Virus record (IMG/VR): IMGVR_UViG_3300037419_003079
Strand: one strand, 5' to 3'
DNA length: 64,000 nucleotides
Source of the DNA: a virus
Taxonomy: Duplodnaviria; Heunggongvirae; Uroviricota; Caudoviricetes
Below the pieces are notes generated by a model. The model did not search any database and was not told the origin of the DNA. It saw nothing but the letters and a program-made list of their open reading frames with translations. This document shows, piece by piece, positions 1 through 64,000 of this stretch; the first letter of the stretch is position 1, and each line of letters begins with the position of its first letter. The position numbers and the translations under genes were made by a program.

Positions 1-291
1 TTAGTTACTTTCTTCTTCATTAGTATCTTCCTCCTCTAATTCATTTAAGGTAACATTAGCAAAAGCACTTACCATGATATCATGTACTTTATTTTTTTCT
101 TCCTCATTTAAAGCCGATATTGTTTCAACAAAAACAAACAATGAATCTAATAAAATCAGGTCATTTCTAATCATGGCGATTACAAGACCAATAAAATTAT
201 ATACTCGAATATCTTCTCTTGTCTCTACTTCCTCTTGTGCTATGGCTTGAAACTCCATTAATTTATCAAGAATTAAATCTTTATTAAACAT
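1..291 (-). CDS. hypothetical acidic protein (96 aa), complete
   Basis: Minus-strand ORF with an AGGAGG RBS 7 nt upstream of the ATG at 291. The stop (TAA) is at 1-3. Confidence 0.55.
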   Translation of the reverse strand: MFNKDLILDKLMEFQAIAQEEVETREDIRVYNFIGLVIAMIRNDLILLDSLFVFVETISALNEEEKNKVHDIMVSAFANVTLNELEEEDTNEEESN

Positions 292-1298
292 TATCTGTCC
301 TCCTTCTTGTATTTTCCTTCTAGCAATACATCTCTAACTATTGCTATTTGTAGGATTTCGTTTATCTCGAATCCACCTGCCTTGGCATGACCGCCACCTG
401 AAAAGTACTTTCTAGCAATATCTTTTCCTAGGTCTATATTATCATGTTTTCCACGAAGACTTACCTTATTATTTCCAATATCAAAGATGGCTACAAAATC
501 AATTTCTTCTCCGTATTCTTCTGCAATAGCATTACCTAGCAGTGATACATTTTGCTCTGCAAAGACATAGGCAACATTATACGACCTTTCGGGTAGGGTT
601 AACTTATCAAACTTTACTTCTTGTTTCTTGTTCCATATGTATTTATTGATTCTGTGTTGTTCAATTTCAAGCAGTGTCAACTCTGTATCTGTGAATGTCG
701 GTAGTGGACTGCTAGAGAATCTTTCCACGAACTTTTCTCGTCCAATAATCCACAGTAGGTCATTTAATTCCTTAGGGTGGTCATCTTTGTAGATATTGTG
801 CCACTCCCAACAGTCGTATCGCCTAACTGTTTCAGCAAAGATTTTTAATTTTTCATTTCTTGCTATACTAGGCAAGTGCTTGTTACGAAGGAATTTGTAA
901 AACAAGCTAGTTCCACTTGCACCTACTTTTTCACGATAATAAGGGCTAGTAGGTATTACAGGATACATATCGCTTTCTTCAACTCTTACTTCGCACCAAG
1001 AATATCTCTCTGCTAACCATAATGCAGTTCCATGATGGTCAATCAAGTTTACAGTTGAAACTCCACCTCTATGTATTAAGTCTAACCTCTCAGCCACTTC
1101 TTCGCTAACGGAAATATCTGTAATAAAGATACGGTCATAGTCTGTTACTTTACTATTCTCTAAGAAATCTAGAATCTTTTCATTTACATCTACATAGTCA
1201 CAATATGTAACTTCTACATCTTTAAATGCTGTCTTTGCTACTACAGCACAGCCAATACCGTCTAAATCTGTATGAGTAAATAATTTAACCTTCACCAT
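291..1298 (-). CDS. DHH/DHHA1-family phosphoesterase (NrnA-like nanoRNase / pAp or cyclic-dinucleotide phosphodiesterase-like)
   Basis: 335-aa ORF. N-terminal DHH motif region (HTDLDGIGCA ... DHHG) and C-terminal DHHA1 GGGH motif (FSGGGHAKAGG). GGAGG RBS. Size matches NrnA/GdpP-catalytic-domain class, not RecJ. Confidence 0.8.
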   Translation of the reverse strand: MVKVKLFTHTDLDGIGCAVVAKTAFKDVEVTYCDYVDVNEKILDFLENSKVTDYDRIFITDISVSEEVAERLDLIHRGGVSTVNLIDHHGTALWLAERYSWCEVRVEESDMYPVIPTSPYYREKVGASGTSLFYKFLRNKHLPSIARNEKLKIFAETVRRYDCWEWHNIYKDDHPKELNDLLWIIGREKFVERFSSSPLPTFTDTELTLLEIEQHRINKYIWNKKQEVKFDKLTLPERSYNVAYVFAEQNVSLLGNAIAEEYGEEIDFVAIFDIGNNKVSLRGKHDNIDLGKDIARKYFSGGGHAKAGGFEINEILQIAIVRDVLLEGKYKKEDR

Positions 1299-1321
1299 AT
1301 CGCCTCCGATTTATTTTATAC

Positions 1322-1356
1322 ATATAATATAACACACGTTAGAAAGAAAAGTCAAG
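1322..1356 (-). promoter_or_regulatory. sigma-A-type promoter (TTGACT-17/18-TATATT) driving 291..1298
   Basis: Reverse complement reads CCTTGACTTTTCTTTCTAACGTGTGTTATATTAT. Same extended -35 (CCTTGACTTT) as the other early promoters. Confidence 0.6.
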
Positions 1357-1368
1357 GACAATCCCTGA

Positions 1369-1647
1369 CTATTTCTTACGATATTTGAGTACCATTAACA
1401 ACATTACGAACGCTAATCCTTCATTAAAGATTTCCGTCACCATGTAGCCCCAAACTCCTGAGGTCTTAAACACGATGACTGCGTTAACAACTAAACATGA
1501 TAATGCTAGATTAAGAATAATCCAAAATGCTAGGCTCATACCTGTTACATCTTTAGATTTAAATGTCTTTGCTATCTGAGGTAAGTAGCAAATGCCTAAT
1601 AAGATACCTGCAATACTAGGTAACAAGTTTAATAGAAAATTTTGCAT
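1369..1647 (-). CDS. PQ-loop (SemiSWEET/MtN3-like) small membrane protein
   Basis: 92 aa with three predicted TM segments and an LPQI motif in TM1 (CYLPQIAKTF). AAGGAGAG RBS. Stop/start overlap (TAATG) with the upstream gene. Confidence 0.5.
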   Translation of the reverse strand: MQNFLLNLLPSIAGILLGICYLPQIAKTFKSKDVTGMSLAFWIILNLALSCLVVNAVIVFKTSGVWGYMVTEIFNEGLAFVMLLMVLKYRKK

Positions 1648-2051
1648 TATTTAAACTCTCCTTCGTCCTTGCTTGCACCTGTGTAGTATACTTGGGCTAG
1701 GTGTAAATCAAGCAATTCTTTATTTAGATTCTTCCATACTCCATTGTCTAGATAAAAGATAGTTCCTAAGTATCTGCTAAAGCTACCATCTTTAAATTTA
1801 ATGCTCTCTACAGCCATTTGCTTGCCCTCTAGAGTGGTTTTAACATGCTCCTTAGCCTTACTAGCTAGGGCTTTCCTTTCGGCTGTTTTAGAGCCAATCT
1901 CAGCAGTATTAATGCCATCTAGTCGGAATGTGATTCTTCTTAAATCATCAAAACCGTTTTCTACTAGTACTGTTAGTGTGTCTCCATCATGAATGTCAAT
2001 AATAGAATGAATATCTCGTCTGAATGTATCAAAATACTGCTTAGTTGCCAT
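1647..2051 (-). CDS. staphylococcal/micrococcal nuclease (SNase)-like protein
   Basis: 134 aa. HDGDTLTV ... RLDGINTAEIG matches the SNase DGDT...R(L)xGID(T/A)PE catalytic core. Confidence 0.6.
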   Translation of the reverse strand: MATKQYFDTFRRDIHSIIDIHDGDTLTVLVENGFDDLRRITFRLDGINTAEIGSKTAERKALASKAKEHVKTTLEGKQMAVESIKFKDGSFSRYLGTIFYLDNGVWKNLNKELLDLHLAQVYYTGASKDEGEFK

Positions 2052-2063
2052 TATGTATTCTCC

Positions 2064-2663
2064 TTAGTTGTATTGTTCTTTTAATTCTTTATAATATTTT
2101 CTGCATACAGGAAGATAGTTATTTCCGGGAGCAACTTGGTCTCCTTCAAATACTGGCTTTCCTGTTGCGTCATCTATACGCATATTGAAGATGGCTTTTC
2201 CTCCACAACAAGGACATATAGTTTTAAATTCTTGGAACTTATCTGCTATTTCAAATAGTCTCCTACTGCCTTCAAATAAGTTTCCAAACGAATCTGTCCT
2301 AAGACCATAAGCCATAACTGGAATATCGAATCTATCTACAATCTCTCCTAGTTCTTCCACTTGCTCTCTAGTTAGAAATTGAGCCTCGTCAACTAGGACA
2401 ACCGATATATCAAGTGATTCCATACTATCTAAGAATCTCATATAGTCTAATAGTAGATTTCCTCTGTCGTTATCAAGAACCATATCTACTTTACGCTTAA
2501 TATCTAATGCTCTTGATATTACATAAGCACCATCTCTTGTGTCTAGTTTGGGCTTTACGACTAGTACTCTGTGATTTCTTTCTTCGTAGTTGTGTGCAAC
2601 CATGAGTAATTGTGCTGATTTACTTGCGTTCATTGGTGCGTGAATCCAGTGTAGACTAGCCAT
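2064..2663 (-). CDS. tdk: thymidine kinase
   Basis: 199 aa. P-loop region plus C-terminal zinc ribbon (CPCCGGKA ... PVCRKYY) typical of type II TK. The DEAQF motif is present. Confidence 0.9.
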   Translation of the reverse strand: MASLHWIHAPMNASKSAQLLMVAHNYEERNHRVLVVKPKLDTRDGAYVISRALDIKRKVDMVLDNDRGNLLLDYMRFLDSMESLDISVVLVDEAQFLTREQVEELGEIVDRFDIPVMAYGLRTDSFGNLFEGSRRLFEIADKFQEFKTICPCCGGKAIFNMRIDDATGKPVFEGDQVAPGNNYLPVCRKYYKELKEQYN

Positions 2664-2952
2664 TATAAGTCACCTCCTCATATGTCTCATAAAATATGTT
2701 TTCTTTACATGGGTAAGTTTCACCCATTACTCCTGTAATAATAAAATCACCTTCTGACACGAGCATATGTCCTTCAAGAGTAGGTATGTAGTATCTTCCA
2801 TCTTTAGCAGACTTAGAACCCCACAGACCACTAAGACTAGCGTGGTCTCTTATAGTAGGGTATTTTGAACTGTCTTTTATGTATTCATCTTCAAAGAATT
2901 GGATTGCGTCAATAACAACTGGTTTCTTTCTGTATTTCTTATTCTCAGCCAT
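2656..2952 (-). CDS. hypothetical protein (98 aa)
   Basis: ORF translationally coupled to tdk (8-nt overlap). It lies in the same operon. Confidence 0.55.
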   Translation of the reverse strand: MAENKKYRKKPVVIDAIQFFEDEYIKDSSKYPTIRDHASLSGLWGSKSAKDGRYYIPTLEGHMLVSEGDFIITGVMGETYPCKENIFYETYEEVTYNG

Positions 2953-3349
2953 TGTACAACTCTCCTAATATTTCAGGGAAAATCTCTGACCAGTCATCAC
3001 TTATTCTTTCAATGTCGCTTTCTTCGCACTCACTTCCAAATTGAATTTCCATAAATTCCAATCCTCTATCTAGTGCCTTAACACTATGCAGACTTCCAAT
3101 TGGAATATCCATATTAGAACCTTGTTTTACAAATCTTACTTCTCCATCTTGCACAAAAAGTCCTTCTCCATTAATAACTGTCCATACTTCTTGACGGTGA
3201 AAATGTTTTTGATAACTAATGTGACAATGTGGATTAACAAAGATTCGTTTAATCTTGCAATGCTTTCTGCCTCTGATTTGAAAATTAAGTACTTCATAGC
3301 TACCCCATCTAGTAGGGATAATTGTGTTTAATTCTTCATTTTTAATCAT
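2945..3349 (-). CDS. cupin-fold protein
   Basis: 134 aa. The HxH...E...H-like region (HCHISYQKHFHRQEVWTVINGEG ... SLHSVKA) is consistent with a cupin metal site. Confidence 0.55.
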   Translation of the reverse strand: MIKNEELNTIIPTRWGSYEVLNFQIRGRKHCKIKRIFVNPHCHISYQKHFHRQEVWTVINGEGLFVQDGEVRFVKQGSNMDIPIGSLHSVKALDRGLEFMEIQFGSECEESDIERISDDWSEIFPEILGELYNG

Positions 3350-3381
3350 ATCAAGTACCTCCGTTTTTGTTTATATTTATA

Positions 3382-3409
3382 TTATAAATGTTTTATAAAA
3401 AATTGTCAA
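3382..3409 (-). promoter_or_regulatory. sigma-A consensus promoter (TTGACA-17-TATAAT) for the cupin-tdk-nuclease-PQ operon
   Basis: Reverse complement reads CCTTGACAATTTTTTATAAAACATTTATAATAT. Confidence 0.75.
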
Positions 3410-3471
3410 GGAATAATATTTGAATAACTACATATAATATTATTGGAGAGGCTGTGCCATTAGTCCTGTCC

Positions 3472-3501
3472 TTGACAAAACGTGTGTTCTTATGGTAAAA
3501 T
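3472..3501 (+). promoter_or_regulatory. divergent sigma-A promoter (TTGACA-18-TAAAAT) for 3524..3796
   Basis: CTTGACAAAACGTGTGTTCTTATGGTAAAATAG sits ~25 nt upstream of the RBS of the plus-strand gene. Confidence 0.65.
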
Positions 3502-3523
3502 AGACTCATAAGGAGTGATATAA

Positions 3524-3796
3524 ATGGCAAACAATAGAGACAATAAAATAGTACACATCGACCCAATATATATAAAATACCGTAAGATGTGGAAAGAAAA
3601 CAGATGGCAGTTCAGTGGAGATTTGGTTAAGTTAACAATAAAGCAAAACAAAGTTGGATTAGACAATATAGAGAAACATGCTATGGATACGATGAATAGA
3701 GTGATTAACGAAAACGATGGTAAATGGACAGAAGGATATGAATACGATAACGGTATACTTAGTAAGATAAAAAATAATAGAGATAAGAAGAAATGA
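3524..3796 (+). CDS. hypothetical basic protein (90 aa)
   Basis: Own promoter, AAGGAG RBS and own terminator. It is the only plus-strand gene in the left arm. Confidence 0.6.
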   Translation: MANNRDNKIVHIDPIYIKYRKMWKENRWQFSGDLVKLTIKQNKVGLDNIEKHAMDTMNRVINENDGKWTEGYEYDNGILSKIKNNRDKKK

Positions 3797-3821
3797 CCAC
3801 TTTATAGTGGTTATTTTTTTG
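3796..3821 (+). terminator. rho-independent terminator
   Basis: ACCACTTTATAGTGGT stem-loop followed by TATTTTTTT. Confidence 0.75.
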
Positions 3822-3835
3822 TTTAAATTTCCCTT

Positions 3836-3868
3836 TAAAAAAAGAGCCTAAGTAAATTACTTGGCTCT
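3836..3868 (-). terminator. rho-independent terminator after DHFR gene
   Basis: AGAGCC...GGCTCT stem overlapping the stop codon. A7 on the plus strand gives U7 on the minus-strand transcript. Confidence 0.65.
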
Positions 3869-4339
3869 ATCGTAAACTTCAAATATTAAGTCATATCCAT
3901 TATCAACTTCATGAGTTCTTCTTAATTCCTTCCACTCACTGAAATCTACCATAGGGAAGTAAGCGTCAGCACCTTCTATAACAGTGTGAACATTTGTTAT
4001 GTATAGTCTATCTGCATACGGTAAAAATTGTTCATATATACTAGAACCACCAATTATAAATGTATCTAAAAATTGAGACTCTTTAGCTGTCTTTAAAACC
4101 TTATCTATATCATCAGTAACGACAATGTTATCTGTTTCTTTCATAGTTTTACTTAATACTACATTGATTCGGTTTGGTAGTGGCTTTCCTATACTTTCAT
4201 AGGTATTCCTACCCATTACCACTATATGACCTTCTGTTATACGCTTAAAGTAAGCTAGGTCTTTTGGCAAGTGCCAAGGTAGTTCATTGTTCTTTCCTAT
4301 TGCATTTTTTCTGTCCTTACATACGATTAAATTAATCAT
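3857..4339 (-). CDS. folA: dihydrofolate reductase
   Basis: 160 aa. N-terminus MINLIVCKDRKNAIGKNNELPWHLPKDLAYFKRIT is a classic DHFR signature. Confidence 0.9.
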   Translation of the reverse strand: MINLIVCKDRKNAIGKNNELPWHLPKDLAYFKRITEGHIVVMGRNTYESIGKPLPNRINVVLSKTMKETDNIVVTDDIDKVLKTAKESQFLDTFIIGGSSIYEQFLPYADRLYITNVHTVIEGADAYFPMVDFSEWKELRRTHEVDNGYDLIFEVYDRAK

Positions 4340-4523
4340 CTCTTTCTGCCTCCTTGCTGACCATTGCTGATATTACCTCTATAATTCCTAATAGTATTAA
4401 AGATAAGGTGTGGGACATTGCGACACAAACTATCTCGCTAACATCTCTAGATACAAAAGAAGTTCTCACCGAGAATAAAGCTATAACGGTAAGAACTATC
4501 CTTGCAAAATTAAACCTACTCAA
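4332..4523 (-). CDS. possible small membrane protein between thyA and folA
   Basis: 63-aa hydrophobic ORF that exactly fills the thyA-folA gap and overlaps both neighbours. It has only a TTG start and no clear RBS. Confidence 0.3.
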   Translation of the reverse strand: MSRFNFARIVLTVIALFSVRTSFVSRDVSEIVCVAMSHTLSLILLGIIEVISAMVSKEAERDD

Positions 4524-5447
4524 CTACAAACCTACAGACACATTACCTTTAATTGGAGGAAATGGGTCATATCCTTCTATTTCAAAATCATCAACTTTAT
4601 AATCGAAGATACTATCAGGTTTTCTTTTGATTATCAATTTAGGTAACTCTTTAGGTTCTCTAGTTAATTGTAATTTTACTTGCTCAATATGATTATTGTA
4701 GATATGAGCGTCACCTATTGTATGTACGAAATCTCCTACTTCTAAATCACATTGTTGTGCTATCATATGAGTTAATAGTGCATAACTTGCAATATTATAA
4801 GGGATTCCTAAGAATACATCTCCTGAACGCTGATATAACTGACAAGATAACTTTCCATCAGCTACATAGAACTGGAATAAAACATGACATGGTGGTAAAG
4901 CCATTTCTTCAATCTGTCCTACATTCCATGCACTAACAATTAATCTTCGACTGTTAGGGTTTATATTGATTTGTTCAATAAGATTTGAGATTTGGTCAAT
5001 GGTAACTGCTACAAACATTTCGTCATCGTAGTTAAATTCTGAATCAGCATACCAACTTCTCCATTGAGAACCGTAGATAGGTCCGAGGTCTCCCTCCCAT
5101 ATCTTGTGGTCATAGTCTCTAATCATTTGAACATATTCTTTTTGATTAAGTTCTGTATTAGGGAATCTTTCTTTGAAGTTTCTGTATGCGTCAGGATTCC
5201 ATATATTAACTCCATTGTCAACTAGATATTTAATATTTGTGTCTCCTTCTAAGAACCAAAGTAGTTCATGAATAATTCCTTGTAATCTAACTCCACTCAT
5301 ATCTTTTGTTGTCATAAGTGGAAATCCTTTTGATAAGTCATATCTCATTTGATATCCGAAAACTGAGATAGTTCCTGTTCCTGTTCTATCTCCTTTTTGT
5401 GTTCCGTTTTCTAATATGTGACTACATAAGTCATGATATTGTTTCAT
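4524..5447 (-). CDS. thyA: thymidylate synthase (ThyA family)
   Basis: 307 aa with a PPCH catalytic-Cys motif ([13 protein letters not shown]). The adjacent DHFR argues for a genuine dTMP synthase. Confidence 0.85.
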
Positions 5448-5785
5448 TGTAACCTCTCCTTGATAGACTGATAAACATCGTCCTTTACTTTGTATACTGC
5501 AACTGTTTTATTTGTAACTAAACACTGTCTTTTTCCAATTACTTCGACAATGCCCATAGATTCCATTTCGTTTAATCTAGGGTGTGTATTGTTACGCTCA
5601 GGAGAGCGAAAGAAACCAATGCTGTGCATTTCAGTTGCTAACTCACTAGCAGTTACTCCTTGTGGGAAACAAAGCAACTCAGTGAAGACCTGAGATTGCC
5701 TAGTTCCTAATGTTTTAATAACTTCGTTAAATGACTTTCGTCTAGTTTGATTAGTTATCATATTAAAAACCTCCAAAGTCACCAA
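5444..5785 (-). CDS. winged-helix (MarR/ArsR/PadR-like) DNA-binding protein
   Basis: 113 aa. Helix-turn-helix-like segment (TASELATEM) followed by a beta wing. It overlaps thyA by 4 nt. Confidence 0.45.
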
Positions 5786-6026
5786 AATTCTTAATTATTC
5801 TACTTGAAATAGCGTTCCAATCGTCTATATGAACTACTGCTGACTTGTCAACAAAGATATTTCCACCATATGTAGATAATTCAACTGAGTATCCACTAGG
5901 CATACTAGGGTCAAATGTAACATCTACCACAGAATACTTATGTCCTATTTTTCCTATAAAAGGTGCTTCATAACTTCTAATATCCATTAGCAGTACAGCA
6001 ACTACTCCTGCCTCAACTTTTCTCAT
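5763..6026 (-). CDS. hypothetical protein (87 aa)
   Basis: ORF overlapping the downstream gene. It is inside the operon. Confidence 0.5.
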   Translation of the reverse strand: MRKVEAGVVAVLLMDIRSYEAPFIGKIGHKYSVVDVTFDPSMPSGYSVELSTYGGNIFVDKSAVVHIDDWNAISSRIIKNFGDFGGF

Positions 6027-6028
6027 GA

Positions 6029-6169
6029 TTACTCACCTCGCATATCTATAATATCTAGAATAGTCTCTTGTAATGACTCGTTGATTCCTGCTTTATCACA
6101 AGCTTTTTTAAACTCACTTAAAGGAAGTTCATTTACCAATCTCACTAATAATTGTTCTAAATTAATCAT
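6029..6169 (-). CDS. small hypothetical protein (46 aa)
   Basis: Not in the ORF track (<60 aa). GGAGG RBS 8 nt before the ATG at 6169. Its stop lies 3 nt before the next gene's start. Confidence 0.4.
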   Translation of the reverse strand: MINLEQLLVRLVNELPLSEFKKACDKAGINESLQETILDIIDMRGE

Positions 6170-6211
6170 AATATCTACCTCCGAAAATTTATTTGATTTT
6201 TTGTTACACGT

Positions 6212-6240
6212 TTAAAGGAGGGAAAACCCTCCTCGTATTA
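6212..6240 (-). terminator. hairpin/weak terminator after ClpP-like gene
   Basis: GGAGGG-AAAA-CCCTCC stem, then UUUAAAC on the minus-strand transcript. Confidence 0.35.
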
Positions 6241-6855
6241 AAACTCTAAGCTTGAGATTAACTCGTCTGCTACACCTAATTCAATAGATTCGTCACCGAA
6301 GAAGAACCATTCTTCTTTGTACTTATCTTTGTATTGCTCAGGAGTAATCTTTGTGTTGCCTAAGATATAAGCCTTAACTCGTTCCTCTTGACGCTTTTGA
6401 AACTCAACTTGGTCGATAACCTGACCTGTAGTTCCTGACGCACCTGATGAACCTTGGTGAATTAAGACTACTGAATCTTTGTAAGTGAAACGCTTATGTC
6501 CTGCGATAAAGATTAATCCTCCTGCTGACCAAGCCTTACCTAAGTTATATGTATAAACAGGTGTTTTACTTAACTGAATAGTATTGATGATAGTATTACA
6601 TGCTACTAAATCTCCACCGTAACAGTTGATAAAAATCTTAATTGGTTTGCGTTGCTCAACTGGTAAGTCTTTGTCTTCTTTGTTATAGCGAATGATATGT
6701 TCAGCGATTTCTGCGATAATATCGTCTTCAACTACTTCGGGCAAGTATAACTCACGGTTCTCAAGTTTTTCTGCATATAGTAATTCGTCAACCTTTGATG
6801 TTGTGTTCATGTTTCCTAATTGTAGTAATAATTTGTTTTGATTCATGCCATTCAC
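6238..6855 (-). CDS. ClpP-like serine protease (Clp protease proteolytic subunit family, paralog 1)
   Basis: 205 aa. Ser-His-Asp arrangement: KAWSAGG (Ser) and LIHQGSSG (His). Not at the prohead-protease position. Confidence 0.75.
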   Translation of the reverse strand: MNGMNQNKLLLQLGNMNTTSKVDELLYAEKLENRELYLPEVVEDDIIAEIAEHIIRYNKEDKDLPVEQRKPIKIFINCYGGDLVACNTIINTIQLSKTPVYTYNLGKAWSAGGLIFIAGHKRFTYKDSVVLIHQGSSGASGTTGQVIDQVEFQKRQEERVKAYILGNTKITPEQYKDKYKEEWFFFGDESIELGVADELISSLEF

Positions 6856-6884
6856 CTCGTAAGTTTATTTTGTATTATACTTAT

Positions 6885-6913
6885 ATTATAACTCAACTTT
6901 CTTTGAAAGTCAA
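6885..6913 (-). promoter_or_regulatory. sigma-A consensus promoter (TTGACT-17-TATAAT)
   Basis: Reverse complement reads CCCTTGACTTTCAAAGAAAGTTGAGTTATAATATAAG. Confidence 0.75.
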
Positions 6914-6922
6914 GGGATAATC

Positions 6923-7396
6923 CTAAAAAGATGGTACTAACATTTTAAGTGCACTTCCTAGTGTAACTAGTACGCCTACTACCAATGTAGGAGTTACAAT
7001 CTGTGGTTTTTCCTGCTCAACTACAGGAGCACTAGGTTCGTGATGAAACTTTACTTTTATTGATGATGTTTCTGTATTCGTTATGTATTCAACCTTAGGT
7101 GTATGTAATAATCCTTTTATGTGTTCTTGTTGCTCAACAACTATGTTATGTAATCCAGTATTTTCATTATGTAATAAAGAATTTTGTGCCTCTAGCTGAC
7201 TTACATGGTCTTGAAGTGAGTTAATCTCTACACTTTGCTGATGATTGTGTTTAACTAGTATGTCTATGTATTTACTAAGGTCACTTATGTATTTCCAAAG
7301 TATAAGGATTAACAGGACAATCAATGCAATAATTATGAATCTGATTATTATTTTGCGATACATCTTCTTTAAGATTTTGTCGCCTTTTCTTTTCAT
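6923..7396 (-). CDS. membrane-anchored coiled-coil protein
   Basis: 157 aa with an N-terminal TM segment (IIIRFIIIALIVLLILILW), a heptad-rich middle and a C-terminal hydrophobic segment. Confidence 0.55.
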   Translation of the reverse strand: MKRKGDKILKKMYRKIIIRFIIIALIVLLILILWKYISDLSKYIDILVKHNHQQSVEINSLQDHVSQLEAQNSLLHNENTGLHNIVVEQQEHIKGLLHTPKVEYITNTETSSIKVKFHHEPSAPVVEQEKPQIVTPTLVVGVLVTLGSALKMLVPSF

Positions 7397-7425
7397 TGTT
7401 ATCGCCTCCTGTTATCTTATAATTG

Positions 7426-7456
7426 TATTATAACTTTATTCTGTGGAAAAAGTCAA
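7426..7456 (-). promoter_or_regulatory. sigma-A promoter (TTGACT-17/18-TATAAT)
   Basis: Reverse complement reads CCTTGACTTTTTCCACAGAATAAAGTTATAATAC. Confidence 0.7.
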
Positions 7457-7608
7457 GGATAAAATTGATAAAAACTTCAAGGAAATAATAGAATATTATC
7501 GGTATGCAAAGTGACTCTACTACTCCGAAATCCGTATAAAAGAATAATAGTGCCGATGGAAGTAAAAGGAATATAATTATTTTTAAAATCATCATAATAT
7601 CTGACATA

Positions 7609-7914
7609 TTAATCGTGGTGGTGATGATGTGCTATTCCTAAAGCAAATCCAACTGCTAATGAGAATAGTCCAAAAATCACATTTTCAATATTAGGCAACA
7701 TTATTGCCCACATAGTCAACGCTTTATCTACTCCGTTTACAAACAACATACTAGTTATAGTGCTTACTCCAAATGCTTTGAACACTCCAACAGAACCTAT
7801 ACACGCTACTATTAAGTGAATAACTCCTTCAATACCATTTAATATAGCCATACTATTATACAACCATTTACCAAACTTGTTTTCAAAAAAGAAATGTTTT
7901 AATTTGTTTTTCAT
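7609..7914 (-). CDS. small membrane protein with natural C-terminal His5 tail
   Basis: 101 aa with 2-3 TM segments, ending ...GIAHHHHHD. AAGGAGG RBS. Confidence 0.6.
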   Translation of the reverse strand: MKNKLKHFFFENKFGKWLYNSMAILNGIEGVIHLIVACIGSVGVFKAFGVSTITSMLFVNGVDKALTMWAIMLPNIENVIFGLFSLAVGFALGIAHHHHHD

Positions 7915-8423
7915 ATAATAACTACCTCCTTAATTCCTTTAACTTCTTTTCTAACTATTTCTATAGGTACAGCATAACCGTAGCTATGATAAAGAACTTT
8001 ATTGCCACTCCTTGTTGCCAACTTTTTCTTGTCGAATCTATCCATGTTTTTTATGAACCACTCTCTAGTAGATGGCATAGGAAGTATGTAGATTGTACTG
8101 CTCTTTACAAAATAATAATGTAAGTAGTCTGCACAGGTATACATAAAACAACCTTGAGTTCCTTTAGTTGCGTTACTAATTGTCTCAAAAAAGAAATTTC
8201 CACTTTCATATGTATCAGACTTAACCTCTATGTTAACAACATTTCTGTTGGTTATATGGATTAAATCTATGTCAAACTCTTGAAACGCTTTGTCATCTTC
8301 TACATTCATTACGTCTATCGTTTCTTCGAGTGAAAAAAGATAATGACTTACCCTATCAATAGCTATCTTTGAAACATCATATTGTTTATTGAAGTCGTAA
8401 GTTTTAATAGCTAAACACCTCAA
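7911..8423 (-). CDS. hypothetical protein, possible PD-(D/E)xK nuclease fold
   Basis: 170 aa. D...E-x-K-like core (DIDLIHI ... NIEVKSD). TTG start. 20-nt overlap with the upstream gene. Confidence 0.4.
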   Translation of the reverse strand: MRCLAIKTYDFNKQYDVSKIAIDRVSHYLFSLEETIDVMNVEDDKAFQEFDIDLIHITNRNVVNIEVKSDTYESGNFFFETISNATKGTQGCFMYTCADYLHYYFVKSSTIYILPMPSTREWFIKNMDRFDKKKLATRSGNKVLYHSYGYAVPIEIVRKEVKGIKEVVII

Positions 8424-8784
8424 CTAAAAGACCTTTCTTTGTAGCGTAGTCTATCATATCTTTAGTTCCTGATGACGTTCCATTCCAAAATGCTAACAGT
8501 ATGTCTGCATAATCACCCATGTCGTGATTACGCTTAATTCCTGCACCTTTATCTGTAGAACCGTCTGCTCTTTTCCATTTAGGTATAAATCTCTTTATCC
8601 TACAATCTCTTTCTCTAGCAAATCTCTCTCCTAATTTGTCAGCACCGTTAGCACCACCCGACACTATCTCCACTTTATCCCATAATTCGGGAGGGAGTTG
8701 TGAACAAATAAAGAAGGCAACCTTATCTGCTAAGTAATCGTAGTCATTAAAGTCTCGACCACCTGCAATTATGATTCTTATCAT
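8404..8784 (-). CDS. SLOG/Rossmann-fold protein (DUF2493 / YpsA-like)
   Basis: 126 aa. IIIAGGRDF ... IVSGGANGADKLGERFA motif is typical of the DprA/LOG-like SLOG clade common in phages. Confidence 0.55.
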   Translation of the reverse strand: MIRIIIAGGRDFNDYDYLADKVAFFICSQLPPELWDKVEIVSGGANGADKLGERFARERDCRIKRFIPKWKRADGSTDKGAGIKRNHDMGDYADILLAFWNGTSSGTKDMIDYATKKGLLVEVFSY

Positions 8785-8815
8785 GTCTTACCTCCTTTGC
8801 TTATCTTATATTTAT

Positions 8816-8844
8816 ATTATAGTTTCCCATAGTCCGAAAGTCAA
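8816..8844 (-). promoter_or_regulatory. sigma-A consensus promoter (TTGACT-17-TATAAT)
   Basis: Reverse complement reads CCTTGACTTTCGGACTATGGGAAACTATAATATAAATA. Confidence 0.75.
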
Positions 8845-8865
8845 GGACAAATTGTAAAAAATTTC

Positions 8866-8890
8866 AAAAAAAAGAGAGGCGTTAGCCTCC
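8866..8890 (-). terminator. rho-independent terminator after SPFH gene
   Basis: GAGGC-GTTA-GCCTC stem, with plus-strand A8 giving U8 on the minus-strand RNA. Confidence 0.6.
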
Positions 8891-8895
8891 CTCAA

Positions 8896-9837
8896 TTACT
8901 TAGTTCCTTTGATTGGTAAGTTGAACAACATATTACCATTGTCACCAATTACTAGGTTCTCAGGTAATTTAATTTTACCTTCTGCTAAACCTTTAGCTAA
9001 TGTTTCTTGAATTTCTAATTGTTTCATCTCTGCTAATGTAGCCATAGCTTGCTTCTTTTTCTGTGCTTGTAGTAATTCAGATTGTGCTTTAGCCTCATTA
9101 GTAGCGTTGGTAATTTTTTGTGCCTCTTGTTCTGCCTTAGCAGTAACTTTTGCTGTTAATGCGTTTTGTACAGCCTCGTCAGAGTAAACTAACTCACCTT
9201 TATAACCAATGTTAGAAATAGTAATACCTTGCTCTTTGAAATACTTAATGACATCTACACTAACTTCATTGATAATGTCAGCCTTGTTAGCACGAATTTC
9301 GTCCATACTACGCTTAGAGAAAGCCTCAATCATTTTCGTTTCTAAACGGTTACGAATTTCATTATCCATGATTTCAGATAAGTGCTTACCTTTGTATGTA
9401 TATAAGAACTTAGGTGTGTCCTCAGGGTGAATAGATGAAGTAGCAGAGATACCTTGTGAGAACTTAATTGAGTCACGAGATTCCGACTTAATAACTTTGT
9501 CTCCAATCCACTCACGAGTCTCAGGGGAACGATTGATTTTTACAACTGAAACAGTGTCAATGTATTTTACTTGCCAGTATCTACGACCTACTTGGATTTC
9601 TTTTTGAGGAATTTGGATTCGCTTACTAGCAACCATGTTCTTCTCTAAGAATTGAACTGAATCGAATTGTTGTTGGTCAGAAGTCTTACCTTCTAACGGT
9701 AATACGAAAGCAGTCTCATTAGCGTCAATAGTGACGAACTTAGGCTTGTTATAAGGCTTAACACAACCTGTTAATGTAGTTGTTAAAGCAATACCTACTA
9801 CTAAAGCACCAATTTTTTTACTTGTTTTCATTTGCAT
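8896..9837 (-). CDS. SPFH/band-7 (stomatin/prohibitin-like) lipoprotein
   Basis: 313 aa. Lipoprotein signal MQMKTSKKIGALVVGIALTTTLTG-C, then an SPFH core, then a coiled-coil tail (AKAEQEAQK ... ELLQAQKKKQA). Confidence 0.75.
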   Translation of the reverse strand: MQMKTSKKIGALVVGIALTTTLTGCVKPYNKPKFVTIDANETAFVLPLEGKTSDQQQFDSVQFLEKNMVASKRIQIPQKEIQVGRRYWQVKYIDTVSVVKINRSPETREWIGDKVIKSESRDSIKFSQGISATSSIHPEDTPKFLYTYKGKHLSEIMDNEIRNRLETKMIEAFSKRSMDEIRANKADIINEVSVDVIKYFKEQGITISNIGYKGELVYSDEAVQNALTAKVTAKAEQEAQKITNATNEAKAQSELLQAQKKKQAMATLAEMKQLEIQETLAKGLAEGKIKLPENLVIGDNGNMLFNLPIKGTK

Positions 9838-10081
9838 TACCTCCGAATAGTTTTTTAATATCTTTTAACATAAACAAGATGAAGATTAAGATTGAGCCAC
9901 TGAATTGAATGGTAGTTCCATATTTAGTTAGGAAGTTATATCCTGCTAAACTAGTGTTGCTATCTTGAAGTTGCATTAAAGCTACTTTGTTGTCTATTGG
10001 TGTTGAAAAAGAATTTAGTACTACATTGAGTAATGTTATAAATACTAATCCTACTACTAATCTAATGATTGTTGATTTCAT
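9818..10081 (-). CDS. small membrane protein (possible NfeD-like partner of the SPFH protein)
   Basis: 87 aa with two TM segments. Overlaps the SPFH gene start by 20 nt. Lies 11 nt downstream of the ClpP-like gene. Confidence 0.5.
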   Translation of the reverse strand: MKSTIIRLVVGLVFITLLNVVLNSFSTPIDNKVALMQLQDSNTSLAGYNFLTKYGTTIQFSGSILIFILFMLKDIKKLFGGNANENK

Positions 10082-10092
10082 TGTTCTCCTCC

Positions 10093-10713
10093 TTATTCAA
10101 TTGCGAAATTTCCTGCTTGAACATCTTCTCTTTTCAGACGAGTAATAGCAATCTTAGATTCTACTACACCTAGCTTAATAGCCTCGTCAGTATCAAAATA
10201 CCAATCTTTGACTGTATCTTGCATATTAGCAATCTCGTCTGCACGAATATTAGTTCTTTCTAAGACAAATTTATTAACCTTGCTTCTCATAAACTTCTCT
10301 ACAGCCTCCATGCGTCTTTGGTGTTCTGTGAAAGTACCACCTTGACCATATGAAATGTCATGGAACATAAACACTGTATGTTCGTATGAATAACGCTTAT
10401 GTCCTGCTAGTAAAATTGGGATACCCATACTAGCTACCATTCCTAATCCAATAGTATGTACTGGTGTCTTACTATTTCTGATGATGTCCATCAATCCTAG
10501 ACCTGATGTTACAGAACCACCGGGAGTATTGATAGTCAAGAAGATAGGGAATTTACTTCTGTCGTGATTGTTATAAGTAGCCTTCTCTTTTGCGTCATCA
10601 ATTCGATTGATTTCTACAATCTTCTCGATAATGGCTTTTGTAGAGGTATTACTAACTTCTTCTGATAAAAATAAGTTACGGTTGATTTCGTTAACTGGAA
10701 CCTGTACTGTCAT
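10093..10713 (-). CDS. ClpP-like serine protease (paralog 2), first gene of the protease / small-membrane-protein / SPFH operon
   Basis: 206 aa. TINTPGGSVTSGLGLMD ... MVASMG (Ser) ... MFHD (His). ClpP/NfeD-N (clan SK) organisation. Confidence 0.8.
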   Translation of the reverse strand: MTVQVPVNEINRNLFLSEEVSNTSTKAIIEKIVEINRIDDAKEKATYNNHDRSKFPIFLTINTPGGSVTSGLGLMDIIRNSKTPVHTIGLGMVASMGIPILLAGHKRYSYEHTVFMFHDISYGQGGTFTEHQRRMEAVEKFMRSKVNKFVLERTNIRADEIANMQDTVKDWYFDTDEAIKLGVVESKIAITRLKREDVQAGNFAIE

Positions 10714-10745
10714 TTCAATTACCTCCTCGTTTATCTTATATTTGT

Positions 10746-10775
10746 ATTATAACTTGCTTGGATACAAAAAGTCAA
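10746..10775 (-). promoter_or_regulatory. sigma-A promoter (TTGACT-18-TATAAT)
   Basis: Reverse complement reads CCTTGACTTTTTGTATCCAAGCAAGTTATAATAC. Confidence 0.7.
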
Positions 10776-10810
10776 GGATAAATCAGAAAACTTTTTTAAT
10801 TTATATCCCT

Positions 10811-10840
10811 AAAAAAAATCGACTAGGAAATGTCCTAGTC
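10811..10840 (-). terminator. rho-independent terminator downstream of the tRNA
   Basis: GACTAGGA-CATTT-CCTAGTC stem followed by U8 on the minus-strand RNA. Confidence 0.75.
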
Positions 10841-10868
10841 TTTAAAATCGTGAAACGTTAAAGGGGTG

Positions 10869-10942
10869 TGGCACGGATTGTAAGAATCGAACTCACATCA
10901 AAGGTTTTGGAGACCTTTGTTTTACCATTAAACTAAATCCGC
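10869..10942 (-). tRNA. tRNA-Trp (anticodon CCA), 74 nt with encoded CCA
   Basis: Hand-folded from the sequence: acceptor GCGGATT/AATCCGT (G1-U72), D arm GTTT-AATGGTA-AAAC, anticodon arm AAGGT-CTCCAAA-ACCTT (U33, C34C35A36, A37), 4-nt variable loop, T arm GTGAG-TTCGATT-CTTAC, discriminator G, CCA. Confidence 0.75.
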
Positions 10943-11463
10943 ATAAGAGGGAGTGCATTAGCACTCTTGGCTCACCAACTGTTTTTATAGAGAAACAGTA
11001 AACGTATTGAGAGAGGTTTTCCGTGCCTCTCCCATTTAATCGGAGGTAGGTTGCGTGGGGAAAATCAACAAAACCCAACGCACGTTTAAGGGTATCGTTT
11101 AAAAGCACGCTTTCCTAGTTATATTATATAGCGAGTGCTAGGTCACTACCTCAGATACCCGTGAGGCAAGCATGTTTATACTCTACACTTCAAGAGATAC
11201 GTTGTAGCGATTCGAGAGGAATGACCATATTGCCGTTTATCTAGGATAAGTCCGTGTAATACAGGCAAACTACCTTGAATCGCATAATTACAGTGCTAGG
11301 CTCATACCAAGAACCAACCTAGCTTGTATTCTCCTCAACTTTTACTTAACTCGTGTCAGGTGTATCGCCTTAGATTAAGTTTTATTGGAGATTACGGTTG
11401 TCCGTTTTCAAACATAGACCTGATACAGGAGGTACGGACGGTAAAGTTTCATGTATTGTGATT
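10943..11463 (-). ncRNA. GC-rich ORF-free structured region upstream of tRNA-Trp (candidate pre-tRNA leader, additional non-canonical tRNAs, or large structured ncRNA)
   Basis: 520 nt with no convincing ORF and clearly higher GC than the flanks. Multiple long stem-loops (e.g. GTCCGT...ACGGAC at 11399-11438, GCGTGGGG...CCCAACGC at 11052-11086, GAGTGC-ATTA-GCACTC at 10951-10966, GGGTATC...GATACCC at 11090-11160). It is co-transcribed between gene 11464..11787 and the terminator at 10811-10840. Confidence 0.4.
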
Positions 11464-11787
11464 TTACTTCTTGTTAAAATAAAGAACAGTTGCATAGTAA
11501 GTAGTTGTTCCGGGAGCGATTGCATATACTTCTTCGCCTTTTTCTAAGTATAATTCGATTTCTCTAGAATTATTTCCTGCATTAATGCTCTCCACTGGAA
11601 TAAGCATTGAATTATTGTTGATGTTCTGTAGTAATTCCGTGTAATTAGGATTTTGGAAGTCGATATTAAGGATTTCTTTTCCTGCAATTCTTACAGGTTG
11701 ATTATCAACGAAGATTTTGACATATCCTCTGTCTCCAACTGCTATAACACTAGGCGTTGCATTTACTGGTTTCACTTCTACTCTCAT
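11464..11787 (-). CDS. hypothetical protein (107 aa)
   Basis: ORF with tandem promoters upstream. Confidence 0.55.
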   Translation of the reverse strand: MRVEVKPVNATPSVIAVGDRGYVKIFVDNQPVRIAGKEILNIDFQNPNYTELLQNINNNSMLIPVESINAGNNSREIELYLEKGEEVYAIAPGTTTYYATVLYFNKK

Positions 11788-11884
11788 TAAACATCTCTCC
11801 TTATTATATCTAATATAAAACGTTGCCCTCTATAAGAGGGATTGGGATATACCCTTACTGATATGTTTTTTATCAGTAATATTA

Positions 11885-11957
11885 TTATGTATTCTTATAT
11901 ATTAAGTTGTCAAGGTATCTTATAAATATATTATAACACAAGACCTTTTAAAAGTCA
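11885..11957 (-). promoter_or_regulatory. tandem sigma-A promoters (TTGACT-17-TATAAT and TTGACA-17-ACATAA)
   Basis: Reverse complement reads CCCTTGACTTTTAAAAGGTCTTGTGTTATAATATATTTATAAGATACCTTGACAACTTAATATATAAGAATACATAAT. Confidence 0.65.
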
Positions 11958-11976
11958 AGGGTTATTACGTTAGAAA

Positions 11977-12300
11977 GGAGGTTTAGCGTTGCCTCCTTCC
12001 ATGATTATTGACATATCATAGTTAGTGTCTGTATTCTATTCCATGATATACACGCCAATGTGGTAGTAACCAACACTTCGATTGGTCTTTGTTGAGAGTA
12101 GAACTATATGGTGAGAGCCTAAACCCTTCATCTCTCTGCACAATGCCCGCTACCGTCACCTTCCATTGTGTTTCCTAGTTCGTAGCTACTGAACTAATCG
12201 CCACACCTTGCGAGTATGACTTCCCTTTCGGGCATAACAGGACTAATCCCCTTCACCTGTCTGTGTCGTCCCCTTTCTATCTTTCCTATGACGACTTTCC
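11977..12300 (-). ncRNA. candidate ~300-nt GC-rich non-coding RNA transcribed from promoter 12314-12342 and ending at hairpin 11977-11996
   Basis: No ORF. GC well above local background. Perfect TTGACT-17-TATAAT promoter directly upstream on the minus strand. GGAGG-N10-CCTCC hairpin at the 3' side. Internal long hairpin TAGTTC-AGTAGCTAC-GAACTA. Confidence 0.35.
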
Positions 12301-12313
12301 TAATTACTATGTA

Positions 12314-12342
12314 ATTATAACATACTTATAATATAAAGTCAA
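12314..12342 (-). promoter_or_regulatory. sigma-A consensus promoter (TTGACT-17-TATAAT) with no ORF downstream for ~300 nt
   Basis: Reverse complement reads CCCTTGACTTTATATTATAAGTATGTTATAATTAC. Confidence 0.7.
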
Positions 12343-12348
12343 GGGTAA

Positions 12349-12633
12349 TTATCTTACGCTCTGACCTGAATGAATTTTTCTAATAGCCTCTAGTGCCTCA
12401 ATATTCTGAGGTTGATTACGCATAATCCAAAGCCTTAATTCATTATATTTTAATGCGAATTTATGTTCTAACTCTCTGTCTAGTTGCTCTTTCCAATAAT
12501 CTGCTACTGCTCTAGTTGTAAAGAAAATGTCGTGCATGGATTTGTCAGATAAATGTATGCTTTCATTTGTTTGAATGTGGTAGGCAATCTTTCTTGCGTC
12601 ATATTCCACTCTAGGGTCATACTTTCTTTTCAT
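12349..12633 (-). CDS. hypothetical protein (94 aa; start refined to ATG with AAGGAGG RBS)
   Basis: The ORF-track ORF was trimmed to the internal ATG at 12633, which has a strong RBS. No recognisable motif. Confidence 0.5.
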   Translation of the reverse strand: MKRKYDPRVEYDARKIAYHIQTNESIHLSDKSMHDIFFTTRAVADYWKEQLDRELEHKFALKYNELRLWIMRNQPQNIEALEAIRKIHSGQSVR

Positions 12634-12646
12634 GCTACATTCCTCC

Positions 12647-13165
12647 TTAGATTTTGTAGTACTTCTTAATGGATTCAATAAGTGAGTCTAAGTCAGGAGA
12701 TATACTACCTCCTGAATCTTTGATAGTTCCAACTACATAAAGGTTACGGTATGGAAATTGATTTTCTACAGCGTCCTGAGACAAAGCATGTAATTTTTTC
12801 ATGTTATCTCTACCTTGTTGGCGAATATCTGTAAATAATGCAAATATAGGTCTAGGTTTAGCACCTGTTCTTAACTGATAGTTAATATCAAAACCTGCAA
12901 ACTTACCAATCTCACATGCAACTCCTGAATCTATCTCAACTCCATCAATAACTGCTATCAAAAATTGAGAGTCTAGTAGATATTCATCGTCTCCTCTTGA
13001 GATAGTTAAACTATTAGCATATCCTGTTTTATCATTTAGTGCCTCGTTTTCTTGTGGAACATATAGTTCTAACTCAGGAAACACCAATCTTAGTTCGTTT
13101 GCTATGATAGTATTATATAGATAGTCTGCCTCACTGAATAGTCCGTTTGCTAGGTACGCCTTCAT
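12647..13165 (-). CDS. nucleoside 2-deoxyribosyltransferase-family protein (NDT/Rcl-like)
   Basis: 172 aa. N-terminus MKAYLANGLFSEADYLYN... with a conserved acidic pocket (DSGVACEIG) characteristic of NDT/DNPH1-like enzymes. Confidence 0.6.
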   Translation of the reverse strand: MKAYLANGLFSEADYLYNTIIANELRLVFPELELYVPQENEALNDKTGYANSLTISRGDDEYLLDSQFLIAVIDGVEIDSGVACEIGKFAGFDINYQLRTGAKPRPIFALFTDIRQQGRDNMKKLHALSQDAVENQFPYRNLYVVGTIKDSGGSISPDLDSLIESIKKYYKI

Positions 13166-13422
13166 TAGTCACTACCTTCTTCTGCTACATCTTCTTTCAC
13201 TACTTCTACATTTTCTTCTAGAACGATTTCTTCTTCTTTGTTTAATCGAAGAATAAATTTATCTTTATTACTCTTGCTATAATCAACTTCAAGTCCTTCT
13301 AAGTAGTTCTTTTCTAGTTGATGATTAGTTATGTGAATTGGTGCTTTGCCATTCTTTGATAGTCGTCTTATACACTCAATCAATAATAAAGTTAAGACTG
13401 CCTCTTTTGATGTTTCAGCCAT
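13165..13422 (-). CDS. hypothetical acidic protein (85 aa)
   Basis: ORF whose start ATGA overlaps the previous gene's stop. Confidence 0.5.
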   Translation of the reverse strand: MAETSKEAVLTLLLIECIRRLSKNGKAPIHITNHQLEKNYLEGLEVDYSKSNKDKFILRLNKEEEIVLEENVEVVKEDVAEEGSD

Positions 13423-13549
13423 TCATACCTTCCTCCATTTCTAAATATCTTTTAAGTTCTGATGGGTTAAATTCTTCTGAGATTCGCTTGTTAATTTCAG
13501 CCATCTCAACGTATCCTTGTGCCATTTGGTCTTTATCTATTTTTTTCAT
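13415..13549 (-). CDS. small hypothetical protein (44 aa)
   Basis: Not in the ORF track. AAGGAGATGG RBS 5 nt before the ATG at 13549. Its TGA overlaps the ATG of the next gene (translational coupling). Confidence 0.4.
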   Translation of the reverse strand: MKKIDKDQMAQGYVEMAEINKRISEEFNPSELKRYLEMEEGMNG

Positions 13550-13593
13550 TCCAACCATCTCCTTAAATTATATTTATATTATAACTTCCCTGT

Positions 13594-13619
13594 AAAAATT
13601 TGAGGGGGCGAACCCCCTC
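13594..13619 (-). terminator. hairpin terminator/attenuator between promoter 13657-13685 and first gene of its operon
   Basis: GAGGGGG-CGAA-CCCCCTC stem followed by AAAUUUUUA on the minus-strand RNA. It sits ~35 nt downstream of the predicted start site. Confidence 0.45.
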
Positions 13620-13656
13620 TGAAAGAGTAGAAATTATGTATTGATTAACTATTTAT

Positions 13657-13685
13657 ATTATACTTGAATTATAACTAAAAGTCAA
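13657..13685 (-). promoter_or_regulatory. sigma-A consensus promoter (TTGACT-17-TATAAT)
   Basis: Reverse complement reads CCTTGACTTTTAGTTATAATTCAAGTATAATATAAATAG. Confidence 0.75.
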
Positions 13686-13695
13686 GGACAAATTC

Positions 13696-14421
13696 TCAAC
13701 CTTTACCAATTCGCATAATGCTTACTTTAACATGCTTTTGTCTTCCGAACTGTTTAGCAATGCTTTCGTTTCTTACAAGAACGTCTAACTTATGTCCTCT
13801 AATAGCACCACCTTTATCTAACGCTTGTGCGTAGAATGTTTCTCCACGAGCCTCAATCTTGATAATGGAGTACATAGGAATCACATTAGGGTCTACTGCT
13901 ACAACCCTCATTCCATCTACTTTAGTGGTATTTGCTACATTGTATCCTGTCGATGTCATTCCAGTGCAACCTTCTGAACAAAAGGCTGTGTAGGCTGTCG
14001 CCTCCATATAAAGAACTCTCTTAGCTTGTTGTTGTGATTTCACCACTTTGGTTTTTCTGATATTGTTCTTTTGCCTTACCGAGGGAGATTCACTTCCATC
14101 TTTATATGTTTCAATCTTCTTCTTTAGGTTTGCGTTCTCTTTTGTAAGATTAGCAATCTTGCTGTTCATTCGTTGTGCTTCTTGTAAATGTTTTTGTTTT
14201 TCTAAATCTTTCTTTTGAAGGTCAACTTTCGCTTGGAAAAGCCTATCCTCAAGACTATCAATCTGCATGTTTAAATCTACTCTCTCTTTTTGCATATCTC
14301 TCGCATTGGTCTCGGAAATTATTGCTCCTGCTCCGAATGTTGTCAGACCTGCTAATAAAATAGCTACGGATAAGATATTCATAGACTTAGAAAAGAATTT
14401 TTTCTCCTCCATTACTATCAT
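13696..14421 (-). CDS. membrane-anchored 3D-domain protein (MltA/YabE/YuiC-like cell-wall-active domain)
   Basis: 241 aa with an N-terminal TM segment, a coiled coil, and a C-terminal 3D domain (YMEATAYTAF ... VVAVDPNVIP ... LDKGGAIRGHKLDVL). Confidence 0.65.
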   Translation of the reverse strand: MIVMEEKKFFSKSMNILSVAILLAGLTTFGAGAIISETNARDMQKERVDLNMQIDSLEDRLFQAKVDLQKKDLEKQKHLQEAQRMNSKIANLTKENANLKKKIETYKDGSESPSVRQKNNIRKTKVVKSQQQAKRVLYMEATAYTAFCSEGCTGMTSTGYNVANTTKVDGMRVVAVDPNVIPMYSIIKIEARGETFYAQALDKGGAIRGHKLDVLVRNESIAKQFGRQKHVKVSIMRIGKG

Positions 14422-14443
14422 CTCCTTTGCATATTATAATTGT

Positions 14444-14472
14444 ATTATACACGCCCTTCCATATCTTGTCAA
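14444..14472 (-). promoter_or_regulatory. sigma-A consensus promoter (TTGACA-17-TATAAT)
   Basis: Reverse complement reads CCCCTTGACAAGATATGGAAGGGCGTGTATAATACAATTATAAT. Confidence 0.75.
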
Positions 14473-14486
14473 GGGGTGTCCCTGAG

Positions 14487-14516
14487 TAAAATAAAAGAGA
14501 GGCTAAATGCCCCTCT
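14487..14516 (-). terminator. weak terminator after MBL-fold gene
   Basis: AGAGG-N9-CCTCT stem followed by a U-rich tract (CUUUUAUUUUAC) on the minus-strand RNA. Confidence 0.3.
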
Positions 14517-15294
14517 ATTTAACTTCAAAACTGTAAGTCTCTCTTGGTAGTGCAATTCTCATAAATGAATCTTTAACCTCTAAGTAATGTTCTTCTAGGT
14601 CATCTCCGTAGTGCATTATGAAAATATTTCGTTTATACTTGTTTGGCAATGATTTAAGTTCTTCAAGTGAAGCGTGCACCTTACCATCATAATCAAACAT
14701 TTGGCAATCATGGAAAATAGCTTGTGCACCGTCTTTAACTGCCATCTTAATAAATTCTTCGTTAAACAATGAATCAGATGTGTAAACTATGTAATCGTGT
14801 TCTGAGATAATTAAGCCATATGACTTTTTCTTAGGGATATGCTCAGTGCTATAGACTGAAATCATGCAATCGTTAAAGAAGAAGTATTGGTCTCTATCGT
14901 TAACAATTTCATATGTAAAGTAATCATCAAATTTCATTTGTCTATCTAATTCGCCTTCTACCATAGTTCCTTTAAGGACTTTATTCCACAAATCATTTTT
15001 TAAATCTACATGAGGGAAAATAAGGTGTGGCTTTTTCTTTAAAACATATCGTCCAAAGAATCCTGCCTCCTCTAGTCCGTATACATGGTCTCCGTGGAGG
15101 TGAGTAATAAAAATAGCGTCAATATCTGACCATGAGAACTCTGATTTAAATAAATCATCAGGTGTTGTTCTTCCACAGTCAATCATCATATTCTTTTTTA
15201 CTTCTCCATTTGTTACAGTTAACACTGCACTGTTATTGCCAAAGTTCTTAGCAAATGCACTTCCTGTTCCTAGAAAAGTTAAGTCTATTTTCAT
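14515..15294 (-). CDS. metallo-beta-lactamase-fold hydrolase (RNase Z / cyclic-nucleotide phosphodiesterase-like; Apyc1-like candidate)
   Basis: 259 aa. HxHxDH motif (ITHLHGDHVYG) plus downstream His/Asp ligands. Last gene of its operon. Confidence 0.8.
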   Translation of the reverse strand: MKIDLTFLGTGSAFAKNFGNNSAVLTVTNGEVKKNMMIDCGRTTPDDLFKSEFSWSDIDAIFITHLHGDHVYGLEEAGFFGRYVLKKKPHLIFPHVDLKNDLWNKVLKGTMVEGELDRQMKFDDYFTYEIVNDRDQYFFFNDCMISVYSTEHIPKKKSYGLIISEHDYIVYTSDSLFNEEFIKMAVKDGAQAIFHDCQMFDYDGKVHASLEELKSLPNKYKRNIFIMHYGDDLEEHYLEVKDSFMRIALPRETYSFEVK

Positions 15295-15809
15295 AGGTCT
15301 ATCCTCTCCTCTAACACTTCGTTGTACATTACCAATAAATCAATAATACCATCTAGGTCATCTAAGGAGTTCATTAAGATTTCTAACTCCCAAAACATGT
15401 AGTAACTGCTTTTATCGTCTTTTTCTCTATGGTTAAAGACTTGTTTTACTTGGATACTAACTCTTTCGCTATGATGTGCAAACTTCAACAACATCTTAAC
15501 AAGTTCTATCCAATCAGAACGCTTATGTGGAACAACTTTGATATAAAGGTCTTCACCTATATTTTTAGCTGACATAACTTTCACATCAGCAATAGCAAAT
15601 AGTTCTCCAACAATCTTGTTTTTATAACTTAAAAATTCTAGTGATTCTCGACATTCTTCTTCTGTCATAACCTCTTTTACAAATCCATATCCTTCGCAAT
15701 ATCCACAATCAGTCCAATTTGAGTCTAGGAAGTCTTGTTTCACCTTCCTAAACCCACCTTTTCCATGACATACTGGACACGCTACATTGTAAGGTGTTAC
15801 AGTTTCCAT
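15291..15809 (-). CDS. zinc-finger protein (172 aa; start refined to METVTPYN with AAGGAGG RBS)
   Basis: CPVCHGKGG ... CGYCEGYG treble-clef-like Cys pairs. Overlaps the MBL gene by 4 nt. Confidence 0.5.
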   Translation of the reverse strand: METVTPYNVACPVCHGKGGFRKVKQDFLDSNWTDCGYCEGYGFVKEVMTEEECRESLEFLSYKNKIVGELFAIADVKVMSAKNIGEDLYIKVVPHKRSDWIELVKMLLKFAHHSERVSIQVKQVFNHREKDDKSSYYMFWELEILMNSLDDLDGIIDLLVMYNEVLEERIDL

Positions 15810-15823
15810 GATAATCCTCCTTT

Positions 15824-16513
15824 TTATTTGCCATACATTAATCGTTGCCAAGCACCGTCAGAGAATCCTGCTCGTTGCATTTGACCAACTGTTCTGTCTA
15901 CCGCATAAGGGATTCGATAAAAAGTTACAATGTCTTTTTCAACATCATACACTGCATATGAGGCTCTAGGGTCTCCATCACGAGGAGAACCAACTGAGCC
16001 AACATTGATAATTGCTCTTTTGCCATCTAAGTGCGTAGAGTAATATGACATATGTAAGGGTGATTTAATAAACTCTGCTTTGTTGTATGAATTTACAAAA
16101 CTTATAGATGGTGCGAACATATTTCCTACAAACAACATTTCAAAGTCTCCTAAAAATCCTTGTGGTGTTTCTCTTGAGAATACAATTTCATCTAACCTAT
16201 GACTATCTACTAAGTTTTTCAAATATGATACTTCTTTTCCTAATTTTTCTCTTGTCCAATCTACTGCAAATCTTGATTGAGGAGTCAATCCAAAGCTTGC
16301 GTCCTCGTCAACTACTGCTAAGTCATGGTCTCCCATAACTATGTAATGAAACTCCTCTAATGTTAGAGTTAATGTCTCATTTGGTTTCGGTCCATTACCA
16401 ACAATGTTGCCTAGGTGAACTTTCATGTCCACTCCGACACTGTTCATATGTTCCAATACTGATTGCAGTGCATATAGATTGGAATGTGTATCTGATACAA
16501 TTCCAATTTTCAT
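15824..16513 (-). CDS. calcineurin-like metallophosphoesterase
   Basis: 229 aa. N-terminus MKIGIVSDTHSN ... GD(H)D ... GN(H/I)VG motifs of the MPP superfamily. Confidence 0.8.
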   Translation of the reverse strand: MKIGIVSDTHSNLYALQSVLEHMNSVGVDMKVHLGNIVGNGPKPNETLTLTLEEFHYIVMGDHDLAVVDEDASFGLTPQSRFAVDWTREKLGKEVSYLKNLVDSHRLDEIVFSRETPQGFLGDFEMLFVGNMFAPSISFVNSYNKAEFIKSPLHMSYYSTHLDGKRAIINVGSVGSPRDGDPRASYAVYDVEKDIVTFYRIPYAVDRTVGQMQRAGFSDGAWQRLMYGK

Positions 16514-16737
16514 TTTTTAATCTTCCTCTCGACTATTTTTTTAACGATTGGGTAGTGGTCTCCGTCTGTGAAGTATTTGACTCGTTTATCGCATTGGTCA
16601 CACTCTGAAATGAAAAACATTTCATTATTTTCTACTCCATAATCCTTTGTGATTGGCTTTAAATTATAAAGGCACTCAGGGCATTTTGGTTTCTTACCAT
16701 CTTTGAAAAACACAGCGTCTAGTACTTCTTTAGCCAT
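16510..16737 (-). CDS. small zinc-ribbon protein (75 aa)
   Basis: CPECLYN ... CDQCDKR pairs of Cys. Overlaps both neighbours by 4 and 1 nt. Confidence 0.5.
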   Translation of the reverse strand: MAKEVLDAVFFKDGKKPKCPECLYNLKPITKDYGVENNEMFFISECDQCDKRVKYFTDGDHYPIVKKIVERKIKK

Positions 16738-17309
16738 TATTGACCACCTACAATCTCAATTATTTCTTTCTCAATTTCTGATAGTGTCTTTCTAGTTGTG
16801 TCTACATGATGAAATTTAACATTGTCATATGTATGTTTTATAGTGAAGTCTTGCATAATAGTTTTATATAGGTTTTGCTGTTTAATTGTTTCTGCTACAC
16901 TTTCTTCTGCTTTTCCAAAAGGAACTTTGTCTCTTAGTAGTCGTCCTTTTAGTTCTTCTTCGTCTTCGATAGTAAAGAATATAACGTCTACTTGCATAGC
17001 CATTCTTTTTAAGTTAAAAACTAGATGTCGATAGTCATTAGAAAAGTCATAGTCTTTATATAATTCCGAGAAAACTCTCTCAGAGAAAAAGAATCTATCA
17101 AAGACAAAAGTTGAATCATGATATTTCATTGTTTTTAGAAATTCGTACCAGTTCCAGTAGTACTCTGCTATTTTTTCGTGTCCTTCTGCTCCATCGTCAT
17201 GAAAACCAGTTGGATTAATCAAAGTAATTTCTGAAACTTTTTCTCGAATTGCTCTTGCAATAGTAGATTTTCCAGTTCCACGACCACCTTCAAGAATTAT
17301 AAGTCTCAT
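16737..17309 (-). CDS. P-loop nucleotide/polynucleotide kinase (dNMP-kinase or Pnk-kinase-like)
   Basis: 190 aa. Walker A motif EGGRGTGKST near the N-terminus, with lid-like basic residues. It is the first gene of a kinase / Zn-ribbon / MPP / Zn-finger / MBL operon. Confidence 0.65.
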   Translation of the reverse strand: MRLIILEGGRGTGKSTIARAIREKVSEITLINPTGFHDDGAEGHEKIAEYYWNWYEFLKTMKYHDSTFVFDRFFFSERVFSELYKDYDFSNDYRHLVFNLKRMAMQVDVIFFTIEDEEELKGRLLRDKVPFGKAEESVAETIKQQNLYKTIMQDFTIKHTYDNVKFHHVDTTRKTLSEIEKEIIEIVGGQ

Positions 17310-17343
17310 TTAACCACACCTTTTTATTTTATATTTCATTTAT

Positions 17344-17372
17344 ATTATAAACTAAAAACTAAAAAAAGTCAA
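17344..17372 (-). promoter_or_regulatory. sigma-A consensus promoter (TTGACT-17-TATAAT)
   Basis: Reverse complement reads CCTTGACTTTTTTTAGTTTTTAGTTTATAATATAAATG. Confidence 0.75.
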
Positions 17373-17380
17373 GGTCTATC

Positions 17381-17409
17381 TTGATTTAGTTGTTAGTATA
17401 TATTATAAT
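17381..17409 (+). promoter_or_regulatory. divergent sigma-A promoter (TTGATT-17-TATAAT) for the S1-domain gene
   Basis: CTTGATTTAGTTGTTAGTATATATTATAATAGC. Back-to-back with the minus-strand promoter. Confidence 0.7.
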
Positions 17410-17465
17410 AGCAACAAGTAGCGAAGGTTGCTTGTCCCACAAACTAAATGAGGAGGAATGTCACA

Positions 17466-18392
17466 ATGACAATTACCTACGAAAGAGGAAAATGGATTGA
17501 ACTAGGAAAACAGTTGGAGGTAGTAGTTGCCAAAAATAATGAACTTCCTAAGCCAAGAAAAAAATCTTTAACTGAGTTATTTAAAGACTTTGCTAGAGAA
17601 CATAACACAACTTATAGTTCTGCTCAATTTTATTATTACAACGATATTAAGCCAAAGGTTGATAGAAATGAATTGGTTTACAACCCTAGGTCATATGATG
17701 ATGAACTAAACAACTATATGAACAACACTCAAGTAGACCCTATATTTAGAAACACAAAAAACGTTAGAAATGTTCACAAGATTGGAACTATCGTACAAGG
17801 AGAAATCGTTGGTCTAACAGACTTTGGTGCTTTTCTTAGAACAGAACAAGGATTTGAAGGACTTATACACATATCTCAAATTACAGAAAAAGATTTCGTT
17901 ACGCTTCCTGAGGACTATTTTTATATTGGTGAAAAAGTTAAAGCTAAAGTCATGAGATATGACGGAAACAAACTTAATTTATCAACCAAGGCAACAGGAG
18001 GAAAAGAAAAGATAAATCCTGTTTTCAAAGATTTAAGTTTAAAGAAAACTGAAATACAAGAAACTAAGAAAGTAACTCCGAAAGTAATACAAAAACCAAA
18101 AGAAGTTGTACATGAGACCAAAGTAGAACCTAAAGTTATAGAGGACAATACAAAAGTAGTTCCAATTAGTACATCTAACAATGATAAAGATAACATAATC
18201 AACTTTATTAAGAGATATTCTGATAATAACGTATCTCAAAAGGCACTTGGAGATTTAGACGACTTAATCTCTGAATATGGAGTTTTCCAAACAACTATAT
18301 CACTAATGGAAACTGTTCGTGATTTAGATATTTCTTCTTTCATTACCGAGATGACAAAAGAAAGGCTTGAAGGTGAATATCTTAGGCAATAA
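17466..18392 (+). CDS. S1 RNA-binding-domain protein with Lys-rich C-terminal extension
   Basis: Start refined to the ATG at 17466 (GAGGAGGA RBS). S1/OB core GTIVQGEIVGLTDFGAFLRT ... GLIHISQI ... GEKVKAKV. Confidence 0.75.
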   Translation: MTITYERGKWIELGKQLEVVVAKNNELPKPRKKSLTELFKDFAREHNTTYSSAQFYYYNDIKPKVDRNELVYNPRSYDDELNNYMNNTQVDPIFRNTKNVRNVHKIGTIVQGEIVGLTDFGAFLRTEQGFEGLIHISQITEKDFVTLPEDYFYIGEKVKAKVMRYDGNKLNLSTKATGGKEKINPVFKDLSLKKTEIQETKKVTPKVIQKPKEVVHETKVEPKVIEDNTKVVPISTSNNDKDNIINFIKRYSDNNVSQKALGDLDDLISEYGVFQTTISLMETVRDLDISSFITEMTKERLEGEYLRQ

Positions 18393-18651
18393 TGAATTGA
18401 AAGAAAGATATTCTTTAACTTCACACATAGTCAAACGGTGGAGACAACGTATAGAAAAAAATATTACCTACGATGAAATCAGAGAGAAAGTAGATGAAAT
18501 CATAGATAATGGTATTAAGAGAACTGTAGACGACAAGCATTATCGGATATGTTATAAAGACATCTGTGTTGTGTTTATGAAATTAAGTCCGCTACATTCA
18601 TTGGCAAAGACTGTTTATATTAAGAGTGAGGAGGAATTTGGGTGCTGTTAG
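18367..18651 (+). CDS. hypothetical protein (about 85-94 aa, start uncertain)
   Basis: Only TTG/GTG in-frame starts. Followed by a terminator hairpin. Confidence 0.35.
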   Translation: MKVNILGNNELKERYSLTSHIVKRWRQRIEKNITYDEIREKVDEIIDNGIKRTVDDKHYRICYKDICVVFMKLSPLHSLAKTVYIKSEEEFGCC

Positions 18652-18668
18652 CACTCTTTTTCTTTTCC
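18640..18668 (+). terminator. rho-independent terminator
   Basis: GGTGC-TGTTA-GCACTC stem followed by TTTTTCTTTTCC. Confidence 0.55.
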
Positions 18669-18860
18669 CTAAATTTATAATACACTTATATTTTAACATA
18701 GTCAAGAGTATCTGCAAAAAAACATGCTTTGAATCGTAAATATTTAATAAAAAGAATTATTTAGTATTTATATATCTTTTAGTAATTACTAAGTAATTAT
18801 ATTATATTTATTTATTATTTATTAATATATATATTTATATATATAACTGTCCAAAGTTGA
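18669..18860. repeat. AT-rich region with (TA)n/TATTTA simple repeats and a 6-bp inverted repeat ACTGTC-N7-GACAGT
   Basis: More than 85% A+T over ~190 bp. ATATATATTTATATATATAACTGTCCAAAGTTGACAGTCC lies immediately upstream of the sigma-factor gene. Confidence 0.6.
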
Positions 18861-18901
18861 CAGTCCCCAAAATTGACCCTATAAAAAGGAGGTGCGTTAA
18901 T

Positions 18902-19558
18902 ATGTCAAGAATTGAAAAAGAAGAACATTTAAAAGGACTTATAAATATTGTGCAAAACTCTGATAATGGATATGAGAAAGAAAACGCCATGATGGAGGTA
19001 CTTAATAAATTTGAACCTTTCAGAAGGTCTTTAACGAAGAAATTCGCAGGAAAAGGAGTAGACTTCGATGATGTGTGTCAAGTAATTGATTTAAAGCTAA
19101 TTGAAGCTATGTATGATTATGATGAAAAACTAGATTCATCTGCTATTAGGCATATCACATCTAAGGCAAGGAATGGAGTATTTAATTTCTACAAGAAAGA
19201 AATGAACTACTTTAAAGAAGACCGTAAAACTATTAGCATTGACCAATCATTTTACAATATTTCTCACAACGGATACAAATTAACTATTGATGATTCATCT
19301 TGGATTGAGGCTTATTTTGAAGAAGAATTTGACGAAGATAAAATCATAGATAAGATTATGTTAGAACAAGGATTGACAAATTTAACAGAACATCAAAGAG
19401 AATTAATACATATGTACTATTGGGCAGATATGACCCAAGAGGAGATTGCAGAAGAACTACAGATACACCAAGCAAATGTATCAAGGGCAACAAAAAGAGG
19501 AGTCAAGAGACTCAAAGAGAATCTTAACCCCTTGGGTGAGCAGTCCGATAAGCTTTAG
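18902..19558 (+). CDS. phage-encoded sigma-70-family sigma factor (sporulation/ECF-like size)
   Basis: Start refined to the ATG at 18902 (AGGAGG RBS). Region-4 HTH LTEHQRELIHMYYWADMTQEEIAEELQIHQANVSRATKRGVKRLKE, with a region-2-like helix upstream. Confidence 0.75.
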   Translation: MSRIEKEEHLKGLINIVQNSDNGYEKENAMMEVLNKFEPFRRSLTKKFAGKGVDFDDVCQVIDLKLIEAMYDYDEKLDSSAIRHITSKARNGVFNFYKKEMNYFKEDRKTISIDQSFYNISHNGYKLTIDDSSWIEAYFEEEFDEDKIIDKIMLEQGLTNLTEHQRELIHMYYWADMTQEEIAEELQIHQANVSRATKRGVKRLKENLNPLGEQSDKL

Positions 19559-20393
19559 ACATCTGCTCATTAGCAATAGTTGTATAAACGGTAGTTGTGT
19601 TTATGTCTGCATGACCTAGTAGTTCTTGTATATATCTAATATCAGCACCGTTAGCATGTAAGTGAGTAGCGTAACTATGTCTAAACATGTGTGGGTGAAC
19701 TTCACCATCTGAATACTTATAAACTATTCTACGAGCGTTTCTAGTCGTCATAGGAAGACTAGGGGTTCTTCTACTAGCAAACACATAAGGACTGTTGTAG
19801 TTCCTAGTTTCAAGGTGTCTTGCTATAGCATTTAGAGCAGGATTATTAATAGGTACTAGTCGTTCCTTATTTCCTTTTCCAAGCAACTTAACAGTTCTAT
19901 TTTCTAAGTCTATGTCGTCAACTTTAATAATCACTAATTCACCTACACGACAACCTACTCCATACAATGTTTCCATTATCGCTCTATCTTGCTCATTATC
20001 AATGGAGTCCAATATTCTAGAAGTTTCATTTACTGTCATTACATTAGGTAGTTTCTTGGCTATCTTGGCATTATCAATATCTAGAGCGTCATTATGCTCT
20101 ATCACTCCTTCTTTCTTTAAAAATGTCATGAAAGAGCGAATAGCAGATAATTTTCGTCTTCTAGTTGTAGGTGCTAAAGAATTAATGTCGGCAAGGAACT
20201 TTCTGATTGTTGATTTATTAAGTTGCTCTATATTCACAATAGAACTAGATTCAAAGTATTGATTTAAATCTTTTTTATAACTGATTACCGTGTTATTAGA
20301 TAAATTCTTTTCAACACTCATGTAGTTTAAGAAATCATTTAAATAGTTATCCATATTTATCAGCCTCCGATTTGTTTTGTTCCTATAACACAA
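19524..20393 (-). CDS. tyrosine recombinase, XerC/XerD-like (no N-terminal arm-binding domain)
   Basis: 289 aa. C-terminal catalytic box HMFRHSYATHLHANGADIRYIQELLGHADINTTTVYT (R..H..R..Y). Convergent with, and overlapping by 35 nt, the sigma-factor gene. Confidence 0.9.
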   Translation of the reverse strand: MCYRNKTNRRLINMDNYLNDFLNYMSVEKNLSNNTVISYKKDLNQYFESSSIVNIEQLNKSTIRKFLADINSLAPTTRRRKLSAIRSFMTFLKKEGVIEHNDALDIDNAKIAKKLPNVMTVNETSRILDSIDNEQDRAIMETLYGVGCRVGELVIIKVDDIDLENRTVKLLGKGNKERLVPINNPALNAIARHLETRNYNSPYVFASRRTPSLPMTTRNARRIVYKYSDGEVHPHMFRHSYATHLHANGADIRYIQELLGHADINTTTVYTTIANEQMSKAYRTAHPRG

Positions 20394-20422
20394 AGTTTAC
20401 CAATTAATTCCTATAATGTCAA
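20393..20422 (-). promoter_or_regulatory. probable sigma-A promoter for the recombinase (TTGACA-17-TAAACT)
   Basis: Reverse complement reads TCCCTTGACATTATAGGAATTAATTGGTAAACT. Shares the GTCAAGG motif of the early promoters. Confidence 0.45.
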
Positions 20423-20493
20423 GGGAGAATAGCATACTTTTCCATGTATTAATAAGCCTTAGTATTAGATAGTACCCCTATCGGCAGTTCTCT

Positions 20494-20552
20494 TTTACAT
20501 TTTCCCCTATTTTTGGCTATTGGCTATTTGGCTACCCCCCCCCTGCCTTATA
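20494..20552. repeat. GGCTAT direct repeats (x3), C9 homopolymer and inverted ATAGCC copy upstream of terS
   Basis: TTTTTGGCTATTGGCTATTTGGCTACCCCCCCCTGCCTTATAGCCATTC. Confidence 0.6.
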
Positions 20553-20582
20553 GCCATTCTTTTTAAAAGGAGAGTGATGTAG

Positions 20583-21257
20583 ATGGCAAGAAGAAAACTC
20601 AATGATGAAGAATTAGAGAAAATTTCAAATAAAGAGTGGAAAAAAACGCCTATATTTACAAGTGATGAAAAATTAGCAAATAGAGCCAAAAATTTAACAG
20701 GTCCAAAGACCGTGGAAGGGAAGAAGAAGTCATTGGCAAATTTACAAGTTGGTAGAAACAGTTCGGATTCTCCTACCAATCTTAGGCATGGTGGGTATAT
20801 CCGTAAGATTTTAAATGAAGATGAACAAGAGTACTATTTCATGCGTATGGAGATTTACTATAAGGATTACGATATTAATGGTTCGGCTGATGAAATTATA
20901 TTACATCAGGTTTTGATGGAGGAAGTTATCTTAATGCGTTTATACACTAAGCAAGCAAACAATCCTTCAACAGATATAGAAAGACCATTAAATGATTGTA
21001 CTCGTAGATTGCGTACAGCACTAGAAGACCTAGGTGCATTAAGAAAGCAACGATTAAAACAAGACGATAAAGTAGCAAGTCTGAATATCGCTACAATTGC
21101 TCAAGCATTTGCTCGTGAATTAAATCAAGGAAGTGTAGAGCAAGAACTACTCAAATTAAGACAAGAGGAAGAAGAATTTGAGAAGTCAAGAACAAAAGAC
21201 ATTAACGATAGATATGTAATCGTTGAGGAAGATGAAGATGGAGAACAATCAGAGTAG
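20583..21257 (+). CDS. putative terminase small subunit
   Basis: 224 aa. Located immediately upstream of, and overlapping, the large terminase gene. GGAGAG RBS. Assigned by position; no diagnostic motif. Confidence 0.5.
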   Translation: MARRKLNDEELEKISNKEWKKTPIFTSDEKLANRAKNLTGPKTVEGKKKSLANLQVGRNSSDSPTNLRHGGYIRKILNEDEQEYYFMRMEIYYKDYDINGSADEIILHQVLMEEVILMRLYTKQANNPSTDIERPLNDCTRRLRTALEDLGALRKQRLKQDDKVASLNIATIAQAFARELNQGSVEQELLKLRQEEEEFEKSRTKDINDRYVIVEEDEDGEQSE

Positions 21258-22905
21258 TATAAATATGAGCGTTCAGAACAACGCAGTAGAGCAGGGTGCT
21301 AATGTAAACACAGAACATATGGAGATGATGAAAATCTTCGTAGATAACCCTGATATTGCGGCTAGTAGATTACTAGTTCGTAATGACAAGCCATTGAGAC
21401 TAGCTGTTCACCAACGTTTGATTATTAGAGGACTATGGAAACATCAGTTTAATCTATTAATCCTTACTCGTGGTGGAGGAAAAACATTCTTACTGGCTCT
21501 TTATTGCGTTCTTAAAACAATGCTATTTCCTCGTGAAAAAGCAGTGGTAGCGTCTTCTTCCTATCGTCAAGCACAATTCACATTTGACGAGATAATAAAG
21601 TTTTATGAGGAATCACCTTTACTACGACAGGCTACTACAAAGCCTCCTACGAAAGGTCCTAACTCATGTGAAATGCACTTAGAAAATGGTTCTAAGATTA
21701 TATGTTATCCGTTGGGTGACGGTCAAAAGATTCGTGGTGCTCGTGCTAATACATTGGTTATGGACGAGGTAGCACAGATACCTTCCGATATTATCAACCT
21801 AGTAATCCTACCTATGATGAACACACGACAAGACCCGTTCGATACATCAGGTCGTAAAAACCATTTAGTTATGGCTAGTTCTGCGTATTTCCAATTTAAC
21901 CATCTATATGATAAGTATCTATCATACAAAGATAGGGGTAATCCTAGACATGAAGATTATGACGATAACTACGGTCTGCATGTTTTTTCTGTATACGACA
22001 TGCCTGAGGGTTGGATGGACCCTGCAATTATCAAGGAGGCAAGACAACAACTATCTGAGATACAGTTCCAAATGGAGTACGAATGTTTATTCCCTGCTGA
22101 GTCAGATGGATTCTTCCCTGCTAAATTAATGTATGGTGCTAGAAAACAATCTGTATTATTAGAGTTAGAAGGTAGTAAAGGTTCAGAATATGTATTCGGA
22201 ATTGACCCTGCTCGAACAGGAGATAATTTCGCATTGGTAGTTTTAAAACTAGGTAACCCAAATAAAATAGTAGCGTCTTACTCATTAAATAGAAATACAT
22301 TCCCTGAAATGCACGAGTTTATAAGAAGAAAAATTCGTGAATATAATAAAAATGGTGGAAAAGTAGTTAGGTTACATATGGATAATGGTGGTGGAGGACA
22401 CACTATTAAAGATTTACTAGCAGAAGAGTATGCTTGGTTTGACGGAGAGGCAGGGGTATGGAGAACTGACCCTGCTATTATTGACATGGACGATGAAGAA
22501 CAACAATACCTAACAGGTGAGCGAATACTTAAAATGCAAGTATTTAGTGCACCATCTATCAACTCAATGAACTATGACCTAAGAGCAGACCTAGAGAAAA
22601 ACAGAGTAATACTACCAACTCAACCACCTACTGAGGAAGGTGATATAGGTATGCTTTATAGAGATATTTTTGATGAAATAGAGGATATGATTAAAGAGAC
22701 TATGACTATTGTTCCAACACCTTTAAAATCAGGAATGTTGCATTTTGACACACCAAAACAAAAAATGAAGAAGGATAGATACTCTGCTTTCTTATTATGT
22801 TGTCAAGGTGCTAGAGAATTGCAGAGAGATTGGGGAGGTCCACCAGTTAAGACATTAGCTAGGGGCTTTGCTAGGAACTCATTCATGTCGGGTAGTGGAC
22901 TATAA
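21223..22905 (+). CDS. terminase large subunit
   Basis: 560 aa. Walker A-like LTRGGGKT, Walker B DEVAQIP, and a C-terminal RNase-H-like nuclease region. Confidence 0.85.
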   Translation: MRKMKMENNQSSINMSVQNNAVEQGANVNTEHMEMMKIFVDNPDIAASRLLVRNDKPLRLAVHQRLIIRGLWKHQFNLLILTRGGGKTFLLALYCVLKTMLFPREKAVVASSSYRQAQFTFDEIIKFYEESPLLRQATTKPPTKGPNSCEMHLENGSKIICYPLGDGQKIRGARANTLVMDEVAQIPSDIINLVILPMMNTRQDPFDTSGRKNHLVMASSAYFQFNHLYDKYLSYKDRGNPRHEDYDDNYGLHVFSVYDMPEGWMDPAIIKEARQQLSEIQFQMEYECLFPAESDGFFPAKLMYGARKQSVLLELEGSKGSEYVFGIDPARTGDNFALVVLKLGNPNKIVASYSLNRNTFPEMHEFIRRKIREYNKNGGKVVRLHMDNGGGGHTIKDLLAEEYAWFDGEAGVWRTDPAIIDMDDEEQQYLTGERILKMQVFSAPSINSMNYDLRADLEKNRVILPTQPPTEEGDIGMLYRDIFDEIEDMIKETMTIVPTPLKSGMLHFDTPKQKMKKDRYSAFLLCCQGARELQRDWGGPPVKTLARGFARNSFMSGSGL

Positions 22906-22971
22906 AACAATAGTGCAAACTTTTCGTAGTTGAATCGTAAATATATTAATATGAAGGGAGTGAGCCACTGA

Positions 22972-25200
22972 ATGACAGAAGACAACAAATCAAATACTAA
23001 TATAGTTAATAAGGTAGATTTAGGAAATGGCAAGAAACAAGTCACTTTCAAAGTAGACCCTACTGACATCACAAAGTACTTCTCTAATCTTGATGAATCA
23101 AATGTCAAGTATGATGTAGAAGGTGATTTTAAATTGGGCAAGGGAAGTGTAAGAAATAGATACGAACCTACCAATTATGACTATCTATCGCAACACACTT
23201 CAAACCAAAAGTCTTATACACAAGCATTAAAAACTCCTACTGACCCACATGATAAAATCAGGTTAGCGTCAGAACTTTACTACAAAGAACCAATCATCGG
23301 TACAGTTATCGACATGATGGTAGATTTCAGTGCAAGTGGCTTTAATAATGAGTGTGCAGACAAAGAGGTTAAAAAACTTTATGACCAATGGGCTAAGGAT
23401 ATTAAATTACAAGAAACAGTAGAGCATATATTCTTAGAATATTACCGAAGTGGCAATGTATCAATTTATCGTAGCGATAGAGACGCAAAGGTTAAAAAGA
23501 CAACTACTAAAAAAGGTAAAGCTACTGCTACAGAAGAATTTACTTTTCCTAGTGGCTATACCATTTTAAATCCTATGAATGTTAAGATTGAAGGTCCTTT
23601 ATTATTCAATCAAGAAAGGGCTTATCTTGAACTTGGCGAAGACTTAGTTAAGATGACAAAAGAAGGAGATTCTTCTGTTCTTAAATTAATACCTGCTGAG
23701 GTTGTAAAAGCAGTAAGGTCAGGTCGAGGTAATATACCTTTAGACCCTAAGTTATACACTCGTATCACGAGAAAGAAACAGCCATATGAAAGATATGCAA
23801 CACCTTACTTAGAGAGAGTATTTGAGCCTATCATGTATAAACAAAAATTAAGAATGATGGATATGTCTACTATTGAGGGACTAGTTAACCAACTAGTTAC
23901 AGTAACAATTGGTAATGACGAATATCCTGCAAGCGATGAAGACTTAGAGGCAATCTCAGCATTATTCCAAACTCCTAATAAGGCATACACAGTGTTTTGG
24001 AATCACACACTTGAAGTTAAATTCCATAAGCCTGAGGGCATTGAAACACTGAATAACGATAAATACAAGCAAGTCAATGACGATATTCTAGCAGGACTTG
24101 GTGTAAGCCGAGTACTTATTGACGGTCAAGGTTCTAACTTTTCAACTGCATGGGTTTCAATCCTATCTTTAATTGAGAGATTAGACAATACTCGTGAAAA
24201 AGTAGTTCGATGGCTAGAAGACGAGTATAAGCGTATTGCTGATGAAAATGGTTTCAAAGTTATACCAAAAGTTCAATTTAATAAGATGAATCTTCGTGAA
24301 GATAATTACATTAGAGATGTACTTCTTGCTATGTATGACAGAGGTCTTATTGATGAAGAAGATATTCTTAAAGAAACTGGTCGTGACTACGAATCTATTA
24401 TCGAAACTAAAAAACGCAATGAGAAAAATTCTAAATTATTCTTACCTCCTGAACAACCATTCCAAGGTGGTCAGACAGGTCCGAATGGTGGAAAACCAAG
24501 TGGTCAACCACAAAAACCTATGAAACAAAGAGATGTTTCACCTGAACAAAATAGTGGAAACCCACCAAAATCTAAGGCAAATAAGTCAATAGCATATTCT
24601 CAGCAACTAGAAGAAGAATATGAAACTGAGTTAGTAGAATTTTATAATTCTATCAAAGCAGATATATCTAAACTAGCTGAGGAAAACAAAGACAATAGCT
24701 TGCTAGAGGCAATTTTGTTAGGTGCTTTAATAGGAATGTTTAAGTCTTTAAGTCATCTAGGTGATAGATATATTGATGACGCTTATAATAGTGAGATAGT
24801 AATGCACTCAAATAATATAGATGTTTCAAAGTCTAATAAAGTCAAGAACGACTTAAAAAACTGGAATAACAGCTATGTTGTTAAGCTAGCTAACGATATT
24901 AGAAATGATATTATCAATAACATATCTAAAGACTTACCAGTTAATATTGCAGTTAATAAAGCGTTCAATAGTAACGCATATAGAATCCCTGCTATGGCTG
25001 AGGCTGTAATCCTAGATTCAACTAGACAAGCAAAGATTCAAGGTAACGAGTTCTTAGGTATGCAAACTGCTACATGGAGAGCACACCTTGATGATAGAAC
25101 TTGTTCAACATGCAGAGGTTTAGATGGTAAGACATTTAACATTAATGGAATCCCACCTCGACCACATGCACATTGTCGTTGTGACTTGGATTTCAACTAA
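22972..25200 (+). CDS. portal protein fused to Mu-F/SPP1-gp7-like minor head protein domain
   Basis: 742 aa. The N-terminal ~500 aa is portal-like. The C-terminus carries the Phage_Mu_F signature ...WRAHLDDRTCSTCRGLDGKTF ... PPRPHAHCRCDL. Confidence 0.8.
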   Translation: MTEDNKSNTNIVNKVDLGNGKKQVTFKVDPTDITKYFSNLDESNVKYDVEGDFKLGKGSVRNRYEPTNYDYLSQHTSNQKSYTQALKTPTDPHDKIRLASELYYKEPIIGTVIDMMVDFSASGFNNECADKEVKKLYDQWAKDIKLQETVEHIFLEYYRSGNVSIYRSDRDAKVKKTTTKKGKATATEEFTFPSGYTILNPMNVKIEGPLLFNQERAYLELGEDLVKMTKEGDSSVLKLIPAEVVKAVRSGRGNIPLDPKLYTRITRKKQPYERYATPYLERVFEPIMYKQKLRMMDMSTIEGLVNQLVTVTIGNDEYPASDEDLEAISALFQTPNKAYTVFWNHTLEVKFHKPEGIETLNNDKYKQVNDDILAGLGVSRVLIDGQGSNFSTAWVSILSLIERLDNTREKVVRWLEDEYKRIADENGFKVIPKVQFNKMNLREDNYIRDVLLAMYDRGLIDEEDILKETGRDYESIIETKKRNEKNSKLFLPPEQPFQGGQTGPNGGKPSGQPQKPMKQRDVSPEQNSGNPPKSKANKSIAYSQQLEEEYETELVEFYNSIKADISKLAEENKDNSLLEAILLGALIGMFKSLSHLGDRYIDDAYNSEIVMHSNNIDVSKSNKVKNDLKNWNNSYVVKLANDIRNDIINNISKDLPVNIAVNKAFNSNAYRIPAMAEAVILDSTRQAKIQGNEFLGMQTATWRAHLDDRTCSTCRGLDGKTFNINGIPPRPHAHCRCDLDFN

Positions 25201-25212
25201 GGTGGTGAAAAA

Positions 25213-26844
25213 GTGGATAAAGAGCATAAAAACCTATCTTTAGAGAAGATTGATATGCAGGTACTATCTGTAGAGGCTTGCGAAGTAGATGAAATTAAAA
25301 AGTCTTTTGCAAGTTTAGCAGATAAAGAGGATTTATTTTTAGACCCTGACCTGATGTATGCAAAATTCATTATGTGCCATGAAGGTGCTAATGCTAACGG
25401 TGATTACTTTACAAAAGATGTACTTTTCCGAGCACAATATACACCTAGGTTTAAGCCTATTGATTGGGAACATGGTCAACCTATGATTGGAACTATGTTA
25501 GACAGTCGATACGCAGAAGACGCACAAGGCAGAGCATACATAGAGGCTATAGGAGTTATTTGGAAATTTATTTACCCTGACTTAGCAGAACAAGTAAAAG
25601 AGAAATCTAGCACTGGTGCACTAAGGCTTTCAATGGAGTGTTACTTCAAAGACGCTAACTACAAATATGGAGAGCAAATCTTCGACCAAGAACAAGCAGA
25701 GGAATTAGGAATCTCTGATTATGTTGGTCGTGAATATATGGGACAAAAAGTTTACCGTGTATTCAAAGATGTAGTATTTGGTGGAGTTGGAGTTGTAGCT
25801 AATCCTGCTGACAAAGAGGCTGTATTTCTAGCAGTAGCTAAGAAAAAAGCACAAGAAGTTATTCAAAACAACGAAGTCGCAAACAACCTTACTGATGAAC
25901 AAATCCAAGCGATTGCAAACATCATAAGAAACACAAACGACTTTAATGAGAAACAGATTAGCAAAGACACTATTGACGCTGTAACAGTAGCTAAATTTGT
26001 CAAGGCTTTTGATAAAGCCAAAAGCGATATTGTTGCAAAGTTCAATAAAGAACATCTTGCAACGAAGGAACAGTTAGTATCTGAGGTTAGAAGTATCATA
26101 GAATTACTTCTATCTGATGTTTCTAATATAAACAATGATTATTTTGTTGGTCGTGCCAAAGATGACTCTAATGAGTTAGAGGTTGCGATTGCAGACTTAA
26201 ACCTAAAACTATGCAACCAATGTCAAGAAATAGAGGTAGCAGAAGAAGACGAGGGAGGAAGTGAAAAGATGGAACAGGAAAACTTAGAAACTGTTGTTGA
26301 GCAAGTAGAAGATACTGAGGAAGTTGAAAATACTGAGGAAGTAGCAGTAGAAGAAGTAGTTGAGCCTGTAGTTGAGGAAGTTGAAGTTATTGACTACCAA
26401 GCACAAGCTAATGAACTACAAGTTAAAGTTACTGAACTTGAAGATAAACTTCAAGAAAAAGACCAAGCATTTGCTAGTCTTAAAGAGGAGTTTGACGCTT
26501 TAAAAAATAAAGTTGAAGCAAGCGAAAAAGAGGTCACTTTAAATACTCGTATCGCTGAATTAACTGAATTAGGTATTGAGTTCTCTGAGGCTCGTAAGGC
26601 TAAAGAAATCGAAAAGATTTCTGCTATGGACAACGATTCATTTGTTGATTACAAAGAGTTTTTATCTGAGTTACTAGGTAAAAACACTGAGGTAGTTGAG
26701 GCTACTGAACAAGAAGTTGAAGAAGTAGTTGAAGAAGAAGAAGTAGAAGTTGAGGTAGAAGTTGAGAAAGCTGAGGCTACTGAACTTAATATCGAAACTC
26801 CACAACCAAAAGTTATCAAACCATTTGGACATCTGTCTGAATAA
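25213..26844 (+). CDS. scaffolding protein (possibly with N-terminal prohead protease-like domain)
   Basis: 543 aa. Highly acidic Glu/Val-rich coiled coils (EEVEVIDYQAQANELQVKVTELEDKLQEKDQ ... EEEEVEVEVEVEK). Sits between portal and capsid genes. Confidence 0.65.
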   Translation: MDKEHKNLSLEKIDMQVLSVEACEVDEIKKSFASLADKEDLFLDPDLMYAKFIMCHEGANANGDYFTKDVLFRAQYTPRFKPIDWEHGQPMIGTMLDSRYAEDAQGRAYIEAIGVIWKFIYPDLAEQVKEKSSTGALRLSMECYFKDANYKYGEQIFDQEQAEELGISDYVGREYMGQKVYRVFKDVVFGGVGVVANPADKEAVFLAVAKKKAQEVIQNNEVANNLTDEQIQAIANIIRNTNDFNEKQISKDTIDAVTVAKFVKAFDKAKSDIVAKFNKEHLATKEQLVSEVRSIIELLLSDVSNINNDYFVGRAKDDSNELEVAIADLNLKLCNQCQEIEVAEEDEGGSEKMEQENLETVVEQVEDTEEVENTEEVAVEEVVEPVVEEVEVIDYQAQANELQVKVTELEDKLQEKDQAFASLKEEFDALKNKVEASEKEVTLNTRIAELTELGIEFSEARKAKEIEKISAMDNDSFVDYKEFLSELLGKNTEVVEATEQEVEEVVEEEEVEVEVEVEKAEATELNIETPQPKVIKPFGHLSE

Positions 26845-26877
26845 TAAAAAAGAAAATTTCTAAGGAGGAAATTCACA

Positions 26878-27321
26878 ATGTTAAAAGCAATTTTTGAAGG
26901 CGAATTAGCTGTTCACTTTAATGCTCCATCTGCTGACCTTGAGGCAGGTATCTTAGTAAAACTTAACGGTTCTGCTGTAGCTGTAGCAACTGGTGGTGCA
27001 ACTGGTGATGATGTTTATGGTATCTTAGCACAACCAGTTCGTGCTCGTAATGTAAACAACTTTAAATTAGATTCAGTTACTCATGTAGCTTACTACGGAG
27101 AAAAAGTAGGTGTGTACTACGGTGGTGGTGTATACATTACTGACCAAACTCTTGACGGTACTATTGCAGTAGGTCAAAAGTTATATGTAGGTACAGGTGG
27201 TAAATTAACTAAAACTGCTCCTACTGGTGGAAACACTAAGCATGTTGCTATTGCTGAAACAGCAGGTACATTAGCAGGAGATAAAATCCGTATCCGTCTA
27301 GTTGGAAATATCCAAAACTAA
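26878..27321 (+). CDS. capsid-associated protein (decoration/auxiliary), Gly-rich beta protein
   Basis: 147 aa. Immediately upstream of the major capsid protein gene. Confidence 0.4.
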   Translation: MLKAIFEGELAVHFNAPSADLEAGILVKLNGSAVAVATGGATGDDVYGILAQPVRARNVNNFKLDSVTHVAYYGEKVGVYYGGGVYITDQTLDGTIAVGQKLYVGTGGKLTKTAPTGGNTKHVAIAETAGTLAGDKIRIRLVGNIQN

Positions 27322-27337
27322 TCTAAATAAATTATAA

Positions 27338-28282
27338 ATGGAGGTTAAAAAAATGTTTAATGAATACAAAATTTCTTTAGCTACTAGCTTAAAAGATAAC
27401 AAAGCATTAGCAGGAGAAGAATTACAATCGTTTATTAATGACTTTAAAGCTACTGCTGACAACGAAGAAATTCGTAAATCTTTTGCGGCTAGCCTAGCAG
27501 TACCAATCTTAAAGGCTGTTGCTCCACAATCATCTGTTCGTGACATCTTCATGGTAGATGAATTACCTGCGGGTTCACTAGCTGAATACCCAATCGACTT
27601 AGATGACATTGAAGTAGCAACTGTAATGCCTCGTCTAGGTGCAGTACCTCAAAACTTAGTAGTTGGCGATAGCTTAATCGTTCCTACTTTCGAGGTTGCT
27701 AACTCAGTAGAATGGAAATTAGCTTTCGTTCGTGACGCTCGTTTCAACATCGTTGAGCGTGCATTAGAAAAATTAGCTGAATCTTTTGTTCGTGCAGAAG
27801 AAAAAGCAGGTTGGGATACTATTCGTGGTGCTAAAGACACAACTAATACTATCGCTATCGGTTCTGAAACTGGACTTACTCGTAAATTATTCAACAAAAT
27901 GATTACTGACATGAGAGCAATCGGAGCATGTGAGCCGAATGTAATCTATGTTTCTCCTAAGCGTGCTTCTCAAATTCGTGATTGGGGTGCTAGTGACATT
28001 GATGACACTACTCGTAGAGAGTTATTCGTTAAAGGTGGCATGGGTTCTATCTATGGAGTTGAAATCCGTGAGTTACGCTCATTAGGTGATAACGAAGTAT
28101 TTATGTTTGACACTACTAAATTAGGTGTTATGCCTATTCGTACTAAGATGACTTCATATGACAAGCCGGATTCAATCAACCGTCTTCGTGCAGGTGTGTT
28201 AGCTTGGGAAGAAATCGGTTTCGCTGTAATTGACAAGCGTGCTATGCGTGTTTGCGATACATTACCTGGTTTACCTGCTTAA
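27338..28282 (+). CDS. major capsid protein
   Basis: 314 aa. Lies after the scaffold gene and is followed by the strongest terminator in the window. Start may be at the second Met (MFNEYK). Confidence 0.7.
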   Translation: MEVKKMFNEYKISLATSLKDNKALAGEELQSFINDFKATADNEEIRKSFAASLAVPILKAVAPQSSVRDIFMVDELPAGSLAEYPIDLDDIEVATVMPRLGAVPQNLVVGDSLIVPTFEVANSVEWKLAFVRDARFNIVERALEKLAESFVRAEEKAGWDTIRGAKDTTNTIAIGSETGLTRKLFNKMITDMRAIGACEPNVIYVSPKRASQIRDWGASDIDDTTRRELFVKGGMGSIYGVEIRELRSLGDNEVFMFDTTKLGVMPIRTKMTSYDKPDSINRLRAGVLAWEEIGFAVIDKRAMRVCDTLPGLPA

Positions 28283-28308
28283 TATAATATAATTATATCA
28301 TAAGTGAA

Positions 28309-28349
28309 GACCCACTGCCCCTCTAGTTAGGGGGGTGGGTCATTTTATT
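28309..28349 (+). terminator. strong rho-independent terminator after capsid gene
   Basis: GACCCACTGCCCCTCTAGTTAGGGGGGTGGGTC (7-bp outer plus 5-bp inner stem) followed by ATTTTATT. Confidence 0.8.
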
Positions 28350-28376
28350 ATCCGAGAAAAGGAAAGGTGAAATTAA

Positions 28377-28904
28377 ATGAATTTTGAAGGAAAACTAACT
28401 ATTAAAAATATAGCATATGGTAGGTTGATTTTAGGAGTATTGACATTAGACCATGAAGGTACATTTGATGTAGACTCTGAAACTCTATCAGAACAAAACA
28501 AAAAAGATTTTGAACATCTTATTGCTACAAAACAAATAGAAATCTACCCTGCTGACGTGGAGGAGTCCAAGGAAGTTGAGAAGGCTAGTGATGTTATCAC
28601 AAAAGAGTCAGTTAAAAATGAAAAAGGAGAAACACACAGCCACTCTGTCTATGACCCTGAAACAGCAAGTAAAAACCGTGCAATCAATGTAGAAGAAGTT
28701 CAAACATCTAAGGCAATCGTAGTAGAGGAGAACAGAATGGACTATATTAATTTCTTAGAAAAACATTGGAAGACGGTAGAGAAAGAACTTGAAAACATTA
28801 CAAGTGTTGAGAGATTAAAAAAATTATTATCTGTAGCTGAGGAACTTGGTATGAAGGGCAACAAGAAGTACGAGTTAATCAAAGACAGAATTGCTAAAAT
28901 TTAA
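28377..28904 (+). CDS. hypothetical structural-module protein (175 aa)
   Basis: ORF with AAAGGAAAGGTG RBS. Confidence 0.45.
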   Translation: MNFEGKLTIKNIAYGRLILGVLTLDHEGTFDVDSETLSEQNKKDFEHLIATKQIEIYPADVEESKEVEKASDVITKESVKNEKGETHSHSVYDPETASKNRAINVEEVQTSKAIVVEENRMDYINFLEKHWKTVEKELENITSVERLKKLLSVAEELGMKGNKKYELIKDRIAKI

Positions 28905-28919
28905 GAGAGGTGACTAGAA

Positions 28920-31043
28920 TTGGCAAACATTTATAATTCAGACGGTAGTAATATCGACAGACGCAACCCCCTAAAGGTCAATACTGCCAATGAAAATTCC
29001 AAAATAAGAGATGGATTTCAATCAGTTAACACTGACCTTTGGGATATTACTGTTGCTGATGGAGATACAGTCTCCATAGGTGGTAATACAGCAGGTTCAG
29101 GATATGTCAAAATCTCAAAGAGTATTGACAAAGAAGACACAGAAACGATGTTCCTATCAAAGTTTACATTTGATAGTCCTGCTAGAATAGGTCTAGCATT
29201 ATCATTATCTCAAAGATTTCCACATCAGCGTTTTTCATTTGACATTGTAGGTGTAGATGATTATGGAAATATAGTTAGCGAATTACCTTTAGATATGCCT
29301 ATTGCATTATCTTCTATTCAACAATCTACTACTACATTAACTGTGACAACTCAAACAGCACATGGGTATCTTCCGGGAGACCGAGTTTCTATCTATGGTG
29401 TTACAAGTGATTCAAGGCTTAATTACGGTGAAGTATTAGTTTCATCTGTAACAAGCCCAACTGTGTTCACTGTTACATCTACTCCTTCTGCTACTATTTC
29501 ATCTGTTACAGTAGGTCCTTTTAACGGAGTGGGATATGTTCAGCGTATTGACCCTACATTATATGCTAACAACTCATTAGGTATATATTTAGAAGGTTCG
29601 TCTGCGAGTAATGCAAAAATGATTTCTAGAACTAACAAAGGAACTTTATATAACAGTGTGGATACTTCGTTAGGTAGTAACCATACTAATGCAACTGTAG
29701 CAAACGCTAATGCTTTTGCAGACGCTTTTAACCCTCAATATATGTATGATTTAAGATATAAAGCAGAAGGTGTTATAGCTAGAACATTCCCATTAGATTC
29801 TTTAGGTCAATATGGTGGACAGATAAAGCGTACACAAGTTATTCCTGAAATTGAATCGGGATACAAACTTCGTATCAGAGCAAAAAATAACAAATCAATG
29901 AGTAAGCCAATCGCTAGGATTGTTAGTGCTAGTAAAACAGCTTCAACTACTGCAACAATCACAACTGATGTAGCACACGGATTAACTACAGGAGATTTCA
30001 TTACATTAATTGGTATGCGTGACCAAACAAACTTCGCAAACCAAACTTCTCAAGTTCAAGTAGCCTCTGTTGTTAACTCTACTCAATTCACTGTAGCTTT
30101 CGGTGCGTCTGCAACAGCTACAACTCAAGGTGGAATGGTTACAAAAGTAAATGGTTCACTATTGAACTCAGTTTCAGGTCAGTCAGTTCAGTCAATTCAA
30201 ACAACTGGTGGGTTAATGACTGTTATCGGTAATACTACATGGTCAGGATTCTCCATCGGTGAGACTATTGAACTTCGTGGATTGGTTGATTCAGTGGGAA
30301 CAATATATCCTCAGTACGAAGGAATTTATAGAGTAGCTAATATCTCTACAACTACATTAACATTAATCGCTACTAATGTGGCTGATTTCGGATTAATCAA
30401 CTGTGGTGGTACAGTATTTAAGCGTACTGACTTACGACTGCATTTCTTCCGTCTATTAGACTATAATAGACAAACAGTTGAGATTGATGGCTCTGTAGGT
30501 AATATTGCAGATTTACAAGAGGCTCTTCCAGTAAATATAGCAAACTCACCTACTATTTCAGGTGGTCAAACATCTCATGATGGTGTCACTTCAGGAAACC
30601 CTATGCGTATTGGGGCAAGAGCAAGAAATGTTACTCCTACCAATGTATCTGCTGACAATGACACAACAGAACTTAACGCTACTATGAATGGTACATTACT
30701 TCAAAAACCTTACTCTGTTCCTGAGGCAGACTTTATGTATTCAGGTGCAGGTGCAGTTACAGGTACTACTGATGTAGTCATAAAAATTGCGTCAGGCGTA
30801 GGTATTCGTAACTATATGACTGGTATGCAACTACAAAATACCGGCACTGTTGCTACAGAGGTTGTTATTAAAGATGGTTCAACTGTAATTTGGAGAGGAT
30901 ATTTACCTGCGTCACAAACAGGAATCTCTGATGTTACATTCCCTACACCATTAAGAACAACTGCTAATACTGCGTTAAACTTTGCATGTATCACAACTGG
31001 TGCGAATGTTTATGTAAACGCACAAGGTTATACTGCACCTTAA
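28920..31043 (+). CDS. virion structural protein with three tandem ~70-aa beta domains
   Basis: 707 aa. Repeats of (L/F)xxGDx(I/V)x(I/L)xG ... TxFTV (LPGDRVSIYGVTSD ... TVFTVTS / LTTGDFITLIGMRD ... TQFTVAF / FSIGETIELRGLVD ... TLTLIAT). Confidence 0.55.
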   Translation: MANIYNSDGSNIDRRNPLKVNTANENSKIRDGFQSVNTDLWDITVADGDTVSIGGNTAGSGYVKISKSIDKEDTETMFLSKFTFDSPARIGLALSLSQRFPHQRFSFDIVGVDDYGNIVSELPLDMPIALSSIQQSTTTLTVTTQTAHGYLPGDRVSIYGVTSDSRLNYGEVLVSSVTSPTVFTVTSTPSATISSVTVGPFNGVGYVQRIDPTLYANNSLGIYLEGSSASNAKMISRTNKGTLYNSVDTSLGSNHTNATVANANAFADAFNPQYMYDLRYKAEGVIARTFPLDSLGQYGGQIKRTQVIPEIESGYKLRIRAKNNKSMSKPIARIVSASKTASTTATITTDVAHGLTTGDFITLIGMRDQTNFANQTSQVQVASVVNSTQFTVAFGASATATTQGGMVTKVNGSLLNSVSGQSVQSIQTTGGLMTVIGNTTWSGFSIGETIELRGLVDSVGTIYPQYEGIYRVANISTTTLTLIATNVADFGLINCGGTVFKRTDLRLHFFRLLDYNRQTVEIDGSVGNIADLQEALPVNIANSPTISGGQTSHDGVTSGNPMRIGARARNVTPTNVSADNDTTELNATMNGTLLQKPYSVPEADFMYSGAGAVTGTTDVVIKIASGVGIRNYMTGMQLQNTGTVATEVVIKDGSTVIWRGYLPASQTGISDVTFPTPLRTTANTALNFACITTGANVYVNAQGYTAP

Positions 31044-31056
31044 TAGTATTTTATAG

Positions 31057-31087
31057 GGCTATGTTTCACGACATAGCCTTTCTAATT
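31057..31087 (+). terminator. terminator/hairpin
   Basis: GGCTATG-TTTCACGA-CATAGCC followed by TTTCTAATT. Confidence 0.5.
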
Positions 31088-31116
31088 ATTAACAAGTAAA
31101 AAAGAGGTGATAAGAT

Positions 31117-31524
31117 ATGCAAATGTCCGATATAGTCAATGTACTAAGAAGAAGAATAGGTGACACGGAGAGTCCTTATACATTTACAGATGAACTTTTA
31201 ATAGGATACATAGAGGACGCTGTTGCTAGTGTTGAGATGGATTGGAGTAGAGGATTTGAAGTAAACCTTGGTGTGTTCAATCAACAACCTGACAAGAAAG
31301 ACACAAACCTATTTTGTATCAAGGCTCATTACCTTATCAAACTAAGAACGAAAGATAAAGCAGATAGAGATAATTTCAGAATGGTTAAAGGTAGATTAAC
31401 TCTAGATAATACCAATCAATCTGCTGACCACAAGGACACATTAGAGTTCATTGATAAAGAATACAAACAAACTCTTTATCGAATGAAAAATGGTGGAAGT
31501 ATCAAAGGAATAAGAATGGAGTGA
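31117..31524 (+). CDS. head-tail connector/adaptor protein (putative)
   Basis: 135 aa. Assigned by position in the morphogenesis module. Confidence 0.4.
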   Translation: MQMSDIVNVLRRRIGDTESPYTFTDELLIGYIEDAVASVEMDWSRGFEVNLGVFNQQPDKKDTNLFCIKAHYLIKLRTKDKADRDNFRMVKGRLTLDNTNQSADHKDTLEFIDKEYKQTLYRMKNGGSIKGIRME

Positions 31525-31529
31525 TATAG

Positions 31530-32024
31530 ATGAATATACCTGAATCCAATCTTAGAAATATGCTTAAATCAATAAGCAGTTTAAATCATGTATTAAACGA
31601 AACTCTTAAAATATGTAAGCATAACGAGTCAGACTGCCCTAGTTGTAAGTTTGACCCAATCAGAGGAGAATCAACAGACCCTTATTGTGACACATGTGAC
31701 GGAAAAGGAAAAGTAACAGCAGATGTATTCTATACTATACCTTCATCTGTAGAGACGGAACAAGACTTTACTTTTGATTATGCTAAAGTCGGAAGACTAA
31801 CAAACGGTGAAATACTAGCTACAATAGACAAGGTTGAAATTGATACAGTGCTTAATGTAGGTGGAACATACAATATGGACAGCTATGATGACATCAAAAA
31901 GTTCCTTGACCAATATGATTATTTTGAATGGAAAGGTGCTAAGTATGTCCTAAAGAGTTTTCAAGCAGGATACTTACAAGGCAACTTCTATGAAATATCA
32001 ATGACATTAAGTTTGAAGGCGTGA
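31530..32024 (+). CDS. head-tail joining protein with zinc ribbon
   Basis: 164 aa. CPSCKF ... CDTCDGKG. Confidence 0.4.
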   Translation: MNIPESNLRNMLKSISSLNHVLNETLKICKHNESDCPSCKFDPIRGESTDPYCDTCDGKGKVTADVFYTIPSSVETEQDFTFDYAKVGRLTNGEILATIDKVEIDTVLNVGGTYNMDSYDDIKKFLDQYDYFEWKGAKYVLKSFQAGYLQGNFYEISMTLSLKA

Positions 32025-32029
32025 TATAA

Positions 32030-32755
32030 ATGAAAACATCAACAAACTTTCAAGATTTAGAAAAACACATCAACAGTGTCTTCAAAGGAATGATGAAAAG
32101 CAGAGAGTTAACTGAGGCAGGTAAGACAGCTAGTAAAGCTATGGGTAGATATGTATTGGACGAGGTAGCAGGTGGAGGAGCGTCAGGATACGATTATGAA
32201 CAATCAGGTGACTTCCATAATCTACTAGCTAGTGAGGCTAAACATGGTAATGTCTATTCTACACCAAGCAAGTTAACTATGGGTTTTGCATACATACCTG
32301 AAATGAACTTAGGGGTAGAAGCAAAGCGTAACTTCCAAATACAAGACCATGTAGTTCAAATGAATGGTGGTCGAATAACAAAGATTAGAACCTTCAAGCT
32401 GAAACAAGAAGAACAAATGCCTAAATGGATTATAGCAGAGTTTGGTTCGGGGGAGAAGAAAGCTAAAGGAAGAATATTAAAAGACTTTGCTATTACATAT
32501 ACTCCTAGACCTGATAAGGATTTCCTATTAGGACCATCTTTAAGTAAGGTAAGAGGAGAAGGTGGAGGAAGAAAGAAGGGTTACTTCATGATAAGTGGAA
32601 AGAGCCTAGACAAACTCCAACATCAACAAGCACAAAGATTTTTCCATCGTGGTGTTAAACCGGGTAGAATATTTAGCAGAGGACTTGAGAGTTCGCAAGA
32701 AGAAGTAACACAAATTCTTCACGAAGGAATATCTAAATACCTGAGAAACAATTGA
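32030..32755 (+). CDS. head completion / tail-attachment protein (putative)
   Basis: 241 aa, basic. Assigned by position. Confidence 0.4.
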   Translation: MKTSTNFQDLEKHINSVFKGMMKSRELTEAGKTASKAMGRYVLDEVAGGGASGYDYEQSGDFHNLLASEAKHGNVYSTPSKLTMGFAYIPEMNLGVEAKRNFQIQDHVVQMNGGRITKIRTFKLKQEEQMPKWIIAEFGSGEKKAKGRILKDFAITYTPRPDKDFLLGPSLSKVRGEGGGRKKGYFMISGKSLDKLQHQQAQRFFHRGVKPGRIFSRGLESSQEEVTQILHEGISKYLRNN

Positions 32756-32769
32756 GGAGGTGAACCTAG

Positions 32770-33459
32770 TTGAAGAAAACAAGATTAGTAGAACTATCTT
32801 TGTATTATGCAGTTCAAGAGGCATTGTCTAGGTATAGAGACAAGGAAAAGCCTAAAAGTGCAAACTTTAGTGTGTATAATCTTAAATATAATAATATACA
32901 GACAAATAGCCAAGTAAGTGTATATGTCAATGGTATACTTAAAAGCAATACACTATATTCTGTAAACTATATCGAAGGTATCATTATTTTCAATACAGCA
33001 CTAACCTCCTCTGATGTTGTTGAAGTAAGCTACACATATTGTCCAATCAATATATATGATGAAAGCAAGAGTCCTACAAATGAAGATTTCAAATATCCTG
33101 CTGTTGCAGTGTATGAAGATGAAAGAACAGACCGTCCTTTTGAATTAGGAAATCCTAGAAAAGAAATGCACTCAACATGGGTGTTCGAGGTTTGGTCAGA
33201 AAGAGGAGGAGAGAGAAACGATATTACTGATACTATAATGGAAATGTTTGAAGAAGGCAATGTTCCTGTAGTAGACTACAATATTAACTTTCCTACTAAC
33301 TCAGATGGTAGCAAGAATAGTAGTTTCGATGAAACATCTCAAATTATAGGGTATATGCTATGTGATAGCATAAATTATCGTAAAGGTGGAAGTTTAGATA
33401 TAGGAGACAACCCGAAGTTTTTATCGGAAATAATAGTAGATTTAACTATTAATATATAA
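32770..33459 (+). CDS. tail completion/terminator protein (putative)
   Basis: 229 aa. TTG start. Assigned by position. Confidence 0.35.
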   Translation: MKKTRLVELSLYYAVQEALSRYRDKEKPKSANFSVYNLKYNNIQTNSQVSVYVNGILKSNTLYSVNYIEGIIIFNTALTSSDVVEVSYTYCPINIYDESKSPTNEDFKYPAVAVYEDERTDRPFELGNPRKEMHSTWVFEVWSERGGERNDITDTIMEMFEEGNVPVVDYNINFPTNSDGSKNSSFDETSQIIGYMLCDSINYRKGGSLDIGDNPKFLSEIIVDLTINI

Positions 33460-33506
33460 TAGTATAATAATCATTAAATTTAAAATAAAAAAGGAGAGAT
33501 TCTATA

Positions 33507-35030
33507 ATGGCAAAATCTAGTCGTGTAAGATATAACGGTACTGCACCTTTCATTGATGACGCTCAAGTAAACCGTGTTCAAGCGTTAGGTTCATCTTCTC
33601 GTTTAACTACAGAAGACATGAAAGAATTAGGTACACTTAATATCGTAGAAATCGTGGACGATGTACCACAAGTTGATGTTTCTATTGACGCAAATGAAAA
33701 TGGAACAAATGAAATCTTAGGCTTATTAACTAACAAAGGATATGGCTGTCAAGTTGTAGCAGTGCCAAGTGCGTCAGCTATCGGTACTACTAGCGTTCGA
33801 GTTAGACCGGGTTCTTATATGTATCAAGGAAATCGTATTTTATTTCCGGGTGCTACTTTAACTGTAACAGGCTCAACTGCTACTGCTGTATACTTATTAC
33901 CTGCTGTAACTGGTACTCAAGCACAAGTTAGTTCAACTGTACCGGCAGGTGGAGGAATTAAGATTGCTGACTTAGCACCAACAGCAGGTGTATGTACTCA
34001 AGCGAATATCACTGATACTCGTACATTCGCTCAAGTTACTGAGTTAGACTTTGAATTATGTAAAGCTGACATCTTTGTTCCTGTTAAAGAATCAGGTCAA
34101 GGTAACAATGTTAAGCGTACAATGTATATGGAAAGAGTATATGTAAATAACTTAGACTTAGGTTTCCAAGTAAACGGTGTAGCGTCTGCTTCTTATCGTT
34201 TAGAGACTGACAACAAGCGTTGGTTCTTAAATGACTCAGCACAAATGATTGTTGACGAGTACAAGTTAACTGCAACTCCAACTGTAACATTATCTCAAAC
34301 TCCTTGGATTCTTGCTAATGGTAAGAAAATTCTTAAAGCAGTTAAGAACGGTGTTGAGTTAGTAGAGGGTACAGATTTCACTGTAACAGGTACTACTATG
34401 ACATTAACTCCAACTCCAACAGCAGGTGACTTACTAAAAGTTCGTTACACTTCTGCTACTGGTGGACGATTATTCTCTCCTGTTCCTGCTTTAGAAGACC
34501 CACACCCTGAATTAGCAGGTGGAGTAAAAGAAGGGCAAATCGAGTTATACTTAGTTGACAAAGCAGGTACTCCTGACGCAACTAGAACTGCTCGTGTTCA
34601 ATCTGCTCGTATCTCTGTACCTTTACAGCGTGACCAGTTAGACGAATTAGGTTCTTCGTTCCCTTATGAGCGTCCAATGCAGTTACCTGTAAATGTTTCT
34701 GTGTCTTTAGAGTTAAAAGATTCTGACTTAGAAATGATGGCTCGTTTTGCAGGATACTCAGACATCAACACAGTAGATGAAATCGCATTAAGTGACTTAG
34801 TTAAAGATAAAGGATTATTAATCAAAATCTTCCGTGAGACTGATGTTAAGCGTGCTAAGTTACCGGCAGGACACCCTGACAAATATGCAATCAAATCAGT
34901 ATATGTTAGAAACTTAATCCCACAATCAGAAAGTTGGGACGTTCGAGTTGATTCGGACGCTACTCAATCATTTGAGTTCCTAGCACACAATGTACTTATC
35001 TCTGACAAAGTGACTTTGGCTATGCCCTAA
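33507..35030 (+). CDS. major tail protein (putative, with C-terminal Ig-like extension)
   Basis: 507 aa. Strong RBS AAAGGAGAG. Ser/Thr/Val-rich beta protein placed before the chaperone/TMP block. Confidence 0.5.
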   Translation: MAKSSRVRYNGTAPFIDDAQVNRVQALGSSSRLTTEDMKELGTLNIVEIVDDVPQVDVSIDANENGTNEILGLLTNKGYGCQVVAVPSASAIGTTSVRVRPGSYMYQGNRILFPGATLTVTGSTATAVYLLPAVTGTQAQVSSTVPAGGGIKIADLAPTAGVCTQANITDTRTFAQVTELDFELCKADIFVPVKESGQGNNVKRTMYMERVYVNNLDLGFQVNGVASASYRLETDNKRWFLNDSAQMIVDEYKLTATPTVTLSQTPWILANGKKILKAVKNGVELVEGTDFTVTGTTMTLTPTPTAGDLLKVRYTSATGGRLFSPVPALEDPHPELAGGVKEGQIELYLVDKAGTPDATRTARVQSARISVPLQRDQLDELGSSFPYERPMQLPVNVSVSLELKDSDLEMMARFAGYSDINTVDEIALSDLVKDKGLLIKIFRETDVKRAKLPAGHPDKYAIKSVYVRNLIPQSESWDVRVDSDATQSFEFLAHNVLISDKVTLAMP

Positions 35031-35142
35031 TTCAGCCGACCTAGGAACAGGTTGGTCTGTATATAGTCTAAATGACATACTATAGCCTTTAGCCCTCAAT
35101 TTTTTGGGGGCTAGAACGTTAAATAAACAAGGAGGTAATAAA

Positions 35143-36678
35143 ATGCCGGATTTTTTAAATCAACAAGGTACGATATACACATCGGCAAGAAACAATGGAC
35201 AAAATCAACCTATCACTGATACTTCTGTAAAAGAAAGCATAGCATACGATAAAGCAGATGATATGTTTAAAATAAAATCATTGCAAAAAAAATGGAGAGC
35301 AGACTTTAATGGCTCAGTATTAAATGCAGGTAAATGGGAAGTTCTTCAAACAGGCTCAGGTCATACTATAACAGTTGCCAATAGTGAATTAAAAATTAAT
35401 ACAGGCACTACAATCAACTCGGAGACTATTATTCAATCTACGGAGGCTTTTACAGACCCATTTCGTGCTATGATTGGATTAATGATTTCTCAGAAAATAG
35501 TAAATCAACAATTCTATGTTGAGGCTGTATCTGTTGACCCTGTTACTCTAGTAGCAGATGGTTTAAATAAAGCGTCTTGGAGAATTGACTACGCTGATAA
35601 CTCAAGTGCACAGTATGGAGTGTATGAGGTTCAAAATGGCGGAGGTACAATGTTGGCTTCATCTGCTCAGTATATTGCTAATGCTGTAACTTCATATCAA
35701 AATTTCGAGATTGAATTGTTTTCAGATGAAGTGTGGTTTCACACTAGAGCACAAGATAGTGCTAATGGTAGAAGTGCTTCGTTTGTTCGTCAGAACTCTG
35801 CTCCTGACCCAACTGCTTTATATAAGATTCGTATTAGAGCAAAGAACTTAGGTACTGCTCCTGCGTCAGCAACAGACTTAAAGGTTAATTTTGTTACTGT
35901 TATGGATTCATCTGAGTTAACTGCTGAAATTACAGCAGGTAGAGGTGTTTCATCTCCGGGTCAAGCAATCGGAGTCCAAGTATTAAACACACCTACTCAA
36001 TATGTTGTAGCAGGTGTTCTAGGCTCAAGCTCAACAACAAACTTAGGTGCGAGTGCTACATACACTGCTAGTTCCATTGACAATGGTTCTAGTACACAAT
36101 TATATAATCGTTTTAGGGTTTCTGTTCAACATACAGCAGGTTTAGTACCCGGTCATCTAACATTTGAAATTTCCACTGACAACACTAACTTTAGGGAGAC
36201 ACATCGTATTCCAATTCCTTCTGATGGAAATTATCGTACTTTCGACTTGCCTATAACAGCTAGGTATTTCCGTTGGAAATTTATCAATGGTTCTACTGCA
36301 CAAACATCATTCTTTATTCAGGGAATGTATGTTCGTCAAGACGGAGCAATCGACTTTGATAAATCAATGACATTTGTTCACTCAACTACAGCATTAGGAA
36401 TATCGGCTACATTTACAGGTACTACGCTAGACTTAGGTTCTAATCATTCAATTAATAGACATAGAGCACTGGTTTTTGCAGACCAAACAGGAACAGTATA
36501 TCTAGAGCAATCAAGAGATGGCTCAACATGGAGAACAACAGCAACAGCAAATGTTACTGCTAATACTCCTACCACACTAGAAGATATGGTTATATCTCGA
36601 TATGTAAGAGTTAGATATGCAAATGGTGGAACTGCAAACACTGTATTTGAACTACAAAGTGCTTTAATTAGACAATAG
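35143..36678 (+). CDS. tail-associated ConA-like/lectin-fold protein
   Basis: Start refined to the ATG at 35143 (AAGGAGG RBS). Laminin-G/glucanase-like N-terminal half (WRADFNGSVLNAGKWEVLQ) and a beta-sandwich C-terminal half. Confidence 0.5.
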   Translation: MPDFLNQQGTIYTSARNNGQNQPITDTSVKESIAYDKADDMFKIKSLQKKWRADFNGSVLNAGKWEVLQTGSGHTITVANSELKINTGTTINSETIIQSTEAFTDPFRAMIGLMISQKIVNQQFYVEAVSVDPVTLVADGLNKASWRIDYADNSSAQYGVYEVQNGGGTMLASSAQYIANAVTSYQNFEIELFSDEVWFHTRAQDSANGRSASFVRQNSAPDPTALYKIRIRAKNLGTAPASATDLKVNFVTVMDSSELTAEITAGRGVSSPGQAIGVQVLNTPTQYVVAGVLGSSSTTNLGASATYTASSIDNGSSTQLYNRFRVSVQHTAGLVPGHLTFEISTDNTNFRETHRIPIPSDGNYRTFDLPITARYFRWKFINGSTAQTSFFIQGMYVRQDGAIDFDKSMTFVHSTTALGISATFTGTTLDLGSNHSINRHRALVFADQTGTVYLEQSRDGSTWRTTATANVTANTPTTLEDMVISRYVRVRYANGGTANTVFELQSALIRQ

Positions 36679-36690
36679 GAGGCAGTAAAA

Positions 36691-36840
36691 ATGGCAGTAA
36701 ATTTTTCATTCTCTTTTATCACATGTGGTTGTGGTAAAGAATTTCAAGTAATTAATGCAGACGAGACAGATTGGGACGAAATTGCAACTGCTCAAGAATA
36801 TTACGAGCACCTAGAGGTTTGCCCACTAAACAAAGAATAA
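36691..36840 (+). CDS. small zinc-ribbon protein (49 aa)
   Basis: Not in the ORF track. AGGAGG RBS. CGCG ... C ... VCP Cys cluster. Confidence 0.4.
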   Translation: MAVNFSFSFITCGCGKEFQVINADETDWDEIATAQEYYEHLEVCPLNKE

Positions 36841-36956
36841 AGACCATATAGGGTCAGCACTAGATTCCTTACGAGGACTAGTGCATACGTTCTATATAAA
36901 AATTGAATATAGAAGGAATTACTTAGGTATAAAGGAATAGCAAGGAAAGGGGGTTT

Positions 36957-37214
36957 GTGCAAGTGAGCATGAACGAGGACAAAGATAGGCTAAATCGTGC
37001 CATATCCAAGAGTATCAAGAAAGTCTTTAAGGACTCATTGAATCTTATGGAAATGTCAGGAGTTGACCCTAAACAGTTCGGAAGAATTAGAAAGATGATT
37101 CTTAGGTCAGGAAATGATGAAATTCGCAAAATTGCAGAGGAACTTGATAAATATGAAGTCAAGTATACACCTCAAATTAATGAACAGTTCGACTTCGATA
37201 AAGAAGAAGACTAA
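36957..37214 (+). CDS. hypothetical protein (about 81-85 aa; likely start GTG 36963 or ATG 36969)
   Basis: ORF followed by a strong terminator. Possible tail-assembly-chaperone-region gene. Confidence 0.45.
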   Translation: MQVSMNEDKDRLNRAISKSIKKVFKDSLNLMEMSGVDPKQFGRIRKMILRSGNDEIRKIAEELDKYEVKYTPQINEQFDFDKEED

Positions 37215-37245
37215 TTTTGCGTAAGGACTAACTACTGAAACCGTA

Positions 37246-37280
37246 AGAGACATTTTCTAATAATGTCTCTTTTTTATTTT
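37246..37280 (+). terminator. rho-independent terminator inside late operon
   Basis: AGAGACAT-TTTCTAATA-ATGTCTCT stem followed by TTTTTTATTTT. Confidence 0.8.
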
Positions 37281-37306
37281 ATTAAAACAAAGGAAGGTGC
37301 TAAGGA

Positions 37307-37978
37307 ATGGCAGAGGCTAAAAAGAAAGAAAGTCAGGAAATGAGCAATAAGGATAAGCGTGAAAAAATGACAGAGGTTCAAACTGGAAGACGAGTTTTTG
37401 ACAGTGAGAAATACGGTTTACTACAAATTCGCTATCCAAAGGTAGAGGAGAACCGATTAGCAGATTGGGAGTATTCTAAAGTATTCCAACAAGCTATTAT
37501 GGACGACATTCCAACTAATCGTGAAATGGAAGAATTAATTAAAAAGAAAAAACTATGGACTAAGAAAGATGACGAGCGTATTGAGCAGATTCGTGAAGAA
37601 ATCAATAAGCAATTAACATTGCTATCTAAGATGGAAACAGAGAAAAACATGTTGCCTATCGAGATGAAGATTGAAGAACTTCGTGATGAAATGTTTGCTT
37701 TACAACAAGAAAAGCAAAAATATTTCAATAATACTGCTGAGGCAAAAGCTGACGAGGCTAAGATGTCATTCTTAATTCATAAGTGTACAGAATATGCAGA
37801 GAATGGTAAACCTGTATGGAATAAATATGCTGAATTTAAGGAAGAAGAAGACCAACAAACTGTTAATATGATTGTATACCAATTTTTAACATTTATTAAT
37901 GGCTTACCTGCCGACTTCCTTGCAAGCCCTTCTGAGGACGAAGGAGAAACAGACGAAGTAGAAACTACTGAGGAGTAA
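37307..37978 (+). CDS. putative tail assembly chaperone (acidic C-terminus)
   Basis: 223 aa with coiled coils. Ends ...EDEGETDEVETTEE. Sits before the TMP. Confidence 0.45.
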   Translation: MAEAKKKESQEMSNKDKREKMTEVQTGRRVFDSEKYGLLQIRYPKVEENRLADWEYSKVFQQAIMDDIPTNREMEELIKKKKLWTKKDDERIEQIREEINKQLTLLSKMETEKNMLPIEMKIEELRDEMFALQQEKQKYFNNTAEAKADEAKMSFLIHKCTEYAENGKPVWNKYAEFKEEEDQQTVNMIVYQFLTFINGLPADFLASPSEDEGETDEVETTEE

Positions 37979-38197
37979 TAAGTAAATAACTACTATCGTA
38001 CTGTGATACATAGAGATATGATAATAAGTAGCATAGCGAACCAAGCAAAGGTATCCTAATGTGTTAGGCAACACTTTAACAAATAAGCCTGACCTTGTAG
38101 TAGCTATACTAACCTTGCCCCCAAGACAAGGTGCTTTAGTTCACAAATAACGGTAGGTAGAAATATTGCTTATGAAAGACAATAGATTTCTCCTCGT

Positions 38198-38638
38198 TTG
38201 CCTTCCATTCGGAATAGGGTTCTGAGAGAAGTAGCTAGGGGGCAGGGAGAAGTTGGAGCAGAATGGAGAGCAAGATGGAAAGCTAGTAAAGATACTGGTT
38301 CACCTCTATTTGGTGGTATAGTAGCCGACTGGAATCCATCACAAGTTGCTCTTGCATACTGGTTCTCATTTTATGATAATATTTACGAACACCCTGAGAG
38401 ACCACCTATGAAAGTCATAAACAACGATGACCTACTAGATAAGTGGGTAGAAGATAAGACTAGAGAGATGGAGAAAAGGGCTAAGAAAGGAGATACCTCT
38501 AATACAGTATCAAGAGGTGCTCTAGAATACGATGAAGTAATCATATTCGATAACGCAGACGAAGAATACTACGAAGACCTTGTTGCAAGTGATGGAGACG
38601 GTGATTCGTATGAGTTTAATGGTGTGGATTACGATTAA
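38198..38638 (+). CDS. acidic ORF upstream of TMP without canonical start/RBS
   Basis: 146 aa. Only TTG/ATT starts after an in-frame TAG. Acidic C-terminus resembles chaperone 'T' segments. Confidence 0.3.
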   Translation: MPSIRNRVLREVARGQGEVGAEWRARWKASKDTGSPLFGGIVADWNPSQVALAYWFSFYDNIYEHPERPPMKVINNDDLLDKWVEDKTREMEKRAKKGDTSNTVSRGALEYDEVIIFDNADEEYYEDLVASDGDGDSYEFNGVDYD

Positions 38639-38730
38639 GAAGGTAAAGGGTAGGGTTAGGTTTTCAGGTGAACTATACCCTTCCCTATTTTTTATATAAA
38701 CGTACAAATTTTAAGAAGGAGGTTAAAGAG

Positions 38731-41700
38731 ATGGCAGGAAAAGACTTTAAGTATATTATTAATACCGAGTTAAAGTTAAATACAGGCTCTCTAAAAAAAT
38801 TATTAGAAGATGTAAAAGATGTAGATACTTCCATACGCAACCATTTCAATAAAACTGGTAAAGGTGGTATCAAACTACCTATCAGTATTGATAAAGGTGC
38901 TAGTTTAAATAACTTACAATCAGAAGTAAAGGCAGTAATTACCAACTTCAACAGAAGTCAAGCACCTAAGATTAAAATCAAAATGGAACTTGATAATAAA
39001 AGTGCTGAGGCTTTAAAGCAACAAGTAGACAATGTTAAGCACCATCTTAACAATATTAATAATAGCAAAGAAAATGTAAATATTAAGACCTCTCTTAAAG
39101 TTGACAAGGGCGAAAAAGAAAAAGTACAGAAACAAGTTGGCGACATCAAAGCAACTATGACTGTGGGATTAAAAATAGACCAAAACGATTTAAGAGTTGT
39201 TAAAGGTCAAATAGAATCTTTAAGACAAGAAGTTGTAAACACTAGTAGAACTAGAACAACTAGAAACGGTGAGGTAGTAGGCAGTTTCCGTGACCATGTT
39301 AACGATAGAACTGCGTCAGTTGGCTCTAGAAGTACAGCAGACAAAGACTTACTTAATGCTAAGGCTCAGGCTCAGGCAGAGAAGGATATGGCAAGTGCTA
39401 GAAGGCAAAATGCTCAAGCACAAAAAACTGAATTACAAGTTGAACAGGCTATCACAAAAGAAAAGGAAAAGCAAGCTAAGTTAGACAGAGAAAATACAAA
39501 CCTTTTCAAAATGAGAGACCAATCAACTAGAAGATTGACTAAGGCACAAGATACTCTAACTCAACTAGAGTCAAAGGCTAACGGTTCTAATTGGAGAACA
39601 CTATCTACTAATGACCAAAAAGCATTATCAGGTCAACTAGACACATATAGAAAAAAGGTAGAAAAGTTCCAAAGAGAAAGAGATAAGATTGACAATGCAA
39701 TCTTAAACCAATTACCTAACAACTATTACAATCGTAAGCCATTAGTTGACCCTATGAACGCAACTAGAGGCAGAGTTGTAATGAATACCAACTCTAATGT
39801 TCAAGCACAGATTCAATCACAAATAAAGGCTCAGAGACTAGCTGAACAACAAGCACAAAAGGAAATAGAAAGAGCACATAAGCAAGCTGACGCTCTAAAT
39901 AGAAAGTATGACCAAGACCGTGCTAGACAACAACAACAAGCTAGGAGAGACGCTGAGTGGAATGGTGCTGTACATAGATACGGTGGCAACAGACAAAAAA
40001 CCATTCTTGATGATGAAATGGTTTTAAGAAATCCTGACGCTAGTAAGAATGACAAGTTAGAGGCTCTTGAAAGATTAAAGCAAAATGCAGGTGGATTAGC
40101 TAGGGAAATGAATCAAAACCTAACTCGTTCATTTGAAGTATTTAATCGTAATGCTGATGGAACCATCTCTAGAACTAGAACCGCACAGTATGAGTTCACT
40201 AGATTCGGAGACGCTGTTGACCGTTCTAACAAGTTTATGAGTACTCTTAGAAACACTATGCAATATGCAGGTATTACGACTGCTTTCATGGCTATGGGTC
40301 AAGGTATTCAAATAGCTGTTCAAAGTATGATTGATTTTGAGGCTCAAATGTCTCGTATTCAATTGCTAACTACAGACCTAAGAGATGGTGGTCTAAACCA
40401 AGCATACTCAGGTTTCGGATATAGTAAAAATAACATAAAGCATAATACTCGCAGAGATGTATCAAATCTTTCTCAAAAATACGGAATGTCTGCTACTGAC
40501 ACTGTAATGCCAGTTTATCAACAAGTTATGGCTAGAAGTGAGCTGATTAAAGGTAATGGAGATAAGCCTAGCCCTGTGTTGGCAAATAAGATTACAGACC
40601 AAATCTTAAAATATAGTGCAATTACATTAGGACCTAATGCAGGTGCAGATGATGTTAATCGTATATCTCAAGATATGTTATCTCTATATCAAGGGCTATA
40701 CAAAGGAAAAGGTCAACAACATGTATACGACATGGATAGATTCGTAGACTTCATGACTCTAATGAATGGTAGTGGTGTCAACACTAACAACATTATGGAC
40801 GCTATGAGTGAAGTTGCTCCTGACGCTATTAAGAAAGGTATAGACCCTAGGAGAGTAGCAGGTATGCTAGGTGCTTACAATTTATCTGATAGTGATTCAA
40901 GTGGCTCTAATATGACAACAGTTGCTAAAACATTCTTCGGTGGATTAGCTAGATATAAAGATAGTGAGTCTATCCAATCAGGTCTGAAAACACTAGGCAT
41001 TGATACAACTCAAAACTATTCTCAAGAAGAATTATTAGACTTAGTTGTTAAGAATTACAAAGGTTTGAGTGATACACAAAAAGAATCTGTATCTAGAGAC
41101 TTGTCATCTGTTAATGGTAAAGGTATATCGCAAGCACCTAAGATTCAAAAGTTCTTAGACGCTAGTGGTTCTGAATATGCTGAAACATTCAAAAAGAATA
41201 TGACTAGCACTGGATTAGCTGACAATGCACTTGATACTTATCTAAAAACTGCTAAAGTTCAGTTCGGTCAATTAAAGCAAGAATTGACTGAGACGGTTGA
41301 ACTATTAGCTGAACTAGGTGCTTTAGATGGTCTTAAAGCATTGCTTGGTGGATTCAAAGTTGCTGTTCAAACAGTAAATGGTTTCCTAGATATAATTGTT
41401 AGACTAGGTGACGCTAGTGAGAAAATATTTGGATTCAATATTCCTAAATATGTGACACAAATTTTAGCATTAGCAGGTGCATTTAAATTAGTAACTGCTA
41501 CGATGAAAAAGTTTCAACTTGGAACTGGATTGCTTCAAGGTGGTAGTTCATTAATAGGTGCTCTTACTCAAGGAGAAATGATTACTCGTGCCTCTTTCAA
41601 CGGAAGAACTCAAAGGAAAGTTAATGTAGAAGTTCCTCATACTGGAAAAGGTTCAGGCGTAGGAAATGTTATCGGTCAGGCAGTAGGTTGGGTACTTATG

Positions 41701-44700
41701 GGAGGCAATCCTTTCAAAAGAGGTGCTAATGTTGCTAAAGCAGGTGAAGTTGGAGGCAATGTAGCAACAAACTTATTCTCTAAACTAGGAACTTCTTTAA
41801 AAGGATTACTTCCAATACTAGGTAGGTTTGCAGGAATCTTGCTTAGATTAAGTGCTATAGGTGCTGTCATAGGAACTGCTGTTTGGGTAGGTAAGAAACT
41901 ATGGGACATGAATCAAAAGCATGAGGCTAATGTAAGGAAAGGCGAGTTCAAAAACTTCAACAAGGTATATGGTGGTGGAGAAGAAGACAAAGAGAAATTA
42001 GCTAAGGACTTAAATACTTGGAAAGACTGGAATGACAAAAACAAAACTGTAATAGTTTCTAGAAATGGCTCATTCCACGGAAACCCAATGCCTTCGAGCG
42101 AACCACCTAAGAAAAATAAAATGCCCAAGGAGATTGAAAAACTTCAAAAACAATTCTCTGAAATGGGAATTACTTACTCAACTGTCGCAGGATTAAACGG
42201 TAACAACACTAGTACTATAGCGTACAATGCCGAAGGAAAAGATGGCAAGATATATAAACAACATTTTAATGCCGATGACAAAGGCGGTTGGAAGGATATG
42301 ATTGACACTTTAGGTGCTAAGGGCTTAGATAAAGACGCTCAAATAGCAGAGAAGTGGAAAATCGCTAACAACGAGGCAATTAAATATCAAACAGAATTAG
42401 GTATAATTAATGACTTAACTGAGAAGTTCAATAGAACTATGAACAGACTAGGTTACGATATGTCTAAAATTGACTTTAACTTTATGGGTGCTGAAAACTC
42501 GTCAAGTGCTAGCATTGCTAAGATTAACCTTATCAATGGTGCTATGTCTGATTTAAGTGGAACTATTACTGAGTTAACTGACAAAGGTAACCACTTTAAA
42601 GAGCAAGCAGGAATTTATGACACTAAAATTACTGGTCAAAGAAACAAGATTATAAAAGGAGGTTTAATGTCTAAGGCAGAAATGGACGACTTAGACCAAA
42701 CTTATAAACTTGCCTATGATTCAGGAAACGCAGACACTATCACTAACCAGTATGAAGTAACAGATAAAACTAGAGACAAACTTAAAAAAGCAGGTATGAG
42801 TAAGAAAGATATAGAAAAAGAACTTGCTAAGAGATATGCAGTTAGTGAATATCTGTCATACAAACAATCTAATGCAGGATTTGTAGACGCAGACAAAGAA
42901 ACAGAGGCTCAAATTCTACAAACTAATATGGCTATACTTGAGAGACAACAAGCATTGAAACAGTTAACTGCTCAATTACTAGTGTCTCAATCTCAGATTG
43001 ATGTATTCAATGCTAAGATTAGTGCTATACAGTTTGGTACTGGTAAAGCCAAAACTCTACTTGATTTATCGAATACAGACGAAGAAAAAATCAAGAGAAG
43101 TGGAGACCTACTAAAATCTCAATCTACTGAGTTATCTGCATACAGAGCACAATTAAATTCTGTCTACGCTCAAATGAGTAGAATTAAGGCTCAAAATGGA
43201 GGTCAAGATTTCTCAATCGACACACTATATAATCCGGGAGAGAACGGACTATCAGCAGAGCAAAATGCTTACAAGCAACTACTAGAACAACAATATAGTA
43301 TTCATGACAATATTAACTCTACAACAGTTGCTATGAAGGAACAAGCAGACCAAGTTAAAGAAATGGTGCTTAATTCTGATAAGTATGCTGATGTGTGGGA
43401 AAGAGTTCAAAACCGTATTCAACTAGTAAAAGACCTAAACAACGAGATTGCTAGCATTAAAACTGACCTATCATTAGTTAACAATTTCTCTAATATAAGA
43501 AGTGCTGTTACAGGAGGCTCTTATATTCAAGATAGAAATAGTAGATTAGAAGGTATCCGTGATAGAGGATTAGATGGATACGAGAAAATCATGACTTCTC
43601 TTAAAACTTATGCAGGAGACGAACAGAAACTTGTTGAGGCATATGATGAAATCAATAAGTCTATGGGTGGAGAATTTGACAATGCGTTCATTCAACCACT
43701 TAAAGACTTAATACAAAATGATTTCACTAAAGCAGGAAACCTTATTAGTGATGGTGCAGGTAAACTAGACCAAGTACTAACATATTGGGCAAACAATATA
43801 ACTAGTGGACTTCTAACTCAACAGTCTCAAAATTTCCAATCTGATTTAGCAGGAACAACTGGAACTGGTGGTTCAGTAATTCCGGGATTCACTGGTGGTA
43901 TCAATACTAAAAATGCTACTGACGCTGAAAAACTAGACGCTTATATTACTCAGCAATTCGGGTATAAAAAAGGAACTAGAGAGTTTAACTCTATGAAGAA
44001 ACAAATGCAAGCTAGTATGACTCCTGCTGAAATCAAAAAAGAAGTTAATAGAGGAACTATTTCGGTTGGTAATAATAAGGCAGTTGCAGATTACACTGAA
44101 AAAATAAATTCTTATTTTAGCAAAACTGGAAGAACTAAACTTCAAGGAACTGGAAATATGTTCGTTCAAGCAGGTGCTAAATATGGTATTGACCCAATGT
44201 TCTTAGCGTCTATCGCAGTTCAAGAAACTGGTGGTAAATCAGGAGTAATCAATGGTGCTTATAATGTTGGTAACATCAAAGGTACTGGTAAAGCTAATGC
44301 TGAGTGGAACGGTACTAAGTGGGTTAATCCGGGAGACGGACTAACATATAGAAAATACGGTTCTCTACAATTAGGTATTAATGACTTAGCTAGGTTACTA
44401 AAAGATGTATATATCAGCCAAGGATATGATACTATTCCTAAAATTAACAGCAAGTATGCAGAAGACCCTAACTGGAAATACGGTGTAGCTAGTATCTACT
44501 CTAGTATGTCAGGTACATCTAAAGAGTCATTGCTAGGTGGAACAACTATGTCTGCATTAGGTGGTGGTGGAGGTACATCAGTATCATCATCTTACGGAAC
44601 TATTAGAAAAGGTTCTAAAGGAGCGTCAGTTAAAGAACTTCAAAAAGCATTAGGGGTTAATGCTGACGGTATCTTCGGTTCTGCAACTGAAAAAGCTGTT

Positions 44701-47700
44701 AAAAGCTATCAAAAGAGTCATGGGCTAACTGCTGACGGTATTGTAGGTTCTAAAACTTGGAGTTCATTAGGTATAGGTGGAGGTTCATCTTCTTCAAGTA
44801 CATCAGGTGTTGGAAAAGGTGGAATGGCAGTACTTAATAGTCTAGTTAATAAATCTGCTTCTCAAGGAGGTCTAGGATATTCTTGGGGTGGAGGTCATGA
44901 TAAAGGAGATTGGGATTCATTTATCAAAAAAGCTAAAGCTGACTGCTCAGGACTTGTTCAACATTTCTATAGAGAATTTGCAGGAGTAGAATTAGGAACT
45001 GGTTCGTCTAATAGCATGTGGCAAAATAGCCAAGGTAAAAGGATTACAAATAAAGCAGACCTACAAGTTGGTGATGTAGTCTATTTTGGTAGTGGAGGCA
45101 AAGTAACTCACACTGGTATCTATGCAGGAAACGGTCAATACATTGGTATGAACAGTGGAGGTCCTAATAAGAGTGGAGCACCACTTAAAAAGGACGCATT
45201 ACGAAGCGACTTTGTTGGAGGCAAAAGATATGACGGTGCTAATGCTAGATTAACATCAGGAGGCAGTGTTGCAGGTGCTCTAGGTGCAGATGTGCCAACA
45301 GTAGCACAGATGATTAAAACTGCTTTTGGAATGTTTAAAGAGGCAATCGAGGCTGAAATGGCTATAAACAATGTTGCAACAATTAAAGAGTCATACAATA
45401 AAGACAAGACATTGGGTTATGGTCATGGTAATATCCGTGATGTACTAGGTACAACTGGTAGATTAGGTGCTTATGATAGAAACTATCAAGCTAGAGAAGA
45501 AATCTATGACGCTAAGTACGGTAATGTAGAGCAAATGAAAGCACTTTCTAAAACTCGTGCTCAATATGTTAAGGACGCTAATAGTGCATTGAAGGCAGGT
45601 AAAACTGACGAATATAATGCGAATAAAGAGGCTGTATCTTCTATTGACAAACTTATTGCTACTTTAAAAGAAAACAATAAGAAATTAGACGAGTGGGATA
45701 AAGAGTTAGTAAAAGCACTTCAAGGAGACCCTAGATATAATGCTAGTAATGCAGGTTACTACATAAAAGGTGGGTACAATAAGTTAGCTACTATGCAAGA
45801 CGGAACTACTGATTACTATCGTACAGTTGAAGAACTTAATGGTATGAATAATCAGTACATGACGACTAAGAAACGATTATCAGTAATGGGTGAATTTTGG
45901 AATACAACAGGTCTTGAAACTGGTCACTACAATGCAGTAAAGAGAAAGTCAGACCAAGAGGACATCAATGTTGCGTTTGTTAAACTGAAAGAAATTCAAA
46001 AGGTTTTAAATTCATTCGCTCAAGGAACTCAGAATTGGTACTCTACTCTTGAAGATGTAGTTGCAGTATATCAAGAACTTCGTGAACTTGATGAAAAGAG
46101 ACTTGAAAATGCTAAGGCATACTTTGAGATGACTGGTCAAGGTGCTCAAACATATATTAATCAACAAGCATACCTGAATAGCAAAAGTTACTCTGAAAAC
46201 AGAAGAAACCTTAATGTTGCTAAACAAACCCTTACTAATGACAAACTGAAAAGAGCGTCAGGTGCTAAAGGTATGGACGAAAATCAACAACTGGCTACAC
46301 TACAAATTATAGCAGGTTTGCAAGACGCTTTAATTAGTCAAATGAATGAGTATCGTCAAGCTGTTATTGGTGCTTTTAAAGCAGGTGCTATGTCTATTCA
46401 AGAGTACATAGATAGAATGTCTGACCTTCGTGATGTGCAAAATGAACAGAAAGAAAATGCTCTTAAAATGATTGATTCTATCTCTCAAGGTTTTGAGCAA
46501 TCCCTGTCAAATGCACTAGCAAGTGGATTCATGGGCAACATGGATTCTACTCAAGGTTTCATAGATGGTATCAAGCAGACATTAGCAACAACTATAGCTT
46601 CTCAACTATCAGCTACGCTACTTAATAACACTGGTCTACAGAAAGTTATTAATGACTTAATCACTTCGGTAACTACTGCGGCTACAACTGGAAACCCTGA
46701 TGATATTGCTAATATGTTTAACAATAACAACTTCGGAGACCAAATTAATAACGCACTAGCACCGTTCCTACCTTTAATCGAACAAATTGTTGCCTCAACA
46801 GATGGTATATTCTCTATCATGAAAGACCAACTGTTTAATGCACCACAAGGATTCAAAATTGACCAATACTTATATGACCAAGCTAAAGGTAAGAGTTTTG
46901 AAGGTGTTAAGAACTGGCAACAAAATGGTGAAACTAATGAGGCAGGTTCTCCTATTGGAGGAGTTGGAAGTAATACTCCTATAGTTACACCACCGGGAAC
47001 AACACCGGGAGGAGTTCCGGGAGGTACATCTAAACCACCAACAGGGACACCGGGTTCAACTGGTGGAACACCTAACACTGGTAAGGGTGGAGCAGGAGCA
47101 CCTGATAGTGGAAGTGCTGTTAAGAATCCTACAACTGACAACTCTAAGGTTAATACACCTCCTAAATCTTCGGGTGGCAAAGGTTCATCAGGCTCAGGTC
47201 ATAATCATGGGACTGTTAACAAAGGAGATAGAGGTGAGGCTGTTAAGGAAATCCAAAGGGCTGTAGGAGTTAAGGCAGACGGTATCTTTGGTTCTGATAC
47301 TGAAAGAGCTGTTAAGGCTTACCAAAAGAAACACGGACTTAAAGCAGATGGTGTAGTTGGTAAGGACACTTGGGCTGTTATTCATAAGGGTAACGGTGGA
47401 AGTAGTTCGGGTAGCAAAGGTAATTCTAATTCAGGTAGCAAAGGAACTACTAAGACTACTAAGCAAGCACTTAATTTCCGTAGTAGTCCGGGAGGAAAGG
47501 TAATGAGTGTATTACCTAAAGGTGCTAAGGTAAATTACCTAGGAATGGAAAAAGGTTGGGCGAAAGTAAGCTACAAAGGTAAGACAGGTTATGTTGGTAA
47601 AGATTATATTTATCATACTGGTGGTATCGCAGGAATGATGAATTTTGCTAATGGTCAACAACTTAAAGCGAATGAGATTCAAGCTATTATGCAAAAAGGT

Positions 47701-47937
47701 GAGATAGCATTACAACCTAAGCAATTAGCAACTTTACTTGGTAACACAGTACCTAAAGCAACTGCTGAGGGCAACGGTGCAGGAATCAATATCAATGTCA
47801 ATGTAACTGTTGAAGGTGGAGATTATGACCAAAAAGGAATCGAAAAAGTTGTCGAAACATCTGTTGAAAAAGCTATGACTGAGTTCAAGCGTCAACAAAG
47901 ATTAGGTAACTTATCATGGAAAGGAACTTCCTACTAA
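38731..47937 (+). CDS. tape measure protein with lytic transglycosylase, 2x PG-binding, NlpC/P60 and SH3b domains
   Basis: Start refined to the ATG at 38731 (AAGGAGG RBS); 3,068 aa. SLT-like GIDPMFLASIAVQETGG. PG_binding_1 twice (KELQKALGVNADGIFGSATEKAVKSYQ and VKEIQRAVGVKADGIFGSDTERAVKAYQ). NlpC/P60 Cys-His (ADCSGLVQHF ... VTHTGIYAG). C-terminal SH3b-like domain. Confidence 0.9.
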   Translation: MAGKDFKYIINTELKLNTGSLKKLLEDVKDVDTSIRNHFNKTGKGGIKLPISIDKGASLNNLQSEVKAVITNFNRSQAPKIKIKMELDNKSAEALKQQVDNVKHHLNNINNSKENVNIKTSLKVDKGEKEKVQKQVGDIKATMTVGLKIDQNDLRVVKGQIESLRQEVVNTSRTRTTRNGEVVGSFRDHVNDRTASVGSRSTADKDLLNAKAQAQAEKDMASARRQNAQAQKTELQVEQAITKEKEKQAKLDRENTNLFKMRDQSTRRLTKAQDTLTQLESKANGSNWRTLSTNDQKALSGQLDTYRKKVEKFQRERDKIDNAILNQLPNNYYNRKPLVDPMNATRGRVVMNTNSNVQAQIQSQIKAQRLAEQQAQKEIERAHKQADALNRKYDQDRARQQQQARRDAEWNGAVHRYGGNRQKTILDDEMVLRNPDASKNDKLEALERLKQNAGGLAREMNQNLTRSFEVFNRNADGTISRTRTAQYEFTRFGDAVDRSNKFMSTLRNTMQYAGITTAFMAMGQGIQIAVQSMIDFEAQMSRIQLLTTDLRDGGLNQAYSGFGYSKNNIKHNTRRDVSNLSQKYGMSATDTVMPVYQQVMARSELIKGNGDKPSPVLANKITDQILKYSAITLGPNAGADDVNRISQDMLSLYQGLYKGKGQQHVYDMDRFVDFMTLMNGSGVNTNNIMDAMSEVAPDAIKKGIDPRRVAGMLGAYNLSDSDSSGSNMTTVAKTFFGGLARYKDSESIQSGLKTLGIDTTQNYSQEELLDLVVKNYKGLSDTQKESVSRDLSSVNGKGISQAPKIQKFLDASGSEYAETFKKNMTSTGLADNALDTYLKTAKVQFGQLKQELTETVELLAELGALDGLKALLGGFKVAVQTVNGFLDIIVRLGDASEKIFGFNIPKYVTQILALAGAFKLVTATMKKFQLGTGLLQGGSSLIGALTQGEMITRASFNGRTQRKVNVEVPHTGKGSGVGNVIGQAVGWVLMGGNPFKRGANVAKAGEVGGNVATNLFSKLGTSLKGLLPILGRFAGILLRLSAIGAVIGTAVWVGKKLWDMNQKHEANVRKGEFKNFNKVYGGGEEDKEKLAKDLNTWKDWNDKNKTVIVSRNGSFHGNPMPSSEPPKKNKMPKEIEKLQKQFSEMGITYSTVAGLNGNNTSTIAYNAEGKDGKIYKQHFNADDKGGWKDMIDTLGAKGLDKDAQIAEKWKIANNEAIKYQTELGIINDLTEKFNRTMNRLGYDMSKIDFNFMGAENSSSASIAKINLINGAMSDLSGTITELTDKGNHFKEQAGIYDTKITGQRNKIIKGGLMSKAEMDDLDQTYKLAYDSGNADTITNQYEVTDKTRDKLKKAGMSKKDIEKELAKRYAVSEYLSYKQSNAGFVDADKETEAQILQTNMAILERQQALKQLTAQLLVSQSQIDVFNAKISAIQFGTGKAKTLLDLSNTDEEKIKRSGDLLKSQSTELSAYRAQLNSVYAQMSRIKAQNGGQDFSIDTLYNPGENGLSAEQNAYKQLLEQQYSIHDNINSTTVAMKEQADQVKEMVLNSDKYADVWERVQNRIQLVKDLNNEIASIKTDLSLVNNFSNIRSAVTGGSYIQDRNSRLEGIRDRGLDGYEKIMTSLKTYAGDEQKLVEAYDEINKSMGGEFDNAFIQPLKDLIQNDFTKAGNLISDGAGKLDQVLTYWANNITSGLLTQQSQNFQSDLAGTTGTGGSVIPGFTGGINTKNATDAEKLDAYITQQFGYKKGTREFNSMKKQMQASMTPAEIKKEVNRGTISVGNNKAVADYTEKINSYFSKTGRTKLQGTGNMFVQAGAKYGIDPMFLASIAVQETGGKSGVINGAYNVGNIKGTGKANAEWNGTKWVNPGDGLTYRKYGSLQLGINDLARLLKDVYISQGYDTIPKINSKYAEDPNWKYGVASIYSSMSGTSKESLLGGTTMSALGGGGGTSVSSSYGTIRKGSKGASVKELQKALGVNADGIFGSATEKAVKSYQKSHGLTADGIVGSKTWSSLGIGGGSSSSSTSGVGKGGMAVLNSLVNKSASQGGLGYSWGGGHDKGDWDSFIKKAKADCSGLVQHFYREFAGVELGTGSSNSMWQNSQGKRITNKADLQVGDVVYFGSGGKVTHTGIYAGNGQYIGMNSGGPNKSGAPLKKDALRSDFVGGKRYDGANARLTSGGSVAGALGADVPTVAQMIKTAFGMFKEAIEAEMAINNVATIKESYNKDKTLGYGHGNIRDVLGTTGRLGAYDRNYQAREEIYDAKYGNVEQMKALSKTRAQYVKDANSALKAGKTDEYNANKEAVSSIDKLIATLKENNKKLDEWDKELVKALQGDPRYNASNAGYYIKGGYNKLATMQDGTTDYYRTVEELNGMNNQYMTTKKRLSVMGEFWNTTGLETGHYNAVKRKSDQEDINVAFVKLKEIQKVLNSFAQGTQNWYSTLEDVVAVYQELRELDEKRLENAKAYFEMTGQGAQTYINQQAYLNSKSYSENRRNLNVAKQTLTNDKLKRASGAKGMDENQQLATLQIIAGLQDALISQMNEYRQAVIGAFKAGAMSIQEYIDRMSDLRDVQNEQKENALKMIDSISQGFEQSLSNALASGFMGNMDSTQGFIDGIKQTLATTIASQLSATLLNNTGLQKVINDLITSVTTAATTGNPDDIANMFNNNNFGDQINNALAPFLPLIEQIVASTDGIFSIMKDQLFNAPQGFKIDQYLYDQAKGKSFEGVKNWQQNGETNEAGSPIGGVGSNTPIVTPPGTTPGGVPGGTSKPPTGTPGSTGGTPNTGKGGAGAPDSGSAVKNPTTDNSKVNTPPKSSGGKGSSGSGHNHGTVNKGDRGEAVKEIQRAVGVKADGIFGSDTERAVKAYQKKHGLKADGVVGKDTWAVIHKGNGGSSSGSKGNSNSGSKGTTKTTKQALNFRSSPGGKVMSVLPKGAKVNYLGMEKGWAKVSYKGKTGYVGKDYIYHTGGIAGMMNFANGQQLKANEIQAIMQKGEIALQPKQLATLLGNTVPKATAEGNGAGININVNVTVEGGDYDQKGIEKVVETSVEKAMTEFKRQQRLGNLSWKGTSY

Positions 47938-47985
47938 GGTAGGGGGTTCTCCCTAACGTATAAATAAAAAGAAAGGGTGTAAAAA

Positions 47986-48999
47986 ATGTCTCAAAGATGG
48001 AAACTAGGGAATTATCAATTTACTGTAAATCCAAATAGATACGGAGAAAGCGTAGAGGTAGTTGGAGACACTGTTAAAACATTAGACGGAACGGTAATAA
48101 GTCAACCAACTGAATTAGATGAAAGTTATGAAATAACATCTGTGTTTTTTCAGAGTAGACCTAGAATTGTAGCAGAATTATCCTTTCCAAAATCGCAAGG
48201 ACTAAAGTTTGTTAATGGAAATTACTACTTGCTAGATAATACAACTAAGAAAGTAAATAAATACAATAAGAATATGTCTTTGTTAAGTACAACAAACATA
48301 ATCGACACTCCAAATGGAGAGAACCTTATAGCTTTAGATGTTGAGTCAGATGGAACTATTTGGGCAGTTCAAGAAAGTGTATCTCCAAGTAAGATTCACA
48401 AAGTAGTTAATACTACAAAAACTATCTACAGTATGCCAGTTCAAGTTCAGGGAACTGTTGAGGGAATATGTGTTGATAGTAGCTTTATTTATATCGTAAC
48501 AGATTTAAGGAAGTTGTACAAAATTAGTAAATCAAACATGACAAGCGTATCATCAGTAAGTCTTCCATTTATATCTTACAATAATTTAGGCTATCAAGGT
48601 ATGTCTATTATAAAAGGATACTTGGTAATGTCATTTAACGATGGAGAACAGTCAGGTGCATATCATATGGATATAAATGATGGTAGGGTAGTTAGTAGAT
48701 TCTCAATACCAAATACAACTTACACAGAGTTAATAGACGTTACTCATGACGGAACTAACTTTGTATTTTTATGTAATGGTGGAACTAATGTTAAATATTC
48801 AAACGGAAACACACTTCTTGTAGATATTTATGAATTAGAAAATCAGATTCAGAATTATGGGTATTTAAATTTAGTAGATGACATGGGTGTATCTAGAAGG
48901 GTTACAGTTACAAACTATGGCTTTGAGAGAGAAGATAATAGTCTAACAAAATACCAAGTTAATCTAAGCATTAAAAAAGTAGGTAGGGGTGTTAATTAA
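47986..48999 (+). CDS. distal tail protein (Dit-like, putative)
   Basis: 337 aa. First gene after the TMP. Confidence 0.5.
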   Translation: MSQRWKLGNYQFTVNPNRYGESVEVVGDTVKTLDGTVISQPTELDESYEITSVFFQSRPRIVAELSFPKSQGLKFVNGNYYLLDNTTKKVNKYNKNMSLLSTTNIIDTPNGENLIALDVESDGTIWAVQESVSPSKIHKVVNTTKTIYSMPVQVQGTVEGICVDSSFIYIVTDLRKLYKISKSNMTSVSSVSLPFISYNNLGYQGMSIIKGYLVMSFNDGEQSGAYHMDINDGRVVSRFSIPNTTYTELIDVTHDGTNFVFLCNGGTNVKYSNGNTLLVDIYELENQIQNYGYLNLVDDMGVSRRVTVTNYGFEREDNSLTKYQVNLSIKKVGRGVN

Positions 49000-50081
49000 T
49001 GAGATGGAAAATAGGTACTTATGAAGTAAAGTATAACCCAAAATCAAATTCAAAAAGTTGGGGAGCAGAACAAGACATAATAACAAATGTCAATGGAAAT
49101 TCATCTAACCCAAACTTAGTTTTTAACGGTACTCAAAACTTCACTATTGATATTTACGAAAAAGCTACATATCTTAGTAGGACACCTATATTGACAGGTA
49201 GCTATGTATCTATTACTGAGGAAAGAATTACAGAGAGAATATTCATGTTGAAAAACAATGGTACTTTTGATGTAAAAGGAAAAGATGGTGCAAACTACGG
49301 AAATTTTACAATAACTAAGGGAACTATAACTGCCCTACCATCTACATTTCCTATATCAATGATTCACATTGATACTGAAATTGCTTTTCTATATCAAGAA
49401 TCAGGTCAGACATCTATAGTTATAACTGACAAAAATGGGGTAGGAAATCGTAAATATATATATACAAGTGCTTCAAGTGGAGACATGAGCACATTAGTAT
49501 CGTTATCTTGGGCTTACAATAGCATTATATATGCTGTAAATCCGTATGGCAGAGTATACACACTAAATACAGCAAGTGGAATATACTCATTTGCTTGTGA
49601 ATTTGAAGATTTTTCCACAAACAAATCAGGTGCAATTAAAAAATATAAATCTTCAATAGTAATTGAAAAACAAGGAAACTTGTATCTTGGGATTATGACA
49701 AATAATAAAAACATATTGTTCCTAGATGGAAACTTTAACATTATTTGTCAATGTGAAACAAACATGAATAATATAATCGACATATCCTACAGTAACTACA
49801 GTGAGCAATATTATGTTCTAATAGGGACTTCCATAATAGAGATGTTTCCTAATACTTGCAGGATAGATGTTGAGATAATAAAAAGCATAGTTTCAAATGG
49901 CAGAGTTACTATAACAGATGAAAATGGAGTGACTTCTGTTTTAGCTATAAAAGGATTAAATATTGCAAGAAATAAGAACATGCAAGAAGCCAAGTACGAA
50001 ATATCTTTCAATGCAGACATAATGTATACAAATCAGATGTTCGATAGTAAGTGGAAAACATTGAGTAGAATACCATTTTAG
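48999..50081 (+). CDS. tail/baseplate protein
   Basis: 360 aa. ATGA overlap with the previous gene. Confidence 0.45.
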   Translation: MRWKIGTYEVKYNPKSNSKSWGAEQDIITNVNGNSSNPNLVFNGTQNFTIDIYEKATYLSRTPILTGSYVSITEERITERIFMLKNNGTFDVKGKDGANYGNFTITKGTITALPSTFPISMIHIDTEIAFLYQESGQTSIVITDKNGVGNRKYIYTSASSGDMSTLVSLSWAYNSIIYAVNPYGRVYTLNTASGIYSFACEFEDFSTNKSGAIKKYKSSIVIEKQGNLYLGIMTNNKNILFLDGNFNIICQCETNMNNIIDISYSNYSEQYYVLIGTSIIEMFPNTCRIDVEIIKSIVSNGRVTITDENGVTSVLAIKGLNIARNKNMQEAKYEISFNADIMYTNQMFDSKWKTLSRIPF

Positions 50082-50094
50082 GAGGTGATGAACA

Positions 50095-51738
50095 ATGCTT
50101 ACTGCTAGTTCTTTTTATAAAAACATAATTGACTCAGGTACTAATAGGGTATTTGATATAAAAGTAACAATCACTAGAAATGATACAGGAGCACAACCAC
50201 TAGACATATCTGACAGGGTTGTGTCTTATTCAACTCAACAAGATTTCGAGAGTAGAAACGGTAGATTAAATTTAGAACTAGATAACTATGACTATCAACT
50301 GTCTCCTTTAAACAGAATCAGTTCATTTAATCTTGACGCAGGAGTGTATGACCCATTGTTAGATTCTAATCACAAAGTAGAACTGTACGAGGGACTACTT
50401 GTTAATGGTAGCTTTGAATACATTAAAAAGTTTGTTGGGTATATAGGTGACGAAATAAGCGTAAGTTCATCTCCAACAATACAATTATCTTGTCGTGATA
50501 AATCTAAGCTAATGCAAGATATATACATATATCAAGGTCCTAGTTACTCACTTATGTTGGTGGAAGATGTAATACAAGACATGATTAACGAATTTATGCC
50601 ATTCAATCAAATGGTGATTTTGCAAGTTCAAGACCCAACTCAGTATATGATTGGAAGACCTGATGGAGCGTACACTGCAAAAGATACAAATCTTTGGGAC
50701 GCTTGCCAGTTGCTCGCAGATTCAGCTAGTCAAGAACTTAGATTCTTAGAAGATGGAACTTTAATAATGAGAAAAGTAGATAGAGATTTTTCTGATAAAA
50801 CTCCTAATCTAAGACTCGATTTATCAAATTTAATATCTGATGACATGTCTATAAGTGACGCTGATGTTCGCAATCATATAGTGGTAAAAGTACAGGGATA
50901 TGACCCTATAACAGCCAAAGATATTGACTCGATAAACAAGTATGGAAGAAGATATATGGAAGTAACGAGAAGTATGTCTGACATAATAACTGATGTTTCT
51001 CAAGCACACGAATTAGCAGAGAACATATTGAGGGATTTAAGATACGCAAATCCAACTGAAAGTGCTGAGTTGCCACTACACCCACTTGTTCAAGTTGGAG
51101 ACATAGTGACTATCACGAATCCTAGATTAGGGACTAATTCAATAAACGATATATTTAAGGTAGTTAGTGTATCAAATAATTACACGAAAGACAACAAAAG
51201 AACTCGTCTTGAATTAATAGGTCATGATAAATTCCTGTCAGACCCACTTGCTCTAACAAACCCACCAACAGGACTTACATATGTAATGCAAAAAAGAACG
51301 ATTCAAAACTATAAAGGCTCAGGTTGGTTTGGATATGAGAAAGAACAATATTTTCCTATGTTAAAATGGACACCGCCAACAAAAGATGTTAACAATGTTG
51401 CACTGCCTCCTAACTTCGGAGGATACATAATAGAGAGAGCAACGCTGATAGACTTATTAGGTAAAAATCTAACGGGAACATATAGGTGGACTACTATAGC
51501 CTCTATACCTTCATACATAGGAGCACTAGATAAAAAAATAGACTATTTCTATGACTATTCAGTTTCATCAGTTATTGATAAATACATAAAATTAGGTGCT
51601 ACGGGAAATAGCGTAACTGTTAAGTATAGAATATGTGCTGTAAATAGCCAAGGTAAAAAGACAGCAAAAACAGCAGAGATGTCAGTAGTAGTTAGCTATC
51701 CTAAATATAAGGACGCTCAAGGAAATTACTTAAATTAA
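50095..51738 (+). CDS. tail-associated protein (Tal/baseplate hub-like, putative)
   Basis: 547 aa. GGAGGTG RBS. Assigned by position. Confidence 0.45.
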   Translation: MLTASSFYKNIIDSGTNRVFDIKVTITRNDTGAQPLDISDRVVSYSTQQDFESRNGRLNLELDNYDYQLSPLNRISSFNLDAGVYDPLLDSNHKVELYEGLLVNGSFEYIKKFVGYIGDEISVSSSPTIQLSCRDKSKLMQDIYIYQGPSYSLMLVEDVIQDMINEFMPFNQMVILQVQDPTQYMIGRPDGAYTAKDTNLWDACQLLADSASQELRFLEDGTLIMRKVDRDFSDKTPNLRLDLSNLISDDMSISDADVRNHIVVKVQGYDPITAKDIDSINKYGRRYMEVTRSMSDIITDVSQAHELAENILRDLRYANPTESAELPLHPLVQVGDIVTITNPRLGTNSINDIFKVVSVSNNYTKDNKRTRLELIGHDKFLSDPLALTNPPTGLTYVMQKRTIQNYKGSGWFGYEKEQYFPMLKWTPPTKDVNNVALPPNFGGYIIERATLIDLLGKNLTGTYRWTTIASIPSYIGALDKKIDYFYDYSVSSVIDKYIKLGATGNSVTVKYRICAVNSQGKKTAKTAEMSVVVSYPKYKDAQGNYLN

Positions 51739-51754
51739 AGAAAGGAGTTAGCAA

Positions 51755-54700
51755 ATGAGTAAGTTTAACAACAGATACTTAAAATATTCAACAAACACAA
51801 ATGACACCTACGCTGATTACGGTGAAGTAGTAAGTGTAATTAGTGACAAAATAGTTAATCTAGATATGGGTGGAACAGGGTACATTCTAGAGGCTGTTAA
51901 CTGTGATAATTCATATATACCTAAATTAGGTGATTGGGCTACTGTTGAATGGAGAAATGGTCAGCCATTAGCAAAAGGTGGAACTAGCATGTCTACAGGA
52001 CTGCGAGACATCAATGATAATGTTACTATTATTTCTACAAGTGACATAGCTAGTGGTGTAGTCAACTCAGACCACATCAGAACAAATACGATAGAGGCTA
52101 GACACATTACTGCTGAATCTATTCAAGCAAACCACATTTCAGCAAACTCTATTAATGCAAACCACATTACTGCTAACGCTATTACTACTGTTCAGTTGTC
52201 TGCTAATAGTATCACGACTGACAAGATACAAGCAGGTGCGATTCAAGCACAGAATATTCAAGCAGGAGCAATAGGTGCAACGCAAATTAGTGCTAACTCC
52301 ATTAACGCAACGCATATCACAGCAAACGCTATTCAAACTCAACATATTTCAGCAAACGCTATTCAAGCAGGACAAATAAGTGCTAACGCTATCCAAACTC
52401 AACATATCTCGGCAAACACTATTACTGCTAGTCAGATTAAAGTTGACGCTATCAATGCTAGCCATATTTCTGCTAACTCCATAACTTCTAGTGAGATTTC
52501 TGCGAACGCAATCCAATCAGTTCACATTAGTTCTAATGCTATCAATTCAAACCATATTAATGCAGGAACTATTAATTCAGGTCATATTAGTGCAAATGCA
52601 ATTCAATCACAACATATTTCAGCAAACAGTATTGACGCTAGCCATATTAAAGCAGGGGTAATTAATGCTACACTAATCTCTGCTAACGCTGTTCAAGCAC
52701 AACACATTTCAGCAGGAAGTATTACATCTACACATATCAGTGCTAATGCAATACAATCTCAACATATCAGTGCAAACAGTATTCAAACTAATCACATCTC
52801 TGCTAACTCAATAACTGCTAGTAAGATTAGTTCAGATTCAATCTTTGGATACCATATTGTTGCTAATAATATTACTGCAAGTCATATTACTGCAAATGCG
52901 ATTCAAGCACAACATATATCTGCAAATAGTGTTCAATCTGCTCATATTAGTGCAGGCTCTATTAATGCAGGTCATATCGTTTCAAATGCGATTCAATCAA
53001 ATCACATTTCTGCTAATTCAATTCAAGCAAGTCATATAACAGCGAATGCAATCCAAACGCAACACATTTCAGCTAATACGATTGTTGGTAGTCAAATTAA
53101 AGCTGATACGATTAGTGGTAATCATATCACTGCTAACACTATCCAAGGTAAGCATATTCAAGCTGACACAATTAGTGGAAACCACATTACTGCAAATAGT
53201 ATTGATACTAAGCATGTTAAGGCAGGAAGTATTACTGCTACACAAATTTCTGCTAACTCTATTACTTCTAGTCACATCTCTGCTAATAGCGTTCAGTCTC
53301 AGCATATCTCGGCTAACTCAATTCAGTCAAGTCATATCTCAGCTAACTCTATTAATGCAGGTCATATTATCGCTAACTCAATTCAATCTAGTCATATTAG
53401 TGCAAATTCTATTCAATCAGGACACATTTCTGCTAACTCTATTCAGACTCAACATATTAGTGCAAATACAATCACTGGTGGAATGATTAAATCTAATGAG
53501 ATTTCAGGTAATCACATTCAAGCAGGAAGTGTAGACACAGACCATTTGACGGTGGGAAGTAGAAAAGAAGGATTGCTAGGACAATACTTTACATATAACT
53601 CTGCAAGTGGAAATAGTAAATTCCAAGTTTACAAGGGTAGTCAAATAGACCCTACTATTAACTTCTCATGGGGAACAGGTTCTCCTGCTATTGTAGGTCA
53701 GAATGATAGTTTCTCAGTAAGATGGCAAGGATTCATCTATGCACCTGAGACAGGGACTTACTCATTCCATTTAACTGCTGATGATTTAGGAAAAGTAGTT
53801 GTCAATAACACTGTTGTTGTAAATCAACTTTCTTATTCAGGTGGGGTAGAGCAAACAGGGACTATTTCTCTTACACAAGGAAACTGGTATCCTTTCTTAG
53901 CAGAAATGACAGAAGGTACTAGTGGAGCAATGGCAATAGTAAAATGGACAAAACCATCTCTAGTAAAAGAAGTTGTTCCTTCTAAATATTATACACAAGG
54001 TAACACTGTAATTGATGGTCAAACTATTACTACTGGAAGTATTACTGCCTCTGCAATTCAAGCAGGTACAATTACTGCTCAATCAGGTATTCTAGCAAAT
54101 GCAGTTATTCAAACAGCTAATATTGCTGACGGTGCAATTACAAATGCCAAGATTGGTAACGCTGAAATCAAAACTGCTAATATAGCAAGTGGTAATATCA
54201 CTAACGCATTGATTCAAGACGCTACTATCCAATATGCTAAAATAGCAAGTGTAAACGCTGATACAATTACAGTTGGCAAAATAACTGGTACTCAAATTAG
54301 TGGTAGCACTATCGAAGGTCAGAATATCAAAGGTAATACAATATCAGGTAATCACATCGTAGCTAACTCCATTGATTCGCTACATATCAAGGCAGGTGCT
54401 ATTACTACTACAGAACTTTCTGCACAATCTATTACATCAGATAAAATTCAAGCAGGTTCAATTACTGCTGATTCTATTCGAGTTGGTAGTATTAGAGCAG
54501 AACATATTTCTACTGTAGGCTTAGACGCTAACATCGTTTCTGTTTACAATCCAACTACAGGTCAAACATTAATCGGTGGAGGATATTTAAGAGTAGACGG
54601 TTTAGATGTAGGGGTAGTACAATCGGATAACCTAGTTGGTAACGGATTATTCTTAACAGCCTCGTCTGCATTTGGTTCTAAGAGAGATAATCCTTATGGT

Positions 54701-57700
54701 GAGGTATTATTAGGTAATACAAGAGCAGTAGTCGGTGGAAACCAAGTTTGGAAAATCAATGTTACGACAGGGCAAAAAGTTCAAGTAATTGACATTCCTT
54801 CTTCAAAACCTGCTGATGTCTCTATACACCCATCAGGAAATTACGCATATGTAACCGTTCAAGGTGATGATACTGTAGCACAGATTGACTTAGCTACTGA
54901 CTTATTAACCACAAATACATTAAGTGTAGGAAAAGGTCCTAATGTTATTAAGTGGGTAGGAATGAAGTTAATGGATATGAAACACTTCTTAGTCCTTAAC
55001 AGAGACCCTGATGATATGAATGTACCTGATACTTTAAATGTAATTGATTCACCTCCAACATCAGTTAACGCAGATTTATATGTTCATCACTTTATCCCAC
55101 TAGGAAACGGTCCTTATGATTTAGTCGTTGATGACAACATGCAAATCTATGTAACTATGGCTGATGATGGTGACATTGTAGTTATTGACGCTAGTGCACA
55201 TGATTCTTCTACTTGGAAAGTCAAAGGTAGACTACCAATCTCTGCATACGGAACTGATAACTATCATGGAGGACTACCTGCTAACTTTGGATTGAACGAA
55301 GTAACTGGTGGTGACGCTAGCTACCAATATAATGACGCAGGAATGGCAGGAATGGTAGATATGCCGGGTATGTCACATAGTCATGGTGGATACGGTACAT
55401 CAGATGGTTCATTAAAAACATATCAACCACATGGTATTGCATTAAGTTCAGACCCTAACCATTTATATGTAGTTGACAATAAAAATGGAGAATTAGTTGT
55501 AGTAGATAAACTAGGTAACGCACCATATAACGCATTAATAGGTACATCACCTAATGGTTCATTTTCATATGGAATGGATATGCACATGGATATGAGCAGT
55601 GGTGGAACTATGCCGGGAATGGATATGGGATTCGGTCCTAGCCCTGAGCACCTTAAAGAAATGGGTATAGCAAGTGGTGGAGGTCCGGGAACATACCATG
55701 TAAGATATAGAATACCAGTTGGTGACTCACCTGATTTCATCGAAATAATAAACGGTAAAATCTTCGTAACATTAGAAGGCACTGGTGATATTGCTATTAT
55801 TGACGAGCAAAAGATTCTTGACGAGATAGCACTTGATAAGGCTTACTACGGTAACTTCGTTGAAGGTGGAGTATTCGAGAAGTGGAATGTATTCCAACCA
55901 ATGAGAGATGTTAACGCTATTCCTGTTAGAACAATATCTGTAGGTTCTAAACCATCATTTACTGATGTTGCTAATGGAAAGTTATTCGTTTCACTATCAG
56001 GTCAAAACCAAGTGGCTGTAATTAATCCTACTACAGAAACAGTAACTCAGTACATTAATACTGGTGCTAATCCAAAAGGTTTCGCTTTCACACCTGACAA
56101 CCAATATATGTATGTTGCTAACTTTGGTGGTTCAGGAGACCTGTCAATGGTTTATCCTAAAGGAGAATACATTGGTGACGCTTTCTTAGGTCTAGAAGGT
56201 GGGGTAGTATACCAAGGTGCAGAATGGTGGACTCCTGATAGAAGCGATTGGGTGTATGACGCTAGTGGAAATGTTAAGTCAAGGTCTACTGTAGAGTTTC
56301 GTATCAACGAACCATTCTTGAATGAGGGTGGATATGCAAAGCTTACTACTTTCGGAAAAGACTATCAATATGCACAAATTGAGCAAGACATTTACAATGT
56401 ATCAAACTACTCAAATGGTGATAATAAACTTAATGTTAAGGCAGAAAAGTTAATACAAGGAACTGGAACTGGAAATATATTTTATCCTAGAAATGAATGG
56501 TTAAACAGTCCTGTGCCAAGCAACATCAACATTGGTAATGTAGTGTCAGGAAGTACAATTTTAACTCCTGCAAACCCATCTAAGTACACTATTTATTACG
56601 GACAAAATGCAAGAATTGAGTTCTCTGCAAATACTCTTGTTAGTGGGAACTGGATTGAGGCAGATTATACTTGTAAGAATGACATATATTTCAAACCACA
56701 TAACGGTTCAGCACTTGTAGCTATCGAGAACGGTTCTTCTCCTAACTTCAATGTTACTATGGAAATAGATGAATTTGTTCCTAAGTTCGTTGTTTATGAC
56801 AATCAATTAACTGCTACTACATTCACACCAACAGCAGATGGTATAAACCAAACATACACAGGCTTAGAGTATTCTACTATAACGAATAGAGCATTAGGAA
56901 TGACTGTAACATCGTCAGTAGCACCAACTTCGGGAGGGGCACTATCTAAGATAGTAGACGGTGGAGAAGTAATGTCTGTTCATGGTGACAACACTGCTAA
57001 TCCTTTACCTTCTTCTACTGGAACTCTTACATTCCCATCAGGAAATCAATGGGTTAAAGTAGACCTTGGAAAAGTTTATATGGTAGGTATGATACAAGTT
57101 GCTCATAGTTATGGTCTTGATAGAGTATACCAAGGAACTAAAACTGAGGTTTCAGAAGATGGAGTTACTTGGACTACTATTTATGATAGTGCAGTATCAG
57201 GAACATATAGTGAAAAAATTTCTTACCATGCTCCTCATAACCATACGCATTACGCTAAAACTTTTACATTTGGTGCAAAACCAGTAAGATATGTACGAGA
57301 TTGGGCTAACGGTTGGAAAAGTGGAGATGGATTAACATCAGGAAGTACTAACAACTGGACAGAGATTCAAGTCTTTGGTGATTGGGAGTTAGAAAAAGGA
57401 TATACATATCCTGCAAACTCTGAATTAGCAGGTCAACAAATAGCTACCAACGGAAAAGGATTTGTATCTACAGACATATCTAAAGCATATATCGCAGTAG
57501 ACATTCCTATCGAATACACTACTTGGTGGTACATGTCATATATCGTAGGTCCTGACTTTGGTAGAATAAAAATTGATATGCCTACAGCTATGGGTGGAAG
57601 TCACTTCTTAGAGTTAGAATCTCCATTCGTTAACAAAGTAGCACACAGACATATCATGCCTTTCACTCCTTCTCAGAACATAAAAGCAAATGACGCTATG

Positions 57701-60307
57701 AATATAAAAGCAGGTAAACATAGAGCAGTAATCATGCAAGATAGTGGTAGAGTAACTGTAGATAGATTAAGGTTTGAGGACTACCAGTATCTTACAAGGT
57801 CATCTCTATTGATACCTTCTCAGTCAACATCTACTATTTTCAGAAGAAACAAACTTGTTGCAGAACAAGCAAAATGGTATCAAGGAATGGGAGTGCAGTC
57901 TACAGAAGGTGCATTTGATAAGCCTAGGGTAAACCCTGACACAGGTATTCCTGATAAGTCAGTGCCTATCAAATACAGAATGAGATTTAGAACTGAGTTA
58001 AATGCTAACGGAACTATTGAGGAACGAGGAACAGCATACTTCACTTCTGCAATCTTTGAAACTGGTAAACTTTCTACTCATTGGAGAAGGTCAGAATCGG
58101 TTGATAGCTACCCTGCTCACAAGATTGAGAAATGGGACGGAAACCAACCTCATAAAACTGGTATACAACATGACCACTTAGCCAACGGTGCTGTAAGAGG
58201 TACTAAGATTATGCCTAATACAATCATGGATTGGCATATCAGTAACTACGCTAGAATACAAGAGCATAAGTTGGAATTAAATCACCCAACACATGCACAC
58301 GGTAAGTATCAAGTTCTAGCAGGTCAAGGACCCATGGGAACAGACTTATATCTATGGAAAGACAACTCAGACTTGTTGAACTCTATGGACGGTTGGGCAG
58401 GAACTAGTGGAAACTACGGAACTGGAAATACAGTTTCTCGTGGAGACCATAAGCATGATGATTTGTATCTATCCTTAGCAACTGGTGGAGTAATGAAAGG
58501 ACACATAGATTTCGGTCCGAATAATGCACTAGGATTGAAGTTCGGGTCTGTTGCTAATGGTGCTGTAGGATATATTAGACAAAGTGCTACACAAGGTCAG
58601 TTAGACTTAGGCTCAGATGATTTAATTAATTTCTATGAATCAGACTCTAATACTCTAGCAGTTTCAATTTCTACTAATGGTAAAACATTAGACGCTAAGG
58701 GTGGTCTACTAGAAAATGGAGTTGCATTATCTAGTAAGTATGCACCAATAGCACATGTTGGCTCAGGTGGAAGTGCTCACGCAGTAGCAGTAAGTGGAGG
58801 AGCAAATGGATTTATTGACGGTGCTAACTATGGCAAGCTATTAAGAATCCAAGACAACGCAATCAACCAAACAACTGCTGATGGAAGATATATTCAGTTA
58901 AACGGTAGTACTGGCATACTTAGTGTTGGTGGTGGAGGAGGAGCATTAAGCCTTAAAGCAACATCTACAGACCATATCTATATGGCTATTTACGCAAGGT
59001 CAGGAAACTCTACTCGTTCAGGTTGGTTCGGATATGGAACTAATGGCAATAACACAATGCAAATCACTAATGAAACAAGTGGAAACATAAACATATCAAC
59101 AGTTGGTGGAGGATTAGTTCAAGTAAACGGAAGTACAATTTGGACTAGTGCTAATTTTGACCCTTCTACAAAATCAGATACTACTCATGTCCACGCAGTA
59201 GCAATAAGTGGTGGAGCGAACGGATTTATGAGTGGGTCAGACAAAGCTAAGTTAGATGGTGTTGCTACAAATGCAAACAATTATTCTCACCCTACAGGAG
59301 ATGGAAACCTTCATGTCCCTGCAACTAGCACAACTAACAGTAAAAAGGTATTAACAGCAGGAGCAACAGCAGGAAGTCTATCTTGGGCTAATGTAGATTA
59401 TGCAGATGTAATTAATAAACCTACTACATTTACACCTTCTGCACATACTCATACTGCTAGCAATATTACTGACTTATATAGCAATATCTACACTAAGACA
59501 GAGGTAGACACAGCAGTATCTAATGCAGGAGACATCAAAGCAGGTCAAGCTAACATATTTACTAACACTAATACATTTAACAAAGCAGGATTGGGAATTA
59601 AAATTCAGCCAAGTTCTAGCGTAGCTAATAGCACTAAGTTATTCCAAATTAATAATGCTACTAGTTCAGAAGTATTCTCAGTAAACTATTCAGGTGGTGT
59701 AGTAATAGCAGGAGATTTCACTGTTACTGGTCAACAAATCATTAGTGGTACTACAAATGTAAATGGTGACTATACAATTAGTGGTCAACTAATAGTTGGA
59801 GGAAACTCTACCCTAGGTGACGCTAGTACAGATGTAACGACTGTAAACGGAACTCTTAAAGTACAGAATGGCTCTATTCAAGAAATTGGAAAATATAACG
59901 AAGTACACAGAAGACCGATTTACGGTATTGGAGGAGACCTTCAATTCCAAACTGATAGCACTGTGTTTGATGACATCACAGATTACTACGATTTAAGTTC
60001 TTATGCTCTACCTACAGTTCAAGCAGGTGCTACAAGATATTATCGCTTATATGTAGTTTACAGTGATGATATTACAAGTGCTCAACAAACTGGTGGACAA
60101 AAGGCAACGATAAGAATTGCAGGAGCAACAAATAAGGACTTAGATTTACCGATAACATTCGGATTGGTAAATGGCAGGAGAGATTGGTTTAGTGCTTACT
60201 TCACTGACCTACCAACAGGTAATGGTAAGATTCAAGCTAAACTTGCATTGGCAAACAACAATCTTGGTATTAGATGGATTGAACTTGTGGCTTACGATAA
60301 ATTTTAA
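51755..60307 (+). CDS. giant multi-domain tail fibre/receptor-binding protein (2,850 aa)
   Basis: 47 tandem decapeptide repeats (HISANAIQSQ-type); a PA14 domain (GLLGQYFTYNS ... FSVRWQGFIYAPETGTYSFHL ... DDLGKVVVNN); YVTN beta-propeller-like repeats; Met-rich MDMHMDM/MPGMDMGFGP motifs; a discoidin/F5_F8-C-like domain (VDLGKVYMVGMIQVAHSY); C-terminal HxH fibre repeats (HVHAVAISGGANGF, SAHTHTASNITDL). Confidence 0.85.
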   Translation: MSKFNNRYLKYSTNTNDTYADYGEVVSVISDKIVNLDMGGTGYILEAVNCDNSYIPKLGDWATVEWRNGQPLAKGGTSMSTGLRDINDNVTIISTSDIASGVVNSDHIRTNTIEARHITAESIQANHISANSINANHITANAITTVQLSANSITTDKIQAGAIQAQNIQAGAIGATQISANSINATHITANAIQTQHISANAIQAGQISANAIQTQHISANTITASQIKVDAINASHISANSITSSEISANAIQSVHISSNAINSNHINAGTINSGHISANAIQSQHISANSIDASHIKAGVINATLISANAVQAQHISAGSITSTHISANAIQSQHISANSIQTNHISANSITASKISSDSIFGYHIVANNITASHITANAIQAQHISANSVQSAHISAGSINAGHIVSNAIQSNHISANSIQASHITANAIQTQHISANTIVGSQIKADTISGNHITANTIQGKHIQADTISGNHITANSIDTKHVKAGSITATQISANSITSSHISANSVQSQHISANSIQSSHISANSINAGHIIANSIQSSHISANSIQSGHISANSIQTQHISANTITGGMIKSNEISGNHIQAGSVDTDHLTVGSRKEGLLGQYFTYNSASGNSKFQVYKGSQIDPTINFSWGTGSPAIVGQNDSFSVRWQGFIYAPETGTYSFHLTADDLGKVVVNNTVVVNQLSYSGGVEQTGTISLTQGNWYPFLAEMTEGTSGAMAIVKWTKPSLVKEVVPSKYYTQGNTVIDGQTITTGSITASAIQAGTITAQSGILANAVIQTANIADGAITNAKIGNAEIKTANIASGNITNALIQDATIQYAKIASVNADTITVGKITGTQISGSTIEGQNIKGNTISGNHIVANSIDSLHIKAGAITTTELSAQSITSDKIQAGSITADSIRVGSIRAEHISTVGLDANIVSVYNPTTGQTLIGGGYLRVDGLDVGVVQSDNLVGNGLFLTASSAFGSKRDNPYGEVLLGNTRAVVGGNQVWKINVTTGQKVQVIDIPSSKPADVSIHPSGNYAYVTVQGDDTVAQIDLATDLLTTNTLSVGKGPNVIKWVGMKLMDMKHFLVLNRDPDDMNVPDTLNVIDSPPTSVNADLYVHHFIPLGNGPYDLVVDDNMQIYVTMADDGDIVVIDASAHDSSTWKVKGRLPISAYGTDNYHGGLPANFGLNEVTGGDASYQYNDAGMAGMVDMPGMSHSHGGYGTSDGSLKTYQPHGIALSSDPNHLYVVDNKNGELVVVDKLGNAPYNALIGTSPNGSFSYGMDMHMDMSSGGTMPGMDMGFGPSPEHLKEMGIASGGGPGTYHVRYRIPVGDSPDFIEIINGKIFVTLEGTGDIAIIDEQKILDEIALDKAYYGNFVEGGVFEKWNVFQPMRDVNAIPVRTISVGSKPSFTDVANGKLFVSLSGQNQVAVINPTTETVTQYINTGANPKGFAFTPDNQYMYVANFGGSGDLSMVYPKGEYIGDAFLGLEGGVVYQGAEWWTPDRSDWVYDASGNVKSRSTVEFRINEPFLNEGGYAKLTTFGKDYQYAQIEQDIYNVSNYSNGDNKLNVKAEKLIQGTGTGNIFYPRNEWLNSPVPSNINIGNVVSGSTILTPANPSKYTIYYGQNARIEFSANTLVSGNWIEADYTCKNDIYFKPHNGSALVAIENGSSPNFNVTMEIDEFVPKFVVYDNQLTATTFTPTADGINQTYTGLEYSTITNRALGMTVTSSVAPTSGGALSKIVDGGEVMSVHGDNTANPLPSSTGTLTFPSGNQWVKVDLGKVYMVGMIQVAHSYGLDRVYQGTKTEVSEDGVTWTTIYDSAVSGTYSEKISYHAPHNHTHYAKTFTFGAKPVRYVRDWANGWKSGDGLTSGSTNNWTEIQVFGDWELEKGYTYPANSELAGQQIATNGKGFVSTDISKAYIAVDIPIEYTTWWYMSYIVGPDFGRIKIDMPTAMGGSHFLELESPFVNKVAHRHIMPFTPSQNIKANDAMNIKAGKHRAVIMQDSGRVTVDRLRFEDYQYLTRSSLLIPSQSTSTIFRRNKLVAEQAKWYQGMGVQSTEGAFDKPRVNPDTGIPDKSVPIKYRMRFRTELNANGTIEERGTAYFTSAIFETGKLSTHWRRSESVDSYPAHKIEKWDGNQPHKTGIQHDHLANGAVRGTKIMPNTIMDWHISNYARIQEHKLELNHPTHAHGKYQVLAGQGPMGTDLYLWKDNSDLLNSMDGWAGTSGNYGTGNTVSRGDHKHDDLYLSLATGGVMKGHIDFGPNNALGLKFGSVANGAVGYIRQSATQGQLDLGSDDLINFYESDSNTLAVSISTNGKTLDAKGGLLENGVALSSKYAPIAHVGSGGSAHAVAVSGGANGFIDGANYGKLLRIQDNAINQTTADGRYIQLNGSTGILSVGGGGGALSLKATSTDHIYMAIYARSGNSTRSGWFGYGTNGNNTMQITNETSGNINISTVGGGLVQVNGSTIWTSANFDPSTKSDTTHVHAVAISGGANGFMSGSDKAKLDGVATNANNYSHPTGDGNLHVPATSTTNSKKVLTAGATAGSLSWANVDYADVINKPTTFTPSAHTHTASNITDLYSNIYTKTEVDTAVSNAGDIKAGQANIFTNTNTFNKAGLGIKIQPSSSVANSTKLFQINNATSSEVFSVNYSGGVVIAGDFTVTGQQIISGTTNVNGDYTISGQLIVGGNSTLGDASTDVTTVNGTLKVQNGSIQEIGKYNEVHRRPIYGIGGDLQFQTDSTVFDDITDYYDLSSYALPTVQAGATRYYRLYVVYSDDITSAQQTGGQKATIRIAGATNKDLDLPITFGLVNGRRDWFSAYFTDLPTGNGKIQAKLALANNNLGIRWIELVAYDKF
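52070..53550 (+). repeat. about 47 tandem 30-bp (decapeptide) coding repeats within the giant fibre gene
   Basis: Periodic xIxANxIQxx units create low-complexity spurious ORFs in other frames (52139..52345, 52845..53039, 53046..53486, 53069..53305). Confidence 0.85.
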
Positions 60308-60319
60308 GGAGTGAGATAG

Positions 60320-62794
60320 ATGGCAAAGTACTATGACATAGATAATGATGTAAGAATAAATGGCAAGCTAACTGTCAATGGGGATACTACTATCCCCTCC
60401 TCCTTTAATTTATTAGTAGGAGGAAATATAACAGGAAACACTATAAGTGGTGGAACAATACAAGCGTCCACTATTAATGGAACGAATGCTACACTAACTA
60501 ATGTTACTTCATCAGGAACAGTATCAGGAAGTTCAATAAAGGGTGACGGTTCAACATTAGTTGTTAATAGCGTCACTGCAAATGGTGGTAATGTTCCAAT
60601 ATCAAATGGTTGGGCATACACACATGAAAATAAAACTGGTGCACTTGGTCATATCCCGAATGGAGGAAGTGCAACAACTTTCCTTCGTGGAGATGGAACT
60701 TGGGCAACTCCTACAGACACAGACACCTATGTAAATGGTTTATCAAGTACAGCAGGAGGCAATGGAACTCTTACTGTAAGCAGAAATACTGGTGGAAATT
60801 TAACAATAAATTTATCTCATACCCACCCATTCAGCCAAGTAACAAGCACACCAACAACATTGAGTGGTTATGGTATTACGGATAGTGCACCTAAGTATAT
60901 AGCCTCAAACGGTACAGCATATGGAAGATTCACTGAGACAGGATTTACTCCACTACCTATGTTTGGAGATGAAATACGATTTAGAAAGCCTACTTTAGTT
61001 GAATATTTTGATGGAAGTTCTTGGGTAACTTGGTCAACAACTGCATTTGATATACTTACAGATGGAAAAGGGAATACAAGTGTTAATATAGATTATACAC
61101 ATAAAAATTTCAGGGTAACATATGATGTTGACGCTTATAATGGTGCAGACTTAATTTGGGTTTCATCTGCCTATAATGCTCCGGGTGGAACTCTACTTAT
61201 TGAGTCAACTAGTGACAATTGGGCAACAACAAATGTTCGCAGTAGCAATTCTCCTTTGGGGGCTTATTGGCGATACACATCAATGGCAAGTGTCTCAGGT
61301 GATACAAAAGTTAGATTTACATTTGACTGTGGTTTGTCCAGTGGAAATACCTTCAACTTAAACCAAATAATGATGATGACAAGTAGACCAGCAGAGCAGG
61401 GTGGCTCTATGGAGACTTTATTCCCTTTTGTTTGGGATATAAATAAAAATTTATCAACAGTAGGAAATATAACTGCTAATAGTTTTACTGGTAGTGGAAA
61501 CAGTCTAACTGTAAGTGGAACTCCTGCTAATGGAAGTTTGAACCCTATAAATTCAGGTTGGGCTTACACTCATACAAATACTACTGGAATAGGTTCACAT
61601 GTTCCTACAGGTGGAACAACGAGCAACTTCCTTCGTGGAGATGGAACTTGGCAAATACCTGTAGATACAAATAACTATCTAACAGGAGTATCAAGCACAG
61701 CAGGTGGAAATGGTACTATAACATTTACTAGACAAGGATTATCAAGTCTTACCCTAGACGCAAGCCATACTCATTCTCAATATGTTCTAAATAACACTGA
61801 TAATCAAGTGATGAACACTGGATTGAATGTTAAAGGTAATATGTTTGTTGGTACTACTGGAACAGCAGGAAGTCTTTATGTTAGAAACTCTAGTAATACG
61901 AATGTAATTCAACTAGTTGGAGATACAAGTGCGAAAGGTGCAGGGATAAAAGCACAAATTAATGCAAATGGTGACGCTATATTTGATGGTATTCTTAGTG
62001 GTAATTCATTAAAAGTCACTGATACTACTATAGTATCAAACTTAAATGCAGAAATGGTTGGGGGAACAAAAGAATCCAAAATAGCTAAGAATCTAAGTAT
62101 ACGAGAATTAGGTGGAAGTGGAGTATTCACAGGATTAAATATTACTCAGCAAACAGTTCCTAATATGACAGTGTTAATAAATTCAGGTGTCGTATACACT
62201 GACACTGGAATGAGAGTTGATATACCTAATACAAGTATATCTCTAGCTACTTCGAGTGCTACATATGATAGAAAAGATGTCATATATATTCAAGGTTCTA
62301 GTGCAGGTGCTAATGAAGGTGTTCCAACAGTTGCAACTGGTACTCCTGCCTCAACACCTATTGAACCATCAATACCTTCTGACGCTATTAAATTAGCAGT
62401 TGTTTCTGTTCTTAGAAACATAGGTAGCATACAAGATGTTCACATAACTGACACAAGAGTTTGGAAGATGTTGAGATATAGAAGTACAACAAATGATTTA
62501 TGTGTAGAGAAATTATCTCCAAATATATATTCTTCAAATGTCGCTACAGCTAATTTCGATAAGCCTATAAAAGGTTCAACATTCGCAAGTTCTATTGTTA
62601 TAACAGCAGGAAATACATCTGCAACATGGAATCATAATCTTGGATTAGGAACTAATTACACAATAACATTCTCATGGAACAATGCAGAACCTCATGTGTA
62701 CTGGTCAAATAAAGCCACTAATTCAATAGTGTTAAACCTTGATGATATATGTGAGTCAGATGTGACAATCGACTGTCAGATAATGGCATATTAA
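60320..62794 (+). CDS. tail fibre protein with internally duplicated HxH fibre-repeat module
   Basis: 824 aa. Duplicated ~80-aa module NGWAYTH.N.TG ... FLRGDGTW ... SSTAGGNGT ... SHTH at aa ~95-175 and ~410-490. Confidence 0.8.
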   Translation: MAKYYDIDNDVRINGKLTVNGDTTIPSSFNLLVGGNITGNTISGGTIQASTINGTNATLTNVTSSGTVSGSSIKGDGSTLVVNSVTANGGNVPISNGWAYTHENKTGALGHIPNGGSATTFLRGDGTWATPTDTDTYVNGLSSTAGGNGTLTVSRNTGGNLTINLSHTHPFSQVTSTPTTLSGYGITDSAPKYIASNGTAYGRFTETGFTPLPMFGDEIRFRKPTLVEYFDGSSWVTWSTTAFDILTDGKGNTSVNIDYTHKNFRVTYDVDAYNGADLIWVSSAYNAPGGTLLIESTSDNWATTNVRSSNSPLGAYWRYTSMASVSGDTKVRFTFDCGLSSGNTFNLNQIMMMTSRPAEQGGSMETLFPFVWDINKNLSTVGNITANSFTGSGNSLTVSGTPANGSLNPINSGWAYTHTNTTGIGSHVPTGGTTSNFLRGDGTWQIPVDTNNYLTGVSSTAGGNGTITFTRQGLSSLTLDASHTHSQYVLNNTDNQVMNTGLNVKGNMFVGTTGTAGSLYVRNSSNTNVIQLVGDTSAKGAGIKAQINANGDAIFDGILSGNSLKVTDTTIVSNLNAEMVGGTKESKIAKNLSIRELGGSGVFTGLNITQQTVPNMTVLINSGVVYTDTGMRVDIPNTSISLATSSATYDRKDVIYIQGSSAGANEGVPTVATGTPASTPIEPSIPSDAIKLAVVSVLRNIGSIQDVHITDTRVWKMLRYRSTTNDLCVEKLSPNIYSSNVATANFDKPIKGSTFASSIVITAGNTSATWNHNLGLGTNYTITFSWNNAEPHVYWSNKATNSIVLNLDDICESDVTIDCQIMAY

Positions 62795-62843
62795 TAAAAG
62801 CCCCTTCGGGGGCAAACGTATAAAAAATTAGGAGGAGAATAAA

Positions 62844-64000
62844 ATGTCTAACGCACATAAAGGTAGTAAGTTGATTCTTAAAGACCAAGTTATAGCAGTG
62901 CCTTTTAACTCTACACACTTTGACTATAATATGGACGCAACTGGAATACAATACGGTGACTTAGTAGAACCTACCGTTAGTTCTGTTTACACATTAAGAC
63001 CAAATGAAGGTAGGTTTGGTGTTGGCGTATCGGTAGAACAAGGAACTACAAATCTTTGGACAGGAATAATAAATTCTTATAACAACTATGCTACAAGTGG
63101 TAATATGACTCACACACTTGTACCATTAACTGAAACATATATGGGTCAAACAATATATCGCTTGACGATGACACCTGTATCAGCAAACGCTTTGTCCCAT
63201 GTACAAACGACATTAAGTGGTCATGGTGTAATGGGTTCAACTGGATTCAACTACCTGTCAGGTAATACATATATGACATCTATATATTGGAGACCAGTTA
63301 ACAAATCAGATATTTCAGTAGGAGGGACAGCTTCAAATATAGCAGGTTGGACAGATGTAGGGACACAACAATTAAATAATAATTGGAACAGAAGTGTTTC
63401 TAAATGGTTCGACACAACAAATAGGACTGATGGAAAATATTGGTCGTTCAAATGTCCATCAGCAATTGCTAATGAACCTATTATAATAGACTGGACTTGT
63501 CCTCAAATAGAACAAAAAACATATCCTACATCTTATGTCTTAGGAACAAGAGCCAATGGATTGTTGTCTTACCCAAAAGAAGTTGTAAATACTGATGAAG
63601 GTTGTATATCCTTTTGGCTCTATGCTAGTACGCTTGGAAATTCAAATGGAAGTTCATACCCTGTATTCAGTTCGGGTATAGATAATGGTTGTTTTGATTT
63701 CCTGATAGATAAAACAGGTGGGCATTATTTGAGAGTATACAACACAGTAGGTGGAGCAAACACTCAATTGCAACCCACGCTTACATATGACGCATGGAAT
63801 CATATAGTTGTATATTGGAAAAAGAATGTAGAGGTAGGAATCTATGTTAATGGTGTTTTAAACAAGAATAGTGTTTCTCCTGTTGATTGGTCTACAAATT
63901 ATAACAACAATTCAACTGGTTTCTATGTTGGTTCAGGAATAAGGTCTAATCCTCAAATAATTGTCTCAGACTTAAAAATAGATAAAAAAATGCCTACAGC
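62844..64000 (+). CDS. lectin-like (ConA/LamG-fold) tail fibre/receptor-binding protein, 3'-truncated by window end
   Basis: ATG at 62844 with an AGGAGGAG RBS. Open to the window end (385+ aa). YDAWNHIVVYW ... VNGVL motif typical of the concanavalin-like lectin/glucanase fold. Confidence 0.65.
   Translation, partial: MSNAHKGSKLILKDQVIAVPFNSTHFDYNMDATGIQYGDLVEPTVSSVYTLRPNEGRFGVGVSVEQGTTNLWTGIINSYNNYATSGNMTHTLVPLTETYMGQTIYRLTMTPVSANALSHVQTTLSGHGVMGSTGFNYLSGNTYMTSIYWRPVNKSDISVGGTASNIAGWTDVGTQQLNNNWNRSVSKWFDTTNRTDGKYWSFKCPSAIANEPIIIDWTCPQIEQKTYPTSYVLGTRANGLLSYPKEVVNTDEGCISFWLYASTLGNSNGSSYPVFSSGIDNGCFDFLIDKTGGHYLRVYNTVGGANTQLQPTLTYDAWNHIVVYWKKNVEVGIYVNGVLNKNSVSPVDWSTNYNNNSTGFYVGSGIRSNPQIIVSDLKIDKKMPT

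Follow-up and report, generated by a model that had tools for sequence, protein, structure and literature searches.

The question raised by this locus is what role a phage tail protein of 2850 aa would play, and whether the methionine-rich segments within it bind metal.

The fibre gene, its tail context and its family

The 2850-aa protein is encoded on the plus strand at 51755..60307 of the 64-kb window (the whole stretch of DNA that was analysed), with an ATG start and a good ribosome-binding site, AAAGGAG, 8 nt upstream. Genes for the portal and the major capsid protein are followed by a tape measure of 3089 aa that contains endolysin-type domains, by two small tail genes of 337 and 360 aa, by a gene of 547 aa and then by the fibre ORF. 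The initial annotation had named six components, these being decapeptide repeats, a PA14 domain, a YVTN-type propeller, Met-rich segments, a discoidin-like module and HxH motifs, and all six were found in this single ORF. The features are given below.

50095..51738, plus strand: upstream tail hub protein, gpJ-like, 547 aa, matching phrog_1887 (a tail protein family)
51755..52042, plus strand: putative N-terminal attachment domain, aa 1–96, with conserved ..YxDYGEVVSIINDK..GDWVxIEWRNGQP.. and no Pfam match
52043..53542, plus strand: array 1, the putative fibre stalk, 50 decapeptide units, aa 97–596, consensus HISANSIQ(A/S)x, matching phrog_892 and phrog_26466
53564..53974, plus strand: PA14 domain between the two repeat arrays, aa 604–740 (PF07691, 63.3 bits)
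54017..54514, plus strand: array 2, period-5/10 repeats with a pentapeptide-like centre, aa 755–920 (ANIAD GAITN AKIGN ...)
54515..54742, plus strand: conserved neck, aa 921–996 (..GLDAxxxxVYNxxTGxTLIGGGYLRVDGLDVGVVQSDNL..)
54743..56122, plus strand: seven-bladed YVTN-type β-propeller, aa 997–1456 (PDB 1l0q, AF2, Foldseek)
55247..55414, plus strand: propeller loop L1, aa 1165–1220, from blade 3 to blade 4, holding MAGMVDMPGMSHSHGGYG (pLDDT 25–31)
55529..55687, plus strand: propeller loop L2, aa 1259–1311, between strands 3 and 4 of blade 4, holding MDMHMDMSSGGTMPGMDMGFGP (pLDDT 22–39)
56123..56971, plus strand: conserved region, aa 1457–1739, with near-invariant NEPFLNEGGY and invariant alignment columns, of a fold without Pfam or PDB match
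56972..57409, plus strand: discoidin/F5_F8 type C domain (CBM32-like), aa ~1740–1885 (PF00754, PF22633)
57410..58144, plus strand: conserved domain(s), aa 1886–2130, with an AHRHIM motif, of a fold without Pfam match
58145..59479, plus strand: distal shaft with HxH motifs, aa 2131–2575 (PTHAHG at 2178–2183, RGDHKH at 2229–2234, THVHAV..GGANGFMSGSDKAKLDG at 2477–2502, KPTTFTPSAHTHT at 2555–2567)
59480..60307, plus strand: C-terminal tip module, aa 2576–2850 and stop codon, with ..GDLQFQTDST..IKYIEVIAYD.. conserved in most relatives and no Pfam or PDB match

The proposal that this ORF is a tail fibre used in host recognition agreed with its position in the tail module, with its PHROG matches, of which the best with a named function were tail fibre and tail proteins, and with tblastn, whose matches coincided with annotated tail proteins and, in DSS3_VP1, DSS3_PM1 and Paracoccus phage Pkon1, with genes labelled 'host specificity protein J'. 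In DSS3_VP1 the matching repeat region sits within the annotated J protein. When the fibre gene was compared by megablast with 50,697 phage records, nothing matched. The 547-aa protein scored 22.6 bits against Pfam Phage-tail_3, borderline and below the cutoff of 23, and searches of PDB sequences with this and the 337-aa neighbour returned nothing useful. The order of genes up to the hub and fibre was also found at three other loci (L001, L002 and L003), which include a related metagenome contig and a prophage of Chengkuizengella axinellae, and the 547-aa gpJ-like protein is the probable attachment partner of the fibre. A nested ORF at 53046-53486 was rejected as a gene, being an alternative-frame by-product of the repeat array.

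The arrangement resembles that of lambda gpJ-type proteins, including the 2575-aa J protein of DSS3_VP1, in its place after the tape measure and small tail genes, in a Phage-tail_3-like hub followed by a long repeat-built fibre, and in period-5/10 Ile-rich repeats that match annotated J proteins. It differs in that two genes encode the hub (547 aa) and the fibre (2850 aa), that the J-family Pfam models scored just below their cutoffs, and that lambda J lacks the string of PA14, propeller and discoidin modules. In effect the 2850-aa protein may correspond to the fibre portion of a lambda-J-type protein that has been split.

Exhaustive searching for representatives revealed a previously undescribed family of giant fibres, with 18 further 50%-identity cluster representatives of 2262–3529 aa sharing 47–60% identity over the propeller; word-indexed searches had given 5 matches for the propeller and 3 for the central region. 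The family is present at 13 IMG/VR loci on contigs of 28–264 kb, and one match was obtained among 185,579 species genomes, in a prophage of C. axinellae (Paenibacillaceae). On the basis of this single prophage and the tape-measure domains the host is most likely a Paenibacillaceae-like member of the Bacillota. Within the family, exchange or resizing affects the N-terminal module, the stalk length, the presence of PA14, the loop inserts and the C-terminal module, and the members form a set of natural variants. The N-terminal domain (aa 1–96) is common to the 'short N-terminus' members P0007, P0008, P0012, P0014 and P0024-26, and its position suggests a role in attachment to the baseplate. Two alternative C-terminal modules occur, with P0010, P0012, P0015, P0017, P0025 and P0026 carrying the other C-terminus. 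Neither the ~200-aa insert of P0021/P0022 nor the alternative N-terminus of ~430 aa matched any Pfam family.

Stalk, folded modules and distal shaft

The decapeptides of array 1 carried I/L/V at positions 2 and 7 in 50 of 51 consecutive 10-aa units with no indel, typically as Ile at both positions with Ala at position 4. The exact period given by the initial annotation was retained, while its count of 47 units in about 1.4 kb was revised to 50 units in 1.5 kb. Both PHROGs matched by this array are tail-fibre families, and the Pfam 'Decapeptide repeat region' (PF25296) scored 17.7 bits, below its cutoff of 45, with the whole protein and with the array alone. A literature search for 'decapeptide repeat' in tails gave nothing. 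At the DNA level the units share a mean of 56% nucleotide identity, with a longest exact repeat of 21 nt, and because of this low identity TRF recovered only fragments of the array (68–83% matches). Judged by sequence, the stalk repeats are old, their DNA having diverged.

The start of PA14 in relatives lies at aa 190, 192, 255, 304, 406 or 606, and the copy number of the decapeptide varies from ~9 to 50 units. The suggestion that the copy number expands and contracts by recombination was modified, in that the number changes between relatives and not as a rapid process. The 2850-aa protein was present, identical or with 1 substitution, on five independently assembled metagenome contigs, which argues against a fast recombinational switch. 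The same agreement bears on whether the 8.5-kb ORF was created by the assembly, through repeats collapsed or expanded in number or through fusion of several genes into a chimera. Long internal repeats can mislead assemblers, and the gene of one relative (L001) is interrupted by frameshifts. An intact version of that gene is however present in L006, the repeat units are diverged with no long exact repeat, and the relatives are collinear in architecture over their whole size range, one of them coming from a cultured genome. With five contigs giving the same length, an origin as an artefact is very unlikely.

The mark of a right-handed pentapeptide-repeat β-helix is a tandem run of five-residue units in which residue i is hydrophobic and residue i-2 is small. 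In array 1 the small residue is at i-3 (A-N-S-I), so the pentapeptide pattern A[D/N]LXX is not fitted, and Pfam Pentapeptide gave no match in the whole protein or in the arrays. A second array of ~165 aa after PA14, partly of canonical A-x-I-x-x form, had been absent from the list of the initial annotation. This array 2 contains ~9 canonical pentads (ANIAD GAITN AKIGN AEIKT ...), gave weak matches to the designed pentapeptide-derived solenoids 4yfo and 5dn0 (E 5e-4 to 1e-2), and was borderline against Pfam Phage_Tail_Tip (19.3 bits, below the cutoff of 22). An AF2 monomer of the end of array 1, PA14 and array 2 had a mean pLDDT of 49, with the arrays as long extended low-confidence strands and no self-contained solenoid. 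The earlier idea of a solenoid stalk was dropped in its monomeric form, which this model left unsupported, the monomer speaking neither for nor against any solenoid. The arrays could instead form an inter-chain β-structured stalk that would set the reach of the fibre.

The PA14 assignment was secure, with PF07691 scoring 63.3 bits against a curated cutoff of 24 over profile positions 2–142 of 147; the domain matched the PA14 structures 6qdi and 6qe7 (E 1e-28) and was modelled by AF2 with a pLDDT of 70–86. The neck motif that follows array 2 was present in 21 of the 21 family proteins examined. The discoidin-like module was likewise identified over aa 1751–1900, where F5_F8_type_C (PF00754, 37.7 bits, cutoff 28.2) and F5_F8_type_C_2 (PF22633, 36.4 bits, cutoff 27.8) were both above cutoff; PF22633 scored 29.6 bits on the whole protein, and the CBM32 structure 5zu6 was matched with an E of 1.4e-3. 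The AHRHIM motif of the conserved domain(s) beyond it was found in 14 of 19 relatives.

YVTN-type propeller repeats had also been proposed. The sequence of the region that follows the neck matched PDB 1l0q_A in 5 stretches (E 5.7e-18), and AF2 gave a confident model of 28 strands in 7 blades with a core pLDDT of 85–97. Foldseek with this model returned 1l0q first (E 4e-15), followed by Lp49, NirF and YncE, while a single NHL repeat (PF01436) scored 19.8 bits, below the cutoff of 20. The propeller of the Methanosarcina mazei S-layer protein (1l0q) is the best match by both sequence and predicted fold and, like YncE, is seven-bladed, although these cellular propellers have neither the helical insert of the fibre nor its two Met/His-rich loops of 50 aa. 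Among phage proteins, the Staphylococcus phage phi11 receptor-binding protein Gp45 (PDB 5EFV) has a trimeric stem with His-coordinated iron and β-propeller 'platform' domains thought to bind cell-wall sugar (PMC4901313). It is also a propeller-bearing receptor-binding protein of a siphovirus of a Gram-positive host, but at 636 aa it has a five-bladed propeller and a helical stem, compared with a seven-bladed YVTN propeller with Met/His loops and a proposed β-repeat stalk here, and no sequence similarity of the 2850-aa fibre to Gp45 was found.

The propeller could alternatively be an enzyme rather than a lectin, for example a metal-dependent depolymerase or lyase acting on a polymer of the host envelope. 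Blades 2-3 contain many invariant His/Asp/Tyr columns (D-x-K-H, D..D, P-D, Y-x-H-H, D-N-Y-H-G-G) that would then form the active site, the invariant residues including D1074, K1076, H1077, Y1109, H1111, H1112, D1168, Y1170 and H1171, propeller folds do act as phage depolymerases (e.g., the endosialidases cited in PMC4901313), and the Foldseek matches include lactonases, cd1 nitrite reductase and N2O reductase. The nearest structures, which are the 1l0q S-layer protein, Lp49 and YncE, are nevertheless non-enzymatic, and no enzyme family was matched in the Pfam search, making a catalytic propeller quite unlikely.

The HxH motifs reported by the initial annotation were located (HVH, aa 2478; HTH, aa 2564). 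When array 1 is left out, HxH occurs 9 times, where shuffling predicts 1.06 and none of 5000 shuffles reached 9, and the PTHxHG and DHxH forms were present in 19 of 19 relatives. The motif P..F.PS.H.H....TDL aligns with PDB 9d93, 'tail collar fibers gp4' (E 1.4e-5), for which the literature search found no paper. Iron bound by HxH has been described in T4 gp37 and other fibres (PMC11705849). The repeated conserved HxH of the distal shaft and its alignment with a solved fibre are shared with this group, while most of the 2850-aa protein has no counterpart in gp37 and the metal sites are predicted only. The family-invariant HxH pairs (PTHxHG, DHxH) may carry structural metal ions along the three-fold axis, after the T4 gp37 pattern in which six His from three chains coordinate a metal ion. 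The C-terminal tip that follows is presumed to be the receptor-binding end.

Taken together, the order of modules (N-terminal domain, 50 decapeptides, PA14, array 2, neck, propeller with two long loops, discoidin, conserved domains, HxH shaft and tip) is probably that of the long fibre by which a large, uncultured siphovirus-like phage recognises its host. The protein is envisaged as a homotrimer bound to the baseplate hub by its N-terminus, in which the PA14, propeller and discoidin domains would serve as lectin-like modules for reversible binding of cell-wall glycopolymers and the tip would make the specific contact. The multi-ligand recognition suggested by the initial annotation is compatible with this domain content. 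Giant modular fibres of this type may give phages of Gram-positive hosts both reach and multivalent recognition of glycans, built from parts that can be exchanged.

The Met/His-rich loops of the propeller

The Met-rich motifs singled out by the initial annotation as typical of Cu(I)/Ag(I) binding were found exactly as quoted, at aa 1197–1214 and 1274–1295, within L1 and L2 respectively. The two loops contain 12 Met in 109 residues, compared with 1.3% Met elsewhere (p 2.5e-8), and five MxM are present where 0.8 would be expected (p 4e-4). Among relatives L1 is Met/His/Gly-rich, with an HxHG core in 13 of 19 family members and the conserved form HxHGGYG, while L2 is hypervariable and 27–107 aa long, yet rich in Met/His/Gly/Pro/Asp. 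The loops of the family comprise 5.4% Met and 5.9% His compared with 2.3% and 2.4% in the remaining propeller (p 1e-12 and 8e-15). The 91-aa L2 of one locus (L008) has 16 Met and 6 His, with MDHGGMDHG-type runs. P0007 and L005/L007 have almost no Met in the propeller loops, and the more distant relatives P0025/P0026 are without both loops. Similar sites occur elsewhere in these proteins: a His-rich loop (YHAPHNHTHY, aa 1824–1833) is found in the discoidin domain, where relatives also have a His/Met-rich loop, and the shaft carries MMMDMGGMVMPMWMD in P0011 and P0013 and the Cys-rich TCECVDCTCATDGTCTCGDGCYCS in P0018. A joint site formed by L1 and L2 was considered; judged by strand order, the loops leave the propeller on opposite faces, so that the two need not form one site.

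In composition and motif style the loops resemble the CopA octapeptides and the Ctr1 ectodomain. Searches of Pfam and PDB found no homology to copper proteins, the neighbouring genes are phage tail genes, and a literature search gave no paper on Met-rich phage fibres. CueO contains a Met-rich copper-binding segment (PMC6155172), and the segments of CueO, PcoA/CopA and Ctr1 share with the loops their runs of MxM, MxxM, MDH and HxH in flexible Gly-rich stretches (PMC6155172, PMC3847284). They differ in that the putative metal segments described here are on a virion fibre, with no homology to these proteins and no copper-handling context. Tentatively, as something quite possible rather than probable, the loops are put forward as exposed sites for metal binding, comparable to those of CueO, PcoA and Ctr1, and the like sites that relatives carry in discoidin domain and shaft are included in this proposal. 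A fixed set of ligands would then come from the conserved HxHGGYG, with the variable Met/His runs as an antenna for metal capture. The comparative data, in which loops rich in Met/His/Gly return at equivalent positions throughout the family, strengthen the idea of Cu(I)/Ag(I) binding, which is plausible.

A simpler reading is that the loops are disordered low-complexity spacers that drift by small duplications, with no metal and no specific role, the folded lectin-like modules and the tip being sufficient for recognition. This would account for the pLDDT of 22–39 in both loops, the variable length with hardly any sequence conservation, the abundance of Gly (the commonest loop residue, at 23%), the presence of only 0–1 loop Met in some relatives, and the short DNA duplications, in which ATGCCGGGnATG is found in both loops and GGAATGGATATG occurs twice. 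Richness in Met or His is however unusual in generic disordered linkers. The ~2.4-fold enrichment of both Met and His was seen over 15 diverged proteins (p < 1e-11), the HxHG core is kept in most members, a like composition arises independently at other sites, with a Cys cluster instead in one relative, and just one other segment with 5 Met in 30 aa was found among all ORFs of the 64-kb window. Loops that are spacers alone are consequently regarded as possible but doubtful. Surface Met in other proteins can also act without metal, as adaptable hydrophobic 'bristles' in the SRP54 M domain or in oxidant scavenging, and the flexible, exposed loops of the model with their high though variable Met content could adapt to a receptor or, as sacrificial scavengers, shield the virion. 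Metal ligation is the better fit to the joint enrichment of His, to the conserved HxH and to the Cys-rich substitution in P0018, and a metal-free function of this kind appears distinctly improbable.

Under the metal-binding reading, phage adsorption or virion stability would be tied to the availability of copper or zinc, and the part that phage tails are proposed to play as metal ligands would become broader. A stronger proposal is considered unlikely. In it, the family would bear exposed soft-metal-binding loops, Met/His-rich and in one member Cys-rich, on the receptor-binding modules, and either adsorption or fibre activation would require copper, another thiophilic metal or one bound by imidazole, or the virion would itself be a copper ligand. 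If true, this would represent the first Mets-motif chemistry on a virion, and the 'Ferrojan horse' idea, centred on iron, would come to include copper. As one relative is carried by the cultured strain Chengkuizengella axinellae 2205SS18-9, the metal-loop idea is directly testable.

Integrity of the fibre gene and its family

The fibre was encoded by a single uninterrupted open reading frame in the window, with the ribosome binding site AAAGGAG placed 8 nt 5' of the ATG. The modules of the product were located as follows.

51755-60307 (+), fibre gene, 2850 aa
aa 97-596 (nt 52043-53542), array 1, 10-residue repeats with no indel
aa 604-740, PA14 domain (Pfam 63.3 bits, cutoff 24; PDB 6qdi/6qe7, E 1e-28)
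aa 755-920, array 2, repeats C-terminal to PA14
aa 997-1456, YVTN propeller (PDB 1l0q, E 5.7e-18)
aa 1165-1220, L1, Met-rich propeller loop
aa 1259-1311, L2, Met-rich propeller loop

The initial annotation had named an assembly artefact as one finding that would overturn it and had supposed that the repeat number can expand and contract by recombination. Either the identical protein (P0006) or a version with one substitution, S580A (P0156), was encoded on five contigs from metagenomes, the longest of 166 kb, and the product had 2850 aa in every case. The 30-bp units of array 1 shared a mean identity of only 56%, the longest exact direct repeat within the array was 21 nt, and TRF detected only fragments. 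The divergence of the units and the shortness of the exact repeats make both assembly collapse and frequent unequal recombination in array 1 unlikely. Together with the constant product length, this essentially excludes an artefact and speaks against the supposed fluctuation in copy number.

A word-indexed protein search for fibre homologues returned almost nothing. When 1.84 billion representatives were searched exhaustively with the propeller as query, the window protein itself was recovered together with 18 others of 2262-3529 aa, these sharing 47-60% identity over the propeller. Related loci in IMG/VR numbered 13, the contigs carrying them being 28-264 kb long. A survey of 185,579 species genomes identified the fibre in a single one, that of Chengkuizengella axinellae (Paenibacillaceae), where the protein (WP_305990983.1) is encoded by a prophage whose genes are ordered as in the window. 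The fibre represents an undescribed, rare family, and its modules and overall logic are all known already from other phage fibres. The family architecture is collinear yet modular: the N-terminal module is either short, as in the window protein, or about 430 aa, the C-terminal module likewise has two alternatives, many members are without PA14, and some carry extra discoidin or other domains. One homologous gene (locus L001, 8127-17048 of JGI contig Ga0642623_13149) contained several frameshifts around the Met-rich loops; these are probably sequencing errors, since an intact close version was present on IMG/VR contig 3300038443_000375 (L006) from the window's own metagenome.

Repeat arrays and folded modules

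Array 1 had I, L or V at positions 2 and 7 in 50 of 51 consecutive units, with the consensus H-I-S-A-N-S-I-Q-(A/S)-x. The decapeptide array reported initially was therefore present, its size being revised from 47 units (1.4 kb) to 50 units (1.5 kb). The Pfam model 'Decapeptide' gave 17.7 bits on the fibre, far under its cutoff of 45, and stayed under it on the array alone. The small residue of the array 1 units lies at i-3, in contrast to pentapeptide repeats, where it lies at i-2. Array 2, which had been overlooked, contained at its centre consecutive pentapeptides of canonical appearance (ANIAD GAITN AKIGN AEIKT ...) and matched designed pentapeptide-derived solenoids weakly. With aa 496-945, the end of array 1, PA14 and array 2, modelled by AF2 as a single chain, pLDDT values were 70-86 for PA14, and both arrays came out as long extended strands with pLDDT 30-50. 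On this model a solenoid formed by one chain alone may be less likely, and beta structure shared between the chains of a trimer would fit. In the six members with a short N-terminus and a PA14 domain, this domain starts at aa 190, 192, 255, 304, 406 or 606, so that array 1 spans roughly 9 to 50 units among them. Stalk length thus shifts over evolutionary time, with no change visible within a population. A 146-aa open reading frame in another frame within array 1 (53046-53486, +) most likely arises as a side effect of the repeat and is not a gene, because the shifted frame generates no stop codons.

The assignments of PA14, propeller and discoidin modules all held. The AF2 propeller model, calculated from a 15-sequence family alignment, had seven blades with a core pLDDT of 85-97, and Foldseek ranked 1l0q best, followed by Lp49, NirF and YncE. 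The discoidin domain scored above both Pfam cutoffs. Blades 2-3 contained a cluster of family-invariant His/Asp/Tyr residues at aa ~1068-1112 and 1166-1172 (54956-55090 and 55250-55270), the invariant set being D1074, K1076, H1077, D1084, D1087, D1092, D1098, Y1109, H1111, H1112, D1168, Y1170 and H1171, which may form a conserved metal or active site. Two family proteins, P0021 and P0022, had an extra domain of ~200 aa (..YMGYHF..LIGAEW..) in blade 4 directly before L2, for which a Pfam scan gave no match.

Methionine- and histidine-rich loops

In the propeller model L1 joined blade 3 to blade 4 and L2 linked the third to the fourth strand of the latter, both with pLDDT 22-39; by strand alternation they would exit on opposite faces. 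The Met-rich strings quoted initially were found at aa 1197-1214 and 1274-1295, and MxM occurred 5 times versus 0.8 expected. Over 15 aligned members the loops contained 5.4% Met, 5.9% His and 23% Gly, compared to 2.3% Met and 2.4% His in the propeller outside them (p 1e-12 and 8e-15, respectively), and the loops of the window protein contained 12 Met in 109 residues (p 2.5e-8). L2 measured 27-107 aa and showed essentially no sequence conservation; the HxHG(G)YG core of L1 was kept in 13/19 members. The 91-aa L2 of locus L008 had 16 Met and 6 His, with runs of MMDMDMDHGGMDHG. Against the trend, P0007 and loci L005/L007 had 0-1 Met in these loops, and two more distant fibres (P0025 and P0026) had plain propellers.

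Similar sequences occurred elsewhere in the family. The discoidin domain has a His/Met-rich loop, reading YHAPHNHTHY in the window protein, and a Met/His-type insert was also found at the start of this domain. P0011 and P0013 carried MMMDMGGMVMPMWMD in the stretch after the invariant PTHxHG, and at exactly this site P0018 (3306 aa, ~aa 2770-2800) carried the Cys-rich TCECVDCTCATDGTCTCGDGCYCS. The latter is metallothionein-like, and the L2 of P0018 contains a CC pair as well. A mini-module of 25-30 aa, GGHxH[SM].S...EP.F[ST]....G.H, was present both in L2 and at the discoidin domain start of the same protein in P0011, P0013, P0015, P0016, P0018, P0021 and P0023, as if it were a small, transposable His-rich hairpin; of this module the window protein retained only a vestige, GGEVMSVHGD (aa ~1736-1745). 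MPGM, encoded by ATGCCGGGnATG, was present in both Met-rich loops (55343-55396 and 55574-55639) and GGAATGGATATG occurred twice within L2, a pattern that suggests small duplications or an exchange of sequence between L1 and L2.

The loops keep their composition while their sequence varies freely, an HxH is fixed, and Cys takes over in one case; these features point towards metal ligation, short of proof. The alternatives considered were that the loops are disordered spacers without function, that their Met acts metal-free, and that the propeller is an enzyme. No homology of the loops to copper proteins was found, and binding of soft metal ions is a speculative reading to which we give slightly less than an even chance. 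A limited literature search brought up no description of such loops on phage fibres and, as far as it shows, recurrent Met/His-rich, once Cys-rich, inserts are undescribed on virions.

The HxH motifs were confirmed, with 9 outside array 1 versus 1.06 expected from shuffling. PTHxHG and (R/A)xDHxH were conserved in 19/19 members and AHRHIM in 14/19, and KPTTFTPSAHTHT..ITDL aligned with the solved 'tail collar fibre gp4' (PDB 9d93, E 1.4e-5). Iron is held on the axis of T4 gp37 and other fibres by HxH pairs contributed by three chains (PMC11705849); the HxH of the present fibre are conserved and may bind metal in the same geometry. In the receptor-binding protein of phage phi11, an iron bound by His occurs together with propeller domains for which GlcNAc is the presumed ligand (PMC4901313).

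Genome context and proposed function

The structural module runs in the order terminase, portal, major capsid protein, tape measure, proteins of 337, 360 and 547 aa, fibre and an 824-aa protein. The 3089-aa tape measure (38668-47937, +) had endolysin PHROG matches at aa ~1963-2040 and ~2832-2914, and those of relatives contained NlpC/P60 plus SH3_3 or glucosaminidase domains. The tail is thus expected to be very long and the host Gram-positive. Such domains and the C. axinellae prophage indicate that the host is probably a member of the Bacillota. The phage is distant from all sequenced phages (terminase ~30% identity). Megablast of the fibre gene against 50,697 phage records gave no match, and tblastn matches were confined to the repeat and PA14 part; the phages concerned were very diverse and the proteins hit were tail proteins, several of them bearing the annotation 'host specificity protein J'. 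The 547-aa protein had a tail PHROG match and scored 22.6 bits with Phage-tail_3, the lambda gpJ-type hub domain, barely under the cutoff of 23. The hub-like neighbour and the J-protein matches suggest that the 547-aa and 2850-aa pair is a split J-type hub plus fibre; in DSS3_VP1 the repeats are situated within one 2575-aa J protein, whereas here hub and fibre would be separate.

With gene position, modules and family established, the fibre may be pictured as a homotrimer anchored to the J-like hub by its N-terminal domain, with the arrays as a stalk whose length would set its reach. PA14, propeller and discoidin would bind wall glycopolymers multivalently and with low affinity, the specific contact would be left to the exchangeable C-terminal module, HxH pairs of the shaft would hold structural metal ions, and the Met/His loops might add soft ones.

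The 824-aa open reading frame directly after the fibre (60320-62794, +) had no PHROG or credible Pfam match; in locus L002 a Laminin_G_3 protein follows it, and Laminin_G_3 genes likewise lie 3' of the fibre in the Chengkuizengella prophage. Such genes may encode additional binding proteins or accessory fibre proteins. A 543-aa open reading frame (25213-26844, +) with a PHROG DNA methyltransferase match (E 1e-12) lies between the portal and capsid genes, an unusual location. Strand and GC skew switch near 17.4 kb (~17300-17450), with genes on the minus strand before and the plus strand after, and a single tRNA-Trp (CCA) is encoded at 10869-10942 (-).
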